Of a stretch of 64,000 bases of DNA, positions 1 to 64,000 are shown piece after piece. Under the pieces are notes generated by a model. It was not told where the DNA came from and did not search any database. It worked only from the letters and a program-made list of their open reading frames with translations. The stretch comes from Acidobacteriota bacterium (GTDB taxonomy: Bacteria; Acidobacteriota; Vicinamibacteria; Fen-336): positions 801 through 64,800 of the forward strand of contig JAJDNV010000090.1 in assembly GCA_022340545.1 (NCBI GenBank), written 5' to 3'. The position numbers were made by a program, and so were the translations under genes. Numbering within the stretch: the first letter of the stretch is position 1; each line of letters begins with the position of its first letter.

Positions 1-563
1 CCCGGATCGTCCCGAAACCAAGCGAGCCAGACGGCGGCCCAGACCACGCCCACGAGTCCATTGAGGACAAAGGTCCAGCGCCACCCGACCAGACCGATGA
101 CGAGCGGCATCGTGAAGAGCGACACCGCCGCCCCCAGGCGCGCGCCCGAGAACATGATGCCCTGCCCGATCCCACGCTCCCTGACCGGCAGCCAGCTGTA
201 GTAGGCCCGCGTGGCCCCCGGGTACGCGCCCGCCTCGCCCACGCCGAAAAGGAAACGCACGACGAGCATCGAGACCGCGCCCACCACCGCTCCGGTGAGC
301 ATGGTGAAGATGCTCCAGGCGGTGACGACCCAGGTGAGAGCCTTGCGGGGACCGAAGCGGTCGGCGAACCAGCCGGCCGGGACCTGGAAGAGCGCGTAGC
401 CCAGGGCGAAGATCCCGAAGACCCAGCCCATCATCTGGTCGGTGAGGCCCAGGTCGCGGATGATCGATGTTTTGGCCGACGAGATCGCCACCCGGTCCAT
501 GATCGTGTTGACCGAGTGGAAGAACAGCAGCCCGATGAGGATGTCGCGCTGGCGGTTTCTCAC
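1..563 (-). CDS. MFS transporter, hexuronate/glucarate-like family. The N-terminal ~187 aa are present; the C-terminus lies beyond the window start.
   Basis: Reverse-strand translation of 1-563 gives VRNRQRDILIGLLFFHSVNTIMDRVAISSAKTSIIRDLGLTDQMMGWVFGIFALGYALFQVPAGWFADRFGPRKAL..., typical MFS TM1-TM4 with a conserved DR..S motif. GTG start at 563 is preceded by GGGGAGG 9 nt upstream. Not in the ORF track because it is truncated by the window edge. Confidence 0.7.
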   Translation of the reverse strand, partial: MRNRQRDILIGLLFFHSVNTIMDRVAISSAKTSIIRDLGLTDQMMGWVFGIFALGYALFQVPAGWFADRFGPRKALTWVVTAWSIFTMLTGAVVGAVSMLVVRFLFGVGEAGAYPGATRAYYSWLPVRERGIGQGIMFSGARLGAAVSLFTMPLVIGLVGWRWTFVLNGLVGVVWAAVWLAWFRDDP

Positions 564-634
564 GCTATCGCGCCTCCCCGCGTGGGAGGCATCCTACCTG
601 CACCGCGGGGGAAACGGGAGCCGTCGCCCGCCGG

Positions 635-2299
635 CTAGCTCGACGCGCGGGCGGGGCGAGGAGGGGTGCGCAGGGCCACGCGGGCCTCGAAGGAGACCGC
701 GACCGCCAGCACGATCAGGATCGCGCACAGGCCGGCCAGGAACCAGTCAGGCCCCTCGCGACCGACCCCGGTGACCGCGCCGTGGACCTGCCACACGAGG
801 GCGCCGATGGTCGTCACGAGCATCACGAGGGCGGGGACGAGAGTGACGCGGCGCGCCTTCCCACGATCCACGAGCCAGCAGGAGACGACCAGCAGGGCCA
901 GCGCGGCCACGAGCTGGTTCGAGGCGCCGAAGGCGGGCCAGAGGACGCGCCACTGGTCGGACAGGGCCAGGGCCCCCGCCGCCACCACGACGATGATCGC
1001 CGGGGCCCACCGGCTCTCCCAGCCGGTGAGCTCGGCCAGGAGGTAGCGGCCGAGCCGGGTGGCGGTGTCGAGGGTGGTGAGGATGAAGAAGTTCAACGCC
1101 ATCAGGGCGAAGGTTGTCCCATAGCCCCCGAGCATCGAGCCGGTGAGCGAGCCGTATCCCTCGCCGAAGGCGGCGATGGCCCCCCCGGGTGCGCGCAGGA
1201 GCTCGGCGTGGCGGGCCGCGCTCAGCCCCGCCCCCACCGCGATCACCACCAGCGTCGCCACCGTCGACTCCATGATCATCGCGCCATAGCCAATGCGGCA
1301 GGCGTGGGCCTCGTTGTCGAGCTGCTTGCAGGTGGTGCCCGAAGACACGACCGAGTGGAACCCCGAGATCGCGCCGCACGCGATGGTTACGAACATGAGC
1401 GGCCACAGGGGACCCGCCAGCGGCCACTCCGCGGGCTGGAATCCGTGAAACGGCGCCGCCTGGAAGGCGGGCCCGGACACGAGAATGCCGACGAGACCGA
1501 GGCCGATCGTGGTGAAGAGCACGTAGGAGGACAGGTAGTCGCGGGGCTGGAGCAGGTACTGGACGGGAAGGACGGAGGCCACCAGGCAGTAGACGAGAAG
1601 CGCGAGGGCCCAGAATGTCTGTGGGGCGAGGCCCGCGACGTGCGGCACCGGCGGCGGGAAGGCGTGGCCGAGGGCGAGCAGGGCCACGATCGCACCCAGG
1701 CCTCCGATCGTGACCAGGGCGAGGCGCCCGCCGCCCGAGCGACCGCGGTAGAGGGCCACCCCGGCGAGGGCCGCGACGGGCAGGATGCCCCAGCTCGGCA
1801 CCACGATCTCCGGGGCCTGGACGAATGTACCCGCGGTGAGCACGGTGAAGACGGCCAGAACCAGGACGAGCGCGATCAGGATGAAGACGGAGAACAGCGT
1901 CCGAGCCCGCCGAGTGACCACACGACCCGAGACCTCGGCGATCGAGACGCCACCGTGCCGCACCGCGACCACGAGGGACGAGAAGTCGGCCACCGCACCC
2001 ATCAGCACGCCACCGAGGACGATCCACACGATGGACGGCGCCCAGCCCCAGTAGGCGACGGCGAGCGCCGGGCCCACGATCGGGCCCGCCGCACAGATCG
2101 ACGAGAAGTGGTGCCCGAAGAGGACCAGCCACTGCCGCGCCGGGACGTAGTCGACGCCGTCGTACTTCGTGTGAGCGGGAGTCGGCCGCGACGGGTCGAT
2201 GCCCAGCAGACGGGCGACGAGCCGGCCGTAGACCAGGTATCCCACCCCGAGGAGCGCGATCACGACGAGAAGGAGCGCCCGTGCGTCCATGTCCCTCAC
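635..2299 (-). CDS. cstA: Carbon starvation protein A family transporter (CstA/BtsT-like peptide or pyruvate transporter)
   Basis: 554 aa polytopic protein with the CstA signature FGHHFSSICAAGPIVGPALAVAYWGW and family-typical length. GAGGTGA sits 7 nt upstream of the ATG at 2299. Confidence 0.9.
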   Translation of the reverse strand: MRDMDARALLLVVIALLGVGYLVYGRLVARLLGIDPSRPTPAHTKYDGVDYVPARQWLVLFGHHFSSICAAGPIVGPALAVAYWGWAPSIVWIVLGGVLMGAVADFSSLVVAVRHGGVSIAEVSGRVVTRRARTLFSVFILIALVLVLAVFTVLTAGTFVQAPEIVVPSWGILPVAALAGVALYRGRSGGGRLALVTIGGLGAIVALLALGHAFPPPVPHVAGLAPQTFWALALLVYCLVASVLPVQYLLQPRDYLSSYVLFTTIGLGLVGILVSGPAFQAAPFHGFQPAEWPLAGPLWPLMFVTIACGAISGFHSVVSSGTTCKQLDNEAHACRIGYGAMIMESTVATLVVIAVGAGLSAARHAELLRAPGGAIAAFGEGYGSLTGSMLGGYGTTFALMALNFFILTTLDTATRLGRYLLAELTGWESRWAPAIIVVVAAGALALSDQWRVLWPAFGASNQLVAALALLVVSCWLVDRGKARRVTLVPALVMLVTTIGALVWQVHGAVTGVGREGPDWFLAGLCAILIVLAVAVSFEARVALRTPPRPARASS

Positions 2300-2427
2300 C
2301 TCGGCAGACGACCCCGCCCCTCCTCACGCACAGAGATCGGGGAATCTACCACGGACCGAGGCGGACGCGTGGCTTCTTCTCCGCCGGCCGCGGGGGGGCT
2401 GGGGCGGATCGCCTCCCCGGCGAGCGC

Positions 2428-2802
2428 TCAGCGATCGACGGTCTCCACCGGGCCTGAGCCCGGCGGGGCCTCACAGGGGACCTGCTGCCAGCCGGTGCGG
2501 ATCGTCGTTGCACCGCAGTAGTTCCGGCCCTGCGAGCGCGGGTCGTTCAGATAGGCGAGGATCGTGGCGCAGGTCTCGCTCTCCTCCGGACTCACCCGGC
2601 ACACCCCGCTGAAGGAGCGGTTGGTGAAGCAGCAGTCATCGCGCGGAGACGGCTCCTGCGGTGCCGCCGCGACGCCGACGCAGGCTTTCGGGTGAGCGAC
2701 GTCGGGCGCGGGTCCGGCCATCAGCGCCACCGCCGACCCGCCGACGAGGAGCGCGGCGAGACATGCCATCACAGATCTGAGCTCGGTGTGTCCTGTTCTC
2801 AC
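2428..2802 (-). CDS. Small secreted cysteine-rich hypothetical protein (8 Cys in the mature part)
   Basis: In-frame GTG at 2802 follows GGAGGAGG by 8 nt (an alternative ATG lies at 2769). Signal-peptide-like MACLAALLVGGSAVALMAGPA precedes a Cys-rich ~90 aa region (CVGV...DDCCF...GVCRV...ETCAT...NYCG...VPCE). It lies immediately downstream of the GRE gene. Confidence 0.45.
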   Translation of the reverse strand: MRTGHTELRSVMACLAALLVGGSAVALMAGPAPDVAHPKACVGVAAAPQEPSPRDDCCFTNRSFSGVCRVSPEESETCATILAYLNDPRSQGRNYCGATTIRTGWQQVPCEAPPGSGPVETVDR

Positions 2803-2836
2803 GGCACACCTCCTCCCTGAAGTATCCGACATTGCC

Positions 2837-5254
2837 CTACGCCAGGGAAGGCTTTGCCGCGACGACGGGCGCGGCGAGGGGGGTTGAGCCCGAGAGCCCG
2901 TCGTGCTCGGTGCGGGCGATGATCTCATCCTGGAGGGCCACTGAGAGGTCGCAGAAGTAGTCGCTGTAGCCGGCCACACGCACGATCAGGTCGCGGTGCT
3001 CCTCGGGCCGCGCCTGCGCCTCGCGCAGCGTCTCTGCCCGCACCACGTTGAACTGCACGTGATGCCCGTCCATCTTGAAGTACCCCCGCACGAGGTGGGC
3101 CAGGGCGTCGATGCCGGCATCGCCGTCGAGGAGAGAGGGGGCGAACTTCATGTTCAGCAGGGTGCCGCCCGTGCGGAGGTGGTCCATCTTCGCCGCCGAT
3201 CGGAGGACAGCGGTCGGTCCGCGACGGTCGGCCCCCTGCACCGGTGAGATGCCCTCGGACACTGGCCGCGTCGCTCGACGTCCGTCCGGCGTCGCCCCGG
3301 TCACCGAGCCGAAGTAGACGTGACAGGTCGTGGGCAGCATCTGGATGCGGTACCGTCCCCCGCGGGCGCTCGGGCGGCCGTCCACCGAGGAGAAGAAAGC
3401 CTCGAAGGCGCGCTGCATCAGGGCGTCGGCGCGGTCGTCATCGTTGCCGTACTTCGGCATGCGGTTGACGAGCCGCAGGCGCAGGGGCTCGTGTCCGTCG
3501 AAATCGCCGTCCAGCGCCGACACGAGCTCCTCGAGAGACACGCGCCCCTCCTCGAACACCGCGCCACGGATGGCGGCGAAGCTGTCGGTCAGCGTCCCGA
3601 TACCCACCCCCTGGATGTAGGTATTGTTGTACCGGGCGCCGCCGGCGTTGTAGTCACGGCCGCTGCGGATGCAGTCGTCGATCAGGACCGAGAGGAATGG
3701 CGCGGGCATGAGCCGCGCGTACATCCTCTGGATCACCTGGTTGCCGGCGATCTTGACGTCGAGAACGTGCCTCATCTGTGTCTCGAAGGCGCCGAAGACG
3801 GCATCGAAGTTCTTGAGGGTCCCCGGCTCGCCGGTGGCCGGGCCGAGCCGACGCCCCGAGCGCGGATCGAGTCCGTTGTGCAGGGCCAGCTCCAGCACCT
3901 TCGGCAGGTTGAAGTAGCCGGTGAGGATGTAGGCCTCCTTGCCGAAGGCCCCGACCTCCACGCAGCCCGAGCAACCGCCGGCCCGGGCGTCCTCGAGCGT
4001 CTTGCCCTGGCGTAGCTGTTCCGCGACGACGGCATCGGCGTTGAACAGCGACGGGAATCCGTAGCCCTTCCGGACGACCCTCAGGGCGTGCTTCAGGAGC
4101 GCGTCCGGCGTCTTGCCCGAGACCTGGACGTTCGAGGATGGCTGGAGGAGGTGCATCTCGTCGATGATCTCGAGGAGGAGATGCGAGACCTCGTTCGAGC
4201 CGTCGGTGCCGTCCGTCCGGAGCCCGCCGAGGTTGATGTTGGCGAAGTCGGTGTAGGTGCCGCTCTCGGCGGCGGTGACCCCCACCTTCGGCGGCGCCGG
4301 GTGGTTGTTGAACTTGATGAAGAAGCACTCGAGGATCTCCTTCGCCCGCTCCCGCGTGAGCGTCCCTTCCATCAGGCCACGCTCGTAGAACGGGAGCAGG
4401 TGCTGGTCGAGGCGTCCCGGGTTGAAGGCGTCCCAGCCGTTGAGCTCGGTGATGACGGCGAGGTGGCAGAACCAGTACGACTGGAGCGCCTCCTGGAGAT
4501 CGCGGGGGGCCTGAGCGGGCACCCGGCGGCACACGGAGGCGATCGTCTTGAGCTCGGAGCGTCGAGCGGGCTCGGGCTCGGCTTCGGCCAGGGCCTCGGC
4601 CCGCTCGGCGTGGCGCGCCGCGAAGAGCAGAACCGCGTCGCACGCGATGTCCATGGCCCGGAGCTGTTCACGTCTGTCCCAGGCCTCCCCATCGTGGAGA
4701 GGGTCCAGCGCCTCGACGGCGGCGGCGATGTCGGCCTTGAAGTCCAGTAGCCCCCGCCGGTAGATCTTGTCGTCGAGGACGGTGTGGCCCGGGGCCCGCT
4801 GCTCCATGAACTCGGTGAAGAGCCCGGCCTCGTAGCACGTGTGCCATTCCGGTGGCAGGGCCTCGAAGATCCGGTCGCGCAGCGACCGGCCTCGCCAGTA
4901 GGGGATGACGTCCCGCTCGTAGGCCAGGATCACATCGGGGTCGACCCGGTAGCTCGTCTTCTCGCGGGAGTTCAGGATGCGAAGGTCCTCGACGCTGTGG
5001 CAGGTGAGCTCCGGGAAGGTGGGGACGGCCTTGGGCGCCGGCCCCCGCTCGCCGACGATCAGCTCGCCCTCGCCCACGTGGATTCGCCTGTTCTCGCAGA
5101 GGTGCAGAAACGCGCGGGCCCGCATGACGGGCACAGAGAGGCGCCCGTCGTGGTCGCGGTAGAAGCGCGTCAACAGGAGCGCGCGCTCGGCGGAGATCGA
5201 TGGCGGGGTGTCGAGGCTCAGCCGGCGCAGGGCTTCGGTTCGGGGGGTCATCAT
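2837..5254 (-). CDS. Glycyl radical enzyme, PFL2 / glycerol-dehydratase-like (eliminase) family; substrate unknown
   Basis: 805 aa from ATG at 5254-5252 (MMTPRTEALRRL...). The C-terminal glycyl radical motif is RVAGYSDYFCDL. Active-site loop GGCSGCVEVG has the Cys-x-Glu arrangement of PFL2-type eliminases. The track's 1065-aa ORF has a low-complexity N-terminal 260 aa that overlaps the activase gene and is rejected. Confidence 0.9.
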   Translation of the reverse strand: MMTPRTEALRRLSLDTPPSISAERALLLTRFYRDHDGRLSVPVMRARAFLHLCENRRIHVGEGELIVGERGPAPKAVPTFPELTCHSVEDLRILNSREKTSYRVDPDVILAYERDVIPYWRGRSLRDRIFEALPPEWHTCYEAGLFTEFMEQRAPGHTVLDDKIYRRGLLDFKADIAAAVEALDPLHDGEAWDRREQLRAMDIACDAVLLFAARHAERAEALAEAEPEPARRSELKTIASVCRRVPAQAPRDLQEALQSYWFCHLAVITELNGWDAFNPGRLDQHLLPFYERGLMEGTLTRERAKEILECFFIKFNNHPAPPKVGVTAAESGTYTDFANINLGGLRTDGTDGSNEVSHLLLEIIDEMHLLQPSSNVQVSGKTPDALLKHALRVVRKGYGFPSLFNADAVVAEQLRQGKTLEDARAGGCSGCVEVGAFGKEAYILTGYFNLPKVLELALHNGLDPRSGRRLGPATGEPGTLKNFDAVFGAFETQMRHVLDVKIAGNQVIQRMYARLMPAPFLSVLIDDCIRSGRDYNAGGARYNNTYIQGVGIGTLTDSFAAIRGAVFEEGRVSLEELVSALDGDFDGHEPLRLRLVNRMPKYGNDDDRADALMQRAFEAFFSSVDGRPSARGGRYRIQMLPTTCHVYFGSVTGATPDGRRATRPVSEGISPVQGADRRGPTAVLRSAAKMDHLRTGGTLLNMKFAPSLLDGDAGIDALAHLVRGYFKMDGHHVQFNVVRAETLREAQARPEEHRDLIVRVAGYSDYFCDLSVALQDEIIARTEHDGLSGSTPLAAPVVAAKPSLA

Positions 5255-6147
5255 CAGGCTCCAAGCGAGACCTGGAGGCCCCGCTCGCGAAACACGACCG
5301 CGAGGGCCTCCATCCGTTCGGGGGAGGGCGGGGCGAGGGACTGGAGCGAAGACGGCCGGCCGAGTCGGCGGGCCTTGTCCACGCCGGTCCGGTGGTACGG
5401 CAGCAGGCTCACCCGGCGCACGCCGCTCAGCCCGGCAACGATCTCCGCCAGCGCGGCGAGGTCGGCTTCGCCGTCGGTGTGGCCGGGGATGATCGGGACG
5501 CGGATCCAGAGCGAGCGGTGGGCACGGCTGAGCGCCTGCAGGTTTTCGAGGATTGGCTCCGTGGGGAGGCCGGTGAACTCGCGGTGTCGGGCGTCGTCGG
5601 CGAGCTTCAGGTCGAAGAGGAAGAGGTCCACGAGCGGGACGAGGCCGAGAATCTCCTCGCGCGGTCCGAAGCCGCACGTGTCCACCGCGGTGTGGAGGTC
5701 GTGGCCCCGCGCGGCCTCGAGGAGGGCCCGGAGGAACCGAAGCTGGGCCAGAGGCTCGCCGCCGGAGAAGGTGACGCCGCCCCCCGATTCCTGGAAGAAG
5801 ACGCGGTCGCGCAGGACCTCGGCCATCACCTCGTCCACGGTCGTCTCGCGGCCGACCATCTCCCGGGCCCCGGCCGGGCACGCCTCGATGCAGGCGCCGC
5901 AGGCCGTGCACACGCCGGAGCCGGGGTCGGGGGCCCCGTGCGGGCACACCTCCTGGCACGTGCCGCACTCGATGCAGCGGCTGTCCACCCTCACGACCTC
6001 GGGCCCGAACGACTGGCTCTCCGGGTTGTGGCACCAGAGACAGCGGGCCGGGCAGCCCTTGAGGAAGACGGTGGTGCGGATGCCGGGGCCGTCATGCAAC
6101 GAGTAGCGCTGCACGTTGAAGACGCGCCCGCTCGTCAGCCCGCTCAT
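5254..6147 (-). CDS. Glycyl radical enzyme activating enzyme (radical SAM, PflA/CutD-like)
   Basis: 297 aa with a CPARCLWCHNP radical-SAM CX3CX2C cluster near the N-terminus, plus ferredoxin-like CIECGTCQEVCP and CTACGACIEACP inserts typical of GRE activases. Its stop TGA (5256-5254) overlaps the GRE ATG (TGATGATGA). Confidence 0.9.
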   Translation of the reverse strand: MSGLTSGRVFNVQRYSLHDGPGIRTTVFLKGCPARCLWCHNPESQSFGPEVVRVDSRCIECGTCQEVCPHGAPDPGSGVCTACGACIEACPAGAREMVGRETTVDEVMAEVLRDRVFFQESGGGVTFSGGEPLAQLRFLRALLEAARGHDLHTAVDTCGFGPREEILGLVPLVDLFLFDLKLADDARHREFTGLPTEPILENLQALSRAHRSLWIRVPIIPGHTDGEADLAALAEIVAGLSGVRRVSLLPYHRTGVDKARRLGRPSSLQSLAPPSPERMEALAVVFRERGLQVSLGA

Positions 6148-6833
6148 GGCGAGGCCTCGACCGCCTCTCCGAAGTAGTAGCGGTGGATGAAGGGCTCCTG
6201 GACGCCGAAGGACCAGTGCACGTCGCGAAGGTGATCGGCAGCGGCCCGCGCGTCGCCCCTCGCCACGAGCCGTACCAGAGCGGCGTGCTCCTCCAGAGAG
6301 GCAAGCTCCCAGTCCTTCACGAGCCCCTGGCGCCGGGGCCAGTCGTAGAGTCTTTGCTTCTGGATGCGCACGATCCGCACGAGGAGCTCGTTCTCGCAGC
6401 GGTCGAGGAACACGTCGTGGAAGGCGAGGTTCCGGTCGTAGTACAGGTCGAAGTCGTCGGCGAGCACGGCGCTCTTCATCTCCGCGTTCAGGCCGTTGAG
6501 GGTTCGTATCTCCGCCTCGCCAAGCTTCGGGAAGGCGGCGAGGACGGCCGTCCCCTCGAGGGCCCCGATCAGCTCGTAGAGATGGCGGATGTCCTCGAGG
6601 GTCAGTGGCCGCACCCGGACTCCCCGCCGGGGAAGGATCGCGACGAAGCCCTCCGCCTCGAGCTGGAGGAGGGCGTCCCGGAGCGGGGTGCGGCTCACGC
6701 CGAGTCGAGAGGCCAGCTCGTCCTGGTTGATGAACGACCCGGGTTGGATCTCACCGTGGGTCATGAGCAGGCGCAGGTGGTCGTAAACCTGCTCCCGGAG
6801 TGACTTGAGGACGAGCGGACCCGACGTGCCCAC
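6144..6833 (-). CDS. GntR family transcriptional regulator, FadR/FCD subfamily
   Basis: 229 aa with an N-terminal winged HTH (QDELASRLGVSRTPLRDALLQLEAEGFV) and a C-terminal FCD-like helical domain. GTG start at 6833. Its 3' end overlaps the activase start by 4 nt. Confidence 0.85.
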   Translation of the reverse strand: MGTSGPLVLKSLREQVYDHLRLLMTHGEIQPGSFINQDELASRLGVSRTPLRDALLQLEAEGFVAILPRRGVRVRPLTLEDIRHLYELIGALEGTAVLAAFPKLGEAEIRTLNGLNAEMKSAVLADDFDLYYDRNLAFHDVFLDRCENELLVRIVRIQKQRLYDWPRRQGLVKDWELASLEEHAALVRLVARGDARAAADHLRDVHWSFGVQEPFIHRYYFGEAVEASP

Positions 6834-6851
6834 GATGGCCTTCCGTGGACT

Positions 6852-6863
6852 CTGATATATCAG
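6852..6863. promoter_or_regulatory. Perfect 12-bp AT-rich palindrome CTGATATATCAG, 19 bp upstream of the gntR start; candidate GntR-type operator or promoter element
   Basis: Seen directly: ...ggactCTGATATATCAGatttcag... in an otherwise ~70% GC context. GntR/FadR-type operators are typically short AT-centred palindromes. Confidence 0.4.
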
Positions 6864-6937
6864 ATTTCAGATGCCCCCGCCAGCCTCGTGGGCGCTGGGA
6901 TGGACTTCGATGAGCCCCCGGCGGTCCCGCCGCCGGC

Positions 6938-7675
6938 CTAGCTGAGCCAGTCGATCAGACCCCGGACCGCGGAGAGGATCTCGACGTCGTGGCTCGCCGG
7001 CCGGGTGCCGGGCGCGGCGGAGAGCCTCCCCGTCATCAATCGGGCGTCAAGCTCGGCCTGGCGCAGCCGTTCCCGCTCATCCTGGAGGTCCGCCTTCTCC
7101 CGGGCCCGCGCCCGGTCCATCCCGCCCGCCCGGATGAACTCGACGATCCGCCGCAGCTCGCCCTGGTTGAGCCAGACGCCGTGCCCCTTGCAGACGTCGA
7201 CGAGAACACCCGACACCCGGGCGAAGTTGTGCCGGTTCATCAGACGCCGGCACTCGGGGCAGGGCCAGTAGCGCTGGGGCCCGGCCGGCGCGGGCGGGGC
7301 CTGGGGCCGGGACAGCGTCGCCTCCAGGACGACGGTCTGCTGCTCGGTCTCCTCGCAGATGCGGTGAAATGAGGTTGTGTCCACCCAGAGGCCGCCGCAG
7401 CGCGTGCACTCGTCGAGGGTGACCGAGCCCACCTTCGCGGGCTCGAGAGGACGCTTGCACTCCGGACAGGGGCGGGACGGACGGGACTCGGCCTCCTCGC
7501 GCACCGCCTTCGCCCCGCAGTGGGCGCAAAAACGAGTGCCCCGGAACAGCTTGGCGAAGCATGACGGGCAGGCCACGAGGGCGAGCAGGGTGCCGCAGTA
7601 TGGGCAGGCCGTCGCATCTGGCGTGGCCGGAGCTCCGCACGAGGGGCAACGGACGGTCCCCGCAGTCTTCGGCAT
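6938..7675 (-). CDS. Zinc-ribbon protein with two zf-TFIIB-like CxxC...CxxC modules
   Basis: 245 aa containing CPSCGAP...CPYCG, CPSC...CAHCG, CPECKRP...CTRCGGLWVD and CPECRRL...CKGHGVWLNQGEL. A C-terminal charged, coiled-coil-like segment follows. Confidence 0.6.
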   Translation of the reverse strand: MPKTAGTVRCPSCGAPATPDATACPYCGTLLALVACPSCFAKLFRGTRFCAHCGAKAVREEAESRPSRPCPECKRPLEPAKVGSVTLDECTRCGGLWVDTTSFHRICEETEQQTVVLEATLSRPQAPPAPAGPQRYWPCPECRRLMNRHNFARVSGVLVDVCKGHGVWLNQGELRRIVEFIRAGGMDRARAREKADLQDERERLRQAELDARLMTGRLSAAPGTRPASHDVEILSAVRGLIDWLS

Positions 7676-7795
7676 CGCCTCGATTCTATGCCCAGGGACT
7701 TCTCGTGAACGAACTCATCGCGAATGTTGGCCTGGCGAAAGACGATGCGGCGGATGCTCGGTCGGGCCCCGCGGGCGACCGGTGCCGACGGGCCC

Positions 7796-9121
7796 CTATT
7801 TCGTGACCGTGAAGACGACGCGCTCGGAACGCGTGCCGACCCCATCCTCGAGGGCGATCGCGAACTCCCCGGTCTCCGCGTCTTCGGCGAGATCGACGAG
7901 GATGGTGATCAGCGTCGGGTTCACATACTTGTGACGGAGCACGGTCACGCCCCGGGGGGCCTTCTCCAGGGGGAGAATGCGGGCCTGGAGATCGGAGCGG
8001 AACCCGGTTCCCCGCAGATCGAGCAGGACCTTGCCCGGCCGCCGCACCTCGAGCGGCGACACCGTGGAAAGGACCACCGGCTCCGCCGGCGGGGCCGGCG
8101 GCGCAACCTGGGGCGCGGGGTTCGGCGGTGGCGCCTCGACCTGGGGCGCGGGGGCGGGCGGCGCGGCGGCCGGCTCCGGGCGCGTCACCGGCTCGGGGGG
8201 TGCTGGCACCGGCGTGGGTGTGGGTGTCGGCCTGGGCGTGGGTGTGGGCGCGGGCTCGACCGCAGTCGGCGGAGGGGACACCGCCCGAGGCGGCGTGGGT
8301 GTGGGCGTTGGTCGCACGCCGGGATCCGTCATCGCCGGCGTGGGCGTTGGGATGGCCGGGACGGGCGTGGGCGCGGCGGCCGCCGGTGTGGGCGTGGGCT
8401 GGGTGGCCGTTGGCTCCACCGCTGCCGGCGTGGTGGCCGGAACCGAGGCGACGGTCGTGGGTGGCGCCGGCGTTGTCGCCGCACCCGACGAGGATGTGAG
8501 CCCGGGCCCGAGGTACTGCCAGCCCGCGCCGGCGGCAAGGCCAATGACGACGACCAGGGCGGCGAGAAGCGGCCACGTGCGTCGGGAGGGCCGCTCGGCA
8601 CTCGCCCGCGCCGGCTTCGCCGATCGTGCCGAGCGTGTGATCCGGGGCGACGTCTTCGGTCCCGCCGAGCTCTTCTGCTGAGCCGCCGCCATCTGGGCGA
8701 GGTACGTCAGGTCCTTCGGCCGCCAGTCGGCCGAGCGCTCGAGGCAGGCCATGACCGCGTCCGCCAGCTCCCGGGGCAGATCGGAGCGCACCTTGAACAG
8801 GTGGGCGGGGGAGTCACCCGCGGGACGTCCGGCCAGGATCTCCCAGGCGATCGCCCCGGCCGAGTAGACGTCGGCCAGCGCCGGCGGCGCGTCGCCGCCG
8901 GCGTCGGGTGCGGCGTAGCCGGGCGCGGGAGCGCCCTGGCGCGCCGCTGAGAGGTCGCAATCCAAGTCGGAGCCCAGCTCGATGCGAGAGGGCTCGAGGG
9001 CGGCCAGAGCCCCGCCGCGGTCGTGGACTTCGTTGACGGCCTGGCAAAGAGAGTGAACGACGCGCAGCCTCTCGTCGAGCGATCGTTCCTGCCGGAGCCA
9101 GACATCGAGCTTCATGGTCAC
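7796..9121 (-). CDS. Membrane protein with a degenerate protein-kinase C-lobe-only domain, a TM helix, a long Pro/Thr/Ala-rich linker and a ~90 aa C-terminal domain
   Basis: The N-terminal ~160 aa resemble Ser/Thr kinase subdomains VIb-XI (VHDRGG in place of HRD; DVYSAGAIAWEILAG like subdomain IX; ACLERSADWRP like XI). There is no Gly-loop/VAIK N-lobe, and no room for one upstream. A TM segment WPLLAALVVVIGLAAGAGW follows, then a PTPTP-rich linker. Confidence 0.5.
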   Translation of the reverse strand: MTMKLDVWLRQERSLDERLRVVHSLCQAVNEVHDRGGALAALEPSRIELGSDLDCDLSAARQGAPAPGYAAPDAGGDAPPALADVYSAGAIAWEILAGRPAGDSPAHLFKVRSDLPRELADAVMACLERSADWRPKDLTYLAQMAAAQQKSSAGPKTSPRITRSARSAKPARASAERPSRRTWPLLAALVVVIGLAAGAGWQYLGPGLTSSSGAATTPAPPTTVASVPATTPAAVEPTATQPTPTPAAAAPTPVPAIPTPTPAMTDPGVRPTPTPTPPRAVSPPPTAVEPAPTPTPRPTPTPTPVPAPPEPVTRPEPAAAPPAPAPQVEAPPPNPAPQVAPPAPPAEPVVLSTVSPLEVRRPGKVLLDLRGTGFRSDLQARILPLEKAPRGVTVLRHKYVNPTLITILVDLAEDAETGEFAIALEDGVGTRSERVVFTVTK

Positions 9122-9254
9122 CCAGCCGGGAAAAGTCTACACCCTTAAAGGCTCACCGTGTGGCGGCAGGGCCGCCCCGGGTCCCTCGCAGGCACGGCCC
9201 AAGCCGCCTCGAGTGTCGGAGAGCCCGAGCCCGCCGCGAGGACGCCCCCGGGGG

Positions 9255-10682
9255 CTATTGACCCAGCGGCGGAAAGCCGGCCTTCTGGGCCAACTTGTCC
9301 ACCAACGGCACCAGGTCGTTGATGCGGGGGAGCTTCTTTCCGTTGACGTAGACGGTCGGCGTCGCGTTGACTCCCAGACGCCGGGCCTCGGCGATCTGCG
9401 CCGCGAGCGCCGCCTTCGCCTGCGGATCCTCCAGGCAGCCCCGCATCGCCGCGGGGTTGAGGCCGGCCTCGCCGGCGAGGCGGATGACGTCGGCGGCTCC
9501 GGGATTGCGGAGCCCCTCGGCTGAGAACACGCGGTCGTGGTAGGCGTCGAACTTGCCCTGGTACTCGGCACAGATCGCCCCGAGGGCCAGCTGGCAGGAG
9601 CCGGGGTGGGTCGAGCGCGGCAGGCTCTCGTTGCACTCCTTGTCGAGCGGGTAGTTCTTGAAGCGAACGGCCACCCGCCCGCCGGCCTGGGGCAGGAACT
9701 GCGAGAGCCCCAGCCCCAGATTGCGGCAGAACGGACAGAGGAAATCGGAGTACTCGACCACCGTCACCGGCGCGTCGGCGGGGCCCCTCAAGGGGACGTT
9801 CTCCAGGTCGATCGTCTCCACTGGCGCGCTCTCGAACTGGGCCTGGGCCTTCCTCGCGAAGTACTGCTCGAGCTTCCGGGGATCATCGAGCGTCTCCTGA
9901 AGCTCCTGGGCTCGCTCCTTCCAGTACGCCGCCTCCTTGGAACTCTGGGAGACCTCCTCCGCCGGCGGGGCCTCCGGGGTCGGATTCGTCCCGTCCGGGG
10001 TGGTGTCGGGCGATGCGTCGTGCGGCGCGTCGGCGGGCGGCGGGGGAATGGGGGCCGGTGCGCCGAGAAGCGCGACCTGTCGCCGCTGCTCACGATAGTC
10101 GAGCGTGGACTCCGCCCCCAACACGGCCGCGGCGAGCGCGAGAGAGCCGAGCGCCCAGCCCGCGACCGCCAGCCGGCCCTCGACCCGCCGGAGGGCCCCG
10201 CCCGGATCCAGGGCCCCGCGCCACGCCGGCAGGAGAGCGACCAGGGCCAGCGCGCCCAGGACATAGGTCAGGATGCACACCGAGCAGAAGGCCTGGACCG
10301 CAAGCGTCTGGACACCGAGGAGGAACATGTCGAACAGAAGACCCAGGGCAAGGCCCACGACGACCCATCCGGTCAGCGCCGGCCGCAGCTCGTCGGGAAC
10401 GAGGAGCGTGAGCAGCAAGAGAAGGCCCAGCGACGCGTAGAAGACGATCCCCAGGGCCGCCAGGGGAACTCCCCGGATCGACGACCAGGAGCTCCGGGCC
10501 ACTATCTCGCAATCGCTGCCCGTGCCGGCGTCGCCCTCGCTGCAGACCCGGTTGACGGCGGACACCGCGCGGCCCTCTCCGTGGTGTTGGAGGAGCAGCA
10601 GGCCGGAGACCATCGTCCCGGCCAGGCAGAGAACGAGCGCGATCACGAGTCGCTTCACACTAGTTGTTCCCAATGGAGCCAA
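9255..10682 (-). CDS. Vitamin K epoxide reductase (VKOR) domain fused to a DsbA-like thioredoxin domain
   Basis: The N-terminal polytopic domain has loop cysteines (CSEGDAGTGSDC) and the CSVC redox motif typical of bacterial VKOR. The C-terminal domain has a CPFC thioredoxin-fold active site and a DsbA-like sequence. Confidence 0.8.
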   Translation of the reverse strand: MAPLGTTSVKRLVIALVLCLAGTMVSGLLLLQHHGEGRAVSAVNRVCSEGDAGTGSDCEIVARSSWSSIRGVPLAALGIVFYASLGLLLLLTLLVPDELRPALTGWVVVGLALGLLFDMFLLGVQTLAVQAFCSVCILTYVLGALALVALLPAWRGALDPGGALRRVEGRLAVAGWALGSLALAAAVLGAESTLDYREQRRQVALLGAPAPIPPPPADAPHDASPDTTPDGTNPTPEAPPAEEVSQSSKEAAYWKERAQELQETLDDPRKLEQYFARKAQAQFESAPVETIDLENVPLRGPADAPVTVVEYSDFLCPFCRNLGLGLSQFLPQAGGRVAVRFKNYPLDKECNESLPRSTHPGSCQLALGAICAEYQGKFDAYHDRVFSAEGLRNPGAADVIRLAGEAGLNPAAMRGCLEDPQAKAALAAQIAEARRLGVNATPTVYVNGKKLPRINDLVPLVDKLAQKAGFPPLGQ

Positions 10683-10913
10683 AACCTCCCTCCGCGAATG
10701 TAGCCGAGGGCCCGAGCGCGGGCAACTCGCCGCCGAATCCCCATCTCCCTCCCGGAACCGTCATCGATTTGTCCTGCCATGCCGCTCCGGCGGTGATAGG
10801 CTTCCGCGACCCAGCTCGGGTTCTCGGCGGCACGAGCCCGAGCGGGCATGGCCTGCGAGGGCGCCGCGGGGCCGAAGGGCCGTGCGGCGGCTCGCGTGGA
10901 GTGAGCGGACGTC

Positions 10914-13157
10914 GTGATCCTGCGCCTCGGCTCCGGTGATGCAGCCCAGAAGGGCTGCGGTTCGAAAGCGGCCCTGCTGGACCGCGCCGCGCGCGCCGGG
11001 CTCCCCGTGCCTCCGGGCGTCATCGTCCTCGACGAGGCGTGGCGCTCCGCGGTCGAGAGAGGTCTCGTCCGGGTGGAGCGGCTCACCGACCGCCGGCCCG
11101 TCTCCGTGCCGGACCCGTCGCTGTTGGTGCACCTCATCGGGCTGCCGCCCTTCAAGGGTCCCCTCGCCGTCCGCTCGGCCTTCTCGGCGGAAGACGGTGC
11201 GATCGACAGCCTGGCGGGAGTCTTCGTCTCGGGGTTGTTCGTCGACGGTCGGCGCCCGGCCGCCCTCGCCGCGGGGCTGGCCGGTGTCTGGGCCTCCGCT
11301 TTCCGGCGCCCCCGCGGCTTCCGTCGGGACCTGATTCTCCAGGAGATGGTTCACGCCCGCCGGGCTGGCGTCGCCTTCACCGAGCGGGAGTACGAGGACG
11401 ACCTCGTCAACATGGCCGACGGCACCGCCGAAGGCCTCGTCGGCGGCGAGCTTGCGGGCGAGCAGCTGCTCCTGCCCAAGCGTCGGGGGGCGGAGGGCCC
11501 CACCGTCGCCGACCCGATCGGGGCCCGGCTCCAGATCCTGCTACGCGACGTGCGGCGGGTATTCGACGAGGCCGACTGGGACGTGGAGTGGGCGGACGAT
11601 GGCGAGCGTGTCTGGCTCGTCCAGGTGCGGCCGGTGACCCGCCCCACCCTTCGCAACGAGCAGTTCACCTCCGCCGGGCACCGGGAGATGCTGCCCGATC
11701 CCCCCTCGCGCCTGATGACGAGCCTCATCGCCTCCTGTGCCCCCCGGTTGTTCGACGCCCTCCGCCGCTTCGACCGCGGGCTGCCCGCCGGCCGCCCCCT
11801 CGTCGAGGTCTTCCGTGGTCGGCCGTTTCTCAACCTGTCGCTCCTCACCGAGACGATGCGCCGGTGGGGCCTGCCTTCGAAGCTCGTGACCGACTCGATC
11901 GGCGGTGCCGCCGATCGAGATTTCGGTGCTCAGCCGTTGCGTTTGCTTCGCCAGGCACCTTTGTTGGCCCGCCTCGCCGCCGCCCAGCTGAGATCGGTGT
12001 CGTCGGCCGCCGCCGCCGAACGCCGGATCGAGGAGCACACCGCCTCGCCCCCGGCCGGCCTCGCGGACACGATCGAGGATCTGCGTTGGCTCTACTCCAC
12101 GCTCGTCGCCGAGATGCTCTCGTTGGCCGCGGCCATGAGCGGACCGCTCGCCCTCCTGCGCCGGGCGGGCGTTCTCGCGGGGCTGGCGTCGCGCTGGCGT
12201 TCCGCGGGAACGGAGTTTCGGGAGGACCTCGCCGCCCTGCGGGCCCTGGCGGCCGGCCAGCCGGCACTGCTCGAGTCGCTCCAGCGGGGAACCCTGCCCG
12301 ACGACGGGGTCTTCCGTGTCGAGTTCGAGGGATGGCTCGAACGCCACGGCCATCGCGGGCTGTACGAAGGCGACATCGCGTGCCCGCGGTACCGCGAGGA
12401 GCCGGAGTCGCTCCTGCGGGGCCTGGCCGCGCCGGCGGAGGAACCCCCGGCCCCGCCGCTCACGTCGCGCCGGGCGGGCCTCCTTCGACCCGTGGCCTGG
12501 CAGGCCGAGAGGACGCTTCTCGCCCGCGAGCGACTGCGCTCCGCCGCCCTGCGCGGCTTCGAGCGGCTCCGTGGGGCGCTCCTCGCCCGGGCGCGGACGC
12601 TCGCGGCCCGAGGCGTCCTGCCGTCGGTGGAAGCGTTGTTCCACCTCGACCTCGACGAGCTTCGCCGCCTGGACGAGGGGTTCCGCCCGGATGCGGCGTT
12701 TTGGAGAGCGCGAGCGGCAGAGAATGACTCCGCGCGGGCCTACGAGTTCCCGGACGTCTTCCACCGGCTGGACGACATCGAATCCTTCCGAGCCGGACCG
12801 CCCGGCGAGGCGGCCCCAGCCCGGCTGCGCGGCATCGGTCTCACGACGGGACAGGTGCGGGGCCGCGCCTGGGTGCTGACGGACCCGTCGGTCGAGCTGC
12901 CCCCGGGCCAGGTCGCCTCCGAGACCATCCTGGTCGCGCGCGCGGTGGACGCGGCCTGGGTGCCCACCTTCTCCCGGGTGGCCGGGGTAGCGGTCGAGGT
13001 CGGGGGCGACCTCTCGCACGGCTCGATCACCCTTCGAGAGATGGGCCTTCCCGCGGTCACGAACGTTCGTGGAGCGACGCGCGCCCTCCGCACCGGGGAT
13101 TCTCTGATCCTCCGCGCCGACGAGGGCACGGTCGAGCGGGTCGAGCCGGACTCCTGA
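10914..13157 (+). CDS. PEP-utilising enzyme family protein: PPDK_N ATP-grasp N-domain plus C-terminal mobile His domain (PEP synthase / rifampin-phosphotransferase-like architecture)
   Basis: N-terminus GSKAALLDRAARAGLPVPPGVIV resembles the PPDK/PEPS nucleotide-binding domain. C-terminus GIGLTTGQVRGRAWVL...VEVGGDLSHGSITLREMGLPAVTNV is the PEP-utilisers mobile domain with the catalytic His. The middle ~350 aa are of unknown function. Confidence 0.75.
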   Translation: MILRLGSGDAAQKGCGSKAALLDRAARAGLPVPPGVIVLDEAWRSAVERGLVRVERLTDRRPVSVPDPSLLVHLIGLPPFKGPLAVRSAFSAEDGAIDSLAGVFVSGLFVDGRRPAALAAGLAGVWASAFRRPRGFRRDLILQEMVHARRAGVAFTEREYEDDLVNMADGTAEGLVGGELAGEQLLLPKRRGAEGPTVADPIGARLQILLRDVRRVFDEADWDVEWADDGERVWLVQVRPVTRPTLRNEQFTSAGHREMLPDPPSRLMTSLIASCAPRLFDALRRFDRGLPAGRPLVEVFRGRPFLNLSLLTETMRRWGLPSKLVTDSIGGAADRDFGAQPLRLLRQAPLLARLAAAQLRSVSSAAAAERRIEEHTASPPAGLADTIEDLRWLYSTLVAEMLSLAAAMSGPLALLRRAGVLAGLASRWRSAGTEFREDLAALRALAAGQPALLESLQRGTLPDDGVFRVEFEGWLERHGHRGLYEGDIACPRYREEPESLLRGLAAPAEEPPAPPLTSRRAGLLRPVAWQAERTLLARERLRSAALRGFERLRGALLARARTLAARGVLPSVEALFHLDLDELRRLDEGFRPDAAFWRARAAENDSARAYEFPDVFHRLDDIESFRAGPPGEAAPARLRGIGLTTGQVRGRAWVLTDPSVELPPGQVASETILVARAVDAAWVPTFSRVAGVAVEVGGDLSHGSITLREMGLPAVTNVRGATRALRTGDSLILRADEGTVERVEPDS

Positions 13158-13172
13158 GGGAGGCCGGGTCGC

Positions 13173-13919
13173 TCAGAAGCCGACCAGCAGCCCCGCCGTC
13201 ACGTGGATGTCGTGCTCGGATCTTCCGGACACGAAGTGGTCGAGCACGAGGTGGTCGATCACATCGATGCGCGCCCCGACCCTGCCGAAGAGGATCTTGA
13301 GCCCGGCGCCGAACCGGAGCTCGAAGTCCGTCTCCGTGCCGCCCGAGCCGCTCCAGGACACTCCCCCCGCGCCGAACACGAGCACCGGCCGGACATCGCC
13401 GCCCGTCATGTCGTAGGCCAGCCCCCCGCCGTAGTGCCAGGCCGTGACTCGGCGGCCCGCCTGGCGCCGGAAGTCGCGCTCAGGCTGGCCCAGCCCCGGG
13501 ATCTCGGGCCAGCTGTCCCCGCCGAAGCAGCGGTCGGAGACGCAGAGATCGCCGCCCGCGTCGAGGTCGTGGGTCGGCGCGACCTCGAAGTCCGCCTCCA
13601 CCGCCAGGCGGCCCTTGATGAAGCGGGAGTAGCGGAACCCCAAGAGCGCGCTCTGACCCAGGGAGGTACGCGTTTGCAGGTCCACTCGGGGGTCGTCCTC
13701 GAGGCCCGGCCAGCCCGGCCCGCGGGGGAATCCCCGGGCGGCGGGCAGGGGAAGGACCCAGCTGCGGGTCTCGTCCCGCGAGGCGTCGAGGATCGAGATC
13801 CCGCCGAAGACGACGATCTGGTTCCCGGGGTCACGATCATCCTCGGCAGCCAGGGGCGTCGCTGCCAGCAGAAGCAGAGGGATGAACAATTGCAGGGCAC
13901 GAGGTGAGGTCATGAGCAT
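13173..13919 (-). CDS. Outer-membrane beta-barrel protein (OmpW/OmpA-like porin family)
   Basis: Signal peptide MTSPRALQLFIPLLLLAATPLAAE, alternating beta-strand pattern and C-terminal ...HVTAGLLVGF ending in Phe. Start chosen at ATG 13919 after GAGGAGAAG; GTG at 13931 is also possible. Confidence 0.6.
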   Translation of the reverse strand: MLMTSPRALQLFIPLLLLAATPLAAEDDRDPGNQIVVFGGISILDASRDETRSWVLPLPAARGFPRGPGWPGLEDDPRVDLQTRTSLGQSALLGFRYSRFIKGRLAVEADFEVAPTHDLDAGGDLCVSDRCFGGDSWPEIPGLGQPERDFRRQAGRRVTAWHYGGGLAYDMTGGDVRPVLVFGAGGVSWSGSGGTETDFELRFGAGLKILFGRVGARIDVIDHLVLDHFVSGRSEHDIHVTAGLLVGF

Positions 13920-14019
13920 TCTTCTCCTCACCCGATCATGCCACGCGGTCGGCGGGACTGATGTGAGGGCAACGTAAGACAGCTGAAAGAAGGGGATGCA
14001 GCGAGTGCGGCCGTGTGCG

Positions 14020-15903
14020 TCAGCGGCCGACGTGGGCCGCCTCGGAATCCCCCATCTCCACGCCCCCGTCCGGGAAGTACTCCCGCCAACGGCGGGTGAC
14101 GAGGGCGGCAGTCTCCGGGTCGCAGGACACCTCTTTCGGGAAGGAGGGCCGGCGGCGGGCGTCGATCAGCACCGGTGGCTCGTGGACTATGTGGTGCCGC
14201 ACGACCCGGGTGGCCGCGGCGTGGAGATCGGCCGCCGGCTCGAAGCGCGTGAAGGTGGTCCAGAGGAAGCTCGTGGGGGTCGCCGCCGCACGCCTCGGCT
14301 CGTCGGTCAGCACCAGGAGCGGCCATCCCTGGAAGGCGGGGTGGCGGGCGACCCGGGCGGCGTCTCCCGGATCCTCGCCTGCCGGCGGCCCTCCCACCAC
14401 GAGGCAGCCGCCGCAGAACACCTGCACGTCGGTCACCCCCGGCGGTGTGGGCACGGGAGGCCGGAACTCGCGGGGCAGCTCGCGCACCGGGTCGCCGAGG
14501 CCCAGCCACACACCCTTCGACCCTTCGTTCACCGCTGGTCCCGTGTAGTCGAGGGTGTCCATCGAGAGGTTGGACAGGACATACAGATCGGTCTGCGGGT
14601 CCGTGCGGGCCAGCACGTGCTCCAGCGTCGCCCGGAAGTCGCGGAGGTCCACCGCTCGATCGGTGACGAGCAGGAACTTGGTGAGTGACAGCTGGCCCTC
14701 GCCGAGGATGCGAAAGGCCGACACCATCGCCTCGCGCTTGTACCGCTCCTTGACCACCGCCGCCGCCAGCGAGTGGTAGCCCGTCTCCCCGTAGGACCAG
14801 AGATCAACCACCGACGGCATCACCAGGGGGAAGAGAGGTGCGAGCAGCTCCTGCAGGAGATCGCCGACGAAGAAATCCTCCTGCCGGGGCTTGCCGACGA
14901 CCGTGGCCGGGTAGATCGCGTCGCGGCGCCGGCAGAGGTGCTCGACCCGGAAGATCGGATAGTCGTGACGGAGCGAGTAGTAGCCGTAGTGATCACCGAA
15001 CGGGCCCTCGGCCTGCCTTGCCCTCGGCGGCACGTGGCCCACGAGAGCGATCTCCGCGCTCGCGACGAGGGGATGACGGCCGGGGCCGGGGCACCGCTCG
15101 AGACGGCGTCCGGCGATGAGGGAGGCGAGAAGCATCTCCGGCACGTTCTCGGGGAGCGGCGCGATCGCCGCGAGGACGAGCGCGGGTGGGCCGCCGAGGA
15201 AGACGGTCACGGGGAGGCTCTCGTCGCGGGCCTCGGCGACCGAGTAGTGGAAGCCGCCGCCCTTGCCGATCTGCCAGTGCATCCCGGTGGTGCGGGGATC
15301 GTGCACCTGGAGACGGTACATACCCAGATTGCTGCGGGACCGTGCGAGGCCGGCTCCCGCAGCATCATGGTGTCGGCGCCCCGGGTCGCGGCCGCGACGC
15401 GCCGGGCTCGTGGGGGGCTCTTCGGTGTAGACGAGCGGCAGGGTCAAGAACGGCCCCCCGTCGCCTGGCCAGCAGGTGAGAACGGGCAGGCGGTCCAGAC
15501 GCACGTCCGCGGTCACGATCTCGGTCACCGGACCGCTCGCGTGCCGCTTGTGGCCGATCCTCAACCCCTCGAGCGCGAGGTCCCGCGCTCTCCAGAGCTT
15601 GCCCGGAGTCGGCGGAAGCATGGTCTCCGCGACGTCGACGAGCCTCCGGATCAGACGACCCGGGCGAGTCCCGAAGGCTCGCTCCGCCCGCCGCGCCGTG
15701 CCGAAGAGATTGGTGACGAGGGGAACCTCCGCGCCCCGCACCCGGGGGAACAAGAGGGCCGGCCCGCCCGCCGCGATGACCCGGCGGTGGATCTCCGCGG
15801 TCTCGAGCCGCGCGTCGACCTCGGCCTCGACCACGGTGAGGTCGCCGTCGCGCCGCAGCTGTTCGAGGAAGGCGCGAAGGTCGGGAAACGTGGGCTCGTT
15901 CAA
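14020..15903 (-). CDS. UbiD family (prFMN-dependent) decarboxylase
   Basis: 627 aa with UbiD N-terminal motifs (LLFPRVRGAEVPLVTNLFGTARR) and the central GDGGPFLTLPLV...NLGMYRLQV region. It carries a ~25-30 aa low-complexity insertion (EEPPTSPARRGRDPGRRHHDAAGAGLARSRS) relative to E. coli UbiD as I recall it. Confidence 0.85.
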   Translation of the reverse strand: MNEPTFPDLRAFLEQLRRDGDLTVVEAEVDARLETAEIHRRVIAAGGPALLFPRVRGAEVPLVTNLFGTARRAERAFGTRPGRLIRRLVDVAETMLPPTPGKLWRARDLALEGLRIGHKRHASGPVTEIVTADVRLDRLPVLTCWPGDGGPFLTLPLVYTEEPPTSPARRGRDPGRRHHDAAGAGLARSRSNLGMYRLQVHDPRTTGMHWQIGKGGGFHYSVAEARDESLPVTVFLGGPPALVLAAIAPLPENVPEMLLASLIAGRRLERCPGPGRHPLVASAEIALVGHVPPRARQAEGPFGDHYGYYSLRHDYPIFRVEHLCRRRDAIYPATVVGKPRQEDFFVGDLLQELLAPLFPLVMPSVVDLWSYGETGYHSLAAAVVKERYKREAMVSAFRILGEGQLSLTKFLLVTDRAVDLRDFRATLEHVLARTDPQTDLYVLSNLSMDTLDYTGPAVNEGSKGVWLGLGDPVRELPREFRPPVPTPPGVTDVQVFCGGCLVVGGPPAGEDPGDAARVARHPAFQGWPLLVLTDEPRRAAATPTSFLWTTFTRFEPAADLHAAATRVVRHHIVHEPPVLIDARRRPSFPKEVSCDPETAALVTRRWREYFPDGGVEMGDSEAAHVGR

Positions 15904-15949
15904 GGCGGCGCTCCTCCCGTGCCCTGGTCAGCTCGCGGCCGAAAACCCG

Positions 15950-16522
15950 TCAGGCCGTGCGAGCGGCGTGGGCCCCGGCTCTCGGGTCGGGCCGCGGCGT
16001 CCCCGGTGACCCTCGCTCGACCTCCACCCGCCACGCCTTCAGTACCTCGACGACGTGGCCGGGGAAGGCCAGCGCGGTCGGCAGGTCGTCGGGGGCGAAC
16101 CAGCCGATCTCCGCGACCTCGTTCGGATCCAGGCGCTGCTCGGCGGCGTCCGTCGGCGTGGCGTGGAAGTAGACGTTGAGAGTCACCTTGTCGGCGTCGG
16201 GACCGCTCGGGGCGTAGGTGTCGATCCACATGCCCAGGATTCCGGTCGTGCGGACGGCGAGCCCGGTCTCCTCTTTCACCTCGCGCACCGCGGCGTCCGC
16301 CGGATGCTCGCGCGGCCCGCAGAATCCGCCCGGCACGTCCCAGCACCCGCGCCACGGATCGTGAGCACGCCGCACGAGGAGCAGCTTGCCGTCGCGAGCG
16401 ACGAGGGCACCGGCGCACGGCTTCGCGTCGAGCCAGTGGCTGGTGTCACACGCGGGACAGGTGACGGGCGGGGGGCCGGGCAATGGCGCGGAGCAGTGAG
16501 AGCAGTACCGGGGAATCGCCAT
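15950..16522 (-). CDS. NUDIX hydrolase with N-terminal zinc-ribbon
   Basis: From ATG 16522 (MAIPRYCSHCSAPL...CPACD). Nudix box GGFCGPREHPADAAVREVKEETG matches GX5EX7REUXEEXGU. The track's longer ORF has an unlikely Arg/Pro-rich N-terminus. Confidence 0.7.
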   Translation of the reverse strand: MAIPRYCSHCSAPLPGPPPVTCPACDTSHWLDAKPCAGALVARDGKLLLVRRAHDPWRGCWDVPGGFCGPREHPADAAVREVKEETGLAVRTTGILGMWIDTYAPSGPDADKVTLNVYFHATPTDAAEQRLDPNEVAEIGWFAPDDLPTALAFPGHVVEVLKAWRVEVERGSPGTPRPDPRAGAHAARTA

Positions 16523-16628
16523 GAGCCGTTCGCCGATCGGCACCCCAACTCTCTGCGCCGGAAGTCTCCGTGTCAAGCCGGGACGGCGAGGCCTTGATCG
16601 GTGTCCGTAAGCGGGGGAGACTCGGACC

Positions 16629-17015
16629 ATGTCCGAGTGGGCTCGCACGTTCCTCGTGGGTGCCGGCGGCTTCGTTGGTGCGTCGCTGAGGTATCACATG
16701 GGCGGGCTCGTGCACCGGTTCGTCTCGCCCCAGTTCCCCTGGGGGACCTTCCTGGTCAACGCCAGTGGCTGCTTCCTGATCGGGGTCCTGGCGATCCTCA
16801 CCGAGGGGCGCGGCCCCATCGGACCGACCGGCCGGCTGTTCCTGCTGGTGGGCGTCCTCGGTGGCTACACGACGTTCTCGACCTTTGGCTACGAGACGCT
16901 GACCCTGGCCCGCGAGGGCAGCTTTGTGCTCGCCGCAGCCAACGCGGTGGGGCAGATCCTTCTCGGCCTCGCCGCGGTCTGGGCCGGCATCGCCGTGGCA
17001 CGGGGGATCGGATGA
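16629..17015 (+). CDS. crcB: Fluoride ion channel CrcB/FluC
   Basis: 128 aa with GAGGFVGASLRY...PWGTFLVNASGCFLIG...GGYTTFSTF, the CrcB family signature. Confidence 0.85.
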   Translation: MSEWARTFLVGAGGFVGASLRYHMGGLVHRFVSPQFPWGTFLVNASGCFLIGVLAILTEGRGPIGPTGRLFLLVGVLGGYTTFSTFGYETLTLAREGSFVLAAANAVGQILLGLAAVWAGIAVARGIG

Positions 17016-17362
17016 GGATACCGCGCGAGGGACAGCTGCTGCGCATCTTCGTGGGTGAGTCCGACCGCTGGAAAGGACATCCGCTCTTCGAGGCCATCGT
17101 CCAGGAGGCCCGCCGCCAGGGCCTCGCCGGGGCAACGGTCTTCCGGGGGTTCGAGGGCTTCGGGGCGAACAGCCGGATCCACACGAGCCGCATCCTGCGT
17201 CTCAGCGAGGACCTTCCCATCCTGATCGAGATCGTCGACGCCGAGGAGAAGATCCAGTCCTTCCTCCCCGTTCTCGACGGCATGGTCCAGGAGGGGCTCG
17301 TCACGATCGAGAAGGCGACGGTCATCTTCTACCGCGCCAGTGAGCCCCCCGCCGAGACCTGA
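17012..17362 (+). CDS. DUF190 / nitrogen-regulatory P-II-like protein commonly linked to crcB
   Basis: From ATG 17012, which overlaps the crcB stop as ATGA. MRIPREGQLLRIFVGESDRWKGHPLFEAIVQEARRQGLAGATVFRGFEGFG... matches DUF190. Confidence 0.7.
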   Translation: MRIPREGQLLRIFVGESDRWKGHPLFEAIVQEARRQGLAGATVFRGFEGFGANSRIHTSRILRLSEDLPILIEIVDAEEKIQSFLPVLDGMVQEGLVTIEKATVIFYRASEPPAET

Positions 17363-17382
17363 TCGCCCCCCGGCGAGGCGAC

Positions 17383-18180
17383 ATGCCCGAGCTTCCCGAG
17401 GTCGAGACCGCGCGTCGGCGCGCCGAGCACCAACTCAAGGGGCGTCGGATCGTGAGCGTACGGGTCGCCCCCGACCCCCTCGTCTTCGAGGGGATCAGCC
17501 CGAGCCGCTTCGCCACCGCCCTCCGCGCCCGTCGAGTCGTGGCGGTGCGCCGCCGGGGCAAGCATCTCTGGATGGAGCTCGACCGGCGACCGTTTCCCAT
17601 GTTCCACTTCGGCATGAGCGGTGCCTTCGCGCTCTACCGTGACGGCGATCCACGACCGCGCTTCTGGAAGGTGGAGCTCGCGGCTGAAGGGGGCCGCCGT
17701 CTGACCTTCACCGACCCCCGGCGCCTGGGACGAGTCCGTTTGCGGCGGAACCCGGAGCACGAGGCCCCGCTCGCCAAGCTCGGCTTTGACGTGCTCGACG
17801 ATCTCCCTGACGCCCCGGCCCTTGCCGCGATCCTCAGCCGCCACGGTGCCCCGGTGAAGGCAGTGCTGCTCGATCAGTCGCTCTTCGCCGGAGTGGGCAA
17901 CTGGATCGCCGACGAGGTGTTGTACCAGGCCGGCCTCGACCCCCGCCGGCCGGCGTCGTCGCTCTCGCGGGAAGAGGTGGGCCAGCTCCGCCTGCGCCTC
18001 CGCGACGTCGTGCGCCGCGCGGTCGCGGTGAACGCGGACTCGGCGCGTTTCCCCCGCACCTGGCTCTTCCACCGCCGCTGGGGCCGAAAGGAAGGGGCCC
18101 ACACCGCCCGGGGCGAGCCCATCGTCCACCTCACCGTGGGGGGGCGGACGACCGCCTGGGTTCCCTCACGCCAGCGTTAG
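17383..18180 (+). CDS. mutM: Formamidopyrimidine-DNA glycosylase (Fpg/Nei family)
   Basis: Starts MPELPEVE (catalytic Pro2/Glu3), has a H2TH region and an Fpg-type C-terminal region; 265 aa. Confidence 0.85.
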   Translation: MPELPEVETARRRAEHQLKGRRIVSVRVAPDPLVFEGISPSRFATALRARRVVAVRRRGKHLWMELDRRPFPMFHFGMSGAFALYRDGDPRPRFWKVELAAEGGRRLTFTDPRRLGRVRLRRNPEHEAPLAKLGFDVLDDLPDAPALAAILSRHGAPVKAVLLDQSLFAGVGNWIADEVLYQAGLDPRRPASSLSREEVGQLRLRLRDVVRRAVAVNADSARFPRTWLFHRRWGRKEGAHTARGEPIVHLTVGGRTTAWVPSRQR

Positions 18181-18205
18181 GAGCGACAGGCCGACAGGCC
18201 CAGCT

Positions 18206-18395
18206 TCACCCGCGTGTCCCTTCCCGTGAGGACACGCGGGTGTCCGAGGCCTGTCTCAAGGCTTTTCCTGGCCTGTCGGAGGCGACGCTGGCGCGTCGCG
18301 GCGTCCACTCGGGGTCGACGCTCGTCTCGCAAGCTCGACTTCGCGTCCCCTGAGCCCCCTCCGTGGGGAGGGATAGGGTGGGGGGTCGGTGAATG
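18206..18395 (+). repeat. Structured intergenic repeat, long form, copy 1 of 4
   Basis: Shares with the copies at 39278 and 48805 a 5' hairpin module (cccgcgtgtccc..ggacacgcggg), GCCTnTCTCAAG, an internal ~120-bp hairpin-rich module (GCGACGCtggcGCGTCGC etc.), and a 3' core CCCTCCGTGGGGAGGGATAGGGTGGGGGGTC. Confidence 0.8.
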
Positions 18396-18726
18396 ATGAC
18401 GAGACCCACGCGTCCACGATGGAGCCGGCCCACAAGGCGACGATGGCGAGGGTGATCCACAGGAAGAATTCGGCGTTGTCGCGATGAATCTCGCGGGCCA
18501 GGCGGAAGGGGAGAAGGGGATCGATCTGGGCCGGATCAGTGGGCAGCCGGGCGAGCGTCTCCGCGGCGACCCGGCGAATGAGGGCCACAACCGCGACCAG
18601 GCTTCCGGTGGCGAAGGCGAGGCCGCGAACGGGGTGGCCGCTCATCAGCTGGCCGAGCCCCGGGAACACGAGACCCGACAGCAGCACGGACCGCCACGGG
18701 CGGCGGGGATTCGGGCGGGGCTCCAC
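18256..18726 (-). CDS. Small membrane protein (FPGLGQLMSG motif) whose C-terminal ~45 aa are encoded by repeat copy 1
   Basis: Candidate GTG at 18726 or ATG at 18645. The TM-rich core is ...WRSVLLSGLVFPGLGQLMSGHPVRGLAFATGSLVAVVALI...FFLWITLAIVALWAGSIV. The tail FTDPPPYPSPRRGLRGREVELARRAS... is the same peptide produced by reverse translation of repeat copy 3. Confidence 0.45.
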   Translation of the reverse strand: MEPRPNPRRPWRSVLLSGLVFPGLGQLMSGHPVRGLAFATGSLVAVVALIRRVAAETLARLPTDPAQIDPLLPFRLAREIHRDNAEFFLWITLAIVALWAGSIVDAWVSSSFTDPPPYPSPRRGLRGREVELARRASTPSGRRDAPASPPTGQEKP

Positions 18727-18810
18727 CGGGCTCACCGCCACGCCTCGTCCTTCCGTGCCGTGATATCCCGCACTCGCTCCCGCGTGCTCCGGACCGTATG
18801 ATGCGCTTCC

Positions 18811-19689
18811 GTGTCCACGGGGACTATAGACCGCGCGTCCCGGCCGTACCAGGACGTCCCACCGGCGGAGGCGGAGAGGCTGCTGGCTGGAGGGGCGGTG
18901 GCGCTCGACGTGCGGTCGGCGCGGGAGCACGAGGAGGCCGGGCACATCCCCGGCTCCCTCCTCCTGCCGCTGGCGTTTCTGGCTTCCGCTCCCGCCGTTC
19001 TTCCTGACGGCGGGCGGCCGGTGGTGTTGTGCTGCTCGGACGGGGTCCGCTCGCATCGTGCGGCTCGGCGTCTGGCCGAGGCCGGCGTCGAGAATCTCTT
19101 CGTCATCACCGGGGGAATGGAGGGGTGGACCGGACCGGTCGAGACCGGTCCGTCACCGATCTCCGGTCCCTCTTCGTGGCTGGTCGCCAATACGTCGCTC
19201 GTCCCTCCCGGTGCGCGGACGCTCGACGTGGCCTGCGGGCGAGGACGCCACGCCCTTCTGCTCGCCAGCGCCGGCTACATGGTGCGGGCGGTCGACCGGG
19301 ACGCGGCCCGCGTGGAGCAGCTCGCCGCCCTCGCCCGCCGGCTCCGTCTCCCGCTGGACGCCGAGGTCGTGGACCTCGAGAAGGGAGACGTCGATCTCGG
19401 AGACGGAGAGTGGGGGCTGGTGCTCGTCTTCCGCTACCTTCATCGACCGCTCTTTCCGGCGCTCGTCCGGGCGCTGCGCCCCGGGGGAGTCCTTCTCTGT
19501 GAGACGTTCACGAGGGGGCAGGAGCCGCAGCGGTCTCCGTCGAACCCCGTGTTCCTCCTCGAGCCGGGTGAACTGCCGGAGCTGGTGGCGCCCCTCGAGG
19601 TGGTCCGACAGCGGGAAGGGGAGTACGACGGGCGACGTGTGGCCGCGGTGGCTGCTCGCAAGCCGGCCCATCTTCCGCCCCGTCCCTGA
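18811..19689 (+). CDS. Rhodanese-domain / class I SAM-dependent methyltransferase fusion protein
   Basis: N-terminal rhodanese fold with catalytic-Cys loop (VVLCCSDGVRSHRAAR). C-terminal half LDVACGRGRHALLLASAGYMVRAVDRD is a glycine-rich SAM-binding motif I, followed by a TehB-like MTase fold. Confidence 0.7.
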   Translation: MSTGTIDRASRPYQDVPPAEAERLLAGGAVALDVRSAREHEEAGHIPGSLLLPLAFLASAPAVLPDGGRPVVLCCSDGVRSHRAARRLAEAGVENLFVITGGMEGWTGPVETGPSPISGPSSWLVANTSLVPPGARTLDVACGRGRHALLLASAGYMVRAVDRDAARVEQLAALARRLRLPLDAEVVDLEKGDVDLGDGEWGLVLVFRYLHRPLFPALVRALRPGGVLLCETFTRGQEPQRSPSNPVFLLEPGELPELVAPLEVVRQREGEYDGRRVAAVAARKPAHLPPRP

Positions 19690-19699
19690 CCGCCGAGCC

Positions 19700-20914
19700 T
19701 CAGCCGGTGTCGGCGACACGCCCGCGCGCCGCGCGCACGCCGTCGCGCAGCAGCTCGCCGAGCCAGGCGGCAGACACCACGAGCGTCACACCGACCCCCA
19801 GGACCCAGAGCCGCCCCGCCCCGACTGCGGCCGGCCCTTCCAGGGGCTGGGGCAGGAGGACGCCCGGCGCGAGGAAGAGATAGAAGCCGACGAGTCCCGC
19901 GGTGGCCCCCGCCGCGTGCGCGGCAAGCATCCGGCCCGGCCACAGCACGCCGAACGGCACGACCCAGAGGAGATACTGGGCGCTGAGCGAGCCGTAGAGA
20001 ACGTGGAAGGCCAGAAACGTGACGAGGCAGGCCCGCGCCGGGGAAAGGGCGAGCCAACCTCGGCGCGTCGCGACGGCGAGCCCGACCCAGGACACGAGGA
20101 AGAGCATCCTCGAAACGACCGAGGCAACGGGCCAGAAGCGGGCCTCGCTTCGCGCCAGATCGCCGCTCCCGAGCCAGGAGAGGCCCCGCACGAGCCCGGT
20201 CCAGCCGAAGTCGGCGATCCCGGCGTAGGCGAACAGCTCGCGCCGAAGAGCGGTGAGATCCGCGATCGCGAATGGCAAGAGGACGAGGGCCACCGGGGTC
20301 AGGGCGAGAAACGCGTAGCGCAAGGCCCGTCGCCAGGACGCTTCTCCCGCGAAGGCGAGGAACGGGAGGACCAGCACCGGGAAGGACTTCGTCCCGATCG
20401 CGGCGGCCAGCGACAACGCGGAGAGGTCGCGCCGTCCGCGGGCGAGGGCGGCGAGCGCGAGCAGGACCAGCAGGAGGGCAATCGCGTCGAACTGTCCGTG
20501 GGCGCCGGTGATGAGCACGCTCACCGGGTGGGCGGCGTAGATCCAGGCCGCCGCCGGCGGGGCGCGTCCGGCGCGTCCGGCCACGACGAGCGCGGCCACG
20601 ATGAGCAGATCGGCGAGCAGGGCCGGCAGCTTGACGTTGACGGGGAAGGTGCCCACGCCGCGCCGGGATAGCCACTCCGCCCCCGCCTCGGCAAGGGACC
20701 AGAGGGGCGGGTACGGATACAGGCGAGTCGTCTCGTACGGGTTCCAGGAGACGTCGAGTAGGTGGCGGCCCACGCGCTGGTACCGCTCGACATCGGCCAC
20801 GACGCGGTCCAGGACGAGGACCGGGGCCAGACGAAGCGCGAGGGCCAGCAGAACGGGGCCGGCGAGCGCCCGGCTCAACGGCGCGCCCTCGCTTTCGCGC
20901 GGCGTCCCCTCAAC
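19700..20914 (-). CDS. Polytopic membrane protein, putative GT-C-type glycosyltransferase (DUF2029/GT87-like)
   Basis: About 400 aa with more than 10 TM helices and the YPYPPLWSL motif in the first loop. Start is uncertain: TTG at 20879 overlaps the CHAT stop, and GTG at 20914 is the alternative. The N-terminal 130 aa of the track ORF are low-complexity and antisense to the CHAT gene. Confidence 0.5.
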   Translation of the reverse strand, partial: VEGTPRESEGAPLSRALAGPVLLALALRLAPVLVLDRVVADVERYQRVGRHLLDVSWNPYETTRLYPYPPLWSLAEAGAEWLSRRGVGTFPVNVKLPALLADLLIVAALVVAGRAGRAPPAAAWIYAAHPVSVLITGAHGQFDAIALLLVLLALAALARGRRDLSALSLAAAIGTKSFPVLVLPFLAFAGEASWRRALRYAFLALTPVALVLLPFAIADLTALRRELFAYAGIADFGWTGLVRGLSWLGSGDLARSEARFWPVASVVSRMLFLVSWVGLAVATRRGWLALSPARACLVTFLAFHVLYGSLSAQYLLWVVPFGVLWPGRMLAAHAAGATAGLVGFYLFLAPGVLLPQPLEGPAAVGAGRLWVLGVGVTLVVSAAWLGELLRDGVRAARGRVADTG

Positions 20915-22086
20915 GGCGGCCGCAGCGTCGCACCCGGGTCGCGGGCGAAGAGCACCGGCACCGCCCAGTCGAGGGCCGCGGTGCCCATCGAGTGCGCGAG
21001 GGCCACCCGGGCCTCGCGGGCGGCATCCCCCAACCCGCGTCCGAGGGCGAGGGCGGCGTAGAGCTCGCGCGCGAACGTGGTGGCCGCGGTGTCGAGGACC
21101 GCGTATTGGTTGGCCACCACCGCCGGGACCCCGGCCGCGACGAGGGCGGGGGCCATCCCCCGGTTGAAATCCACGCGCCCCCCTCGTCCGCTCTCGCAGG
21201 CGTTGAGGAAGACGAGGTCGGTGCCTCGTCGCCCGACGATCTGCCGAAAGGCCGCTGCGTCCACCGCCCTGGGTCGTCCCCTCCCATCCTCGAGGAAGAG
21301 GCATCCCTCGCGGGCGTCATCGTCGTAACTCCCGTGTCCGATGTAGTGAAGCACGTCGACCGCCTGGTCGCTCAGACGGCGGTGGAGGGCCTCGGGGGTC
21401 GCCCGGGCCACCACGCTGACCGAGGCGAGCCCGGCGTCGACGAGCGGCCGGAAACCCCGCCGCACGAGCGCGGCCTCCTCCCGGGCCGCGACCGGGGCCG
21501 CCCCCTCCGGCTCGGCGGTGGCGACGAGGATCCGAAGCCGCTCGCGTCGTCGGGAGCGGACCTCGGCGGGGACGGCGGTGAAGACGTTGCGCACGAAGTT
21601 GACGTCCGACGTGGCGAGGTGCGACCGGCGCACTGGATCGTAGGCGAGCTCCCACGGCTTGTCCGCCACCCAGTCGATCATCGAGGTGAACACGAGGTCG
21701 AGAACGCCGTCCGGCTGGAGCGAGCGGGCGACGTCGTAGAGCCGGCGGACGTCCCCGGGGAAGAGGAGCTCGAACAGGTCCCGCCCCCACGCGCGCAGCT
21801 CGCGCCCGCGGGGGAGCGTCCGGCCCCGCCCCCGGCCCTCGAGCACGGCGAGCGTCCGCTCATGCGCGCGGATGATCCTCTGCCACCTCGCCCCGGCCTC
21901 GCCACCCCGACGCGGGAACGGCGCGACGGCCCGAGCGTTGCGGAACGAAGCGAGGAGTGTCGCACTCTCGGCGGCCGGGTCGGAGGAGAGGACGAAGAGC
22001 TCGAGAACGTCGCCAGGCCCGGCGTCGGACGGGGGACGGGCGGAGGGTCGGGAGCGAGGAGACGAGGCGGCGCGGCGCGTGCTCAT
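20875..22086 (-). CDS. CHAT domain (caspase-like Cys protease) protein with an uncharacterised ~190 aa N-terminal region
   Basis: The C-terminal half has the His-Cys dyad context VLHYIGHGSYDDDAREGCLFLEDG and DLVFLNACESGRG, typical of the CHAT/caspase fold. Confidence 0.75.
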   Translation of the reverse strand: MSTRRAASSPRSRPSARPPSDAGPGDVLELFVLSSDPAAESATLLASFRNARAVAPFPRRGGEAGARWQRIIRAHERTLAVLEGRGRGRTLPRGRELRAWGRDLFELLFPGDVRRLYDVARSLQPDGVLDLVFTSMIDWVADKPWELAYDPVRRSHLATSDVNFVRNVFTAVPAEVRSRRRERLRILVATAEPEGAAPVAAREEAALVRRGFRPLVDAGLASVSVVARATPEALHRRLSDQAVDVLHYIGHGSYDDDAREGCLFLEDGRGRPRAVDAAAFRQIVGRRGTDLVFLNACESGRGGRVDFNRGMAPALVAAGVPAVVANQYAVLDTAATTFARELYAALALGRGLGDAAREARVALAHSMGTAALDWAVPVLFARDPGATLRPPLRGRRAKARARR

Positions 22087-22107
22087 GGCCCGATCTTCAC
22101 CGCACCA

Positions 22108-22124
22108 GGGTCCCCGGGGGGACC
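22108..22124 (-). terminator. GC hairpin (GGGTCCCCGGGGGGACC) just downstream of the DUF349 gene; possible terminator separating it from the CHAT operon
   Basis: 6-bp stem with a 4-nt loop, seen directly. No U-tract follows, but that is common in GC-rich genomes. Confidence 0.3.
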
Positions 22125-22144
22125 GCCCGCAAGCCCCAGGCGCC

Positions 22145-24838
22145 TCAGCCGCGCTTCCGGGACGGGCGTCGCGCCCCCGATCGGGTCCGCTCCGGTCGCG
22201 GCCTCAGCTCGAAGAACCTCTGGCAGGCACGGTTGAAGCGCTCGGCGAGGCCGCGGCCGTCCGCGCCCGGCATCGGGCCGAGGCGTCGCCATCCGGACTG
22301 CGCCGCCTCGACCTCGCTCGTGGCGGAGTGCCACCGGGCCTCCGCGGCCTCACGCCCGCCGATGGTGTTGGCGGCTAGGGCGTCGCGGAGCCGGGCCGCC
22401 AGCTCCTCGGTGCTGCCGATGGTGGCCGATCCGCCTTCCGGGGCGAGCTCCCCGAGCAGGTTCTCCACCCGGGCGATCAGCTTCTCCGCCTTCCGCCGGC
22501 TCGCCTCGGGGTCGAGCTCCGTGCCGGCGAAAGCCTGGGGATAGAGCTCCACGAGCCGGTCCCGCACCCGGGAAAATCGCTCGGCGAACGGGGTCATCAT
22601 GTCGCGAGGGAGCTCGCCGGCTTGACGCCACGCCGTCTGCGCCGTCTGGACCCGGGCCACCAGATCCTCCGGCGGAGACCCTTCGCTGCCTTCGGGGGGA
22701 AGGAGGGCTTCCAGCTCGGAGCAGATCCCCCCCCGCGTCTCCTGGACGGCCTGCAGGGCGAGGGCGTCGCGGTGCTTGTAGCGATCGAAGAAATGATCGC
22801 AGGCCTTGCGGAAGCGCTTCCACACCGCCTCCGAGCGGCTCTTCTTGACCGACCCGATCTTGCGCCATTCCGCTTGCAGTCCCTTGAGCTCGGAGGCGGT
22901 GGTCTCCCAGTCGGTCGACTCCATCATCGCCTCGGCGCGCTCGCAGAGGGCCTCTTTCTTCTCGAGGTTTGCCGCCCACTCCTTGCCGCGCTTTTCCCGC
23001 TGCTCATGCCAGCGCGTGAAGAAGCGGTCGCAGGGCTGTCGAAAGCGGTCCCAGATTCTGCGCGAGTGGGCTCGCGGCACGGGACCGACCTGCTTCCACT
23101 CGGCCTGCAGGCGGCGCAGCTCGTCCGCGGTCTTCACCCATTCCGTCGAATCGGCGAGAGACTCGGCCTTCTCGCAGAGAGATTCCTTCTTCCGGAGGTT
23201 CTCCTCCAGCTCCTCTGCCTGCTTGGCGAAGAACGCGTCGACCCGGCCCTTGACCACGTCGCGCGCGGCCTTGAACCGCGTCCAGAGCTCCTCGGCGTTT
23301 TCCTTCGGTGCCTCCTTGGCCTGCTTCCAGCGTGCGTCGAGATCCTTCAGCTTGCGTGCGGCCCGGGCCGTGTCCCGCTCTTCGATGAGGGCCTCGGCGC
23401 GCGCGCAGAGGTCCTCCTGCACAGACTCGTTGGCCCAGCGTTTCCACTCTGCATCTTCGCGCAGCTGCTGCAGCACGGGGTAGAGGGCCTTGCGGGCGGC
23501 CTCGAGCCGGGCCAGGGTCTGCTCGCGATCGAGACGCGAGGGAAAGTGTCCGGGGCGGTCGAGGGCGGAGCGGATCTCTCGCGACACGTGGTCGACGTCC
23601 CGCAGGCCGGGGTTCTCCCTGGCGAGCAGCGACTCGGCTCTTTCCACGAGGGTGGTGAGGTGTGCGAGGTTCTCACGATCCCTTCGCTCGCGCTCCTCGC
23701 GGGCGGCACGTTGGCGCCCGTGCATTCGCGCCGCCGCGTCATCGAAGCGGGTGCGGAGGTCCGGCTGGTCCTCCGAAGCCGCGAGCTCGTTCCATCGCTG
23801 CTCCACCTCCCCCCAGGCGGAGCGGTCCTCGCCGTCGGCGAGCGCCTCCGCTTTCGCCACGAGCGCGGCGAGCTCGTCACGGCGGGCGAGGCCGGTCAAG
23901 TAGGCCTGGTGGCGACGCTCGGCGGCGGCGATCGCCGCCTCGAAGCGCGCCGCGGCGCGCGCGGCTTCCTCGCCGGTGTTGGGCTCGAGTGCGTCCCACG
24001 CCGCTCGCGCCTGCTCGAGGGCGGTCGTGATGGCCTCCCCTTCCGCTCCCTCGACCGACTCGCAGAGGCGGGCTCGTGCCTCGAGGGCTACCCCTCGCTC
24101 CTTCGCCTTCTCTTCTTGTTCCGCTCGTGCCCGCTCGTAGACCTCTCGCTCCCTCTCGTTCTGCTCGATGGTGGTGGACGCCGCCGTGGGGCGGTTGGTC
24201 GCCGGCTTCTCCTGGTCGAGCCGGGCCCGCGCCCGGCGGGCGGCGGCGCCGAGTCGCGACTTCTCGGCCACGGTCTCGATCGCGCCGTAATCCTCCAGCC
24301 GGTCCACCGCCGCCACCGCGATCGCCTTCTGGTCGGATTTGAGGGCGAAGGACAGGAGGGTGGGCTCGTCGTCGATTCGGCCCAGGGCCAGAAGCCGGGT
24401 CGCCCCGTCGTCGGCTTCCCGGACGACGCTGGCGAGGGCCCGGGGGTCGTTCAATGCCTCGACCGCGGCCCCGCGCACCGCGGGCAGAACCGCCGAACGC
24501 GCCACTGACGAGAGGTGTCGAGGCTCGCTCAGGGCGGCGAGCGCGGCCCGGGTCTCCTCCTCCTCGGTGGCGTGAACGACCAGGTGCACCAGGCGTGTCG
24601 TGGCCTCCTCGCGGACGCCATCGTCGTCGTCGGTGCGGGCGAGGTCGATGAGGACCTCGGCGTCAGTCAGTTTCTTCGCCGCCGCGCGGCGGACGCGCGG
24701 CTCGTCATCCTCCCGGGCGATGGCGAGCAGGGTCTCGCGCTCGGAAGACGGGAGACGCAGGACGGCCGCGGCCCGGACCGCGGGATCGGGATCCTGCCAC
24801 TCGGGCTTGTTGAGCAGACGGTCGATGATGCCCTTCAC
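22145..24838 (-). CDS. DUF349 repeat protein with N-terminal HEAT/PBS-lyase-like repeats
   Basis: 897 aa. Multiple ~75-aa repeats carry the W..R...F...FF.RW signature (EELWTRFKAARDVVKGRVDAFFAKQ; RIWDRFRQPCDRFFTRW; AVWKRFRKACDHFFDRY), characteristic of DUF349. Confidence 0.75.
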   Translation of the reverse strand: MKGIIDRLLNKPEWQDPDPAVRAAAVLRLPSSERETLLAIAREDDEPRVRRAAAKKLTDAEVLIDLARTDDDDGVREEATTRLVHLVVHATEEEETRAALAALSEPRHLSSVARSAVLPAVRGAAVEALNDPRALASVVREADDGATRLLALGRIDDEPTLLSFALKSDQKAIAVAAVDRLEDYGAIETVAEKSRLGAAARRARARLDQEKPATNRPTAASTTIEQNEREREVYERARAEQEEKAKERGVALEARARLCESVEGAEGEAITTALEQARAAWDALEPNTGEEAARAAARFEAAIAAAERRHQAYLTGLARRDELAALVAKAEALADGEDRSAWGEVEQRWNELAASEDQPDLRTRFDDAAARMHGRQRAAREERERRDRENLAHLTTLVERAESLLARENPGLRDVDHVSREIRSALDRPGHFPSRLDREQTLARLEAARKALYPVLQQLREDAEWKRWANESVQEDLCARAEALIEERDTARAARKLKDLDARWKQAKEAPKENAEELWTRFKAARDVVKGRVDAFFAKQAEELEENLRKKESLCEKAESLADSTEWVKTADELRRLQAEWKQVGPVPRAHSRRIWDRFRQPCDRFFTRWHEQREKRGKEWAANLEKKEALCERAEAMMESTDWETTASELKGLQAEWRKIGSVKKSRSEAVWKRFRKACDHFFDRYKHRDALALQAVQETRGGICSELEALLPPEGSEGSPPEDLVARVQTAQTAWRQAGELPRDMMTPFAERFSRVRDRLVELYPQAFAGTELDPEASRRKAEKLIARVENLLGELAPEGGSATIGSTEELAARLRDALAANTIGGREAAEARWHSATSEVEAAQSGWRRLGPMPGADGRGLAERFNRACQRFFELRPRPERTRSGARRPSRKRG

Positions 24839-24914
24839 GGTCGTCTCCTGGATGCACGGCCCCGAAACCCCGACTATACCCCAACCGGCCAGGAGCCCGT
24901 CGGCGCGGACAGCT

Positions 24915-26186
24915 TCACCGACGGGGGCCCGACGGGTGGCCGTCGAGGGCCTCGATCGTGGCGGTCGAGGCCGGGCGCTCCTGCTGCAGCCGGGCCGCGA
25001 CCGCCTCCGCCTGCTTCATGACGCGGAGGATGTTGCCATTGGCCAGCTTCGCGAGGTCGGCCTCGCTCCAACCCCGCCGGATCAGCTCGGCGAAGAGGTT
25101 CGGGTACGTCGAGACGTCGTCGAGCCCCTCGGGCCATGACTCGTTGCCGTCGAAGTCGCCCCCGAGGCCGACGTGGTCGACCCCGGCCACCCGGCGCACG
25201 TGCTCGACGTGGTCGGCGACCTCGCCGATGGTGACGCGGGGCAGACGGGCCCTGATCTCGCTCCGGATCCGTTCGCGCTCCCTGGGGTCGCGAATGTCCT
25301 TCGTCCGCTCCTCGTACTCGTTCGAGAGGGGCAGGCTCGCTGCGGCGTACTCCGGCGATATGAAGCTGGCCACGAACGTGACCATGACCACGCCCCCGTT
25401 CTCCGGCAGCCGGCGAAGGATGGCGTCGGGCACGTTGCGGTGGTGGTCACACAGCGCGCGCGCCGAAGAGTGCGAGAAGATGACCGGCGCCTCGGCGACC
25501 CGCAGCGCGTCCGCCATCGTATCCGGGGAGGTGTGTGAGAGATCAACCAGCATGCCGAGGCGGTTCATCTCCCGCACCACTTCCTCGCCGAACCGGGTGA
25601 GGCCGCCGTGGCGCGGCTCCTGTCCGGAGGCGTCCGCCCAGTCGAGGGTCGCGCTGTGCGTCAGCGTCATGTAGCCCGCTCCGAGTGAGTGGAAGGCCCG
25701 CAGCGCACCCAGAGAGTTCTCAATGGCGTGACCGCCCTCGATGCCGAGGAGCGACGCCACCCGGCCCGCCTCGATGATGCGCTCGACGTCGGCCGCGCTC
25801 GTGGCCGGGGTGAGGCGCTCGGGGTAACGGGCGATCATCCGCCGGGCGAGGTCGATCTGCTCCAGCTCAAGGCGGGCCGCCCCGGCCCCGGTGGTTGCGG
25901 GCACGTAGACGGACCAGAACTGCCCACCCACGCCACCGGCACGGAGCCGCTCGAGGTCGGTGTCCCCGCTCGTGCGACGGCGGAGGTCGTAGGCCTCCAC
26001 GTCCCCGGGGGCACCCGTGCTCTCGCGGATGGCCCACGGGAGGTCGTTGTGCCCGTCGACGACGGGATGTCGGGCCACCAGCTTCCGGGCCTGGACGAGT
26101 GCGGCATCCTCCGCGCGGGCCGTGCCGGCCTGAAGGATTCCGAGGAAAGGAAGACACGAGATGGCGGTGACAAGCGTCTTGAACAT
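24915..26186 (-). CDS. Membrane dipeptidase (peptidase family M19, renal dipeptidase-like), secreted
   Basis: VDGHNDLPWAIR motif, an HSxxxDH-type metal ligands pattern and a signal peptide; 423 aa. Confidence 0.85.
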   Translation of the reverse strand: MFKTLVTAISCLPFLGILQAGTARAEDAALVQARKLVARHPVVDGHNDLPWAIRESTGAPGDVEAYDLRRRTSGDTDLERLRAGGVGGQFWSVYVPATTGAGAARLELEQIDLARRMIARYPERLTPATSAADVERIIEAGRVASLLGIEGGHAIENSLGALRAFHSLGAGYMTLTHSATLDWADASGQEPRHGGLTRFGEEVVREMNRLGMLVDLSHTSPDTMADALRVAEAPVIFSHSSARALCDHHRNVPDAILRRLPENGGVVMVTFVASFISPEYAAASLPLSNEYEERTKDIRDPRERERIRSEIRARLPRVTIGEVADHVEHVRRVAGVDHVGLGGDFDGNESWPEGLDDVSTYPNLFAELIRRGWSEADLAKLANGNILRVMKQAEAVAARLQQERPASTATIEALDGHPSGPRR

Positions 26187-26266
26187 CTGAGGACAACCTC
26201 GCAGGACAGCGTATTATGCCCCGTCCATCCAATCGGGTGGACGATGGACCAGCGCTGACGACCGGG

Positions 26267-27388
26267 TCAGGGCGCGGCGGTCGCCGGCTTCGGCATCACG
26301 CCCCGCTCGTCGAGGAGCGAGACGAGGTCCTCGGCCGCCGCACGGTGCTCGCTCGGGCCCCAGTGTCCCCGCCGACGGAGCCGCTGCCCACTCCGCGTAC
26401 GCTCGAGAAAGCTCGGCCGAAGGTTCAGGCAAGTGAGGCCCGAGTCGTGGCAGCTGGCCTCGAAGAAGCGCTCGCCCGGTGAGGGCTCAGGGGCGCCGAT
26501 CTCGTCGAGGATGGGCAGGTAGACGAACATCGCCCGCGCGCCGACCTCCCGGGCCTCGTCGCGGAGGGCCTCGAGCAGCGCCCGGCCGAGGGTGTCCCGG
26601 GCCCTGGCCTCCAGGCCGGTGCGGTCGCGCAGCCGGGCGCGGAGCATCGACAGCAGGTCGACGAACTTCGAACGCCACACCTCGCGGTCGCGGAGCTCCT
26701 CGGGCGTGGGTACCGGGACGTTGCGGAGCACGAGACGACCATCGTCGAGGTCGAAGCGGGGCTTGGCGTAGTCGAAGAAGCCGGTGCGGTTGCGCTCGAG
26801 GTCGATGTGCACGAAGCCCACGAGCACGAGGTCCGGTCGGAGCCACGGGCCTTCTTCCCGGAGCGTCAGCAACATCTGGTCGTGCCCGTACGCGTGGACG
26901 CCCAGATTGACCGGCTCCAGCGCGGGACGAAGGACGCCGAGCTGGTGCACCCACGTCTCCTCGTCGCCGACGCCCTCGCCGAACGTGAAGGAATCGCCAA
27001 GGACGGCGACTCGCACTCGCCCCGGGGGCTTCTCCGCGGGGACCTCATGCTGCCCGCGATAGCCGCGCGCCGTCGAGCTGAGCCTCTTGCCGTCGAAGGC
27101 CGGAACCCCGCTCAGCCCCGGGGCCAGGGTCCAGCCCCGGACGGGGTGGTAGACGTCGAACGGCTGGACGAGCGGCCGTCGCTCCTGCCGCCGAGCCCAG
27201 CGGAGGCGAGACGACGCCTGGTCGACGCCGGCCACGAGGCGAAAGAAGCCCTTGTGGGACAAGGCGGCGCGCGAGGCCAGCTCGAGGAAACCGAACACCG
27301 CGACGAGGTAGACCGCGAGCACCACCAGCCGGCGGACGCGCGACCGTGGCCCGGGCCCGGCCCCATCTTCGGCGGATCGCGGGCGCAA
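26267..27388 (-). CDS. Membrane-anchored SGNH/GDSL-like hydrolase family protein
   Basis: N-terminal TM anchor followed by VAVLGDSFTFGEGV (SGNH block I, catalytic Ser) and a downstream GHDQ-like block. Confidence 0.55.
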   Translation of the reverse strand: MRPRSAEDGAGPGPRSRVRRLVVLAVYLVAVFGFLELASRAALSHKGFFRLVAGVDQASSRLRWARRQERRPLVQPFDVYHPVRGWTLAPGLSGVPAFDGKRLSSTARGYRGQHEVPAEKPPGRVRVAVLGDSFTFGEGVGDEETWVHQLGVLRPALEPVNLGVHAYGHDQMLLTLREEGPWLRPDLVLVGFVHIDLERNRTGFFDYAKPRFDLDDGRLVLRNVPVPTPEELRDREVWRSKFVDLLSMLRARLRDRTGLEARARDTLGRALLEALRDEAREVGARAMFVYLPILDEIGAPEPSPGERFFEASCHDSGLTCLNLRPSFLERTRSGQRLRRRGHWGPSEHRAAAEDLVSLLDERGVMPKPATAAP

Positions 27389-27400
27389 GGAACGGCCCGA

Positions 27401-27796
27401 TCAGCGACGCGACGCCCGCCCTGACTTCCACCAGGGCAGCATGAAGGGTGGCGTCTGAGTGGGCGTGGGTTGCGGCACGGGGGGCGGAGTGGCGTCCACG
27501 TAGCCGAGGACCGGGACCGGCGGCTGGGGGCGCGGGCCAAAGATGAGCCAGCCGAGCCCCAGCACCGCCACCAGGCCCACCCCGGCCACGAGCGCCTTGA
27601 CGTCACGCGGCAGCGGGGCCGGTGGCGTCCGCAGGCCGGGCCGAGCTGGGCGCGGCGCCGGGCGCTCGGCGGCGGCATGCGCCTCGGCCATGACCTCGGC
27701 TCGCTCGCGCGTCATGCCGCAGTGACACGCCGAGACGCGCATGGGCACGCGCCGACCGCAGGCCGGACATTGCCACGTGTGCGCCATCGTTCCCAT
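27401..27796 (-). CDS. Zinc-ribbon plus single-TM hypothetical protein
   Basis: From ATG 27796 (GGAGA 6 nt upstream): MGTMAHTWQCPACGRRVPMRVSACHCG..., then TM VAGVGLVAVLGLGWLIF and a Pro-rich tail. The longer track start at 27829 would sit 8 bp from the divergent MEMO1 start. Confidence 0.45.
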   Translation of the reverse strand: MGTMAHTWQCPACGRRVPMRVSACHCGMTRERAEVMAEAHAAAERPAPRPARPGLRTPPAPLPRDVKALVAGVGLVAVLGLGWLIFGPRPQPPVPVLGYVDATPPPVPQPTPTQTPPFMLPWWKSGRASRR

Positions 27797-27837
27797 ACTA
27801 CATCTCCGAAAGGGGGGGCGGTGTACCATGGCTCTCC

Positions 27838-29094
27838 ATGTCCCGTCGCCTGGCTCCCCTGCGTCGCGGCCTCGACGCGATGCCCTCCCCCGTGAAGGAT
27901 CGGCCCGGGGTCCTGCTGCGCGATCCCTTCGGATACGCGGAGGAGGTGGTCATCGTCCCTCCCCCGCTCGTTCCCTTCCTCCGCTTCTTCGACGGGGGAC
28001 ACGAGGAGGGCGACCTCGCCGCCGCGCTCTACCGGGCCAGCGGCGAGCTCGGAGCGGGGGCCTACGCCCGTGGCCTGGCCGAATCCCTCGCCCGCAGTGG
28101 GTTCCTCGAGGACGACGAACTCGATCGGAGAAGAGCCGCCCGCCACCGGGCCTTCGCCGCGGCCCCCCGGCGCGAGGCCTCTCACGCGGGGGCGGCCTAC
28201 CCCGAGGATCCGGGCGAGCTCGCGGCGACACTCGACGAGTGCCTTCACAACGCCCTTCCGGACGAAGCCACGCCTCCGGACGAAGTCTTCGCGGTTGCGG
28301 CGCCGCACGTCAGCTTCGAGGGGGGCCGCCACTCGTACGCATCCGCCTATCGCGCGTTGCCGGGTGACGCGTCGGACCGGACCGTCGTGGTCCTCGGGAC
28401 CTCGCACTACGGAGCCTCGGGCCGCTTCGGGCTCACGCGCAAGCCGTACCGCACGCCGCTCGGCGAGACCACGGTGAACGTGCCCTTCGTGGACCGGCTG
28501 GTCACCGACGGCGGCGAGGCGGTGGTCGTCGAAGACTATTGCCACGCCGTCGAGCACGCCGTGGAGTTCCAGGTCCTGTTCCTCCAGCACCTGCTCGGCC
28601 CCGGCGCCCGCGTCGTTCCCATCCTCTGTGGACCCTTTGCGGAGGCGACGCTCGGCCCCGGGCGTCCCGAGGACGACCCGCACGTGGCACGATTCCTGGA
28701 TGCGCTGGCCGGCGCCGCGGCGGACGAGGGCCGGCGGCTCCTCTGGGTCCTCGGAGTCGACCTGGCCCACGTCGGTCGGCGCTACGGGGACGAGATGGCC
28801 GCCGAAGCGCGACAGGGACACCTGCGGAACGTGGAGACACAGGACCGCCGCCGCCTCGCCGCGGTCGTCGCCGGGGACGCCGACGGCTTCTGGAGGCAGG
28901 TGCAGGAAGGCGAAGACGATCTCCGCTGGTGTGGGGCCTCCGCCCTCTATGCCTTCCTGCGGGCGACGGGCTCCCCGCGTGGCACCCTGCTACGCTATGA
29001 GCAGTGGAACATCGACCCCGAGAGCGTCGTGAGCTTTGGTGCCCTGGCCTTCGGTGAGACGCCGTCGGAGGGGGATGGAGGAGTGCACGCATGA
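27838..29094 (+). CDS. MEMO1 family protein (AmmeMemoRadiSam system protein B-like)
   Basis: Motifs ASHAGAAYPEDPGEL, VVVLGTSHY and VLGVDLAHVG match the MEMO1/DODA-type extradiol-dioxygenase-like fold. An alternative start at 27880 is possible. Confidence 0.8.
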   Translation: MSRRLAPLRRGLDAMPSPVKDRPGVLLRDPFGYAEEVVIVPPPLVPFLRFFDGGHEEGDLAAALYRASGELGAGAYARGLAESLARSGFLEDDELDRRRAARHRAFAAAPRREASHAGAAYPEDPGELAATLDECLHNALPDEATPPDEVFAVAAPHVSFEGGRHSYASAYRALPGDASDRTVVVLGTSHYGASGRFGLTRKPYRTPLGETTVNVPFVDRLVTDGGEAVVVEDYCHAVEHAVEFQVLFLQHLLGPGARVVPILCGPFAEATLGPGRPEDDPHVARFLDALAGAAADEGRRLLWVLGVDLAHVGRRYGDEMAAEARQGHLRNVETQDRRRLAAVVAGDADGFWRQVQEGEDDLRWCGASALYAFLRATGSPRGTLLRYEQWNIDPESVVSFGALAFGETPSEGDGGVHA

Positions 29095-30131
29095 TCCAGA
29101 AACTCGGCCTGATCGCCGTACCGACAGTCGTCATGGCCCTCGGGCTTGCGCCGACGGCCGGCGTGGCGGAGGAGGCGTCGGTGGTGGCGATCGTCGACGG
29201 GACCCCGATCACGGCGGAGGCCCTCGACGACGTGATCCAGTCCGAGCTGATTGCGCTGCGGCACCGCGAGGATCAGCTGCGACGCCAGGGTCTGAACAAC
29301 CTGATCGCAGAGGTCCTCCTTGCCCGGGAGGCCCAGGGACGTGGCGTGAGCGTCGAGGAGCTCACGAAAATCGAGATCGAGGACAAGGCCCGGGTGACGC
29401 CGGCGGAGGCCAGGGCCTTCTACGAGGCAAACCGCGCCCGGTTCGGAGAGTCCGACGAGGCGACGGCCATCCAGCAGATCGTGGAGGGGTTGGGTCGACA
29501 ACGTGAGCGCGAGCGCCGCGCCGTCTTCGCGCGCGAGCTGCGGAGCAAGTACCCGGTGGAGGTGCGCCTCGAGCCATTCCGCGTCGAGGTCGGGACCGGT
29601 GCGGCGCCGCCGCGGGGAAACCCCGAGGCCCCCGTCACCATCGTCGAGTTCTCGGACTTCCAGTGCCCCTACTGCGTCCACGCCCGTCCCATCGTCAACC
29701 GGGTTCGCGAGGTGTACGGCGACCAGGTCCGCTACGCCTTTCGGCATTTTCCGCTCGCCTTCCACGGGCTGGCCGAGAAGGCCGGGGAGGCGGCGGCCTG
29801 CGCGGGAGACCAGGGCCGCTTCTGGGACATGCACGACCGGCTCTGGAAAAACCAGAGCAAGCTCACCGTCCCAGACCTGAAACAACACGCGGATGCCCTG
29901 GGTCTGGACACGGCGGCCTTCGCACAGTGTCTCGACTCGGGACGTCATGCCGCGCTCGTGAAGAGCGACGCCGAGGCGGGTGAGCGCCTCGGGGTGACGG
30001 GCACCCCGGCCTTCTTCATCAACGGGCGGGCCATCTTGGGGGCGCAGTCGTTCGAGGCGTTCGCCCAGGTGATCGACGACGAGCTGAAACGCGCCGGCCG
30101 AACCCCGACCAAGGCGTCGCTGGCCCCGTGA
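29091..30131 (+). CDS. Secreted DsbA-family thiol:disulfide oxidoreductase with an N-terminal helical (SurA-N-like) domain
   Basis: Signal peptide; CPYC active site in VTIVEFSDFQCPYCVHARP; DsbA-like C-terminal region. The ATG overlaps the MEMO1 stop as ATGA. Confidence 0.75.
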   Translation: MIQKLGLIAVPTVVMALGLAPTAGVAEEASVVAIVDGTPITAEALDDVIQSELIALRHREDQLRRQGLNNLIAEVLLAREAQGRGVSVEELTKIEIEDKARVTPAEARAFYEANRARFGESDEATAIQQIVEGLGRQRERERRAVFARELRSKYPVEVRLEPFRVEVGTGAAPPRGNPEAPVTIVEFSDFQCPYCVHARPIVNRVREVYGDQVRYAFRHFPLAFHGLAEKAGEAAACAGDQGRFWDMHDRLWKNQSKLTVPDLKQHADALGLDTAAFAQCLDSGRHAALVKSDAEAGERLGVTGTPAFFINGRAILGAQSFEAFAQVIDDELKRAGRTPTKASLAP

Positions 30132-30763
30132 GCGGAGACGGGGACCGCCGTCCGGACTGGCTGCGCTGGGCCCAGAGGATCCAGTCGATTGCCCAGACCG
30201 GCCTCGCCTACGCGGGCGACCCGTACGACCGCGAGCGCTACGAGCAGCTGCGCGAGATCGCGGTCGAGATGGCGGCGGTCGGCTTTGCCGAGGACGCCGA
30301 CGTCCTGCGTCCGGTCTTCGCCGCCGGGATGGGCTACCCGACGCCCAAGGTGGACGTGCGTGCGGTCGTGTTCCGTGGGGACGAGCTTCTGCTCGTGCGC
30401 GAGCTGCGCACGCAGCGGTGGACGTTTCCCGGGGGGTGGGCCGACGTCGGCGACACGCCGGCCGCCGCCGCCGAGCGCGAGACGCTGGAGGAGAGCGGGT
30501 ACCGGGTCCGCGCGGAGAAGGTGCTCGCGGTCCTGGACAAGACGCGCCACGAGCACCCGCCCTCGCTCGACTACACGTACAAGATCCTGATCCATTGCCG
30601 GCTCGAGGGGGGCGAGCCGCGCACGTCCCACGAGGTGGACGAGGTCGGCTTCTTCGCCGAACACGCGATCCCGGACCTCGACATCGATCGCACGACGCCG
30701 GGCCAGATCGTCCTCGCCTTCGCCCACCACCGGGACCCCGCCCGTCCCACCGCCTTCGACTGA
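30128..30763 (+). CDS. NUDIX hydrolase with an N-terminal helical domain
   Basis: Nudix box GGWADVGDTPAAAAERETLEESG. GTG start overlaps the DsbA stop as GTGA. Confidence 0.75.
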   Translation: MSGDGDRRPDWLRWAQRIQSIAQTGLAYAGDPYDRERYEQLREIAVEMAAVGFAEDADVLRPVFAAGMGYPTPKVDVRAVVFRGDELLLVRELRTQRWTFPGGWADVGDTPAAAAERETLEESGYRVRAEKVLAVLDKTRHEHPPSLDYTYKILIHCRLEGGEPRTSHEVDEVGFFAEHAIPDLDIDRTTPGQIVLAFAHHRDPARPTAFD

Positions 30764-31205
30764 GACCCGGAGGGTCGAGGTGGTTGCCCTCCTGCTCTTG
30801 AGGCTTCCAGCTCGGTTTGGCACCACGGGTGCGGCCGCGGCGGCCACCCGTCTGCGGTCCTCGCGGTGCGCAGTGTCGGACGCTGCGGTCCTCGTCGGGT
30901 CCCGCCCGCCGCGGCCTGGACCGGCCCTGTGCTCCAGGTTCCCGCTCGCCTCCTGCGCCGGGGCGCGCCGCTTTCTGTGAACTGAGGGCTTCGACCTTCG
31001 CGCCGGGTGCCTCAGCTCGTGGCCGGGGCCAGGCCCCTTCATCCCGAGTCGGCAGCCGTTTGCAGCCGGTCGCCTTGGGTGTGGGACCACGAGAGCAAGG
31101 TCGTCGCGGCCTCGGGCGGGCCTCTGAAGCGCGGCGCCGCGCGGTCCCAGGGCAACGGAGTGACTGTCCCGGGTCGGGGAGTCCGGAAGGCCGATCAGCC
31201 GCCTG

Positions 31206-31946
31206 TCATGTCTGAAGCGAGAACGGGGTGAAGTTCGTGTCCCGGTCGAAGTAGTCCTCGCGCTCGGCGCGCTTGAGGAAGTTCACGATGCGGTACGTGA
31301 ACGGGGTCATCAGGGCCTCCCAGAGGACCTTCAGGAGGTAGTTGCTCACCATCACGCGCCACACGAGCTCGGTCTCCCAGACGAAGAGGAAGGCCGCCGG
31401 GTAGAAGATGACCGAGTCGACGGCCTCGCCGACGATCGTCGAGCCGATGGTTCGGGTCCAGAGCGCCCGACCCGCGGTGGACACCTTCATCCTTGCCAGC
31501 ACGTACGAGTTGCAGAATTCCCCGCTGAAGTACGCGACGAGCGAGGCGAGGACGATGCGGGGAGTGGAGCCGAAGACCGTCTGGTAGGCCTCCTGGTGCG
31601 GCCAGCCCGGCGCCGGGGGGAAGGCGAGGATGGCCCAACTCATGAACGAGGCGAAGGCGAGGGCCCCGAACCCCGCCCACACCACCTTGCGGGCCCGGGC
31701 ATAGCCGTACACCTCGGTCAGGATGTCGCCGAAGAGATAGCTGATCGGGAAGAAGAGGACTCCGGCTCCGAAGGCGAAGCCTCCGATCTCGGCCACCTTG
31801 GCCGCTCCGATCACGTTCGCGCACAGCAGGACGGTGACGAAGGCCGCCATCACCAGGTCGTAGTAGCGATACGAGCGTCGCGGACGCGGTCCGTCCGGCG
31901 GGCCCTCCGGCGTCGGCGCCGCTCGGGGATCGGAGCGATTCGTCAA
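31206..31946 (-). CDS. yhhQ: Queuosine-precursor transporter YhhQ/DUF165 family
   Basis: RRSYRYYDLVMAAFVTVLLCANVIGAAKV...FPISYLFGDILTEVYGY... aligns with E. coli YhhQ as I recall it. Start is uncertain: TTG 31946 covers the conserved N-terminus, ATG 31850 would truncate it. The track ORF extends into the tRNA. Confidence 0.7.
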   Translation of the reverse strand: MTNRSDPRAAPTPEGPPDGPRPRRSYRYYDLVMAAFVTVLLCANVIGAAKVAEIGGFAFGAGVLFFPISYLFGDILTEVYGYARARKVVWAGFGALAFASFMSWAILAFPPAPGWPHQEAYQTVFGSTPRIVLASLVAYFSGEFCNSYVLARMKVSTAGRALWTRTIGSTIVGEAVDSVIFYPAAFLFVWETELVWRVMVSNYLLKVLWEALMTPFTYRIVNFLKRAEREDYFDRDTNFTPFSLQT

Positions 31947-31974
31947 GGCTGGACCGGTTGGATTCGGGGTGGGT

Positions 31975-32050
31975 TGGTGGGCGCTGCAGGATTCGAACCT
32001 GCGACTTCCACCGTGTGAAGGTGGCACTCTACCGCTGAGTTAAGCGCCCG
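31975..32050 (-). tRNA. tRNA-Val (anticodon CAC), CCA encoded
   Basis: Reverse strand reads GGGCGCUUAACUCAGCGGUAGAGUGCCACCUUCACACGGUGGAAGUCGCAGGUUCGAAUCCUGCAGCGCCCACCA. This gives a 7-bp acceptor stem, anticodon loop UUCACAC with anticodon CAC, and T-loop GGUUCGAAUCC. Confidence 0.8.
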
Positions 32051-32091
32051 CGGCCCGAGTCCGTTGAGGTTAAACCCGGCCCCGAGTGGGG

Positions 32092-34455
32092 TCAAGGCCG
32101 GCGAAGGGGGGCGAGGGGGGCCTCGGTTACGCCCTCCGGCTCGCTGAGCGGTCGCCACTCCACCGTGTGCGCCTGGCAGCGAACGCGCGGCTCCGTCCCG
32201 GCGATGAAGGCCTCGGAGCGGACGTTCGGGCACAGCGGGGTCGCGAGCAGGCCCGTGTCCGCGTCGATGTCGACGAAGATCACGTTCTCCGGGGGGACGG
32301 TGAAGGGGAGCGGCTCCTTCCCGCTGAGGGCGGCCTTCATGAACTCCACCCAGATCGGCAGCGCGGCCCGGGCGCCGGACAACCCGACCGGGGTGTTGTC
32401 GTCGAAGCCCACCCAGACGACGCAGAGCATGTCCGGGGTGTAGCCGGCGAACCAGGCGTCGCGGTAGTCGTTCGTGGTGCCGGTCTTGCCCGCGGCCTCG
32501 GCGGTGAAGCCTCGAGCCCGCGCCGAGACGCCCGTCCCTTCGTTCATCACGCTCTGGAGCATGCTGGTCAGGAGGAAGGCCGACTCCCGGCGGATCACGC
32601 GCTCGGGGACTGGCGCGTAGTGCTGCTCGAGGACACGCCCGCCCTCGTCGGTCACGCGGAGGACGGTGACCGGCTCGATCTTGTAGCCGCCGCTGGCGAG
32701 GACGTTGTATGCGGTGGCCATCTCGTAGGGCGTCACCTCGAAGGCCCCGAGGGCGACCGCGGGATAGGCCTCGATCGGGGCGCCGCTGCCGAGCTTCTCC
32801 GACCACAGCCGGGCGATACGGTCGTAGCCGACCATCTCCGCCACCTTCACCGTGGCCACGTTCAGGCTCTTGGCCAGGGCTCGTCGCAGGGTCACGAAGC
32901 CGAAGTACTTGTCCTCGTAGTTGCGGGGGATGTACTCCTTGTCCTCATAGAAGAAGACAGCGGGGGCGTCCTCGACCACGGTGGCCGGCGTGATCGGGGG
33001 CAGAGTCGGGTCCTCGAAGGTCGCCTCGAAAGCGGCCAGATACACGAAGGGCTTGAAGGTGCTCCCGGGCTGGCGCCGGGCCTGCATCACGCGGTTGTAC
33101 TGGCTCGCTCCGTAGGAGCGGCCCCCGACGAGAGCCACCACCTTCCCGCTGAGTGGCTCGATGGCGATGAGCGATCCCTGCACCCTCTTCGTCGTTCGCT
33201 TCTTGACGATCTCCTGGACCTCGTCGAGGCCCCGCTCGAGCGCCTGCTGGGCCAGCGCCTGAAGGTGGAGGTCGAGCGTGGTGTAGATCGAGAGGTTCTG
33301 CGTCGTGAGGTCGTTCGGGTCGTAGTGCTGGGCGAGCTGCTGCCGAACCAGGTCCACGAAGTAGGGGGCGTCGGTAAGGTCGACGGTCGTCGACTCCACC
33401 ATGAGCGGAGCGGCCAGCGCCGCCTCCATCGTCTCGGCGTCGATGAATCCGGCGTCGTTCATGAAGCGGATCACGAGGTTGCGCCGGGCGGTGGCGCGCT
33501 CGGGGTGGCGGAAGGGGTTGTAGCGGTTCGGGAGCTGGATCATGCCGGCCAGAAGCGCCGACTCCGGGAGGGTGAGGTTGCCCACGTCCTTGCGGAAGTA
33601 GCGGCTCGCCGCCTGACCCACGCCGTTCAGGCTGAATGAACCCCCCTGGCCGAGGTAGACCTCGTTGAGATAGAGCTCGAGGATCTCCTGCTTCGAGGCG
33701 CGGCGCTCGAGGACGAAGGCGAGCAGCGCCTCCTGCATCTTGCGCTTCAGCGTGCGCTCCGGGGTCAGGAAGAAGTTCTTGCAGAGCTGCTGGGTGATGG
33801 TGCTGGCGCCCTGGGGGATCGAGCTGTCGGTCCGGATGTTGCGGATGACGGCGCTCACGAAGCGGAACGGGTCCAGCCCGGGGTGGCTGAAGAAGCGCCG
33901 GTCCTCGATCGCGAGGACGGCCTGCACGAGGTGCTCCGGCAGATCCTCGTAGCGGATCCGACGCCGCTTCTCCCGGCTCTCGTCGAAGAGGTACGTGATC
34001 AGCTCGGGCTCGAGGTCCTGCTCCGCGTAGATTTGCTGCTCCGCGCCCCGGATCTCCTTGATCTGCCCCTCCCCGAAAGCCACGAGCAGTGGCTCGTCCG
34101 CCCCGCCCGGTACCGGACGCGGCCAGACGAGCACGCCGTTCTCGACGACCGAGAACTCACCCGCCGCCGTCGGCTCCGTTTCACGCTGCGTGTAGCGCAG
34201 GCCGTTCAGGATCTCGGCGAGCCCGTTCGCGTCGAGCACGAGGCCGGGGCGGAGGGTGAGGGGGCGGGCGTAGACGCGGGAGGGGATCTGCCATCGCTCG
34301 CCCTGCAGGCGCTGCTCCACCAGGACGCTGAACCGAACGTAGTGGTAGATGAGCACGGAGGCGCCCACGACGATTGGCAGGAAGATGAGGGTGAGCAACG
34401 CCACCACCAGACGGAAGCGCTGCGGTGAGTACACCCGGCCTGCAGTCTCGCTCAT
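32092..34455 (-). CDS. mrcA: Class A penicillin-binding protein (bifunctional transglycosylase/transpeptidase, PBP1A-like)
   Basis: 787 aa from ATG 34455 (MSETAGRV...). N-terminal TM, GT51 motifs (EDRRFFSHPG, GASTITQQL), transpeptidase STFK, SLN and KTGTT motifs. The track's upstream 370 aa are low-complexity and rejected. Confidence 0.9.
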   Translation of the reverse strand: MSETAGRVYSPQRFRLVVALLTLIFLPIVVGASVLIYHYVRFSVLVEQRLQGERWQIPSRVYARPLTLRPGLVLDANGLAEILNGLRYTQRETEPTAAGEFSVVENGVLVWPRPVPGGADEPLLVAFGEGQIKEIRGAEQQIYAEQDLEPELITYLFDESREKRRRIRYEDLPEHLVQAVLAIEDRRFFSHPGLDPFRFVSAVIRNIRTDSSIPQGASTITQQLCKNFFLTPERTLKRKMQEALLAFVLERRASKQEILELYLNEVYLGQGGSFSLNGVGQAASRYFRKDVGNLTLPESALLAGMIQLPNRYNPFRHPERATARRNLVIRFMNDAGFIDAETMEAALAAPLMVESTTVDLTDAPYFVDLVRQQLAQHYDPNDLTTQNLSIYTTLDLHLQALAQQALERGLDEVQEIVKKRTTKRVQGSLIAIEPLSGKVVALVGGRSYGASQYNRVMQARRQPGSTFKPFVYLAAFEATFEDPTLPPITPATVVEDAPAVFFYEDKEYIPRNYEDKYFGFVTLRRALAKSLNVATVKVAEMVGYDRIARLWSEKLGSGAPIEAYPAVALGAFEVTPYEMATAYNVLASGGYKIEPVTVLRVTDEGGRVLEQHYAPVPERVIRRESAFLLTSMLQSVMNEGTGVSARARGFTAEAAGKTGTTNDYRDAWFAGYTPDMLCVVWVGFDDNTPVGLSGARAALPIWVEFMKAALSGKEPLPFTVPPENVIFVDIDADTGLLATPLCPNVRSEAFIAGTEPRVRCQAHTVEWRPLSEPEGVTEAPLAPLRRP

Positions 34456-34536
34456 CCCCGGATCCAATCGAGTATACCCGGCATTGCTGCGCGCGGGCGG
34501 TCGCGGTAGGCTCGCAGAAAGAGCGGGAGGCCCTGA

Positions 34537-35742
34537 ATGAAGCGCCTTTATGTCGCTGCCTACCATCAGTCGAAGTTCGGGAAGCTCATGGACACGGACG
34601 TGCCCACCGTCGTTCGCCAGGCGGTCGAGGGGGCGTGCGGGGAGATCGGCGTCGAGCCGCGTGCGATGGACCTGGGCGCGATCGGGGCCGTCTGCAACTT
34701 CTCCCTGAACCGGCAGGGTCTGCTCTCGGGCCTCATGGCGATGGTGCCCGGTCTCGAAGCCAAGCCGCTCCACGCGGTCGAGAACGCCTGCGCCTCCGGC
34801 GGCCAGGCCATCCTCTCCGTGGCCGAGAAGCTGCTCCTCGGCGAGGGCGAGGTGGGGATCGCCGTGGGCTACGAGAAGATGCGCAACGACCAGGGCAAGA
34901 TGGACGGCAAGCTCATCGGGGAGGTCCTCGGCTATTTCTCCCATCCGGACGAGCGCGAGGGCAAGGTCTTCGTCTTCCCCCACCTCTTCGCCGAGGTGAT
35001 GGACTGCTACATGAAGACCCACCGGGTCACCGAGGAGGACCTGGCCCGTATTGCGGTCATGGAGTACGCCAACGCCAACAAGAACCCGTATGCCCAGATG
35101 CAGAAGGTCCAGGTGAGCCTCGAGCAGGCGACGACGATCGAAGGCATCAACCGCTACATCGTGGAAGGACTGCCCCTCAAGACCTACGACTGCTCCCAGA
35201 TCTCCGACGGCTACGCCGCTCTGATCCTCGCCACGGAGGAGGGTCTGTCGAAGCTGGGGGTGAAGAAGAGCGAGACCGTCGAGCTCGCGGGCTGGGGCCA
35301 GGCCACCGACCCCTTGAAGAAGGAAGGTCGGGACATCCTGCGGCCGGCGGGCGCCCACCGGGCCATGGAGACCGCGTACGAACGCGCCGGGGTCTCCGCC
35401 GCCGACGTTGGCGTGGCCGAGATCCACGACTGCTTCTCCGTGATGGGGGCACTCGGCACCGAGGTGCTCGGCAAGGCCAGCTACGGCCAGGGCGCCCGCT
35501 ACTGGGCGGAGGGGAAGGCCGCGGTGGACGGGGAGTGCGCCATCAACACGTCGGGAGGCCTCATCGCCAAGGGGCACCCGATCGGGGCCACTGGGGTCGC
35601 CATGGTGGGGTGGAGCGCGTGGCAGCTCCAGGGCAAGGTTCCCGCCGAGCTGCAGGTGAAGGAGCCTCGCGTCGCCGCCACCTTCAACATCGGCGGTCCC
35701 ATCTGCGCTTCCGTCTGCACCGTCCTCAAGCCCACCTCTTGA
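34537..35742 (+). CDS. Thiolase-like protein (acetyl-CoA C-acyltransferase / SCP-x-type thiolase family)
   Basis: 401 aa. Catalytic Cys context VENACASGGQAI, C-terminal GHPIGATGV and Cys near the C-terminus (ICASVC) are typical of the thiolase superfamily. Confidence 0.8.
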   Translation: MKRLYVAAYHQSKFGKLMDTDVPTVVRQAVEGACGEIGVEPRAMDLGAIGAVCNFSLNRQGLLSGLMAMVPGLEAKPLHAVENACASGGQAILSVAEKLLLGEGEVGIAVGYEKMRNDQGKMDGKLIGEVLGYFSHPDEREGKVFVFPHLFAEVMDCYMKTHRVTEEDLARIAVMEYANANKNPYAQMQKVQVSLEQATTIEGINRYIVEGLPLKTYDCSQISDGYAALILATEEGLSKLGVKKSETVELAGWGQATDPLKKEGRDILRPAGAHRAMETAYERAGVSAADVGVAEIHDCFSVMGALGTEVLGKASYGQGARYWAEGKAAVDGECAINTSGGLIAKGHPIGATGVAMVGWSAWQLQGKVPAELQVKEPRVAATFNIGGPICASVCTVLKPTS

Positions 35743-36146
35743 TCGACTACCGCGCCGGAGACGACCTCGACCTCGATGAGGTGATCGACGTCTACGTCGA
35801 CTCGACGCTGGGGAAGCGTCGTCCGGTCGACGACCGGGCGCGAATGGACGGCATGCTCCGCTGCGCCAACCTCGTGGTCACCGCCTGGGACGCAGACCGC
35901 CTGATCGGGCTCGCCCGCTCGGTCAGCGACTTCCACTACGCGACGTACCTGTCCGATCTCGCGGTCCGCCTCTCGTACCAGAAGCGCGGGATCGGGATCG
36001 AGCTCATCCGCAGGACGCAGCAGGCTGCGCCCCAGGCAACGATCATCCTGCTCGCGGCCCCGGCGGCGGTGGAGTACTACCCGCGTATCGGGTTCACGCA
36101 GCACCAGAGCGCGTGGATCCTCCGCCCGGGAGAGGCCCTTCGATAG
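35738..36146 (+). CDS. GNAT family N-acetyltransferase
   Basis: C-terminal YQKRGIGIELIRR (acetyl-CoA binding R/Q-x-x-G-x-G/A) and overall GNAT length. TTG start overlaps the thiolase stop (TTGA); start is uncertain. Confidence 0.6.
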
Positions 36147-36255
36147 CCTTCTTCACGGCCCGCACCGGGGACACCTGCCACCGGGCAGAGGAGGCAGGTG
36201 CCGACCCGAGGCCAGTCTGGCACCCGCCTTCGGAGGGCTGAAAGCCCTGTGCCCT

Positions 36256-37212
36256 TCAGCGCCGCCGGACGGCGAGGAAGACGATGCCGCCGGTCTCCTC
36301 AGCAAAGGTGCGGCGGTCGGCGATCTCGCCCTCGGGGAGCCCCCCGGTCAGCGCGAACATCTCGGCGGCGTCGCGGTGGTGGATCTTCCAGTCCATGAAT
36401 GCGTCCATGTAGCCGACGTCCTTGATCCCCTCGAGGAAATTCGTGACGAGAAGGAGGCCCCCGGGTCGGGTGGCCTGGAAGAGGGCGTTCGTGAGGCGGA
36501 CCGCGGCGGGACGCGGCAGCAGGTCGTAGGGCCCGGCCGCGTAGACCAGGTTGAACGTCCCGAGATCGGGGGCGGCGGCGACGAGCTCGTTGACCGTGCT
36601 CTCCTTGATCTCGACCCCGAACGGACCCCACTTCTCCCGCACGACCCGCAGACTGTCGGCATCGCGATCCACGGCGAGGAACCGCTCGATTCGCCGGTTC
36701 CGGACGGCCTCACTGAGGGCGGCCTCGCGGAGGTGCCCGCAGCCGATCGTCATGACGTGCGTCTCGCGGCGGGTGTCGGAGGCCTGGTCGATCATCTTGG
36801 CCAGGATCTCCTTGCGCCGGCGGAGCGCGGTGGCCGCCATTCCCGCGCTGGTGTACCTGTAAATCTCCTGCCCGAGCGGGGTGGCCTCGTCGACGTAGGG
36901 TCGGACACCATCCTCCCCGTAGAAGAGATCGAGGAGCACGGCATCTCCGGGGAAGCCCCGCGGCTTGAAGTAGGCCCGCTCGGTCAGGGGGTCCTGGTGA
37001 ACCAGAAACCGAACCGGGTGTCCCACGCAGTCGACCCGGCAGAAGGCGTCCCAGTCGTCCCCGCTCGCCCGGCGGCGCATCTCGGCCAGGCTGTTGACGA
37101 GATGGTCCATCTCCTCGTAAACGCGGGCCTCGCTGGAGAAGGCGTCGTAGGCCCGGTCCAAAATGGCCCGACCCTGGGTCGCGTCTGCCACGATGTCCTC
37201 GAAGGGCCTCAT
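36256..37212 (-). CDS. Class I SAM-dependent methyltransferase
   Basis: From ATG 37212 (MRPFEDIVADA...). Motif I-like VMTIGCGHLRE, motif post-I FLAVDRDADS, and LLLVTNF downstream. Confidence 0.7.
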   Translation of the reverse strand: MRPFEDIVADATQGRAILDRAYDAFSSEARVYEEMDHLVNSLAEMRRRASGDDWDAFCRVDCVGHPVRFLVHQDPLTERAYFKPRGFPGDAVLLDLFYGEDGVRPYVDEATPLGQEIYRYTSAGMAATALRRRKEILAKMIDQASDTRRETHVMTIGCGHLREAALSEAVRNRRIERFLAVDRDADSLRVVREKWGPFGVEIKESTVNELVAAAPDLGTFNLVYAAGPYDLLPRPAAVRLTNALFQATRPGGLLLVTNFLEGIKDVGYMDAFMDWKIHHRDAAEMFALTGGLPEGEIADRRTFAEETGGIVFLAVRRR

Positions 37213-37304
37213 TGTAGACCGGTTGGGTCGGTGCGGACGGGTATTTCGCGTGCCCCACCCCGGATCGGGCAAACCGGAGACGAATTGGCGGGCGTCCGTG
37301 GCCT

Positions 37305-37360
37305 ATCTCAAGCATTTTCCTCCCCCTACGTGGGGAGGGATAGGGTGGGGGGTCATTGAA
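37305..37360 (+). repeat. Structured intergenic repeat, short form, copy 2 of 4
   Basis: GCCTATCTCAAGCATTTTCCTCCCCCTACGTGGGGAGGGATAGGGTGGGGGGTC. Lacks the 5' hairpin module and the ~120-bp internal module. Confidence 0.75.
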
Positions 37361-37369
37361 TAGCCAGGT

Positions 37370-37813
37370 CTACCGCACGACCTCGAGCCGCACCTTGCCC
37401 GTGCCGGGCCCAATGAGGCCGATGGCCCTGGCGGTGCCGCGGGAGACGTCGATCACTCTCCCTTTGTAGGCGGGGAAGCGGTCGTTGATGGTCACGACCG
37501 TGCTCTTCCCGGTCGAAAGCAACGTCACCTTCACCCGGGTGCCGAACGCCCAGTAGGGGTGGGCGGCGGTCATGGCGTCCTGGTTGTACCTCTCCCCGCT
37601 CGCCGTCGTCTTGCCGTGGAAGCCCGGCCCATACCAGGAGGCGATCCCCTCCGCAATCGTGCCCACCGCCGGGGCCTCAGGAGGCGGGAACTTGTAGGCC
37701 TTCGGGTCGGGATGGCGCGAGCACGCCCAGAACGTGCCCAGCATTGCCAGCACTGCGAGGGCGGCGGAGATATGGAGGCGCCGGACCGAAGCGGTCGGGG
37801 TCTGCCGTTGCAT
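37370..37813 (-). CDS. rlpA: RlpA-like double-psi beta-barrel (septal ring lytic transglycosylase RlpA family) lipoprotein
   Basis: From ATG 37813 (MQRQTPTASVRRLHISAALAVLAMLGTFWACS: lipobox-like). ASWYGPGFHGKTTASGERYN...HPYWAFGTRVKVT matches the DPBB/RlpA signature. The ATG overlaps the pyk stop (TGATG). Confidence 0.75.
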   Translation of the reverse strand: MQRQTPTASVRRLHISAALAVLAMLGTFWACSRHPDPKAYKFPPPEAPAVGTIAEGIASWYGPGFHGKTTASGERYNQDAMTAAHPYWAFGTRVKVTLLSTGKSTVVTINDRFPAYKGRVIDVSRGTARAIGLIGPGTGKVRLEVVR

Positions 37814-39231
37814 CACGACACCTCGTGCACCCGGAGCATGTTGGTGGCGGCGGCCACGTGCGAGTGGCCGGAGAGTATCAGGACCGTGTCCCCGCCCTTG
37901 ACCAGCCCCCGGGCCCGCAGACGCTCCTCCCCTCTGGCCAGGAGCTCGTCGCTGCTCTGCGCGGACTCCGCCCGCACCGGGACAACGCCCCACCAGAGTG
38001 CGAGCTGGTGGTAGACCCGCTCGTCACCGGTCACCGCGACCACCGGGACGCGCGGACGGAAGCCGGAGACGAGCCGGGCAGTGTTTCCCGATTCGGTAAA
38101 CGCGACGATCAGCTCGCAGCCGAGCTCCTGGGCCACCGAGGCCGCGACCCGGGCCAGGCTCCGCGCGACCCGCGAGCCCGGGCCCCGGGGGGCGTGGTCG
38201 GTGGCCACCGACGCGGCGTGCTCTTCGGTGTAGTCCGCGATCCGGGCCATCGTCGCAACTGCCTGGACCGGGAAGCGGCCCACCGCGCTCTCGCCCGAGA
38301 GCATCACCGCGTCCGTTCCGTCGAGGATGGCGTTGGCCACGTCGGAGGCCTCGGCACGGGTGGGACGGGGGTTGTCGATCATGCTCTCCAGCATCTGGGT
38401 CGCGGTGATGACCACGCGGCCCGCGGTGTTGGCGGCGGCGATGATCTTCTTCTGGACGGTCGGGACCTCCTCGGTGCCGATCTCCACCCCGAGGTCGCCC
38501 CGAGCCACCATCACCCCGTCGGCGATCTCCAGGATGGCGGCCAGGTTCTCCACTGCCTCCGGCTTCTCGATCTTGGCGATCACCGGCACGTCGTGGTCGA
38601 GCTCGAAGGTCCTGATGAGTGCCTTGATCTCCTCGATGTCGGCGGCCTCACGGACGAACGAGAGAGCCACGTAGTCGACGCCCTGCTCCAGGCCGAAGGC
38701 GAGATCCCGACGGTCCTTCTCGGTCAAGGCGGGGACGGACATCTTGATCCCGGGAAGGTTCATGCCCTTGTGGGACCGGAGCGGCCCGCCGTCCACGACC
38801 GCGCACTCGACACGACCCTGCGAGGCCTCGATCACCCGCAGCTCCAGGTTCCCGTCGTCGAGGAGGATCCGGTCACCCTCCTTCACGTCGAGGGGAAGGA
38901 CGTCGTAGGTCGTCGAGATCAGCTCCGGTGTGCCTTCGACCGATTCGTCGGTGGTGATGGCCACGCGAGCCCCGTCGCGGAGCTCGATCTCGCCTCCGGC
39001 CACCCGGCCGGTCCGGATCTTCGGCCCCGACAGGTCCTGGAGGAGCGCCAGCGGCTGGCCCAGTTGCGCCTCGATCTCACGAGCGGCTTTCACGACCCGG
39101 GCGTGTTCCTCGTGCGTCCCGTGGGAGAAGTTGAGGCGGAGCACGTTGACGCCGGCCTCGACGAGGTGCTCGAGCACTCGACGGTCCCGCGAGGCGGGAC
39201 CGATGGTAGCGACGATCTTCGTGCGGCGCAT
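37813..39231 (-). CDS. pyk: Pyruvate kinase
   Basis: From ATG 39231 (MRRTKIVATIGPAS...), with NFSHG, MVARGDLG and the full PK fold; about 472 aa. Confidence 0.9.
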   Translation of the reverse strand: MRRTKIVATIGPASRDRRVLEHLVEAGVNVLRLNFSHGTHEEHARVVKAAREIEAQLGQPLALLQDLSGPKIRTGRVAGGEIELRDGARVAITTDESVEGTPELISTTYDVLPLDVKEGDRILLDDGNLELRVIEASQGRVECAVVDGGPLRSHKGMNLPGIKMSVPALTEKDRRDLAFGLEQGVDYVALSFVREAADIEEIKALIRTFELDHDVPVIAKIEKPEAVENLAAILEIADGVMVARGDLGVEIGTEEVPTVQKKIIAAANTAGRVVITATQMLESMIDNPRPTRAEASDVANAILDGTDAVMLSGESAVGRFPVQAVATMARIADYTEEHAASVATDHAPRGPGSRVARSLARVAASVAQELGCELIVAFTESGNTARLVSGFRPRVPVVAVTGDERVYHQLALWWGVVPVRAESAQSSDELLARGEERLRARGLVKGGDTVLILSGHSHVAAATNMLRVHEVS

Positions 39232-39277
39232 GGGTCCCGCCGAGTATACGGCAGTGCGGCTGGCCATCAGGCCGAGA

Positions 39278-39485
39278 CTCGCCCGCGTGTCCCTTCCTTG
39301 GGGACCCGCGGGTGGACGGGGCCTATCTCAAGACGCCTCGCGGCCTGTGGGAGGCGACGCTGGCGCGTCGCAGCGTACACTCGGGGTCGACGCTCGTCTC
39401 GCCAGCTCGACTTCGCGTCCCCCGAGCCCCCTCCGTGGGGAGGGATAGGGTGGGGGGTCGATGAACGATTGTGGCCGCTGAGCGT
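39278..39485 (+). repeat. Structured intergenic repeat, long form, copy 3 of 4; lies between the divergent pyk and nuoA
   Basis: Near-identical module order to copy 1. It shares its 3' tail (GATGAaCGATTGTGGCCGC) with copy 4. Confidence 0.8.
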
Positions 39486-39641
39486 AGAACTCTCTCTCCT
39501 CACGGGGCTTGCGTGTCCTCGGGGCGTTTGACACCCCGCGAGGCCGGAAGCTATATTCCGGCGTCGATCACCATCTGCCGTCGCCGCCGTTCTTCAATCG
39601 TTAGACCAGGACCCTTCGCCCGACCGCCAGACGCTCCGATC

Positions 39642-39992
39642 ATGCCCAGCTACCTTCCGATCGTGATCCTGGGGGCGATCGCCCTGGGCTTCGGTGTCTT
39701 CGTGCTGGCGGCCTCCCACATCATCGGGCGCCCTCGCCCCGACGCCCGGAAGCTGTCCACCTACGAGTGCGGCATGCCGCCGGTCGGGACCGCCCGCGAG
39801 CGGTTTCCGATCAAGTTCTACCTCGTGTGCATGCTCTTCATCCTCTTCGACGTGGAGACCGCGTTCTTCTATCCGTGGGCGCTCGTCATGGACACGCTGG
39901 GGATCTACGGTCTGATGGCCATGGGGACATTCTTCCTCGTCCTGGCCGTGGGCTTCGTCTACGAGTGGAAGGTCGGAGCGATGGACTGGTAG
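39642..39992 (+). CDS. nuoA: NADH-quinone oxidoreductase subunit A
   Basis: 116 aa, three TM helices; ...STYECGMPPVG...FDVETAFFYPWA matches the NuoA/ND3 signature. Confidence 0.85.
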   Translation: MPSYLPIVILGAIALGFGVFVLAASHIIGRPRPDARKLSTYECGMPPVGTARERFPIKFYLVCMLFILFDVETAFFYPWALVMDTLGIYGLMAMGTFFLVLAVGFVYEWKVGAMDW

Positions 39993-39996
39993 CGGC

Positions 39997-41817
39997 ATGG
40001 AGCTCACCCCCGACAACCTGAAGGCCTTCGAAGAGATCGTCGCCCGCTACCCCGTCAAGCGCTCCGCCCTCCTGCCGACGTTGCGGCTCGTGCAGGAGCA
40101 GGAGGGCTGGATCAGCCGCGAGGCGATGGAGTACATCGCGAAGCTCCTGGACCTCAGTCCGGCCCAGGTGAAGGACACCGCCAGCTTCTACACGATGTTC
40201 CATCTCGAGCCGAAGGGGAAGACGGTCATCGAGGTGTGCACGACGCTCTCCTGTGCCCTCGGCGGGGCGGAGAAGCTGCTCGGGCACACGTGCAGGAAGC
40301 TCGGGATCGAGCCCGGGGGCACGACCGCGGACGGTAGGTTCACGGTCAAAGAGGTGGAGTGCCTCGCCGCCTGCGGGGGCGCTCCCGCGGTCCAGGTGAA
40401 CGGGGAGTGGCTCGAGCACGCCACCGAGGCCGACCTCGATCGGGTGCTGGCCGGGGAGACCGTGCGCCGGACCTTCGAGTGGCCGAAGAGCCCGGGCGAG
40501 CACCTACTCTTCCAGAACGTCTGGAAGGAGAACTCCACCTCGATCGACGTCTACAAGGCCTCCGGTGGCTACGCGAAGCTCGGCGAGTGGCTGAGGTTCG
40601 AGCCCGAGATCCTCATCGAGGAGGTCAAGAAGTCGAACCTGCGCGGCCGCGGCGGCGCAGGGTTCCCGACCGGGATGAAGTGGGGGTTTCTTCCCAAGGA
40701 GAGCCCCAGGCCCCGGTACATGTGTGTCAACGCCGACGAGAGCGAGCCCGGGACCTACAAGGACCGGGTCATCATCGAGCGCGATCCCCACCGCCTGATC
40801 GAGTCGATCGTGGTGTCCTGCCATGCGATCCGATCGAAGACCGCCTACATCTACATCCGCGGCGAGTTCCATGAGGGCGCGCGAACGCTCGAGAAGGCCC
40901 TGGCCGAGGCGAGGGCGGCGGGCTACGTCGGCAAGGACATCCTGGGCACCGGCATCGACGTCGATATCTGGGTCCACCGCGGCGCCGGCTCCTACGAGTG
41001 CGGGGAGGAGACGGCCCTCATCGAGTCGCTCGAGGGGAGGCGGGGCCAGCCCCGCATCAAGCCCCCGTTCCCGGCGGTGGTGGGGGTGTACGGCTGCCCG
41101 ACGATCGTGAACAACGTCGAGACCCTGGTCAACGTGCCGCTCATCCTCGAGCGCGGAGCGGAGTGGTTCGCAAGCTACGGCACCGAGAAGAACGGCGGAC
41201 CCAAGCTCTACTCGATCAGCGGTCACGTCGTCCGTCCTGGCAGCTACGAGGCCCCGATGGGGCGGATCACACTGCGTGACCTCATCTACGGCGAGGGGTA
41301 TGCGCAGGGGATCAAGGACGGCCGCAAGCTCAAGGCGGTCGTCCCCGGGGGCTCCTCGACGCCCGTCCTCACCGCGGACGAAATCGACATCGCGATGGAC
41401 TTCGACGGCGTGGCCAAGGCGGGATCGATGCTCGGCTCCGCTGGCACCGTCGTGATGGACGACTCGACCTGCATGGTGTGGATGGCGAAGAACCTCATCT
41501 ACTTCTACAAGCACGAGTCCTGCGGCAAGTGCTCCCCCTGCCGGGAGGGGACGGGCTGGATGTTGCGGCTCCTCGAGCGCATCGAGGCGGGGGAGGCCCA
41601 GGAGAAGGACCTGGATCTCCTCTGGAAGGTCACGGACTCGATCTCGGGCAAGACCGTGTGCCCGTTCGGCGACGCCGCGATCGCCCCGCCCCAGTCGACG
41701 CTCCAGAAGTTCCGTGAGGAGTTCGAGTACCACGTCCGCGAGGGACGCTGCTGGAAGTCGGTGGCGCCCACCTTTGAAGAGGCGAAGGCGAAGTCGGGCA
41801 GGGCGGTGTCTGCGTGA
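39997..41817 (+). CDS. nuoEF: NADH-quinone oxidoreductase fused subunits E and F (NuoE-NuoF fusion)
   Basis: The N-terminal ~160 aa carry the NuoE thioredoxin-like 2Fe-2S cysteines (CTTLSC...ECLAACGGAP). The remainder is NuoF: GRGGAGFPTGMKW FMN/NADH site and ESCGKCSPCREG 4Fe-4S. It follows nuoA directly with no nuoB/C/D between. Confidence 0.85.
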   Translation: MELTPDNLKAFEEIVARYPVKRSALLPTLRLVQEQEGWISREAMEYIAKLLDLSPAQVKDTASFYTMFHLEPKGKTVIEVCTTLSCALGGAEKLLGHTCRKLGIEPGGTTADGRFTVKEVECLAACGGAPAVQVNGEWLEHATEADLDRVLAGETVRRTFEWPKSPGEHLLFQNVWKENSTSIDVYKASGGYAKLGEWLRFEPEILIEEVKKSNLRGRGGAGFPTGMKWGFLPKESPRPRYMCVNADESEPGTYKDRVIIERDPHRLIESIVVSCHAIRSKTAYIYIRGEFHEGARTLEKALAEARAAGYVGKDILGTGIDVDIWVHRGAGSYECGEETALIESLEGRRGQPRIKPPFPAVVGVYGCPTIVNNVETLVNVPLILERGAEWFASYGTEKNGGPKLYSISGHVVRPGSYEAPMGRITLRDLIYGEGYAQGIKDGRKLKAVVPGGSSTPVLTADEIDIAMDFDGVAKAGSMLGSAGTVVMDDSTCMVWMAKNLIYFYKHESCGKCSPCREGTGWMLRLLERIEAGEAQEKDLDLLWKVTDSISGKTVCPFGDAAIAPPQSTLQKFREEFEYHVREGRCWKSVAPTFEEAKAKSGRAVSA

Positions 41818-42857
41818 CGCCCCTCGCCGAGGAGCTGCTCGTCACGTTCGTCAAGATCGTGATCGTCGTGGGGGCGCTCCTGGGTGGTTTCTCCGTCATG
41901 ACCTGGGTGGAGCGGCGGAGCCTCGCCTTCATGCAATACCGCCTCGGCCCCAACCGGACCGGGCCTTTCGGGATCCTCCAGCCCATCGCCGACGGCATCA
42001 AGCTGTTCTTCAAGGAAGAGGTGATGCCGGTCGCTGCGAACAAGTGGACCTTCCTCGCCGCCCCGGTGGTCGCGGTGGCGACGGCGCTCTTGGCGACGGC
42101 GGTGATCCCCTACGGGCCGCCCTTCGAGGCGTTCGGAAGGACCCTGCAGATCCAGATTGCCGACATCGAGGTGGGGCTCCTCTTCATCTTTGCCGTCACC
42201 GCCCTCGGCGTCTACGGGGTCGTCCTGGCCGGCTGGGCGGCCAACAACAAGTACTCGCTCCTCGGCGGGCTCCGCTCCTCGGCCCAGATGTTCTCGTACG
42301 AGCTGGCGCTGGGCTTCTCGTGGGTCACCCTGATCCTTGCCGCGCGCTCCTTCCGGATCAATGACATCGTGGACACCCAGGCGGGCGGATTCTGGCACTG
42401 GAACGTCGTCGTGCACTTCCCGGCCTTCATCGTCTACTTCCTGGCCGCCACCGCCGAGGTGGCCCGGATCCCGTTCGACCTCCCGGAGGGTGAGAGCGAG
42501 ATCGTGGCCGGATTCCACACCGAGTATGCGTCCATGCGGTTCGCCCTCATCCAGATGGCCGAGTACATCAACATGATCACGGTGACCGTTCTCCTCGCGA
42601 ACCTCTTCTTCGGGGGCTGGCACTCCGGCGTCCCGGGGATGCCGGAGAGCCTGGGTGGCTTCCCGCTGGGCTTCGTGTGGTGGGGCCTCAAGGTGGCCTT
42701 CTTCCTCTTCGTCTTCATCTGGCTTCGGGGGACGCTGCCGCGCTTCCGCTACGATCAGCTCATGCAGTTCGGCTGGAAGGTCCTGATCCCGGTGGCCGCG
42801 GTCTGGGTCATGACCTTCGCGGTCCTGTGGGTCGTCGTCGGTGGTGGTCCGCGATGA
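41814..42857 (+). CDS. nuoH: NADH-quinone oxidoreductase subunit H
   Basis: 347 aa polytopic with the ND1 signature (...AEYINM..., RYDQLM). GTG start overlaps the nuoEF stop (GTGA). Confidence 0.9.
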   Translation: MTPLAEELLVTFVKIVIVVGALLGGFSVMTWVERRSLAFMQYRLGPNRTGPFGILQPIADGIKLFFKEEVMPVAANKWTFLAAPVVAVATALLATAVIPYGPPFEAFGRTLQIQIADIEVGLLFIFAVTALGVYGVVLAGWAANNKYSLLGGLRSSAQMFSYELALGFSWVTLILAARSFRINDIVDTQAGGFWHWNVVVHFPAFIVYFLAATAEVARIPFDLPEGESEIVAGFHTEYASMRFALIQMAEYINMITVTVLLANLFFGGWHSGVPGMPESLGGFPLGFVWWGLKVAFFLFVFIWLRGTLPRFRYDQLMQFGWKVLIPVAAVWVMTFAVLWVVVGGGPR

Positions 42858-43351
42858 TGATCGACGCCGTCCTCTTCTACGTCTTCGCCGCCATCGCGGT
42901 CGCGTCGGCCGTGGTCGTCATTGGCCAGCGCAACCCCATGTACTCGGCCTTTGCCCTGGTGGTGACGCTGTGCTCGGTCGCCGTCATCTTCGGCCTGCTC
43001 GGCTCCCCGTTCATCGCCGTTCTGCAGGTGATCGTGTACGCGGGCGCGATCATGGTCCTCTTCCTGTTCGTGCTGATGCTCCTCAACGTGAAGCGCGAGA
43101 AGGACTCGCCGAGCAGGGGCCAGCGCACCCTCAGCGGGGTTGCCCTCGCCCTGGTGACGGTGCTGGTTCTCCAGGCGGGGGCCGTCCTGCTCCGCTCGAG
43201 GCCGACCCCGGCCCCGGACTACGACGCCTCGACCTTCGAGATGGCGAAGATCCTCTTCTCGCCGCACTTCCTCTACGCCTTCGAGGCGACCTCCATCCTC
43301 ATCCTCGCCGCCCTGGTGGGAGCGGTGGTGCTGGCGAAGAAGGAGCTCTAG
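42854..43351 (+). CDS. nuoJ: NADH-quinone oxidoreductase subunit J
   Basis: 165 aa ND6-like from ATG 42854, overlapping the nuoH stop as ATGA. No nuoI lies between nuoH and nuoJ. Confidence 0.85.
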
Positions 43352-43355
43352 CGCG

Positions 43356-43667
43356 ATGGAGAACCCCGCCTTCGTGCACCACGCCGTCGTGCTGAGCCTC
43401 ATCCTCTTCGCCCTCGGCACCCTCGGTGTCTTCCTGCGCCGCAACGTCATCACCGTGCTCATGTGCGTCGAGCTGATGCTGAACGGCGTCAACCTGGCCT
43501 TCGTGGCCTTCAGCCGGGCCCAGGGTACGCTCGACGGCCAGGTCCTAGTGTTCTTCGTGATGGTGGTGGCGGCGGCGGAGGCCGCAGTCGGGCTGGCCAT
43601 CGTCATCGCCCTCCACCGGCACCGGGACACGCTGGACCTGGACGCCTTCAACCTCATGAAGGGATAG
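43356..43667 (+). CDS. nuoK: NADH-quinone oxidoreductase subunit K
   Basis: 103 aa, ND4L signature ([17 protein letters not shown]). Confidence 0.85.
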
Positions 43668-43670
43668 GTC

Positions 43671-45584
43671 GTGCTCGACGATCCACTGCTCAAGATCCTG
43701 CCCTTCGCCATCCTGCTCCTGCCCCTCGGCGGGTTCGTCGTTCTCGCCCTCTTTGGCGACTGGATCAAGCGGGACAAGGAGGAGACGGGCGCCGCCTGGC
43801 TCGCCTGCGCCACCGTAATCATCTCCTTCGGCCTCGCGGCCTGGACGACGGTGCGGCTCTACGGCCTGGTGGCGGGCGAGGGCGGGCTCCGGTTCTTCCA
43901 GCCGTACCTCGGTTATGAGTGGATGGAGGCGGGCGGGTTCAGCGTGCCCTACAGCCTCCTGGTGGATCCCCTCTCCTGCGTGATGATGCTGGTGGTCACC
44001 GGGGTGGGCTCTCTCATCCACGTCTACTCGGTGGGCTACATGGCCCACGACGAGGACCGGGTCCCCTACTTCTCGTATCTGAACCTCTTCACCTTCTTCA
44101 TGCTGCTGCTCGTGCTGGGCGGCAACCTCCCGCTGATGTTCGTCGGCTGGGAGGGGGTGGGGCTGTGCTCCTACCTCCTCATCGGGTTCTGGTACCGCAA
44201 GGACAGCGCCGCCGCCGCCGGCCTCAAGGCGTTCATCGTCAACCGGATCGGCGACGCGGGGCTCATCCTGGGCATGATCTTCGTCTTCCACGCCTTCGGG
44301 AGCCTCGACCTGGTGGACATCGCCGACAACGCGGGGTCGCTGGCCCCCGAGGGCCTGTGGGAGTTCGGGCCGGCGACGATCGCCGCCCTCCTTCTCTTCG
44401 TCGGCGCCACCGGGAAGAGCGCCCAGATCCCCCTCCACGTGTGGCTGCCTGATGCCATGGAGGGCCCCACGCCGGTCTCCGCCCTCATCCACGCCGCCAC
44501 CATGGTGACCGCGGGCGTCTACATGGTGGCGCGCCTCGGGCCGCTCTACCACGTCTCGGAGACCGCGATGATGACGGTCGCGGTCGTCGGCGCGGTGACG
44601 GCCCTCATGGCCGCGACCATCGCCCTCGTCCAGACCGACATCAAGCGGGTGCTGGCCTACTCCACGGTGAGCCAGCTCGGCTACATGTTCCTGGCCTGTG
44701 GGGTGGGGGCGTTCGGGGTCGGCATCTTCCACCTCTACACCCACGCCTTCTTCAAGGCGCTCCTCTTCCTCGGCTCGGGCTCCGTGATCCACGCGATGTC
44801 GGGGGAGCAGGACATGCAGAGGATGGGCGGCCTCCGAAAGAGAATCCCCTGGACCTTCTGGACGTTCCTCGCGGGAACGCTCGCAATCGCCGGGATCCCC
44901 TTCTTCGCCGGCTTCTTCAGCAAGGACGAGATCCTCGCCGCGGCCCTGGGCCACCCCGTGCTCCTCGGGATCGGTCTCTTCACCGCGCTCCTGACCGCCT
45001 TCTATATGGCCCGTCTGCTCTTCCTGACGTTCTTCGGGGATTTCCGCGGAGGGGAGGAGGCCGAGCACCACCTGCACGAGTCGCCGTGGGTCATGCTTGT
45101 GCCGCTCATCCTGCTCGCCATCGGCTCCGCCGCGGGGGGCTTCGTCAAGATCCCGGAGATCGTCCAGCCCGTCTTCCGCCTGGGCCACGGGCATATCCCC
45201 CACGTGGCGTGGCTCCCGGTAGCGGCCACGCTCAGCGCGATCGCCGGCATCCTCGGCGCCTACTATCTCTACCTGGCGATGCCCGAGCTGCGGGCGGGGC
45301 TCGCCTCCACGTTCCGGCCCGCCCTCCGCGTCTTCGCCGCCAAGTACTACTGGGATGACGTCTATAACGGTTTCGTCCGGCGGGTGGTCGTGAGGGGCAG
45401 TGACCTGGTGCTCTGGCAGGGCGTCGACAACCGCGTGGTCGACGGTGCGGTCAACCGGACCGCCACCATCACCGGGGCGCTCGCCGAGATGCTTCGCCCC
45501 CTGCAGACCGGCTTCGTGCGGCAATACGCGCTACTCATCCTCGCCGGGGCGGTCGCGCTCCTCGGGTACCTCCTCTGGCCATGA
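43671..45584 (+). CDS. nuoL: NADH-quinone oxidoreductase subunit L
   Basis: 637 aa ND5-like antiporter subunit, GTG start. Confidence 0.9.
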   Translation: MLDDPLLKILPFAILLLPLGGFVVLALFGDWIKRDKEETGAAWLACATVIISFGLAAWTTVRLYGLVAGEGGLRFFQPYLGYEWMEAGGFSVPYSLLVDPLSCVMMLVVTGVGSLIHVYSVGYMAHDEDRVPYFSYLNLFTFFMLLLVLGGNLPLMFVGWEGVGLCSYLLIGFWYRKDSAAAAGLKAFIVNRIGDAGLILGMIFVFHAFGSLDLVDIADNAGSLAPEGLWEFGPATIAALLLFVGATGKSAQIPLHVWLPDAMEGPTPVSALIHAATMVTAGVYMVARLGPLYHVSETAMMTVAVVGAVTALMAATIALVQTDIKRVLAYSTVSQLGYMFLACGVGAFGVGIFHLYTHAFFKALLFLGSGSVIHAMSGEQDMQRMGGLRKRIPWTFWTFLAGTLAIAGIPFFAGFFSKDEILAAALGHPVLLGIGLFTALLTAFYMARLLFLTFFGDFRGGEEAEHHLHESPWVMLVPLILLAIGSAAGGFVKIPEIVQPVFRLGHGHIPHVAWLPVAATLSAIAGILGAYYLYLAMPELRAGLASTFRPALRVFAAKYYWDDVYNGFVRRVVVRGSDLVLWQGVDNRVVDGAVNRTATITGALAEMLRPLQTGFVRQYALLILAGAVALLGYLLWP

Positions 45585-47140
45585 GCGTCCTGAACCAGCA
45601 CCTGCTCAGCGTCCTCATCTTCCTGCCCGTGGTGGGTGCGGTCGCCATCGCCCTCAGCCGGCGCGAGTCGGAGACGCTCCAGAAGATCCTCGGCCTCGTC
45701 TTCTCGACCGCGGGCTTCGCCCTGTCCCTCCTCCTGGTGCGGGGCTTCCAGGACGTGGCCGGCATGCAGTTCGTGGAGAGGGGGCGGTGGATCCCGGCCT
45801 GGGGAATCTCCTACGCCGTCGGCGTGGACGGCCTGTCTCTGTGGCTGGTGATCCTGACCACGTTCCTCACCCCGCTCGCCCTCTTGGGCTCCTGGAGCTC
45901 CATCGACCGGCGGGTCAAGGAGTTCGTCGTCTTCATGCTGCTGCTCGAGGCGGGGATGATCGGGGTCTTCGTGGCCCTCGACCTCTTCCTCTTCTACGTC
46001 TTCTGGGAGGCGATGCTGATCCCGATGTACTTCCTCATCGGGATCTGGGGGCACGAGAGGCGCATCTACGCCGCGGTGAAGTTCTTCCTCTTCACCTTCG
46101 CCGGCAGCGTGCTCATGCTGGTCGCGTTCCTGGTCCTATACCGGACCGCTGGCGTGGGCAGCTTCGATCTCGCGGTGCTCGTCGCTGCGCCCGTCGACCC
46201 CGCCCTGCAGGTCTGGCTGTTCCTCGCCTGCGCGCTGGCCTTCGCCATCAAGGTTCCGATGTTCCCGTTCCACACGTGGCTCCCCGACGCCCACGTCGAG
46301 GCCCCCACCGCGGGCTCGGTGATCCTGGCCGGGGTGCTGCTCAAGATGGGGGGCTACGGCTTCCTGCGGATCGCCATCCCGCTCTTTCCCGAGGCGGCGG
46401 TGCGTTTCGCCCCCCTGATCGGCGTCCTGGCCGTCATCGGGATCATCTACGGGGCCCTCGTCGCGCTGGTGCAGCCCGACCTCAAGAAGCTCGTGGCGTA
46501 CTCGTCGGTCGCCCACCTCGGCTTCGTGATGCTCGGCATCGCCGCCTTCACGACCACCGGTCTGGTTGGATCCGTCTACCAGATGCTGAACCATGGTATC
46601 TCGACCGGGGCGCTCTTCTTCCTGGTGGGGATGCTCTACGACCGACGCCACACCCGGCTCATCTCGGAGTTCGGGGGCCTCAAGGCGATCATCCCCTGGT
46701 ACACCGCGGTCTTTCTCATGATCAGCCTCTCCTCGATCGCCATGCCCGGTTTCAACGGCTTCGTGGGCGAGTTCCTGATCCTCGTGGGCTCCTGGCCCTT
46801 CAGCCCGACGCTGGTGGTGCTTGCCTCCCTGGGCGTCATCCTGGCCGCCGGCTACATCCTCTGGATGGTGAAGCGCGTGTTCTACGGTGAGCCCACCAAC
46901 CCGAAGAACGAGAAGCTCCCCGACCTCAGTCTCCGGGAGGCGGCCGTCCTCGTGCCCCTCGTCGCCCTCGCCTTCTTCATGGGCGTGGCGAGCCCCCTCT
47001 TCACGAAGCGCATCGAGCCCGCCGCGGACGCCCTCGTGGTGCAGGTGCAGGAGAGGACCCGGCCCATCGCCGCCGCGAGCCTGGGCCCCGTCGCACCGCC
47101 CCGGGCGTCCCGCGCCGACCCCGCGGAGGCCCAGCGGTGA
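45581..47140 (+). CDS. nuoM: NADH-quinone oxidoreductase subunit M
   Basis: 519 aa ND4-like; overlaps nuoL by 4 nt. Confidence 0.9.
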   Translation: MSVLNQHLLSVLIFLPVVGAVAIALSRRESETLQKILGLVFSTAGFALSLLLVRGFQDVAGMQFVERGRWIPAWGISYAVGVDGLSLWLVILTTFLTPLALLGSWSSIDRRVKEFVVFMLLLEAGMIGVFVALDLFLFYVFWEAMLIPMYFLIGIWGHERRIYAAVKFFLFTFAGSVLMLVAFLVLYRTAGVGSFDLAVLVAAPVDPALQVWLFLACALAFAIKVPMFPFHTWLPDAHVEAPTAGSVILAGVLLKMGGYGFLRIAIPLFPEAAVRFAPLIGVLAVIGIIYGALVALVQPDLKKLVAYSSVAHLGFVMLGIAAFTTTGLVGSVYQMLNHGISTGALFFLVGMLYDRRHTRLISEFGGLKAIIPWYTAVFLMISLSSIAMPGFNGFVGEFLILVGSWPFSPTLVVLASLGVILAAGYILWMVKRVFYGEPTNPKNEKLPDLSLREAAVLVPLVALAFFMGVASPLFTKRIEPAADALVVQVQERTRPIAAASLGPVAPPRASRADPAEAQR

Positions 47141-48588
47141 GCGGCGAGCTCGATCTCCGTCCCCTCGTCCCGGCGATCATCGTCGGCGTCACCGGCCTCG
47201 TGGTCCTCCTCGCCCAGGCGTTCACGCCGAAGGACAGGCGGGCTCCCTCGGCGCCGCTCAGCCTCACCGGCCTCCTCGCCGCCCTCGCTGCGGTGTGGCT
47301 CCTGGCCAGCGGGGGCGGCCGCGGGGCGGTCCTGGCGAACGCGGTGAGCGCAGACGCGTACTCCCTCTTCTTCCAGGCACTCCTCCTCGGGATCGCCGCG
47401 GTGGCGGTGCTGCTGTCGCCGTCCTACTTGCGCGCGAACGGGCTCGATCGCGGCGAGTACTACGCGCTGCTGCTCTTCTCGGTGGTGGGGATGCTCGGCC
47501 TGGTGTCGAGCCTCGAGCTCGTGTCGATGTTCGTGGCCCTCGAGATCATGTCCATCGCCCTGTACGGGATGGCGGGGTTGTACCGCAGCCGGATGGAGAG
47601 CCAGGAGGCCGCGCTCAAGTACTTCGTCACCGGGGCGTTCTCTTCTGCCTTCTTCCTGTATGGCGTCGCGCTTCTCTACGGCGTGAGCGGCAGCACGTCG
47701 CTCGACCGCCTGGAGTGGGCGGTGAGCACGCTCACGACGGATTCGGCCGCCCTCGCCCTCCTCGGCGCGGGGATGCTCCTCGTTGGCTTCGGCTTCAAGA
47801 TCGCGAGCGTTCCCTTCCACATGTGGGCGCCCGACGTCTACGAGGGAGCCCCCACCCCCGCGACCGCCCTCATGTCGGCCGGGGTCAAGGCCGCGGCCTT
47901 CGGCGCGCTGCTGCGGGTGTTCGGCTCTGCGCTCCACGCGCTCGCCGGCGAGTGGCAGCCGCTGGTGGCCTCGTTGGCGGTCATCACCATGGTCGTCGGG
48001 AACCTCGCAGCGCTGGCCCAGGGCAACCTGAAGCGCATGCTCGCCTTCTCGTCGGTCGCCCATGCCGGCTACGTGCTCACCGCGCTCGTGGCCAGCCCCG
48101 GCCAGGCCGGGGAGGCGGTGCTGTTCTACCTGGTCGTCTACGGGGCCGTGAACCTCGGCGCCTTCGGGACGATCGCCGCCCTCTCCCGGGAGGGACGCGA
48201 GCCGCTCTCCCTGGGCGACGTGGCCGGAATGGCCGAGCGCCGACCCGCGCTGGCCGCCGCCCTCGCCGTGTTCCTCGTGTCGCTCACCGGCATCCCCGTG
48301 ACCGCGGGGTTCGTGGGCAAGTTCTACCTGTTCAATGCCGCCGTGACCGCGGGCTGGGTGGGGCTCGCCCTCGTGGGCGTGCTGATGAGCGTCGTCTCCG
48401 CCTACTACTACCTGCGGGTCGTGGTGGCGATGTACATGCGCGACCCGCTGGGTGAGGACACCTGGGCGCGCGTGTCGCCATCGGCCACGGTGGCTCTCGC
48501 CCTCTCCGCCGTGATCACGCTCGTCCTCGGGATCTACCCGGCGCCGGTCCTGACCCTGGCCCGCATCGCCGCCCGGTCGCTCCTGTAG
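47137..48588 (+). CDS. nuoN: NADH-quinone oxidoreductase subunit N
   Basis: 483 aa ND2-like; GTG start overlaps nuoM by 4 nt. Confidence 0.9.
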   Translation: MSGELDLRPLVPAIIVGVTGLVVLLAQAFTPKDRRAPSAPLSLTGLLAALAAVWLLASGGGRGAVLANAVSADAYSLFFQALLLGIAAVAVLLSPSYLRANGLDRGEYYALLLFSVVGMLGLVSSLELVSMFVALEIMSIALYGMAGLYRSRMESQEAALKYFVTGAFSSAFFLYGVALLYGVSGSTSLDRLEWAVSTLTTDSAALALLGAGMLLVGFGFKIASVPFHMWAPDVYEGAPTPATALMSAGVKAAAFGALLRVFGSALHALAGEWQPLVASLAVITMVVGNLAALAQGNLKRMLAFSSVAHAGYVLTALVASPGQAGEAVLFYLVVYGAVNLGAFGTIAALSREGREPLSLGDVAGMAERRPALAAALAVFLVSLTGIPVTAGFVGKFYLFNAAVTAGWVGLALVGVLMSVVSAYYYLRVVVAMYMRDPLGEDTWARVSPSATVALALSAVITLVLGIYPAPVLTLARIAARSLL

Positions 48589-48804
48589 GCGGGCTGGTCC
48601 GCGGAGGGGCGCTCCAGAGGTCCGCTACGCGGGGACGCTCGGTTGGGCGTTGGCCTCTTCAACCGGAAGGTGCGCCCGCCCTCGCTCGAATCGCCCCCCA
48701 CGCTTCACGGACATTTCATTGAGGGAGGGGGGCTCCACGCCCCGCTTCGCGGACCCCTGGCGCGCCGGGGCGACGAAAAGGTTGGGCTGGCCACCAGGCC
48801 TAGG

Positions 48805-48925
48805 CTCGCCCGCGTGTCCCCTCCCTGAGGACACGCGGGAGTACGAGGCCTATCTCAAGCATTCCCCTCCCCCTACGTGGGGAGGGATAGGGTGGGGGGT
48901 CGATGACCGATTGTGGCCGCCGAGC
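48805..48925 (+). repeat. Structured intergenic repeat, intermediate form, copy 4 of 4; downstream of nuoN
   Basis: Has the 5' hairpin module plus GCCTATCTCAAG plus the short 3' core (CCCCTCCCCCTACGTGGGGAGGGATAGGGTGGGGGGTCGATGACCGATTGTGGCCGC). Lacks the internal module. Confidence 0.8.
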
Positions 48926-48952
48926 CGCAGGCCTGCGACTGCGCGCGGCGAT

Positions 48953-50353
48953 CTACTGGCTTCGCGAGGCGGCGAGCAGCGCGTCGAGGAGCACCTGCTC
49001 GTCGTCTGGCCGTACAGTGCGCAGGTCCACCAGCAGGCGGTCCTCGGCGACGCGCACGACAACGGGCGGCTTCCCGGCGCGGAGCACGGCGGCGATGCGA
49101 TCCGGGGACAGGGTCGGGTGGGTGAGAGCGATCAGCACCGTCGGAACCCCCACCGTGGGGGCCGCGCCGCCGCCCACCGCGGAGTGGGCCTCGTCCAGCG
49201 AGGGCTGCAGCTCGGTGTCCGCCTCGGCGAGCCGGGAGACGAGGCCCTCGGCGCGTGCGCGGATCTCGTCGACCGGAGTGTGAACCATCCGCAACACGGG
49301 GATGGTGGAGGCCGCCCGCCCCGCCTCGTGCTCGACGAGGGTCGCGTCGAGAGCGGCCAGCGTCATCTTGTCGACACGCAGGGCGCGGTAGAGAGGGTTC
49401 CGCCGCATCGGCTCGACGAGGGCCCGCTGACCGGCCACGAGCCCGGCCTGGGGACCTCCCAGCAGCTTGTCACCGCTGAAGGTCAGGACCCCGGCCCCCC
49501 CGCGCAGCGCCGCCGGTGCGGTGGCCTCCGGAGCCAGCGCGCCGGGAAGCGGATCCATGAGCCCGCTTCCCTGGTCCTCCATGAGGGGGATGCCGACCTC
49601 CTTCGCCAGGTCGGCCAACTCCTCGATCGAGGGTGCCGCGGTGAAACCCACGATGCGGAAGTTGCTGGGATGCACCTTGAGGATCAACCCCGTCTCGGAG
49701 GTGAGGGCGGCCCGAAAATCGGTGATGCGGGTCCGGTTGGTGGTCCCCACCTCGCGCAGCCGGGCCCCGCCCTTGCCGAGGACCTCGGGGATGCGGAAGG
49801 ACCCCCCGATCTCGACCAGCTCTCCCCGGCTCACGAGAACCTCGCGACCTTCGGCGAGCGTGTTCACCGCGAGCAGGACCGCGGCCGCGCAGTTGTTCAC
49901 GACGACGGTGCTCTCAACCCCGAGCATCTCCCGCAGCCGCGACTCGGCATGGACCTCGCGGTTGCCCCGCTCGCCCCGCTCGAGGTCGTACTCGAGGTTG
50001 GAGTAGGAGGAAGCGACGTCCGCGACCCGGGCCGCCGCCGCCGCGGAGAGGGGTGCCCGGCCCAGATTGGTGTGGACCACGACTCCGGTGGCGTTGAGGA
50101 CCGTATCGAGAGAAGGCCGCATTGCCGCCTCGACCCGGGTCCCCACATCGGCCGGGAGCGAGTCCGCAGCCTTCTCGAGCCCCTCCTCTCCCGCATTCGC
50201 ACGGCGGCGCAGCTCCTCGAGGGCGGCGCGGACGTGCCGCAGAACGACCCGTCGGCCATGACGGTCGGCCAGCGCCTGGATCTCCTGGCGCTGCATCACC
50301 TGGTCGACCGCCGGGACGCGGCGGCGAGGGTCGACGTCCGTGGGCGACGCCAT
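48953..50353 (-). CDS. selA: L-seryl-tRNA(Sec) selenium transferase
   Basis: 466 aa from ATG 50353 (MASPTDVDP...). PLP-fold with GSFRIPEVLGKGG and the SelA-characteristic LxxFSGDKLLGGPQAG lysine region. The long track ORF upstream of Met is rejected. Confidence 0.9.
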   Translation of the reverse strand: MASPTDVDPRRRVPAVDQVMQRQEIQALADRHGRRVVLRHVRAALEELRRRANAGEEGLEKAADSLPADVGTRVEAAMRPSLDTVLNATGVVVHTNLGRAPLSAAAAARVADVASSYSNLEYDLERGERGNREVHAESRLREMLGVESTVVVNNCAAAVLLAVNTLAEGREVLVSRGELVEIGGSFRIPEVLGKGGARLREVGTTNRTRITDFRAALTSETGLILKVHPSNFRIVGFTAAPSIEELADLAKEVGIPLMEDQGSGLMDPLPGALAPEATAPAALRGGAGVLTFSGDKLLGGPQAGLVAGQRALVEPMRRNPLYRALRVDKMTLAALDATLVEHEAGRAASTIPVLRMVHTPVDEIRARAEGLVSRLAEADTELQPSLDEAHSAVGGGAAPTVGVPTVLIALTHPTLSPDRIAAVLRAGKPPVVVRVAEDRLLVDLRTVRPDDEQVLLDALLAASRSQ

Positions 50354-50467
50354 GGCATGACTATACACGGAGGCGCGAAGCGGCATCGTTCGTCCGAGCG
50401 GGACGGACCCCTCCGGCGCCCCCGGGGCCGCTCGGGGGGACGCCGCCCCCGTGGTATCCTCGCCGCG

Positions 50468-50875
50468 ATGCGTCGGGAGCGCCCGCAGGACTTCGCGGAT
50501 CGCCTGCCGCGGGTCGTTCCGCGTGCCGAGGACGACGTTTCTCACCTCTCCGACGAGATGGTGGACCTCCTCTATCCTGGTCGCCGGCCCCGGCCCTTCA
50601 GCCTGGGCCTGAGCTTCGAAGCCTTCGAGGGCCCGGGCTACGCGACCGCGGTCGAGCTCGCGCGCCTCTCTCCTGGCTACCGCGAGGAGGACAGCCACGG
50701 GAGCCTGGTCCACCACGCCGAGTTCGACCCCGGCGCCGCGCGAACCCTCCGCGACCTCTTCGATCTGGTGGGGCGGCAGCCCGGCACCGAGGTGCGGGTC
50801 GACGGCAAGAGGGCTCCCTACGGCCACGAGCTCTGGCTGCCGCTGTTCTGGATCTTCGTAGGCGGGGAGGCCTGA
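50468..50875 (+). CDS. Hypothetical protein (135 aa), uncertain
   Basis: ATG 50468 to TGA 50875. It is the only part of the long plus-strand ORF 48650..50875 that is not antisense to selA. No recognisable domain. Confidence 0.3.
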   Translation: MRRERPQDFADRLPRVVPRAEDDVSHLSDEMVDLLYPGRRPRPFSLGLSFEAFEGPGYATAVELARLSPGYREEDSHGSLVHHAEFDPGAARTLRDLFDLVGRQPGTEVRVDGKRAPYGHELWLPLFWIFVGGEA

Positions 50876-50881
50876 TCGACG

Positions 50882-51472
50882 ATGCCCCTCTCCGACGACC
50901 TCGACCAGCTCAACAGCACGATCCGCCAGCTGCAGACGAAGTGGGAGATGTTCTTCACCGGCGTCGAGAAGAAGCCGCCGACCGAGCTGCAGCGGAAGGT
51001 CGAGGGGATCATCCGCCAGTACGCCTTCCAGGAGATCCGCAACAACACCGAGCGGTTCCGGTACCAGAGCCTCACCGCGCGCTACAACACGTTCAACGAG
51101 CTCTGGCAGAAACGCCTGCGCGCACGGGAGGAGGGCAAGGCCTTCGGCGTTCACGGGATGAAGGCGGATGTCCTGCCGCCGCCCGCTCCCGAGCGCGAGC
51201 ACCGAATGCCCGTGGGGGGCGGGGGAACCGGCCGCGAGTTCCGCGTCGCGAACCCGGACGGCGACGACAACGCGGTGCGGGCGCTCTACGATCGCTACGT
51301 TGAAGAGCGCCAGCGCCTCGGCGAGGGGGGTGCCCCTCCCTACGAGAGCTTCCGTCAGCTCATCGGTCAGCAGACCTCGAAGATCCTCGGCGACAAGGAC
51401 GCCAAGGCGGTGGACTTCCGCCTCGATTCCAGCCACGGGAAGGTGTCGCTCAAGGCGCGGATCGTGAAGTGA
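50882..51472 (+). CDS. Conserved hypothetical protein (196 aa), cytoplasmic
   Basis: Clean ATG and non-biased composition (MPLSDDLDQLNSTIRQLQTKWEMFFTGVEKK...ERFRYQSLTARYNTFNELWQKRL). No domain I can name confidently. Confidence 0.5.
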   Translation: MPLSDDLDQLNSTIRQLQTKWEMFFTGVEKKPPTELQRKVEGIIRQYAFQEIRNNTERFRYQSLTARYNTFNELWQKRLRAREEGKAFGVHGMKADVLPPPAPEREHRMPVGGGGTGREFRVANPDGDDNAVRALYDRYVEERQRLGEGGAPPYESFRQLIGQQTSKILGDKDAKAVDFRLDSSHGKVSLKARIVK

Positions 51473-52278
51473 GGGCGGTGAGGCGCGCGCTCCTTCCGAT
51501 CGTCCTGCTCGCCGTGCTTCCCACCGCGGCCACGGCCTGGTCCGTGGAGACGATGACCGCGCTCTCCCGCGACGCCCGCCGCCTCCTGCCCCGCTCCCTT
51601 TCGCGGCTGCTCGGGGAACGCGAGCCACAGATCCAGATCGAGATCGGACGGTTTCCCCCGGACATCGCGAGGGCACTGGCCGCCGACATCCCGGCGGGCC
51701 GGCTGAGACCGGACACGCTGGCCGCCCTGGACTACGAGACGGCCCGCGTCGTGGAGCTGCTGCAGGAGGGTCGGGTGAGCGAAGGACTGGTGCGGCTCGG
51801 AGGCCTGCTCCGGGTGCCGGCCGACCTGGCCGATCCCATTCTGGTGGGCGTGCCCGGGGGATGGCCGCCCGGCGTGTCGCGCGAGTACTACGCGCTCTTC
51901 GACGCCAACCTGGAGAAGGTGCCGGTCGTGCTCGAAGACACGGAGGCGCTCGAGGTCGCACGAGCCGACCTTCCCGCGCTGTGGCAGTCCATTCTCGAAC
52001 GAAGCCGGCCCCAGGCGGTGGTGATCCGCTCCGAGTTCTTTCGCGAAGGCCGTCTGGTGGACCACCGCGGGCTCGACTACCGCTCGCCGGCCTGGGCGGT
52101 GGCCTCGCTCTCCTACTCACGCGCGGTCACCGGCATCGCCGCGACCTGGCTCGCGGTCTGGCGGGAGGCCCGGGGCGACACGACCGGGATGCGGCGCCCC
52201 CGCGAGGTCTCTCCCCGCGATCGCGAGATCACCGCCGAGACCACCATCCCCGAGAACCGGAGGAACGATGACCGCTAG
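51469..52278 (+). CDS. Secreted hypothetical protein with signal peptide
   Basis: GTG start overlaps the previous stop (GTGA). MRAVRRALLPIVLLAVLPTAATAWS signal peptide; 269 aa. Confidence 0.5.
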   Translation: MRAVRRALLPIVLLAVLPTAATAWSVETMTALSRDARRLLPRSLSRLLGEREPQIQIEIGRFPPDIARALAADIPAGRLRPDTLAALDYETARVVELLQEGRVSEGLVRLGGLLRVPADLADPILVGVPGGWPPGVSREYYALFDANLEKVPVVLEDTEALEVARADLPALWQSILERSRPQAVVIRSEFFREGRLVDHRGLDYRSPAWAVASLSYSRAVTGIAATWLAVWREARGDTTGMRRPREVSPRDREITAETTIPENRRNDDR

Positions 52279-53839
52279 AAGAGCGCTCCTGTCCGTGTAC
52301 CGCAAGGAGGGCGTCGTCGACCTCGCCCGCGGCCTGACCGAGAGGGGCTACGAGCTTCTTTCAACCGGGGGCACCGCCGCCGAGCTCAAGAAGGCGGGAG
52401 TGAAGGTGGCCGGAGTCTCGAAGGTGACCGGCTTTCCCGAGATCCTGGACGGTCGCGTGAAGACGCTGCACCCCAAGATCCACGGCGGCATCCTCGCCCG
52501 CCGAGATGTTCCCGTCCATCTCGAGGCGCTGGAGAAGCAGAAGATCGTGCCGATCGACGTGGTAGTGGTCAACCTCTACCCGTTCGAGGACCGGGTGTCG
52601 AAGGGGTGCACCTTCGACGAGGCGGTCGAGAACGTCGACATCGGTGGCCCGACGATGGTGCGGGCGGCGGCCAAGAACTTCGCCCACGTGGCGGTCGTCG
52701 TCGACCCTGCCGACTACGGCCTGCTCCTCGAGCAGCTGGATCGCCCCGACGGGATCGACGCCGCCACCCGCCTCTATCTCGCCCAGAAGGCCTTCCGTCA
52801 CACCGCCCGCTACGAGGCCGCAATCGCTGGCTACTTCGCCCAGGTCGAGGTGAAGGACGGGGCCTACGTGCCGGCGGAGAACGACGACACATTCCCCTAC
52901 CGCCTCAACCCCACCTTCGAGAAGGTGCAGGACCTGCGCTACGGCGAGAACCCCCACCAGAGGGCCGCCTTCTACACCGACCTCGGCTCGACGCTCTACT
53001 CGGTGGCCTCCGCCCGCAAGCTCCAGGGCAAGGAGCTCTCCTTCAACAACATCCTCGACCTCGACGCCGCCTGGCGTCTCGCCACCGAGATGGACGAGAC
53101 GGCCTGCGTGATCGTCAAGCACACCAACCCCTGCGGCACCGGCCTCGGGGAGACCCCGGTCGAGGCCTGCGAGCGGGCCTGGGCCTGCGACCCCACGTCC
53201 GCCTTCGGCGGGATCATCGCGTTCAACGAGCGCGTCGACGAGGCGGCCGCCCGCAAGGCCACCGCCCACTTCGTGGAGGCCATCATCGCCCCCGGCTTCG
53301 ACGCGGCGGCGGTCGAGGTCCTCAAGAAGAAGACCAACCTCCGCGTGATGAACATGGACACCACCAGCATCCACAAGGTGAGCGGCTTCGACCTGCGCCG
53401 GGTCATGGGCGGACTGCTCGCCCAGCAGTGGGACCTCCACCAGCTCGAGCGGGAGCGCTGTGAGGTGGTGACCAAGCGGCCTCCGACCGACGAGGAGTGG
53501 AAGGCACTTCTGTTCGCGTGGACGGTGGTCAAGCACGTCAAGTCCAACGCCATCGTCTACGCCAACGCGGTGCAGACGGTGGGCGTCGGCGCGGGCCAGA
53601 TGAGCCGCGTCGACGCCGCCCGCTTTGCGGCGGCCAAGGCAGAGCTGCCCCTGGCCGGGACGGTGGTCGCCTCGGACGCGTTCTTCCCCTTCCGGGACGG
53701 GATCGACGAGATCGCGAAGGCCGGCGCCACAGCGATCATTCAACCCGGTGGCTCGGTCCGCGACGAGGAGACGATCGCCGCCGCCGACGAGCACGGCCTG
53801 GCCATGGCGTTCACCGGCGTGCGCCACTTTCGACACTAG
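52268..53839 (+). CDS. purH: Bifunctional AICAR transformylase / IMP cyclohydrolase
   Basis: 523 aa. N-terminal MGS-like domain [32 protein letters not shown]-terminal AICARFT domain. Confidence 0.9.
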
Positions 53840-53876
53840 CGTCGTGTCGGTGCAGGCGCCCTCCGCGACTTCCTAG

Positions 53877-56288
53877 ATGGACCGCAAATGGCGACGGGCG
53901 GACGGCCTCGCCCTCCTCGCGCTCGTGGCGCTGGTCGTCGTCCTCTTCCGCGAGTCGCTGCTCGCGGGCGGGGTGTTCTTCAAACGTGACATCCACCTGA
54001 TCTGGCATCCGCAGATCCAGGGCTTCCTGCGCGCGGTCCGTGGGGGGGCCTGGCCGCTCTGGGACCCGAGCCCCGCCTTCGGACAACCGCTGCTCGCCGA
54101 CCCCGGCTCGCAGGTCCTCTATCCGCCGACCTGGTTGTGCCTGGCGCTGCGGCCCTGGACCTACTACACGCTGTTCGCCTTCGGCCACGTGCTCCTCTCG
54201 GGGCTCGCCTTCTACGCTCTGGTGCGGCGTCTTCGCGCCGGCCCGGTGGCCGCGCTCACCGGCGCCTCGCTGTGGGTGCTCGGCGGCCCCTTCCTGTCGC
54301 TCGTGGACCTCTGGCACCACTTCGCGAGCGCGGCGTGGATTCCCGCGGTGTTCCTGGCCGCCGAGCGCGCAATCGACCGACGGAGGCTTCGAGACGTCGT
54401 GATCCTGGCCCTGGCCTTTGGGCTCCAGATCCTGGCCGGGTCCGGCGACATGTGCGCCATCACGCTTCTGGCCCTCGCGATCTGGGTGGCGGTCCTGCAC
54501 GTTCCCTGGCGGAGCGGGTGGGCGGCGTGTCGCCCGGTGCTCGTTGCCGGGACGCTTGCGGTGTCCCTGGCCGTCGCCCTGTCCGCGGCGCTCTGGCTCA
54601 GCGCCCTCGACGCGGTGTCCCGGTCGGCTCGGCGCGACCTTCCGGAGGCCGTCCGGACCTACTGGTCCGTCCACCCGCTCGAACTCGTCGAGACCATGGC
54701 CCCCGGGGTGCCGGGCTGGCTGCCTCTTGCCCCCGCGGCGCGCGAGGCCCTCGGTCGAACCCGCGAGCCTTTCCTCACCTCGCTCTATCTCGGTCTTCCC
54801 GCGGTGGCGCTCGTGGCCGCCGGCATCTTCGGCTCGAGCATTCCCACACGTCGGCGCCTGCTCCTGGTCGGCTTCGGCGTCGCCGCCGTCCTCGTGGCCC
54901 TGGGTCACCACGCCCCGTTCTTCGACCTGATCACGACACTCGCGCTGCCGCTGCGACTGCTCCGCTACCCGGTCAAGGCCATGGTCCTCGCCGCGTTCGC
55001 CTGGGCGCTGCTGGGCGCTCTGGGGACGGAGGTCTGGCGCAGTGCCGGGGCCTCGGGCCGCCCGCTACGGGCGGCGGTGGTGGCGCTGGCCGTCCTGGGC
55101 GGGGCGAGCGCGTGCGCGGCCGCCGATCTCTTTCTCTGGCCCGAGGCCTGGCGCGGCCTGCTGGAGCCTGGCCGCGCCGGGGGTGGAGCCGAGACCGTGC
55201 TGCGGCTCGTGGCCGTCGCCCTCGCCTCACGCGCGGCCCTGGCGGTGGCGGCCCTGAGCCTCCTCTGGACGGCGCGGGCCGGGAAGGTGAGATCGTCGCT
55301 TCTCGCTGCGGGACTGGCCACCATCGCGGTCGCCGACCTCGCCCTCGTGCACCCCCGGCCCAACCCGGTGGCGCCCCCCACCTTCTACACCCACCGTCCC
55401 GACGTGCTCGACGCCCTCACCCCCGTCTCCTCGACCCGGGTCTACTCCTACGACTACAGCGAGACCGGGGTGGCCGAGCGCCGGCTCGGCCATCGCAGTG
55501 CCCACACCCTGGCCCGCGTTCCCGTTGGCTGGCGGATGGACGTGGCCCAGGCCCTGGGAATGCAGATGAGCCTCGAGCCCCAGACCGCGGGGCGCTGGGG
55601 CCTTCGACAGGCCTTCGACACCGACTACCGGGGCCTACAGCCCGAATCGCTCGCGCGCCTGACCCGGCTCGTCCGCCTCGCCGAGGACTGGCCGGGCGCC
55701 CTCGTCCGCTTGCTGCGGCTCGGGGCGGTGACCCACGTCGTAGGTCTTCACCGCGTTGGCGGCGACGATCTCGACACGGTCGCGACCATTCCCGGCCTCT
55801 TCGAGGACCCGATCCAGGTTCGGGTCGTACCCGACACGCTGCCGCGCACCTTCGTCGTGGGCGGGGTGCGCACAGCCGATTCCTGGGAGGACGCCCTGGA
55901 GGCACTCCTCGATCCCGCGTTCGAGCCGAGGCACGAGGTTCTCCTCTCTACGGGAGACGTCCGGCGTGCGCCGCCTGGCTTCTCGGGCACCAGCCGGATC
56001 CTGGAAGAGACGGCCGACCGCGTCCGCATCGAGGCGGAGCTCTCGTCCCACGGACACGTCGTCCTCGTCGACGGCTACGACCCCGGCTGGCGGGCCAGCG
56101 TCGACGGCCGGCCCGCTTCAGTGCTCCGGGCCAACGTCGCCTTTCGTGCGGTCGCGGTGTCTGCCGGTCGCCACGTGATCGAGATGGTCTACCGGCCTCC
56201 CCTCACCATGGCCGGGCTCGTCCTGAGCGGGATCAGCCTTCTCCTGATCGTCGCCTTGCTTCTCTGGTCTCTCCGAATGGCCGCCTGA
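53877..56288 (+). CDS. YfhO-like polytopic membrane protein (putative GT-C glycosyltransferase) with a large C-terminal periplasmic domain
   Basis: 803 aa, more than 12 TM helices in the N-terminal 450 aa, a C-terminal beta-rich domain and a final TM; the architecture matches the YfhO family. Confidence 0.65.
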   Translation: MDRKWRRADGLALLALVALVVVLFRESLLAGGVFFKRDIHLIWHPQIQGFLRAVRGGAWPLWDPSPAFGQPLLADPGSQVLYPPTWLCLALRPWTYYTLFAFGHVLLSGLAFYALVRRLRAGPVAALTGASLWVLGGPFLSLVDLWHHFASAAWIPAVFLAAERAIDRRRLRDVVILALAFGLQILAGSGDMCAITLLALAIWVAVLHVPWRSGWAACRPVLVAGTLAVSLAVALSAALWLSALDAVSRSARRDLPEAVRTYWSVHPLELVETMAPGVPGWLPLAPAAREALGRTREPFLTSLYLGLPAVALVAAGIFGSSIPTRRRLLLVGFGVAAVLVALGHHAPFFDLITTLALPLRLLRYPVKAMVLAAFAWALLGALGTEVWRSAGASGRPLRAAVVALAVLGGASACAAADLFLWPEAWRGLLEPGRAGGGAETVLRLVAVALASRAALAVAALSLLWTARAGKVRSSLLAAGLATIAVADLALVHPRPNPVAPPTFYTHRPDVLDALTPVSSTRVYSYDYSETGVAERRLGHRSAHTLARVPVGWRMDVAQALGMQMSLEPQTAGRWGLRQAFDTDYRGLQPESLARLTRLVRLAEDWPGALVRLLRLGAVTHVVGLHRVGGDDLDTVATIPGLFEDPIQVRVVPDTLPRTFVVGGVRTADSWEDALEALLDPAFEPRHEVLLSTGDVRRAPPGFSGTSRILEETADRVRIEAELSSHGHVVLVDGYDPGWRASVDGRPASVLRANVAFRAVAVSAGRHVIEMVYRPPLTMAGLVLSGISLLLIVALLLWSLRMAA

Positions 56289-56357
56289 CGGGATTCAACC
56301 CTCGGGGGCCCGGTCCGTTCCAATGAAACAGGGGGAAGAGGAAACGGGGAGAAGACC

Positions 56358-56840
56358 ATGAAGAGACTCATCGGAACGGTGATACTGGGAGCGGCTGTCG
56401 GTGCCGTGCCCGCCGTGGCCCAGCCGGCCGGGCCGGGGAGCGGAGAAGGACGACGGGGGAACCGGGGCCGGGCGCTCGTCGAGTACCTTGGCCTGAGCGC
56501 CGAGCAGGCGCAGCAGTGGCGTGCGCTCCAAGAGCAGCATCGCGAGGAGATGAAGCCCCTCTTCGAGGAGGGCCGGGCCCTGCGGCAGAGAGTCAAGGAA
56601 GCGCTCGAGGCCGGGGAGAACGAGTTCGCGGTGGGCGAGGCGGTGAAGGCGGTCCATGCCCACCGTCAGCGCATGCAGCAGGAGCGAGAGGCCTTCCAGG
56701 AGCAGCTGAAATCATCTCTCAACGAAAAGCAGAAGGAGAAGTTCGAGGCCTTCAAGGCCGCCCGCCGGGCCGGCCGGGGAAACCGCCGCGGTGGGCGCTC
56801 CGGGCGTGGCCCGGCACCTCCGCAGCCTATCGAAGGCTGA
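56358..56840 (+). CDS. Periplasmic Spy/CpxP/ZraP-like (LTXXQ-motif) stress protein
   Basis: Signal peptide, helical, LSAEQAQQWRAL (LTXXQ-like) repeats, Gly/Arg-rich tail. Strong RBS GGGGGAAGAGGAAACGGGGAG. Confidence 0.6.
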   Translation: MKRLIGTVILGAAVGAVPAVAQPAGPGSGEGRRGNRGRALVEYLGLSAEQAQQWRALQEQHREEMKPLFEEGRALRQRVKEALEAGENEFAVGEAVKAVHAHRQRMQQEREAFQEQLKSSLNEKQKEKFEAFKAARRAGRGNRRGGRSGRGPAPPQPIEG

Positions 56841-56863
56841 ACCCGGGTCCACCCGGACGTCCT

Positions 56864-56900
56864 GGCCGCGGGTCTTCGCCCCGCGGCCTTCGTTTGCCCT
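56864..56900 (+). terminator. Putative intrinsic terminator after the Spy-like gene (GGCCGCGGGtcttcgCCCCGCGGCC followed by TTCGTTTG)
   Basis: 9-bp GC stem with a short loop followed by a T-containing tract. It lies in a convergent intergenic region. Confidence 0.35.
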
Positions 56901-56947
56901 GCGGCGCCGAGCCGGAACGTCGGTTTGGCCCGGAGTAGCGCTCGCGC

Positions 56948-57922
56948 TCAGCGACCGGCACGCAGCGCGGCGACGACCTCATCGGGCGTGGCCGGTGCGG
57001 TCCCGACCTTCCCGACCACGACACCGGCCGCGCAGTTGGCGAGGGCCGCCGCCTCGGGCAGGGTCGCCCCGGCCGCCACGGCGAGGGCCATGGTGGCGAT
57101 GACGCTGTCCCCGGCTCCGGTCACGTCGAAGACCTCGCGGGTGGCGGAAGGGACGTGGACCGGCTTCCGTCTCCGCTCGAACAGGCTCATCCCGTGCTCG
57201 CCACGCGTGACGAGGGCAGCCCGGCAGCCCAGCAGCGAGAGGATGCGCCGCCCGGCGATGACCAGATCATCCTCGTCCCGAACGGGGAGGCCGGTGGCCT
57301 GCTCGGCCTCGATCTGGTTCGGTGTCACCAGCGTCACTCCGCGGTAGCGTCGGAAGTGTCGCTGCTTGGGATCGACGAAGACCGGTAGGCGCCGGCGCCG
57401 GGCGAGGGGAAGCACCTTGCGGAGCAGCGAGGCGGTGACCGCCCCTTTCTCGTAGTCCGAGATCACCAGCGCCTCGGCGGAGGGAAGCTCGCGCCGCACC
57501 GAGGCGACGAGCGCGCGTTCGGCGTCCGCGGGGATGTCGCCCTTCTCCTCGCGGTCCGTGCGCACCACCTGCTGGTTGTGAGCGATGACACGGGTCTTCA
57601 CCGTTGTCGGGCGCCCCGAGTCCGAGCTCTCGAGGCATGACGCGATCCCGGCCCTTTGCAGCGCCTCCTCGATCCGCCGTCCGGCGTCGTCGCGACCGAT
57701 CACCCCGGCGAGGGCGGGCTCCCCGCCGAGGGAGCGCACGTTCGCGGCAACGTTGCCGGCACCCCCGAGGTGATCGCTCTGGCCCGTGACCTCCACGACG
57801 GGCACCGGGGCCTCCGGAGAGATGCGACCCACGCGGCCCCAGATGAACTCGTCCAGCATCACGTCGCCGAGCACGAGGACGCGTCGCCCACGCATGGTGT
57901 CGAGGAGTGCCGCACCGCGCAT
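56948..57922 (-). CDS. hldE: D-glycero-beta-D-manno-heptose-7-phosphate kinase (HldE domain I / RfaE-like, PfkB family)
   Basis: From ATG 57922. RVLVLGDVMLDEFIWG, GGAGNVAAN and C-terminal DVTGAGDSVIA match the PfkB sugar kinase / RfaE domain I fold. No adenylyltransferase domain II. Confidence 0.8.
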   Translation of the reverse strand: MRGAALLDTMRGRRVLVLGDVMLDEFIWGRVGRISPEAPVPVVEVTGQSDHLGGAGNVAANVRSLGGEPALAGVIGRDDAGRRIEEALQRAGIASCLESSDSGRPTTVKTRVIAHNQQVVRTDREEKGDIPADAERALVASVRRELPSAEALVISDYEKGAVTASLLRKVLPLARRRRLPVFVDPKQRHFRRYRGVTLVTPNQIEAEQATGLPVRDEDDLVIAGRRILSLLGCRAALVTRGEHGMSLFERRRKPVHVPSATREVFDVTGAGDSVIATMALAVAAGATLPEAAALANCAAGVVVGKVGTAPATPDEVVAALRAGR

Positions 57923-57942
57923 GGGGGAGAGCAGCGGCACGG

Positions 57943-59271
57943 TCAGACGCCGCCTCCGGCACGCTCGCGCCGCCGCGCGAACGGCAGGGAAGTGAGAAGA
58001 AGCGCGAGCATCAGGACTTCTGAATCGCCGAGATTGTACTCGAACAGCCCCGCGACCAGGAACGCCACGAGCCCGCCCAGGGCCGCAACGGCAGGCCAGC
58101 CCGCCGAGGACTCCACCTTCGCCCGCCGGGCCTCCGCGAGCGCGGTGGCCAGAGCCACCAGGACCCACCACGTAAAGAACGCGAGCCCGGGCAATCCTCG
58201 TGTGGCCGCGATCTGCAGCGCGTTGTTGTGGAGGTGGGGCGTCGTCGGGTTCGGGGCCTCGGGCCAGCGGTACTGCGGGTAGACCGCGAGAATCATGCCC
58301 GGACCCTGTCCGAACACCGGTTTGTCGAGGACCATGTCCACGCCCGCCTGCCACATGTAGTAGCGGTCAACCGTGCTTGCGTCGCTCACGGTGAGCCGCG
58401 AGGACACGGCAGTGGGCCGCACCAGAAGGAGCGCGGCCAGCACCGCGGCGAGTCCCCAGAGGAGTCGCGGGGTCCGCACGACCGCAACCAGACCCAGGCC
58501 GGCCACGACCCCGATCCAGGCGTTGCGCGTCTGCGACACCACGAGCGCCCACGCCCCGAGCGGAACCGCGACCCAGGGAAGCAGAGCCGCCGCCGCACGG
58601 ACCGACGCTCGGTCCGAGAGGGCCACTGCGGCGCCCGCTGCAGCGAGGCCGGCAACGAACAGCCGGGTCGGCAGCACCCCCGCGCCGGGGGCGACCACTC
58701 CGAGCGCCGCCACTGCCGCAACGCCGGTGACGAGCGCCCCGACGAGCCACGTGTTGCTCAGTCGTGGCCGCTCGAGACGCCCGAGCGCGAGGCGTGAGGC
58801 CGCCGCGACCACCACCCCCATGAGGACGCCCGACGAGGACATGTAGTGTCCGAGGAACCCGCCGGGGCGGCGGTTCAAGCTGTCGTACCCGAGGGCGTGG
58901 TACTGCAGGACCACGAGGGTGGCCAAGGCGACCCCGCCCATGAAGAGAGCGGAAATGACGCCCTCGCGGGCCCGGCCGCAGGTGAGGGTGCTGACCGCCA
59001 GGTAGAAGAGCAAGAAGAGGAGGAGCTCCTTCGCGTCCTCGTGGGCGGCCGCAGGATCGGTGGCGAAAGAGGCGGACATCAGCGTCCAGACCGCGTAGGC
59101 CAGGAGGGGGGCGTCGAGGGGGGTGGGCGCGAGGCGGATCTCGCGTCGCAGAAGCCGAACCGCGAAGACCGCCGCCCCGAGTGCAAGCGCGACCTCGGCG
59201 GCGAAGATCGAGACCGGGATCGTGGCCGCGAGGGCAGCGAGCAGTCCGAGCTGCGTACGCTCCATCCTCAC
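57943..59271 (-). CDS. O-antigen ligase family (WaaL/Wzy_C) polytopic membrane protein
   Basis: 442 aa, about 12 TM helices, with a periplasmic loop containing ...NAWIGVVAGLGL... and ...HNNALQIAATRGLPG (O-antigen ligase-like His region). Confidence 0.65.
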   Translation of the reverse strand: MRMERTQLGLLAALAATIPVSIFAAEVALALGAAVFAVRLLRREIRLAPTPLDAPLLAYAVWTLMSASFATDPAAAHEDAKELLLFLLFYLAVSTLTCGRAREGVISALFMGGVALATLVVLQYHALGYDSLNRRPGGFLGHYMSSSGVLMGVVVAAASRLALGRLERPRLSNTWLVGALVTGVAAVAALGVVAPGAGVLPTRLFVAGLAAAGAAVALSDRASVRAAAALLPWVAVPLGAWALVVSQTRNAWIGVVAGLGLVAVVRTPRLLWGLAAVLAALLLVRPTAVSSRLTVSDASTVDRYYMWQAGVDMVLDKPVFGQGPGMILAVYPQYRWPEAPNPTTPHLHNNALQIAATRGLPGLAFFTWWVLVALATALAEARRAKVESSAGWPAVAALGGLVAFLVAGLFEYNLGDSEVLMLALLLTSLPFARRRERAGGGV

Positions 59272-59293
59272 TCGGCCAGGCTCCGGGTTCCGG

Positions 59294-59464
59294 CTATTCC
59301 TCGACCGAGGCCTCTTCGACGAGCATCACCGGGATGTCGTCCTGGACGGGGTAGACCCGCTTGCACTGGGCGCAGCGGAGCCCGGCTCCATCCTTCACGA
59401 CCTCGACGGGGGTCTTGCACACGGGGCAGGCGAGGATCTCGAGCAGCTCCGGGTCGATGGGCAT
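59294..59464 (-). CDS. Trm112/YcaR-like zinc-ribbon protein (56 aa)
   Basis: MPIDPELLEILACPVCKTPVEVVKDGAGLRCAQCKRVYPVQDDIPVMLVEEASVEE is a classic Trm112 (DUF343) pattern. It is below the ORF-track length cutoff, so I found it by hand translation. Confidence 0.6.
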   Translation of the reverse strand: MPIDPELLEILACPVCKTPVEVVKDGAGLRCAQCKRVYPVQDDIPVMLVEEASVEE

Positions 59465-59607
59465 GGCCGAGTCTAGCGCACCGATCCGCCTCTGCGGTAG
59501 CGGTCGGACGCACCGGACCTGTCCCGGTACCCTCCTGGCGTAGGGTGGAGCCGCTGGACAGACCGCCGGGCCTCTCCCACCGGCGCATCACGCTGAGGAG
59601 GAAGACG

Positions 59608-59901
59608 ATGCGCGTGGTTTTCGTGGAGAAGTCGAACGGGCCCCAGAGGCTCGTGTGCGAGGCCGAGGTCGTGTTCGAGGCGGAGGCGGGTCCGCTCGCC
59701 GGGATGAAGCTCGTGGGCTTTTCGCTCTGGCGCACGTCCGAAGGGGACGTGTTCGTGAGCCTGCCGGCGCGCCCGTTCAATGCCGGCGGGGAGCGCCGCT
59801 TCTTCGATCTGCTACGCTCGGTCGAAGGAGATCCCGCCGACGGCAAGCGGGTGAAGGGCTGGATTCTCGAGCAGTTCCAGACGAACACCGCAGCCGCCTG
59901 A
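59608..59901 (+). CDS. Divergent SpoVG-family protein (97 aa)
   Basis: Strong RBS GAGGAGGAAGACG. RLVCEAEVVFEAEAGPLAGMKLVGFSLWRTSEGDVFVSLPARPFNAGGERRFFDLLRSV parallels the SpoVG pattern (..ASITLD..FVVHDIRVI.G..GLFVAMPS.R...G.FRDIAHP). Confidence 0.5.
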   Translation: MRVVFVEKSNGPQRLVCEAEVVFEAEAGPLAGMKLVGFSLWRTSEGDVFVSLPARPFNAGGERRFFDLLRSVEGDPADGKRVKGWILEQFQTNTAAA

Positions 59902-60030
59902 GTCGCACAGGCCCCGTCCCGCCGGCCCCGTCCGGCCGCCGGGACGGGACCTCAGGCGCAACTCCGGCCAGCTTTGACTCCCCCGGAAACCGCGTGGGAC
60001 AATCGTCGACAGGGGGTTTCCTCGTCCGAC

Positions 60031-62010
60031 ATGCCGACACTGCTCGTCCTTGTTCTTGCCATCCTGCCGTCCGCAGCGCTGGAGGAACCCCCGGTTCCTA
60101 CACTTCCCGGACCCGACGGCCACGCCGAGTCCTACTTCCACTACAGCCTCGGGCTGCAGGCGCGCCTGGCCGGCGACACCGACACCGCGCTCGCCGAGTT
60201 CCAGCGTGCCCGGGAGGTCGATCCCTCCGCCGCTCCGGTGCGCGTCGAGACGGCGCGCCTCTACCGGGAGATGGGGCGGCTCGACGAGGCCACTGCGGAG
60301 GCCGTCGAGGCTGTCCGGCTCGACCATGACGACGCCGACGCGCACCTCATCCTCGCCCAGCTCTACCAGATCCAGGCGGTCGGCCCCGAGGCCGAGGCCG
60401 TCATCCGCAAGGCGGCCGCCGAGTACGAGGAGGTGGCGCGGTTACGGCCGACCGACGGACACTCGCTCCTCAACCTGGCCGGCATCTACGGCCAGCTCCA
60501 GGAGCACGCGGACGCCGCCCGTGCCTGGGAGATGTACCTTGCCCTCGACCCCGGCAACTTCGAGGCCCACGTCCAGAGGGGCACGCAGCTGCTGCTCTCC
60601 GGTGAGTCCGAGGCCGCCGCGGCCGTGCTCCGCACGGCCCTCGAGCTGCAGCCCGACTCGGCCCGGGCCTACCAGATCCTCGGGGAGATCTACCAGCGCA
60701 GCGAGCAGTGGGACCAGGCGATCGAGCACTACGGCAAGGCGGTCGAGAAGGAGCCCGACAACGTCCGCTTGCGTCTGGCCCTTGGCGAAACCCTCTTGCA
60801 GGCGGAGCGCCTCGACGAGACGCTGGAGCAGGCGTCGGCGGTCTTGAAGCTCGACCCGAAGAATCGCTTCGCGCTCGACCTGGAGGGCCGGGCGCTGCGC
60901 GACCTGCGCCGGTTCGACGAGGCCGACGCGGTGGCCGACCGGCTGATCGCCGGGGACCCCAACGATCTCAAATCGGCCTACCTGAAGGTCACGATCGCCG
61001 AGAGGCGGGGTGACTACGAGGCGGCAGCGGCACTGCTCGAGGACCTCGTGGCCCCCCGCGAGGACGAAGGGGAAGAGCCCCCGGAGAACATGCGGGCGTT
61101 CCTCGTGCACCTCGGCTTTGCCTATCAGCGTCTGGGCCGTTTCGCCGAAGCCGCCGAGGTGTTCAGGCAGGCGAATGAGGCGGGCTCGCCTCCCGGCGCC
61201 GACCTATTGAGCTTCCACGCCGAGGCGCTCTACCAGGCCAAGGAGCTCGACGCGTCCCTGGCCGCAGTCCGCGAGGCCCGGCAACGCTTCCCCGACGACC
61301 CCGATCTCACCGGACTCCAGGCGACCCTGCTGCGCGAGACGGGGGACGAGGCGGCGGCGGTGGCCCTCATCGAGGGGCTGCGGCAGCAGGCCCCGGAGGA
61401 CGTCCGAGTGCTCGGGCGCGTGGCCGACTACTATCGGAGGGCGGGGGGATTCGCCCAGGCCGAGCAGGCGCTCCGACAGGCGCTGGAGATCGAGCCCGAG
61501 AGCCTGCCCGTCCTCTTCCAGCTCGGGGCGGTGCTGGAGCGGCAAAGGCGTCATGACGAGGCGGAGGTCGTTTTCCGCGAGGCCCTCCGGCTGGAGCCCG
61601 AGTCCGCCCCCGTGCTCAACTACCTCGGCTACATGAACGCGGACCGGAACACCCGCGTCGAAGAGGCGCTCGCCCTCATCGAGAAGGCGGTCGAGATCGA
61701 TCCCTCGAGCCCCGCCTACCTCGACAGCATGGGCTGGGCGCTGTACCGCCTCAATCGACTCGAGGCCGCGGAAGAGTCCGTGCGCAAGGCCCTCGAGCGG
61801 GACGACAAGAACGCGGTGATCCTCGACCACCTCGGCGACATCCTCTCCAAGCGCGGCCGCGTGGCCGAGGCCCTGCTCTACTGGCAGAGGGCGCTCGAAG
61901 GAGAGGACGAGGAGAACGAGCTGGACCGTCCGCACGTGGAGGCCAAGATCCGTGAGGCACAAGGCGTCCTTCGGGCCCAGCAGCGGGAGCCGGCCCCGCC
62001 GAACCCCTAG
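60031..62010 (+). CDS. Secreted tetratricopeptide-repeat (TPR) protein
   Basis: Signal peptide MPTLLVLVLAILPSAAL, then more than 14 TPR-like helical repeats (AL..DP....A...LG.IY...G....A...Y.KAL). Confidence 0.7.
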   Translation: MPTLLVLVLAILPSAALEEPPVPTLPGPDGHAESYFHYSLGLQARLAGDTDTALAEFQRAREVDPSAAPVRVETARLYREMGRLDEATAEAVEAVRLDHDDADAHLILAQLYQIQAVGPEAEAVIRKAAAEYEEVARLRPTDGHSLLNLAGIYGQLQEHADAARAWEMYLALDPGNFEAHVQRGTQLLLSGESEAAAAVLRTALELQPDSARAYQILGEIYQRSEQWDQAIEHYGKAVEKEPDNVRLRLALGETLLQAERLDETLEQASAVLKLDPKNRFALDLEGRALRDLRRFDEADAVADRLIAGDPNDLKSAYLKVTIAERRGDYEAAAALLEDLVAPREDEGEEPPENMRAFLVHLGFAYQRLGRFAEAAEVFRQANEAGSPPGADLLSFHAEALYQAKELDASLAAVREARQRFPDDPDLTGLQATLLRETGDEAAAVALIEGLRQQAPEDVRVLGRVADYYRRAGGFAQAEQALRQALEIEPESLPVLFQLGAVLERQRRHDEAEVVFREALRLEPESAPVLNYLGYMNADRNTRVEEALALIEKAVEIDPSSPAYLDSMGWALYRLNRLEAAEESVRKALERDDKNAVILDHLGDILSKRGRVAEALLYWQRALEGEDEENELDRPHVEAKIREAQGVLRAQQREPAPPNP

Positions 62011-62596
62011 AGTCGTCCTCGTCGGCCTCCTGCTCGCGTCCGCGGGCTGCGCCACCTGGAACCCGGCGCCACCGATGGCCGCCGAGCGGGCCGCCGCCGC
62101 CAACAGCTACCGGGGGAATCTCCGAGTGTCCGTCAAGGGCGAGGACCTCCGGGGGCGGAGCGATGCGATCGTGGCCTTCCACCGCCCGTCGCAGATGAGG
62201 ATCGAGATCCCGGGCCATGCCGGGGCCCGCCTGGTGGCGGTCGTGCGGGGCGAGCGCCTCACCGCGGTGCTACCCGCCCACCGGGCGGTGCTCGAGGCGC
62301 CGGCGACCGCGGCCGACTTCGACGCGCTGCTGGGCGTGGCGCTGGTACCAGCGGAGCTCATGGACATGCTGGTGGGCGTGGCGCCGCCCCGGCTGCGGTC
62401 CTACCGGGCCGGATGGGGCGAACGCCTGCCCGAGCGGATCGAGGCGGTGCTGCCCGACGGGACCCGTTTCAAGGCGAGCGTGGACGACCCCGAGATCGGG
62501 ATCTCGCTTCCCGCCGCCGCCTTCGAGTTTCCCCCGCACCCCGGCTACCGGCCGGTGGACGCTGCCGAGGCGCGGCGCCTCCTGGTGGGGCGCTGA
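61952..62596 (+). CDS. LolB-like outer-membrane lipoprotein (DUF4292-type), upstream of ispE
   Basis: Lipoprotein signal ...RVVLVGLLLASAGC. Position immediately 5' of ispE mirrors the lolB-ispE arrangement of Proteobacteria. Its 5' end overlaps the TPR gene by 59 nt. Confidence 0.5.
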   Translation: MRHKASFGPSSGSRPRRTPRVVLVGLLLASAGCATWNPAPPMAAERAAAANSYRGNLRVSVKGEDLRGRSDAIVAFHRPSQMRIEIPGHAGARLVAVVRGERLTAVLPAHRAVLEAPATAADFDALLGVALVPAELMDMLVGVAPPRLRSYRAGWGERLPERIEAVLPDGTRFKASVDDPEIGISLPAAAFEFPPHPGYRPVDAAEARRLLVGR

Positions 62597-63507
62597 TGCC
62601 CCGCGCCCGGCGGGTGAAGAGCTACGCCAAGATCAACCTCGGGCTCGAGGTGCTCGGGCTGCGCGAGGACGGCCACCACGAGCTGAGGACGCTCTTCCAG
62701 ACGATCGATCTTCACGACGACGTCGTGCTGCGGCCCCGTCCCCGAGCGGTCTCGGTCCGGTGTCGCCATCCCCGGGTCCCCCGCGACGAGACAAACCTGG
62801 CGGTGCGAGCAGCGGAGGCGCTGCGCCGCTACGCGAAGGTGTCGACCGGGGTCGAGATCGAGATCACCAAGCGCATCCCGGTGGCCGCGGGACTCGGGGG
62901 AGGGAGCAGCAACGCGGCGGCGGTCCTCATGGCGCTGGACCGTATGTGGCGCCTCGGCCTCGGCCCCGACGGTCTGCACCGACTGGCCCGTCGTCTCGGC
63001 GCCGACGTGCCGTACTTCCTCCTCGGTGGCACCGCGCTCGGGCTGGGCCGGGGGGACGAGGTCTATCCGCTCCGCCGCCAGCTCCGGGCCTGGGTGGTGC
63101 TGGTCGACCCCGGCCTCCCGGTCTCGACGGCGGCGGTGTTCTCCAGGATCGACAGAAGTTTGACACCCCGAGAAAACAGTACTAGCATCTTCTACTTTGT
63201 ATCGAGGGAGTTGGAGGGAGTCGGCGGGTATCGGCTCCTCGTCAATGATCTCGAGGAGGCGGCCATGGAGGAGGCGCCGGCCCTTCGTGATCGGGTCGTG
63301 CGCGTCCGGGACGTGCTCCGTGGGGAGGGTGCGCGGCTGGCGGCTCTCACCGGGAGCGGGTCGAGTTTCTTCGGGCTGTTCGACGGCGCACGCGCGGCGC
63401 GTCGGGCGGGGGTAGCGCTCGAGTCGCACGGCTTCCCCGCTCTCGTCGCCCGCACGCTGACGCTCGAGCAGTACCGAAGGGCGTGGTCTTCGCCCCGGGC
63501 TCGCTGA
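62596..63507 (+). CDS. ispE: 4-diphosphocytidyl-2-C-methyl-D-erythritol kinase
   Basis: KINLGLEVLG, IPVAAGLGGGSSNAAAV (GHMP kinase motif). ATG overlaps the upstream stop (TGATG). Confidence 0.9.
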   Translation: MPRARRVKSYAKINLGLEVLGLREDGHHELRTLFQTIDLHDDVVLRPRPRAVSVRCRHPRVPRDETNLAVRAAEALRRYAKVSTGVEIEITKRIPVAAGLGGGSSNAAAVLMALDRMWRLGLGPDGLHRLARRLGADVPYFLLGGTALGLGRGDEVYPLRRQLRAWVVLVDPGLPVSTAAVFSRIDRSLTPRENSTSIFYFVSRELEGVGGYRLLVNDLEEAAMEEAPALRDRVVRVRDVLRGEGARLAALTGSGSSFFGLFDGARAARRAGVALESHGFPALVARTLTLEQYRRAWSSPRAR

Positions 63508-63544
63508 TGAAGGCGACCCTCGAGCCGCGAGAGGAGCGCACACC

Positions 63545-64000
63545 ATGGAGATCACCGACGTCAAAGTCATCCCGGTGGACGACGAGAAGCTCAAGGCCTT
63601 CGTGTCGATCGTCTTCGACCACTGCTTCGTGGTCACGGACATCAAGGTCATCCATGGGCCGAAGGGCCTGTTCGTCTCCATGCCCAGCAAGAAGCGAAAG
63701 GACGGGACGTTCAAGGACATAGCCCACCCGCTCAACAACCAGACGCGGCAATACCTGGAAGAGAAGGTCCTGGGGGTGTACCGCCAGCAGGTGGCCTCGG
63801 AGCCGGCGCCCGCTCCGTCTCCGGCGTCTCCGGAGCCAGCGCCTCCCGCGCCGGCTGCGGCCGCGCCGGCCGAGTCCCCGGCACCCGCGCCATCCGCACC
63901 CGAGGCGCCCGCGCCGGCGGCCCCTCCCGCCGAACCCGCCCCGCCCGCACCCGAGCCGGCCGCACCCGAGCCGCCTCCCGCGGACCCGGAGGCCACAGGC
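63545..64000 (+). CDS. spoVG: SpoVG family protein with a Pro/Ala-rich C-terminal extension (3' end beyond the window)
   Basis: MEITDVKVIPVDDEKLKAFVSIVFDHCFVVTDIKVIHGPKGLFVSMPSKKRKDGTFKDIAHPLNNQTRQ is a near-canonical SpoVG. It continues into APAPSPASPEPAPPAPAAAAP... to the window end. Not in the ORF track because it runs off the end. Confidence 0.8.
   Translation, partial: MEITDVKVIPVDDEKLKAFVSIVFDHCFVVTDIKVIHGPKGLFVSMPSKKRKDGTFKDIAHPLNNQTRQYLEEKVLGVYRQQVASEPAPAPSPASPEPAPPAPAAAAPAESPAPAPSAPEAPAPAAPPAEPAPPAPEPAAPEPPPADPEATG

Follow-up and report, generated by a model that had tools for sequence, protein, structure and literature searches.

A split nuo operon with a fused nuoE-nuoF gene and dispersed intergenic repeats in a lineage of Vicinamibacteria

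The window analysed here, a stretch of 64,000 nucleotides (64 kb) from a soil acidobacterium of the class Vicinamibacteria, contains a nuo operon at 39642-48588 consisting of nuoA, a fused nuoE-nuoF gene, nuoH, nuoJ, nuoK, nuoL, nuoM and nuoN. The best explanation of the locus, to which a probability of about 0.75 was assigned as a joint figure for all of its parts, is that the split operon is typical of its clade and that the repeats lying on either side of it are independent elements of the REP or MITE kind, the copies of which probably entered intergenic spacers recently and without regard to the operon.

The nuo operon and its conservation

The genes of the operon and its putative promoter are as follows.

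39528..39557, + strand: sigma-70-like promoter of the nuo operon (TTGACA, 18 nt, TATATT), 11 of 12 consensus positions
39642..39992, + strand: nuoA, 116 aa; PF00507, E 1e-35; 31% identity to E. coli NuoA
39997..41817, + strand: fused nuoE-nuoF, 606 aa, a single ORF with Pfam domains of both NuoE and NuoF
41814..42857, + strand: nuoH; PF00146, E 8e-118
42854..43351, + strand: nuoJ, 165 aa; PF00499, E 1e-36; E. coli NuoJ tblastn match in the same frame
43356..43667, + strand: nuoK; PF00420, E 5e-31
43671..45584, + strand: nuoL, 637 aa; PF00662 and PF00361; 45% identity to E. coli NuoL
45581..47140, + strand: nuoM; PF00361 and PF01059; 39% identity to E. coli NuoM
47137..48588, + strand: nuoN; PF00361; 35% identity to E. 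coli NuoN

The initial annotation had placed a fused nuoE-nuoF gene directly after nuoA and nuoJ directly after nuoH, and both Pfam and tblastn bear these assignments out. The start of nuoA was set by analogy with orthologues of 116 aa. An ORF at 42841-43395 was considered as nuoJ and rejected as a spurious frame overlapping the true gene. The membrane arm is complete, with NuoA, H, J, K, L, M and N all scoring above the curated Pfam cut-offs and all having E. coli tblastn matches. The operon is tightly packed: 4 nt separate nuoA from nuoEF, and 4-nt start/stop overlaps occur four times, among them those of the nuoH start with the nuoEF stop, which suggests translational coupling, and of the nuoJ start with the nuoH stop. 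The promoter match was the sole one in 37100-39700, where 0.1 would be expected.

Residues 12-152 of NuoEF comprise the NuoE domain (2Fe-2S_thioredx, PF01257) and residues 210-579 the NuoF domains Complex1_51K (PF01512), SLBB and NADH_4Fe-4S (PF10589). The cysteine motifs of cluster N1a (CTTLSC and CLAAC) and the N3 motif (CGKCSPC...C) can be read in the translation, and the FMN/NADH motifs GRGGAGFPTGMKW and GAGSYECGEETAL are present. The top PDB matches are NuoF chains of complex I (best E 1.6e-139). Orthologues of 602-617 aa make up all of the best 120 database clusters, and the architecture is shared by about 45 of the 150 top-ranked representatives of clusters formed at 50% identity. Judged by its sequence, NuoEF is a flavoprotein of the complex I type rather than of the hydrogenase or formate dehydrogenase type.

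Both the gene order and the E-F fusion recur in 25 further Vicinamibacteria loci read as DNA (20 GTDB species genomes and five metagenome or MAG contigs), with NuoEF identities of 74-95%. One more contig, from a relative with 99% identity, was read from gene calls only; its operon is intact and its intergenic lengths are unchanged. The layout of the clade, seen in loci L001-L005, the P0001 contig and the 20 GTDB species genomes (NuoEF identity 74-99%), consists of pyk on the minus strand followed by nuoA-EF-H-J-K-L-M-N, with selA on the minus strand either directly downstream or one to two genes further on. Of the 22 relatives in which both E and F were seen, 20 have an intact fusion, and the remaining two are long-read MAGs in which frameshifts are apparent. 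L023, the nearest relative read as DNA, is collinear with the window at 85-89% nucleotide identity and retains the promoter sequence. The comparison of synteny proposed in the initial annotation thus finds both the split and the fusion clade-wide in the relatives examined. As far as gene order and sequence can tell, the split nuo operon is the normal, clade-typical layout of one Vicinamibacteria lineage.

The connecting subunits and a proposed assembly of complex I

No NuoB, NuoC, NuoD, NuoG or NuoI subunit was found when the E. coli K-12 proteins NuoB, NuoCD, NuoG and NuoI were compared with the whole 64-kb window by tblastn; the single weak match, at 5698-6057 on the minus strand, was of a generic 4Fe-4S kind and lay at the 5' end of a glycyl-radical enzyme ORF. 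Most of the window's long ORFs were also scanned with Pfam, and no Oxidored_q6, Complex1_30kDa, Complex1_49kDa or NuoG domains were found in them. These searches agree with the initial annotation, which had reported the five genes absent from the 64 kb, and support its inference that the Q-module and NuoG/NuoI would have to be encoded outside the window. The five genes were likewise absent within 10 kb of the operon in all 25 relatives, and were not found in 682 kb of metagenome contigs bearing the repeat described below. All traceable Vicinamibacteria-like NuoD and NuoB belong to a different operon type, of the order A-B-C-D-E-F-H-J-K-L-M-N. Since these subunits are missing from the locus, its products cannot by themselves make up an electron path between FMN and quinone.

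In the proposed assembly, the operon, lying behind one sigma-70-like promoter, would supply the whole proton-pumping membrane arm (NuoA, H, J, K, L, M and N), and NuoE and NuoF, fused in one polypeptide, would form the flavoprotein that oxidises NADH. NuoG, NuoI, NuoB, NuoD and NuoC, which form the link from the flavoprotein to the quinone site, would be provided by unlinked genes, and their products would assemble with those of the operon into a conventional complex I.

A different enzyme could be envisaged in which NuoB, C, D, G and I are not needed, either because a non-Nuo module makes the connection or because NuoEF serves another partner. The failure to find the five genes near the operon in 25 genomes is in keeping with this, and NuoE-F-like fusions are a typical feature of soluble enzymes, FdsB and HoxF among them. 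However, the NuoF part has its nearest matches among chains of respiratory complex I rather than among subunits of hydrogenases or formate dehydrogenases. NuoH and NuoA, the partners of NuoB and NuoD in forming the quinone site, are conserved and have their genes in the operon, and no candidate gene for a substitute connecting module is conserved beside the operon in the relatives. A non-canonical enzyme is accordingly regarded as very improbable.

It is less improbable, but still unlikely, that the operon represents a second, alternative membrane arm and NADH module, drawing on the same single set of NuoB, C, D, G and I as a further nuo operon in the same genome. A partner of, for example, the A-B-C-D-E-F-H-J-K-L-M-N type would give rise to two complex I isoforms with a common connecting module, an arrangement that we would equally not expect. 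This second operon type occurs in MAGs labelled Vicinamibacterales at 45-64% identity per subunit, the depth of old paralogues, and according to PMC6018796 other Acidobacteria possess as many as three nuo operons, with nuoB and nuoI as orphan genes. Against this, contigs of the second type have a lower GC content (0.63-0.69, compared with 0.66-0.725 for carriers of the nuoA-EF type) and different NCBI names (Vicinamibacterales as opposed to unclassified Vicinamibacteria), differences which point to the two operon types belonging to different lineages. Moreover, among the matches listed, no large contig of one type equals one of the other type in length. A wider and similarly doubtful reading is that in Vicinamibacteria the genes for complex I are spread over three or more unlinked transcription units, nuoG and nuoI being orphans class-wide, and that in this lineage A-EF-H-J-K-L-M-N is an alternative 'chassis' which borrows a single shared set of NuoB, C, D, G and I. 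Were that so, each cell would contain two complex I isoforms sharing a Q-module, possibly that of a co-resident A-B-C-D-E-F-H-J-K-L-M-N operon.

Dispersed repeats in the intergenic spacers

A 25-nt core, GTGGGGAGGGATAGGGTGGGGGGTC, occurs exactly four times in the window, always on the plus strand, where none was expected from 100 shuffles. The four copies of the repeat, and one neighbouring gene, are located as follows.

18183..18397, + strand: repeat copy 1, long form, directly after the stop codon of fpg (mutM; identified by Pfam), 21 kb from the operon
~37248..37359, + strand: repeat copy 2 (short form), flanked by a methyltransferase-like gene and a DPBB_1 gene, both on the - strand
39256..39469, + strand: repeat copy 3 (long form), in the pyk-nuoA spacer (genes divergent), on the upstream side of the nuoA promoter
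48783..48906, + strand: repeat copy 4 (short form), in the nuoN-selA spacer (genes convergent)
48953 to ~50350, - strand: selA, the neighbour across the copy 4 spacer

The long form (copies 1 and 3, approximately 87% identical to each other) measures about 215 nt, and the short form (copies 2 and 4), of about 110-125 nt, is without a 94-nt internal segment of the long form. Copies 3 and 4 share 87% identity in a 75-nt stretch at the 5' end and 95% in one of 57 nt at the 3' end. Their coordinates confirm that they bracket the module in direct orientation, as initially annotated, copy 3 at the 5' side and copy 4 at the 3' side, 9.5 kb apart. The start given to the module in that annotation, 39278, falls within copy 3.

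The short form is predicted to fold into a GC-rich stem of 14-15 bp (CGCGTGTCC...GGACACGCG) and a second hairpin with an 8-bp stem (CCCCTCCC...GGGAGGGG). Compared with shuffled sequences, its fold had z-scores of -2.1 on the plus strand and -3.3 on the minus strand; that of copy 2 was no better than the shuffles (z -0.7). The core includes a run with G-quadruplex potential, GGGG A GGG ATA GGG T GGGGGG. A 21-nt core was present, with diverse flanks, in at least 120 metagenome contigs, most of them of about 70% GC, with flanks conserved and often with tandem units of about 72 nt. Predicted coding sequence held 13% of 97 core sites, compared with 68% of random sites, and the four copies of the window occupy four different spacers. 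Going by these features of sequence, the four repeats are unremarkable members of a dispersed, modular and hairpin-forming intergenic family of the REP or MITE kind, one that is abundant in high-GC soil bacteria. That two copies bracket the operon can be put down to the density of the repeats (four in 64 kb) and their intergenic preference.

The repeat core was found in none of the 86 loci examined. In all 25 relatives with DNA the repeat is absent, blastn matching only the flanks of the repeat sites. Compared with L023, copy 2 is a 100-nt insertion (37248-37347) at an empty site where 3 nt lie between the same flanks. Its junction has no evident terminal inverted repeats or target-site duplications, and the motif GGGGGTCAATGAA found there is already present in the empty site of L023. 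The spacer holding copy 3 measures 262 nt (39255-39516) in the window and 60 nt in L023, an insertion of about 200 nt which lies upstream of the retained promoter. At the position of copy 4, L023 has an unrelated 435-nt sequence with a small ORF.

The initial annotation had raised the possibility that the direct repeats mediate duplication or excision of the module. This is not supported, and neither is a special link between repeats and module: the repeat is absent in 25 of 25 relatives, its core is widely distributed, copies 2 and 3 are insertions, and the gene order is, in essence, universal in the clade without the repeat. Copies 3 and 4 are similar direct repeats around the operon, and homologous recombination between them is physically possible; if they marked the ends of a 9-kb module able to move or be excised, such recombination would lead to deletion, duplication or transfer of the nuo cluster. 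Yet the operon occupies the same chromosomal position in all relatives examined, repeat-free ones included, and the 99%-identical relative has retained it whole with the same intergenic lengths. The interval contains nuo genes only, with no integrase or transposase, and is no compositional island (GC 0.66-0.69 compared with about 0.70 for the window), and the repeat family is genome-wide. A mobile module is therefore considered extremely improbable.

The copies might instead have acquired, as a side effect, a local role in regulating the operon or marking its boundaries, which is distinctly unlikely. Copy 4 would then be a 3' hairpin that stabilises or terminates the mRNA and copy 3 an insulator or protein-binding site between pyk and nuoA, roles for which the chances appear just as slim. 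REP elements of enterobacteria stabilise upstream mRNA, the short form is predicted to fold into hairpins, and copy 4 begins 195 nt past the nuoN stop codon. However, no U-tract terminator was predicted, copy 3 lies upstream of the conserved promoter, outside the transcript, copy 2 is antisense between two minus-strand genes, and the 25 relatives have the same operon without the repeat. Recent entry of the copies into spacers, independent of a clade-typical operon, remains the preferred explanation.

Comparison with known repeats, flavoproteins and nuo operons

The repeats resemble REP, REPIN, BIME and MITE-like elements in being short (units of about 70-215 nt), GC-rich, hairpin-forming and modular, and further in being strongly intergenic, sometimes tandem, present in many copies and variably present between relatives. 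A clear inverted-pair arrangement, as in REPINs, was not seen, and neither terminal inverted repeats nor target duplications, as in MITEs, were evident. No RAYT or IS200-type transposase was found near the repeats, nor any transposase-like domain among the scanned ORFs of the window.

NuoEF has the domain order of FdsB of formate dehydrogenase (PDB 7e5z_B) and HoxF of NAD-reducing hydrogenase (PDB 5xf9_A), where, within a single chain of about 570-600 aa, a thioredoxin-like 2Fe-2S domain precedes the FMN and 4Fe-4S domains. Unlike these soluble proteins, the fusion sits within an operon for the membrane arm of complex I, and its F part is nearer to respiratory NuoF than to FdsB or HoxF.

Compared with the canonical 14-gene nuoA-N operon of E. 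coli and Thermus thermophilus, the order A, E, F, H, J, K, L, M, N is kept with five genes removed; the subunits have 31-46% identity to those of E. coli, with cofactor motifs intact. The closest outgroup by sequence (approximately 60% identity for F, 64% for K and 62% for M) is the second type, nuoA-B-C-(SIS)-D-E-F-H-J-K-L-M-N of Vicinamibacterales (L087-L094, L215-L219). It comes from the same class and is likewise without nuoG and nuoI, but retains nuoB, nuoC and nuoD, keeps E and F separate, often has a SIS-domain gene between C and D, and lies in a different genomic neighbourhood.

Hausmann et al. 2018 (ISME J, PMC6018796) describe MAGs with nuoACD(EFG)HJKLMN operons and with nuoB and nuoI at other loci. 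The order A-C-D-E-F-G-H-J-K-L-M-N was seen directly in Acidobacteriaceae loci, and a layout without nuoB and nuoI also in Bryobacteraceae loci; elsewhere among the acidobacterial loci E and F are separate genes, with the exception of L033, where fused EF is followed by nuoG. The operon described here has in common with the nuoACD(EFG)HJKLMN type its phylum, the absence of nuoB and nuoI from the operon and the A...H-J-K-L-M-N order, and differs in being also without nuoC, nuoD and nuoG and in the fusion of E and F. Acidobacterial nuo operons without nuoB and nuoI are thus already published, and the present operon is a variant from which C, D and G are missing too and in which E is fused to F.

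The split nuo operon and its fused flavoprotein gene

The window has a GC content of approximately 70% and its gene content is that of ordinary housekeeping. Eight nuo genes were identified on the forward strand by Pfam and by tblastn against the proteins of E. coli, preceded by a single sigma-70-like promoter.

Promoter and genes of the split nuo operon
39528-39557, +, sigma-70-like promoter (TTGACA, 18 nt, TATATT), the sole such match in 37100-39700
39642-39992, +, nuoA
39997-41817, +, fused nuoE-nuoF, 606 aa, NuoE domain followed by NuoF domains
41814-42857, +, nuoH
42854-43351, +, nuoJ
43356-43667, +, nuoK
43671-45584, +, nuoL
45581-47140, +, nuoM
47137-48588, +, nuoN

The genes are tightly packed, with a 4-nt overlap at four junctions. 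All eight yielded Pfam scores above the curated cut-offs and their products are 31-46% identical to the matching E. coli subunits (tblastn). The ORF at 42841-43395 was rejected as a candidate for nuoJ, being a spurious overlapping frame; the real nuoJ frame ends at 43351. The membrane arm and the fused flavoprotein encoded by the operon are both intact, and the operon is kept in many species with its own conserved promoter. The possibility that the operon constitutes a genomic island was rejected on the basis of composition, gene content and synteny.

NuoB, NuoCD, NuoG and NuoI of E. coli gave no tblastn match in the 64 kb except for a weak, generic ferredoxin match at 5698-6057 (-), the 5’ end of an ORF holding a glycyl-radical enzyme gene. 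Pfam scans covering most long ORFs of the window agree, confirming the gene content of the initial annotation, nuoA-EF-H-J-K-L-M-N with no nuoB, C, D, G or I. The glycyl-radical enzyme gene is large (PFL-like and Gly_radical domains) and lies in a 1085-codon stop-to-stop ORF at 2837-6091 (-), the first ~280 codons of which include a NuoI-like 4Fe-4S stretch.

The fused NuoEF retains both cysteine pairs of cluster N1a, the glycine-rich FMN/NADH motifs and the N3 cysteines. The highest PDB similarities of its F part were to NuoF chains of complex I (best 8e9g_F, E 1.6e-139), with soluble hydrogenases and formate dehydrogenases yielding lower scores for their NuoF-like subunits. Among database relatives of the fused protein, the top 120 share 78-99% identity with it and nearly all measure 602-617 aa, those bearing names being Acidobacteria or Vicinamibacteria MAGs. 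Of the 22 relatives for which both E and F could be observed, a frame and stop-codon check showed the E-F frame to run unbroken in 20; apparent frameshifts interrupt it in the long-read MAGs L022 and L023, and L045, a relative also included in the count, likewise reads as frameshifted. The same check led to rejection of a fusion widespread across phyla, as had been suggested by tblastn coverage. In loci fetched from outside the Vicinamibacteria clade, two neighbouring genes encode E and F, with the exception of one locus (L033) where fused EF is followed by nuoG.

Fusion of NuoE-like and NuoF-like domains is itself a common protein architecture: approximately 45 of the best 150 cluster representatives (50% identity clusters) show a single alignment spanning residues 11-585, as do FdsB and HoxF in the PDB. 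Searches of the literature found no specific description of a nuoE-F fusion within a nuo operon, and nothing specific on complex I of Vicinamibacteria. The fused protein represents a naturally tethered NuoE-NuoF flavoprotein part of the N-module, and the fusion probably does no more than fix the NuoE:NuoF stoichiometry at 1:1.

Gene order in relatives and the source of the remaining subunits

Genomic context was determined from DNA for five metagenome or MAG contigs and 20 GTDB species-representative genomes, and from gene calls only for a sixth contig. In all of these, pyk (-) is followed by nuoA-EF-H-J-K-L-M-N, and selA (-) lies either immediately downstream of nuoN or at a distance of one to two genes. 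No match to E. coli B, CD, G or I was detected within 10 kb of the operon in any relative examined. The split and the E-F fusion are thus clade-wide (25 DNA contexts and one gene-call context) and, since the layout was seen in every relative examined, it is a fixed arrangement of a Vicinamibacteria clade. With both E. coli and Vicinamibacterales queries, tblastn located nuoBCDGI neither in the window nor in the 25 orthologous loci, nor in 682 kb of metagenome contigs bearing the repeat.

Several differences between loci were observed outside the operon. A few kb upstream of it, three relatives (L001 1717-4032, L002 2941-5178 and L003 1-2034) carry a 53-54-aa ORF together with a radical-SAM and a ScmC-family gene, which may form a peptide-modification cluster; this cluster was not seen in the window. 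The closest relative with DNA, L023, has approximately 6 kb of extra DNA (396-6467), lying between a thiolase/acetyltransferase region and a methyltransferase-like gene, that the window lacks at 36137-36164; this indel is unrelated to the repeats described below. Two loci labelled as other taxa, L042 (VFZH01000207.1, Acidimicrobiia) and L016 (CAXMOH010000036.1, Hyphomicrobium), have nuo genes of Vicinamibacteria type, at 81-89% identity to the proteins of that class, and their labels probably reflect erroneous binning in public MAGs.

L042, in which F is 62% identical to that of the window, has nuoD beside E, F and H. Its NuoD, used as a query, retrieved 120 relatives among the matches listed at 81-100% identity, one of them named Vicinamibacterales. 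The contexts of these NuoD relatives, along with those of two NuoB relatives, all proved to be of a second operon type, nuoA-B-C-(SIS-domain gene)-D-E-F-H-J-K-L-M-N, and none was of the window's type. The SIS-domain gene between nuoC and nuoD is often present. Vicinamibacterales-like contigs with the 12 genes nuoA-B-C-D-E-F-H-J-K-L-M-N include L087-L094 and L215-L219 (e.g. L091 8533-20005; L219 9620-20516). The second type lacks nuoG and nuoI, and both may therefore be orphans across the whole class. Subunits of the second type are 45-64% identical to those of the window's operon, compared with ~60-95% among orthologues within each type. Carriers of the second type have a GC content of 0.63-0.69, against 0.66-0.725 for the window's type, and bear the name Vicinamibacterales bacterium rather than Vicinamibacteria bacterium; these differences in GC and name suggest that the two types belong to different lineages.

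In complex I, electrons pass from FMN through N3, the clusters of NuoG and NuoI and N2 in NuoB to quinone at the NuoB/D/H interface. Given this established path, the enzyme would need NuoG, I, B, D and C, which would be supplied by unlinked genes, as subunits are in other Acidobacteria. It is possible, but less likely, that a connecting module is shared between the two operon types or that a non-Nuo connector joins the flavoprotein to the membrane arm. A whole lineage encodes the entire membrane arm together with the NADH-binding flavoprotein, and would have exiled every subunit physically between them. Such separation offers a natural experiment on the expression and assembly of complex I modules. 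It also calls for caution in annotation, as complex I of Vicinamibacteria, an abundant soil class, will be under-called by module-completeness scores that rely on operon context.

A repeat family independent of the operon

The 25-mer GTGGGGAGGGATAGGGTGGGGGGTC occurs exactly four times in the window, always on the forward strand, where none would be expected by chance. The repeat copies to which it belongs are all intergenic.

Repeat copies of the window
18183-18397, +, copy 1, long form, after the fpg stop codon
~37248-37359, +, copy 2, short form, between methyltransferase-like and DPBB_1 genes, both (-)
39256-39469, +, copy 3, long form, between divergent pyk and nuoA, upstream of the promoter
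48783-48906, +, copy 4, short form, between convergent nuoN and selA

Alignment of the copies distinguished a short form of ~110-125 nt from a long form of ~215 nt. The short form comprises a 14-15-bp hairpin (CGCGTGTCC...GGACACGCG) and the motif GGCCTATCTCAAG, followed by another hairpin (CCCCTCCC...GGGAGGGG) and, finally, a G-rich tail; the long form has an additional 94-nt segment between the two halves. An invariant core (18363-18387, 37330-37354, 39435-39459 and 48877-48901) contains four G-runs (GGGG A GGG ATA GGG T GGGGGG), which give it G-quadruplex potential, the first run doubling as the 3’ arm of the second hairpin. The copies share one strand irrespective of the direction of neighbouring genes. 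Rfam held no family for the repeat, returning nothing at gathering scores and only chance-level matches (E ≥0.15). No intrinsic terminator was predicted at copy 4, and that role was rejected.

Coordinates and strands agree with the initial annotation in that copies 3 and 4 bracket the operon in direct orientation. An 18-nt core occurs in none of the 86 nuo loci fetched, and blastn with the four copies matched only flanking sequences in relatives. L023 (contig CAVOYO010000002), whose NuoEF is 95% identical, is collinear with the window over 35.7-51.7 kb at 85-89% nucleotide identity, and this collinearity breaks exactly at the repeats. The copy 2 site measures 100 nt in the window and 3 nt in L023 between the same flanks; the copy 3 site measures 262 nt and 60 nt, respectively, with the promoter just downstream conserved. 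At the copy 4 site, the nuoN-selA spacer of L023 instead consists of 435 nt of unrelated sequence that includes a small ORF; this spacer is a variable spot. This ORF (18680-18935, ~80 aa) has the motif WFPRL...GIHWPDIDEDISV, which resembles DUF2442. The motif GGGGGTCAATGAA is already present at the empty copy 2 site of L023 and could be either a favoured target or a remnant.

The repeats are not tied to the operon. A gene order that is universal in the phylum and has no repeat association, which the initial annotation named as grounds for refutation, is essentially what is seen at the level of the clade. Interpretation of the bracket as linked to the module is not supported. Four copies in 64 kb, together with a preference for spacers, mean that two copies flanking a 9-kb operon need no special explanation.

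The 21-nt core was found in at least 120 contigs of JGI metagenomes. Among the matches listed, most contigs are of ~70% GC with conserved flanks (TYCCCTCCCCCTACGT, core, TCGATGAA) and many have tandem units of ~72 nt, while the first-hairpin module of the window copies is present in ~6 contigs and the 94-nt insert of the long form in the window only. Predicted coding sequence contained only 13% of 97 core sites, compared with 68% of positions chosen at random in these contigs. As metagenome copies were picked by exact match to one hairpin arm, any count of covariation would be biased. The high-GC element often forms tandem arrays of ~72-nt units in L106, L110, L116, L134, L159, L174 and L186, where solo GGGTGGGGGGTCGATGAA remnants lie beside full units. 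The same 21-mer occurs in low-GC loci (GC 0.41-0.52; L109, L111, L126, L130, L149, L167, L181, L192, L202 and L206) but its surroundings there are palindromic and quite unlike those above (CCCTCCCCCC TCGAG GGGGAGGG...GATTGCTTAATAAAATTT), suggesting a convergent or unrelated repeat family of other organisms.

Scanning of window ORFs revealed no transposase, and neither terminal inverted repeats nor a target duplication was evident for the repeats, which behave like a recently inserted REP or MITE-like extragenic family. They are an ordinary, apparently undescribed family of this kind, and may mark recent genome change in these uncultured bacteria.

Comparison with other split nuo clusters

All fetched loci were annotated with E. 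coli proteins and their frames checked. Other nuo operons split by module were observed in Bdellovibrionota MAGs, one (L075, 9200-18344) with nuoA-C-E-F-H-J-K-L-M-N and without B, D, G and I, and another (L074, 7822-15263) with genes of the peripheral arm alone, where B-CD-E-F-G-I precedes a second copy each of B and CD. Peripheral-arm-only clusters were also seen in MAGs of Eisenbacteria, Binatia, Dormibacterota, Latescibacterota and Limnocylindrales (L053-L072 and L084; e.g. L069 6855-12904), comprising a NuoI-like ferredoxin, an unknown 258-aa ORF, nuoB, nuoD, nuoF and a short nuoG; no gene of the membrane arm lay within 10 kb, and neither nuoC nor nuoE was detected.

The gene set is full in the Desulfobulbus and Planctomycetes loci. 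Those of Acidobacteriaceae and Bryobacteraceae read A-C-D-E-F-G-H-J-K-L-M-N, without B and I, an order that matches the description of peatland Acidobacteria by Hausmann et al. (2018; PMC6018796), which places nuoB and nuoI at separate loci. Split nuo operons are already documented in Acidobacteria, so that the operon of the window takes a known trend further and is no new kind of system: the split is real and clade-wide, adding one more variant to a habit documented for Acidobacteria.
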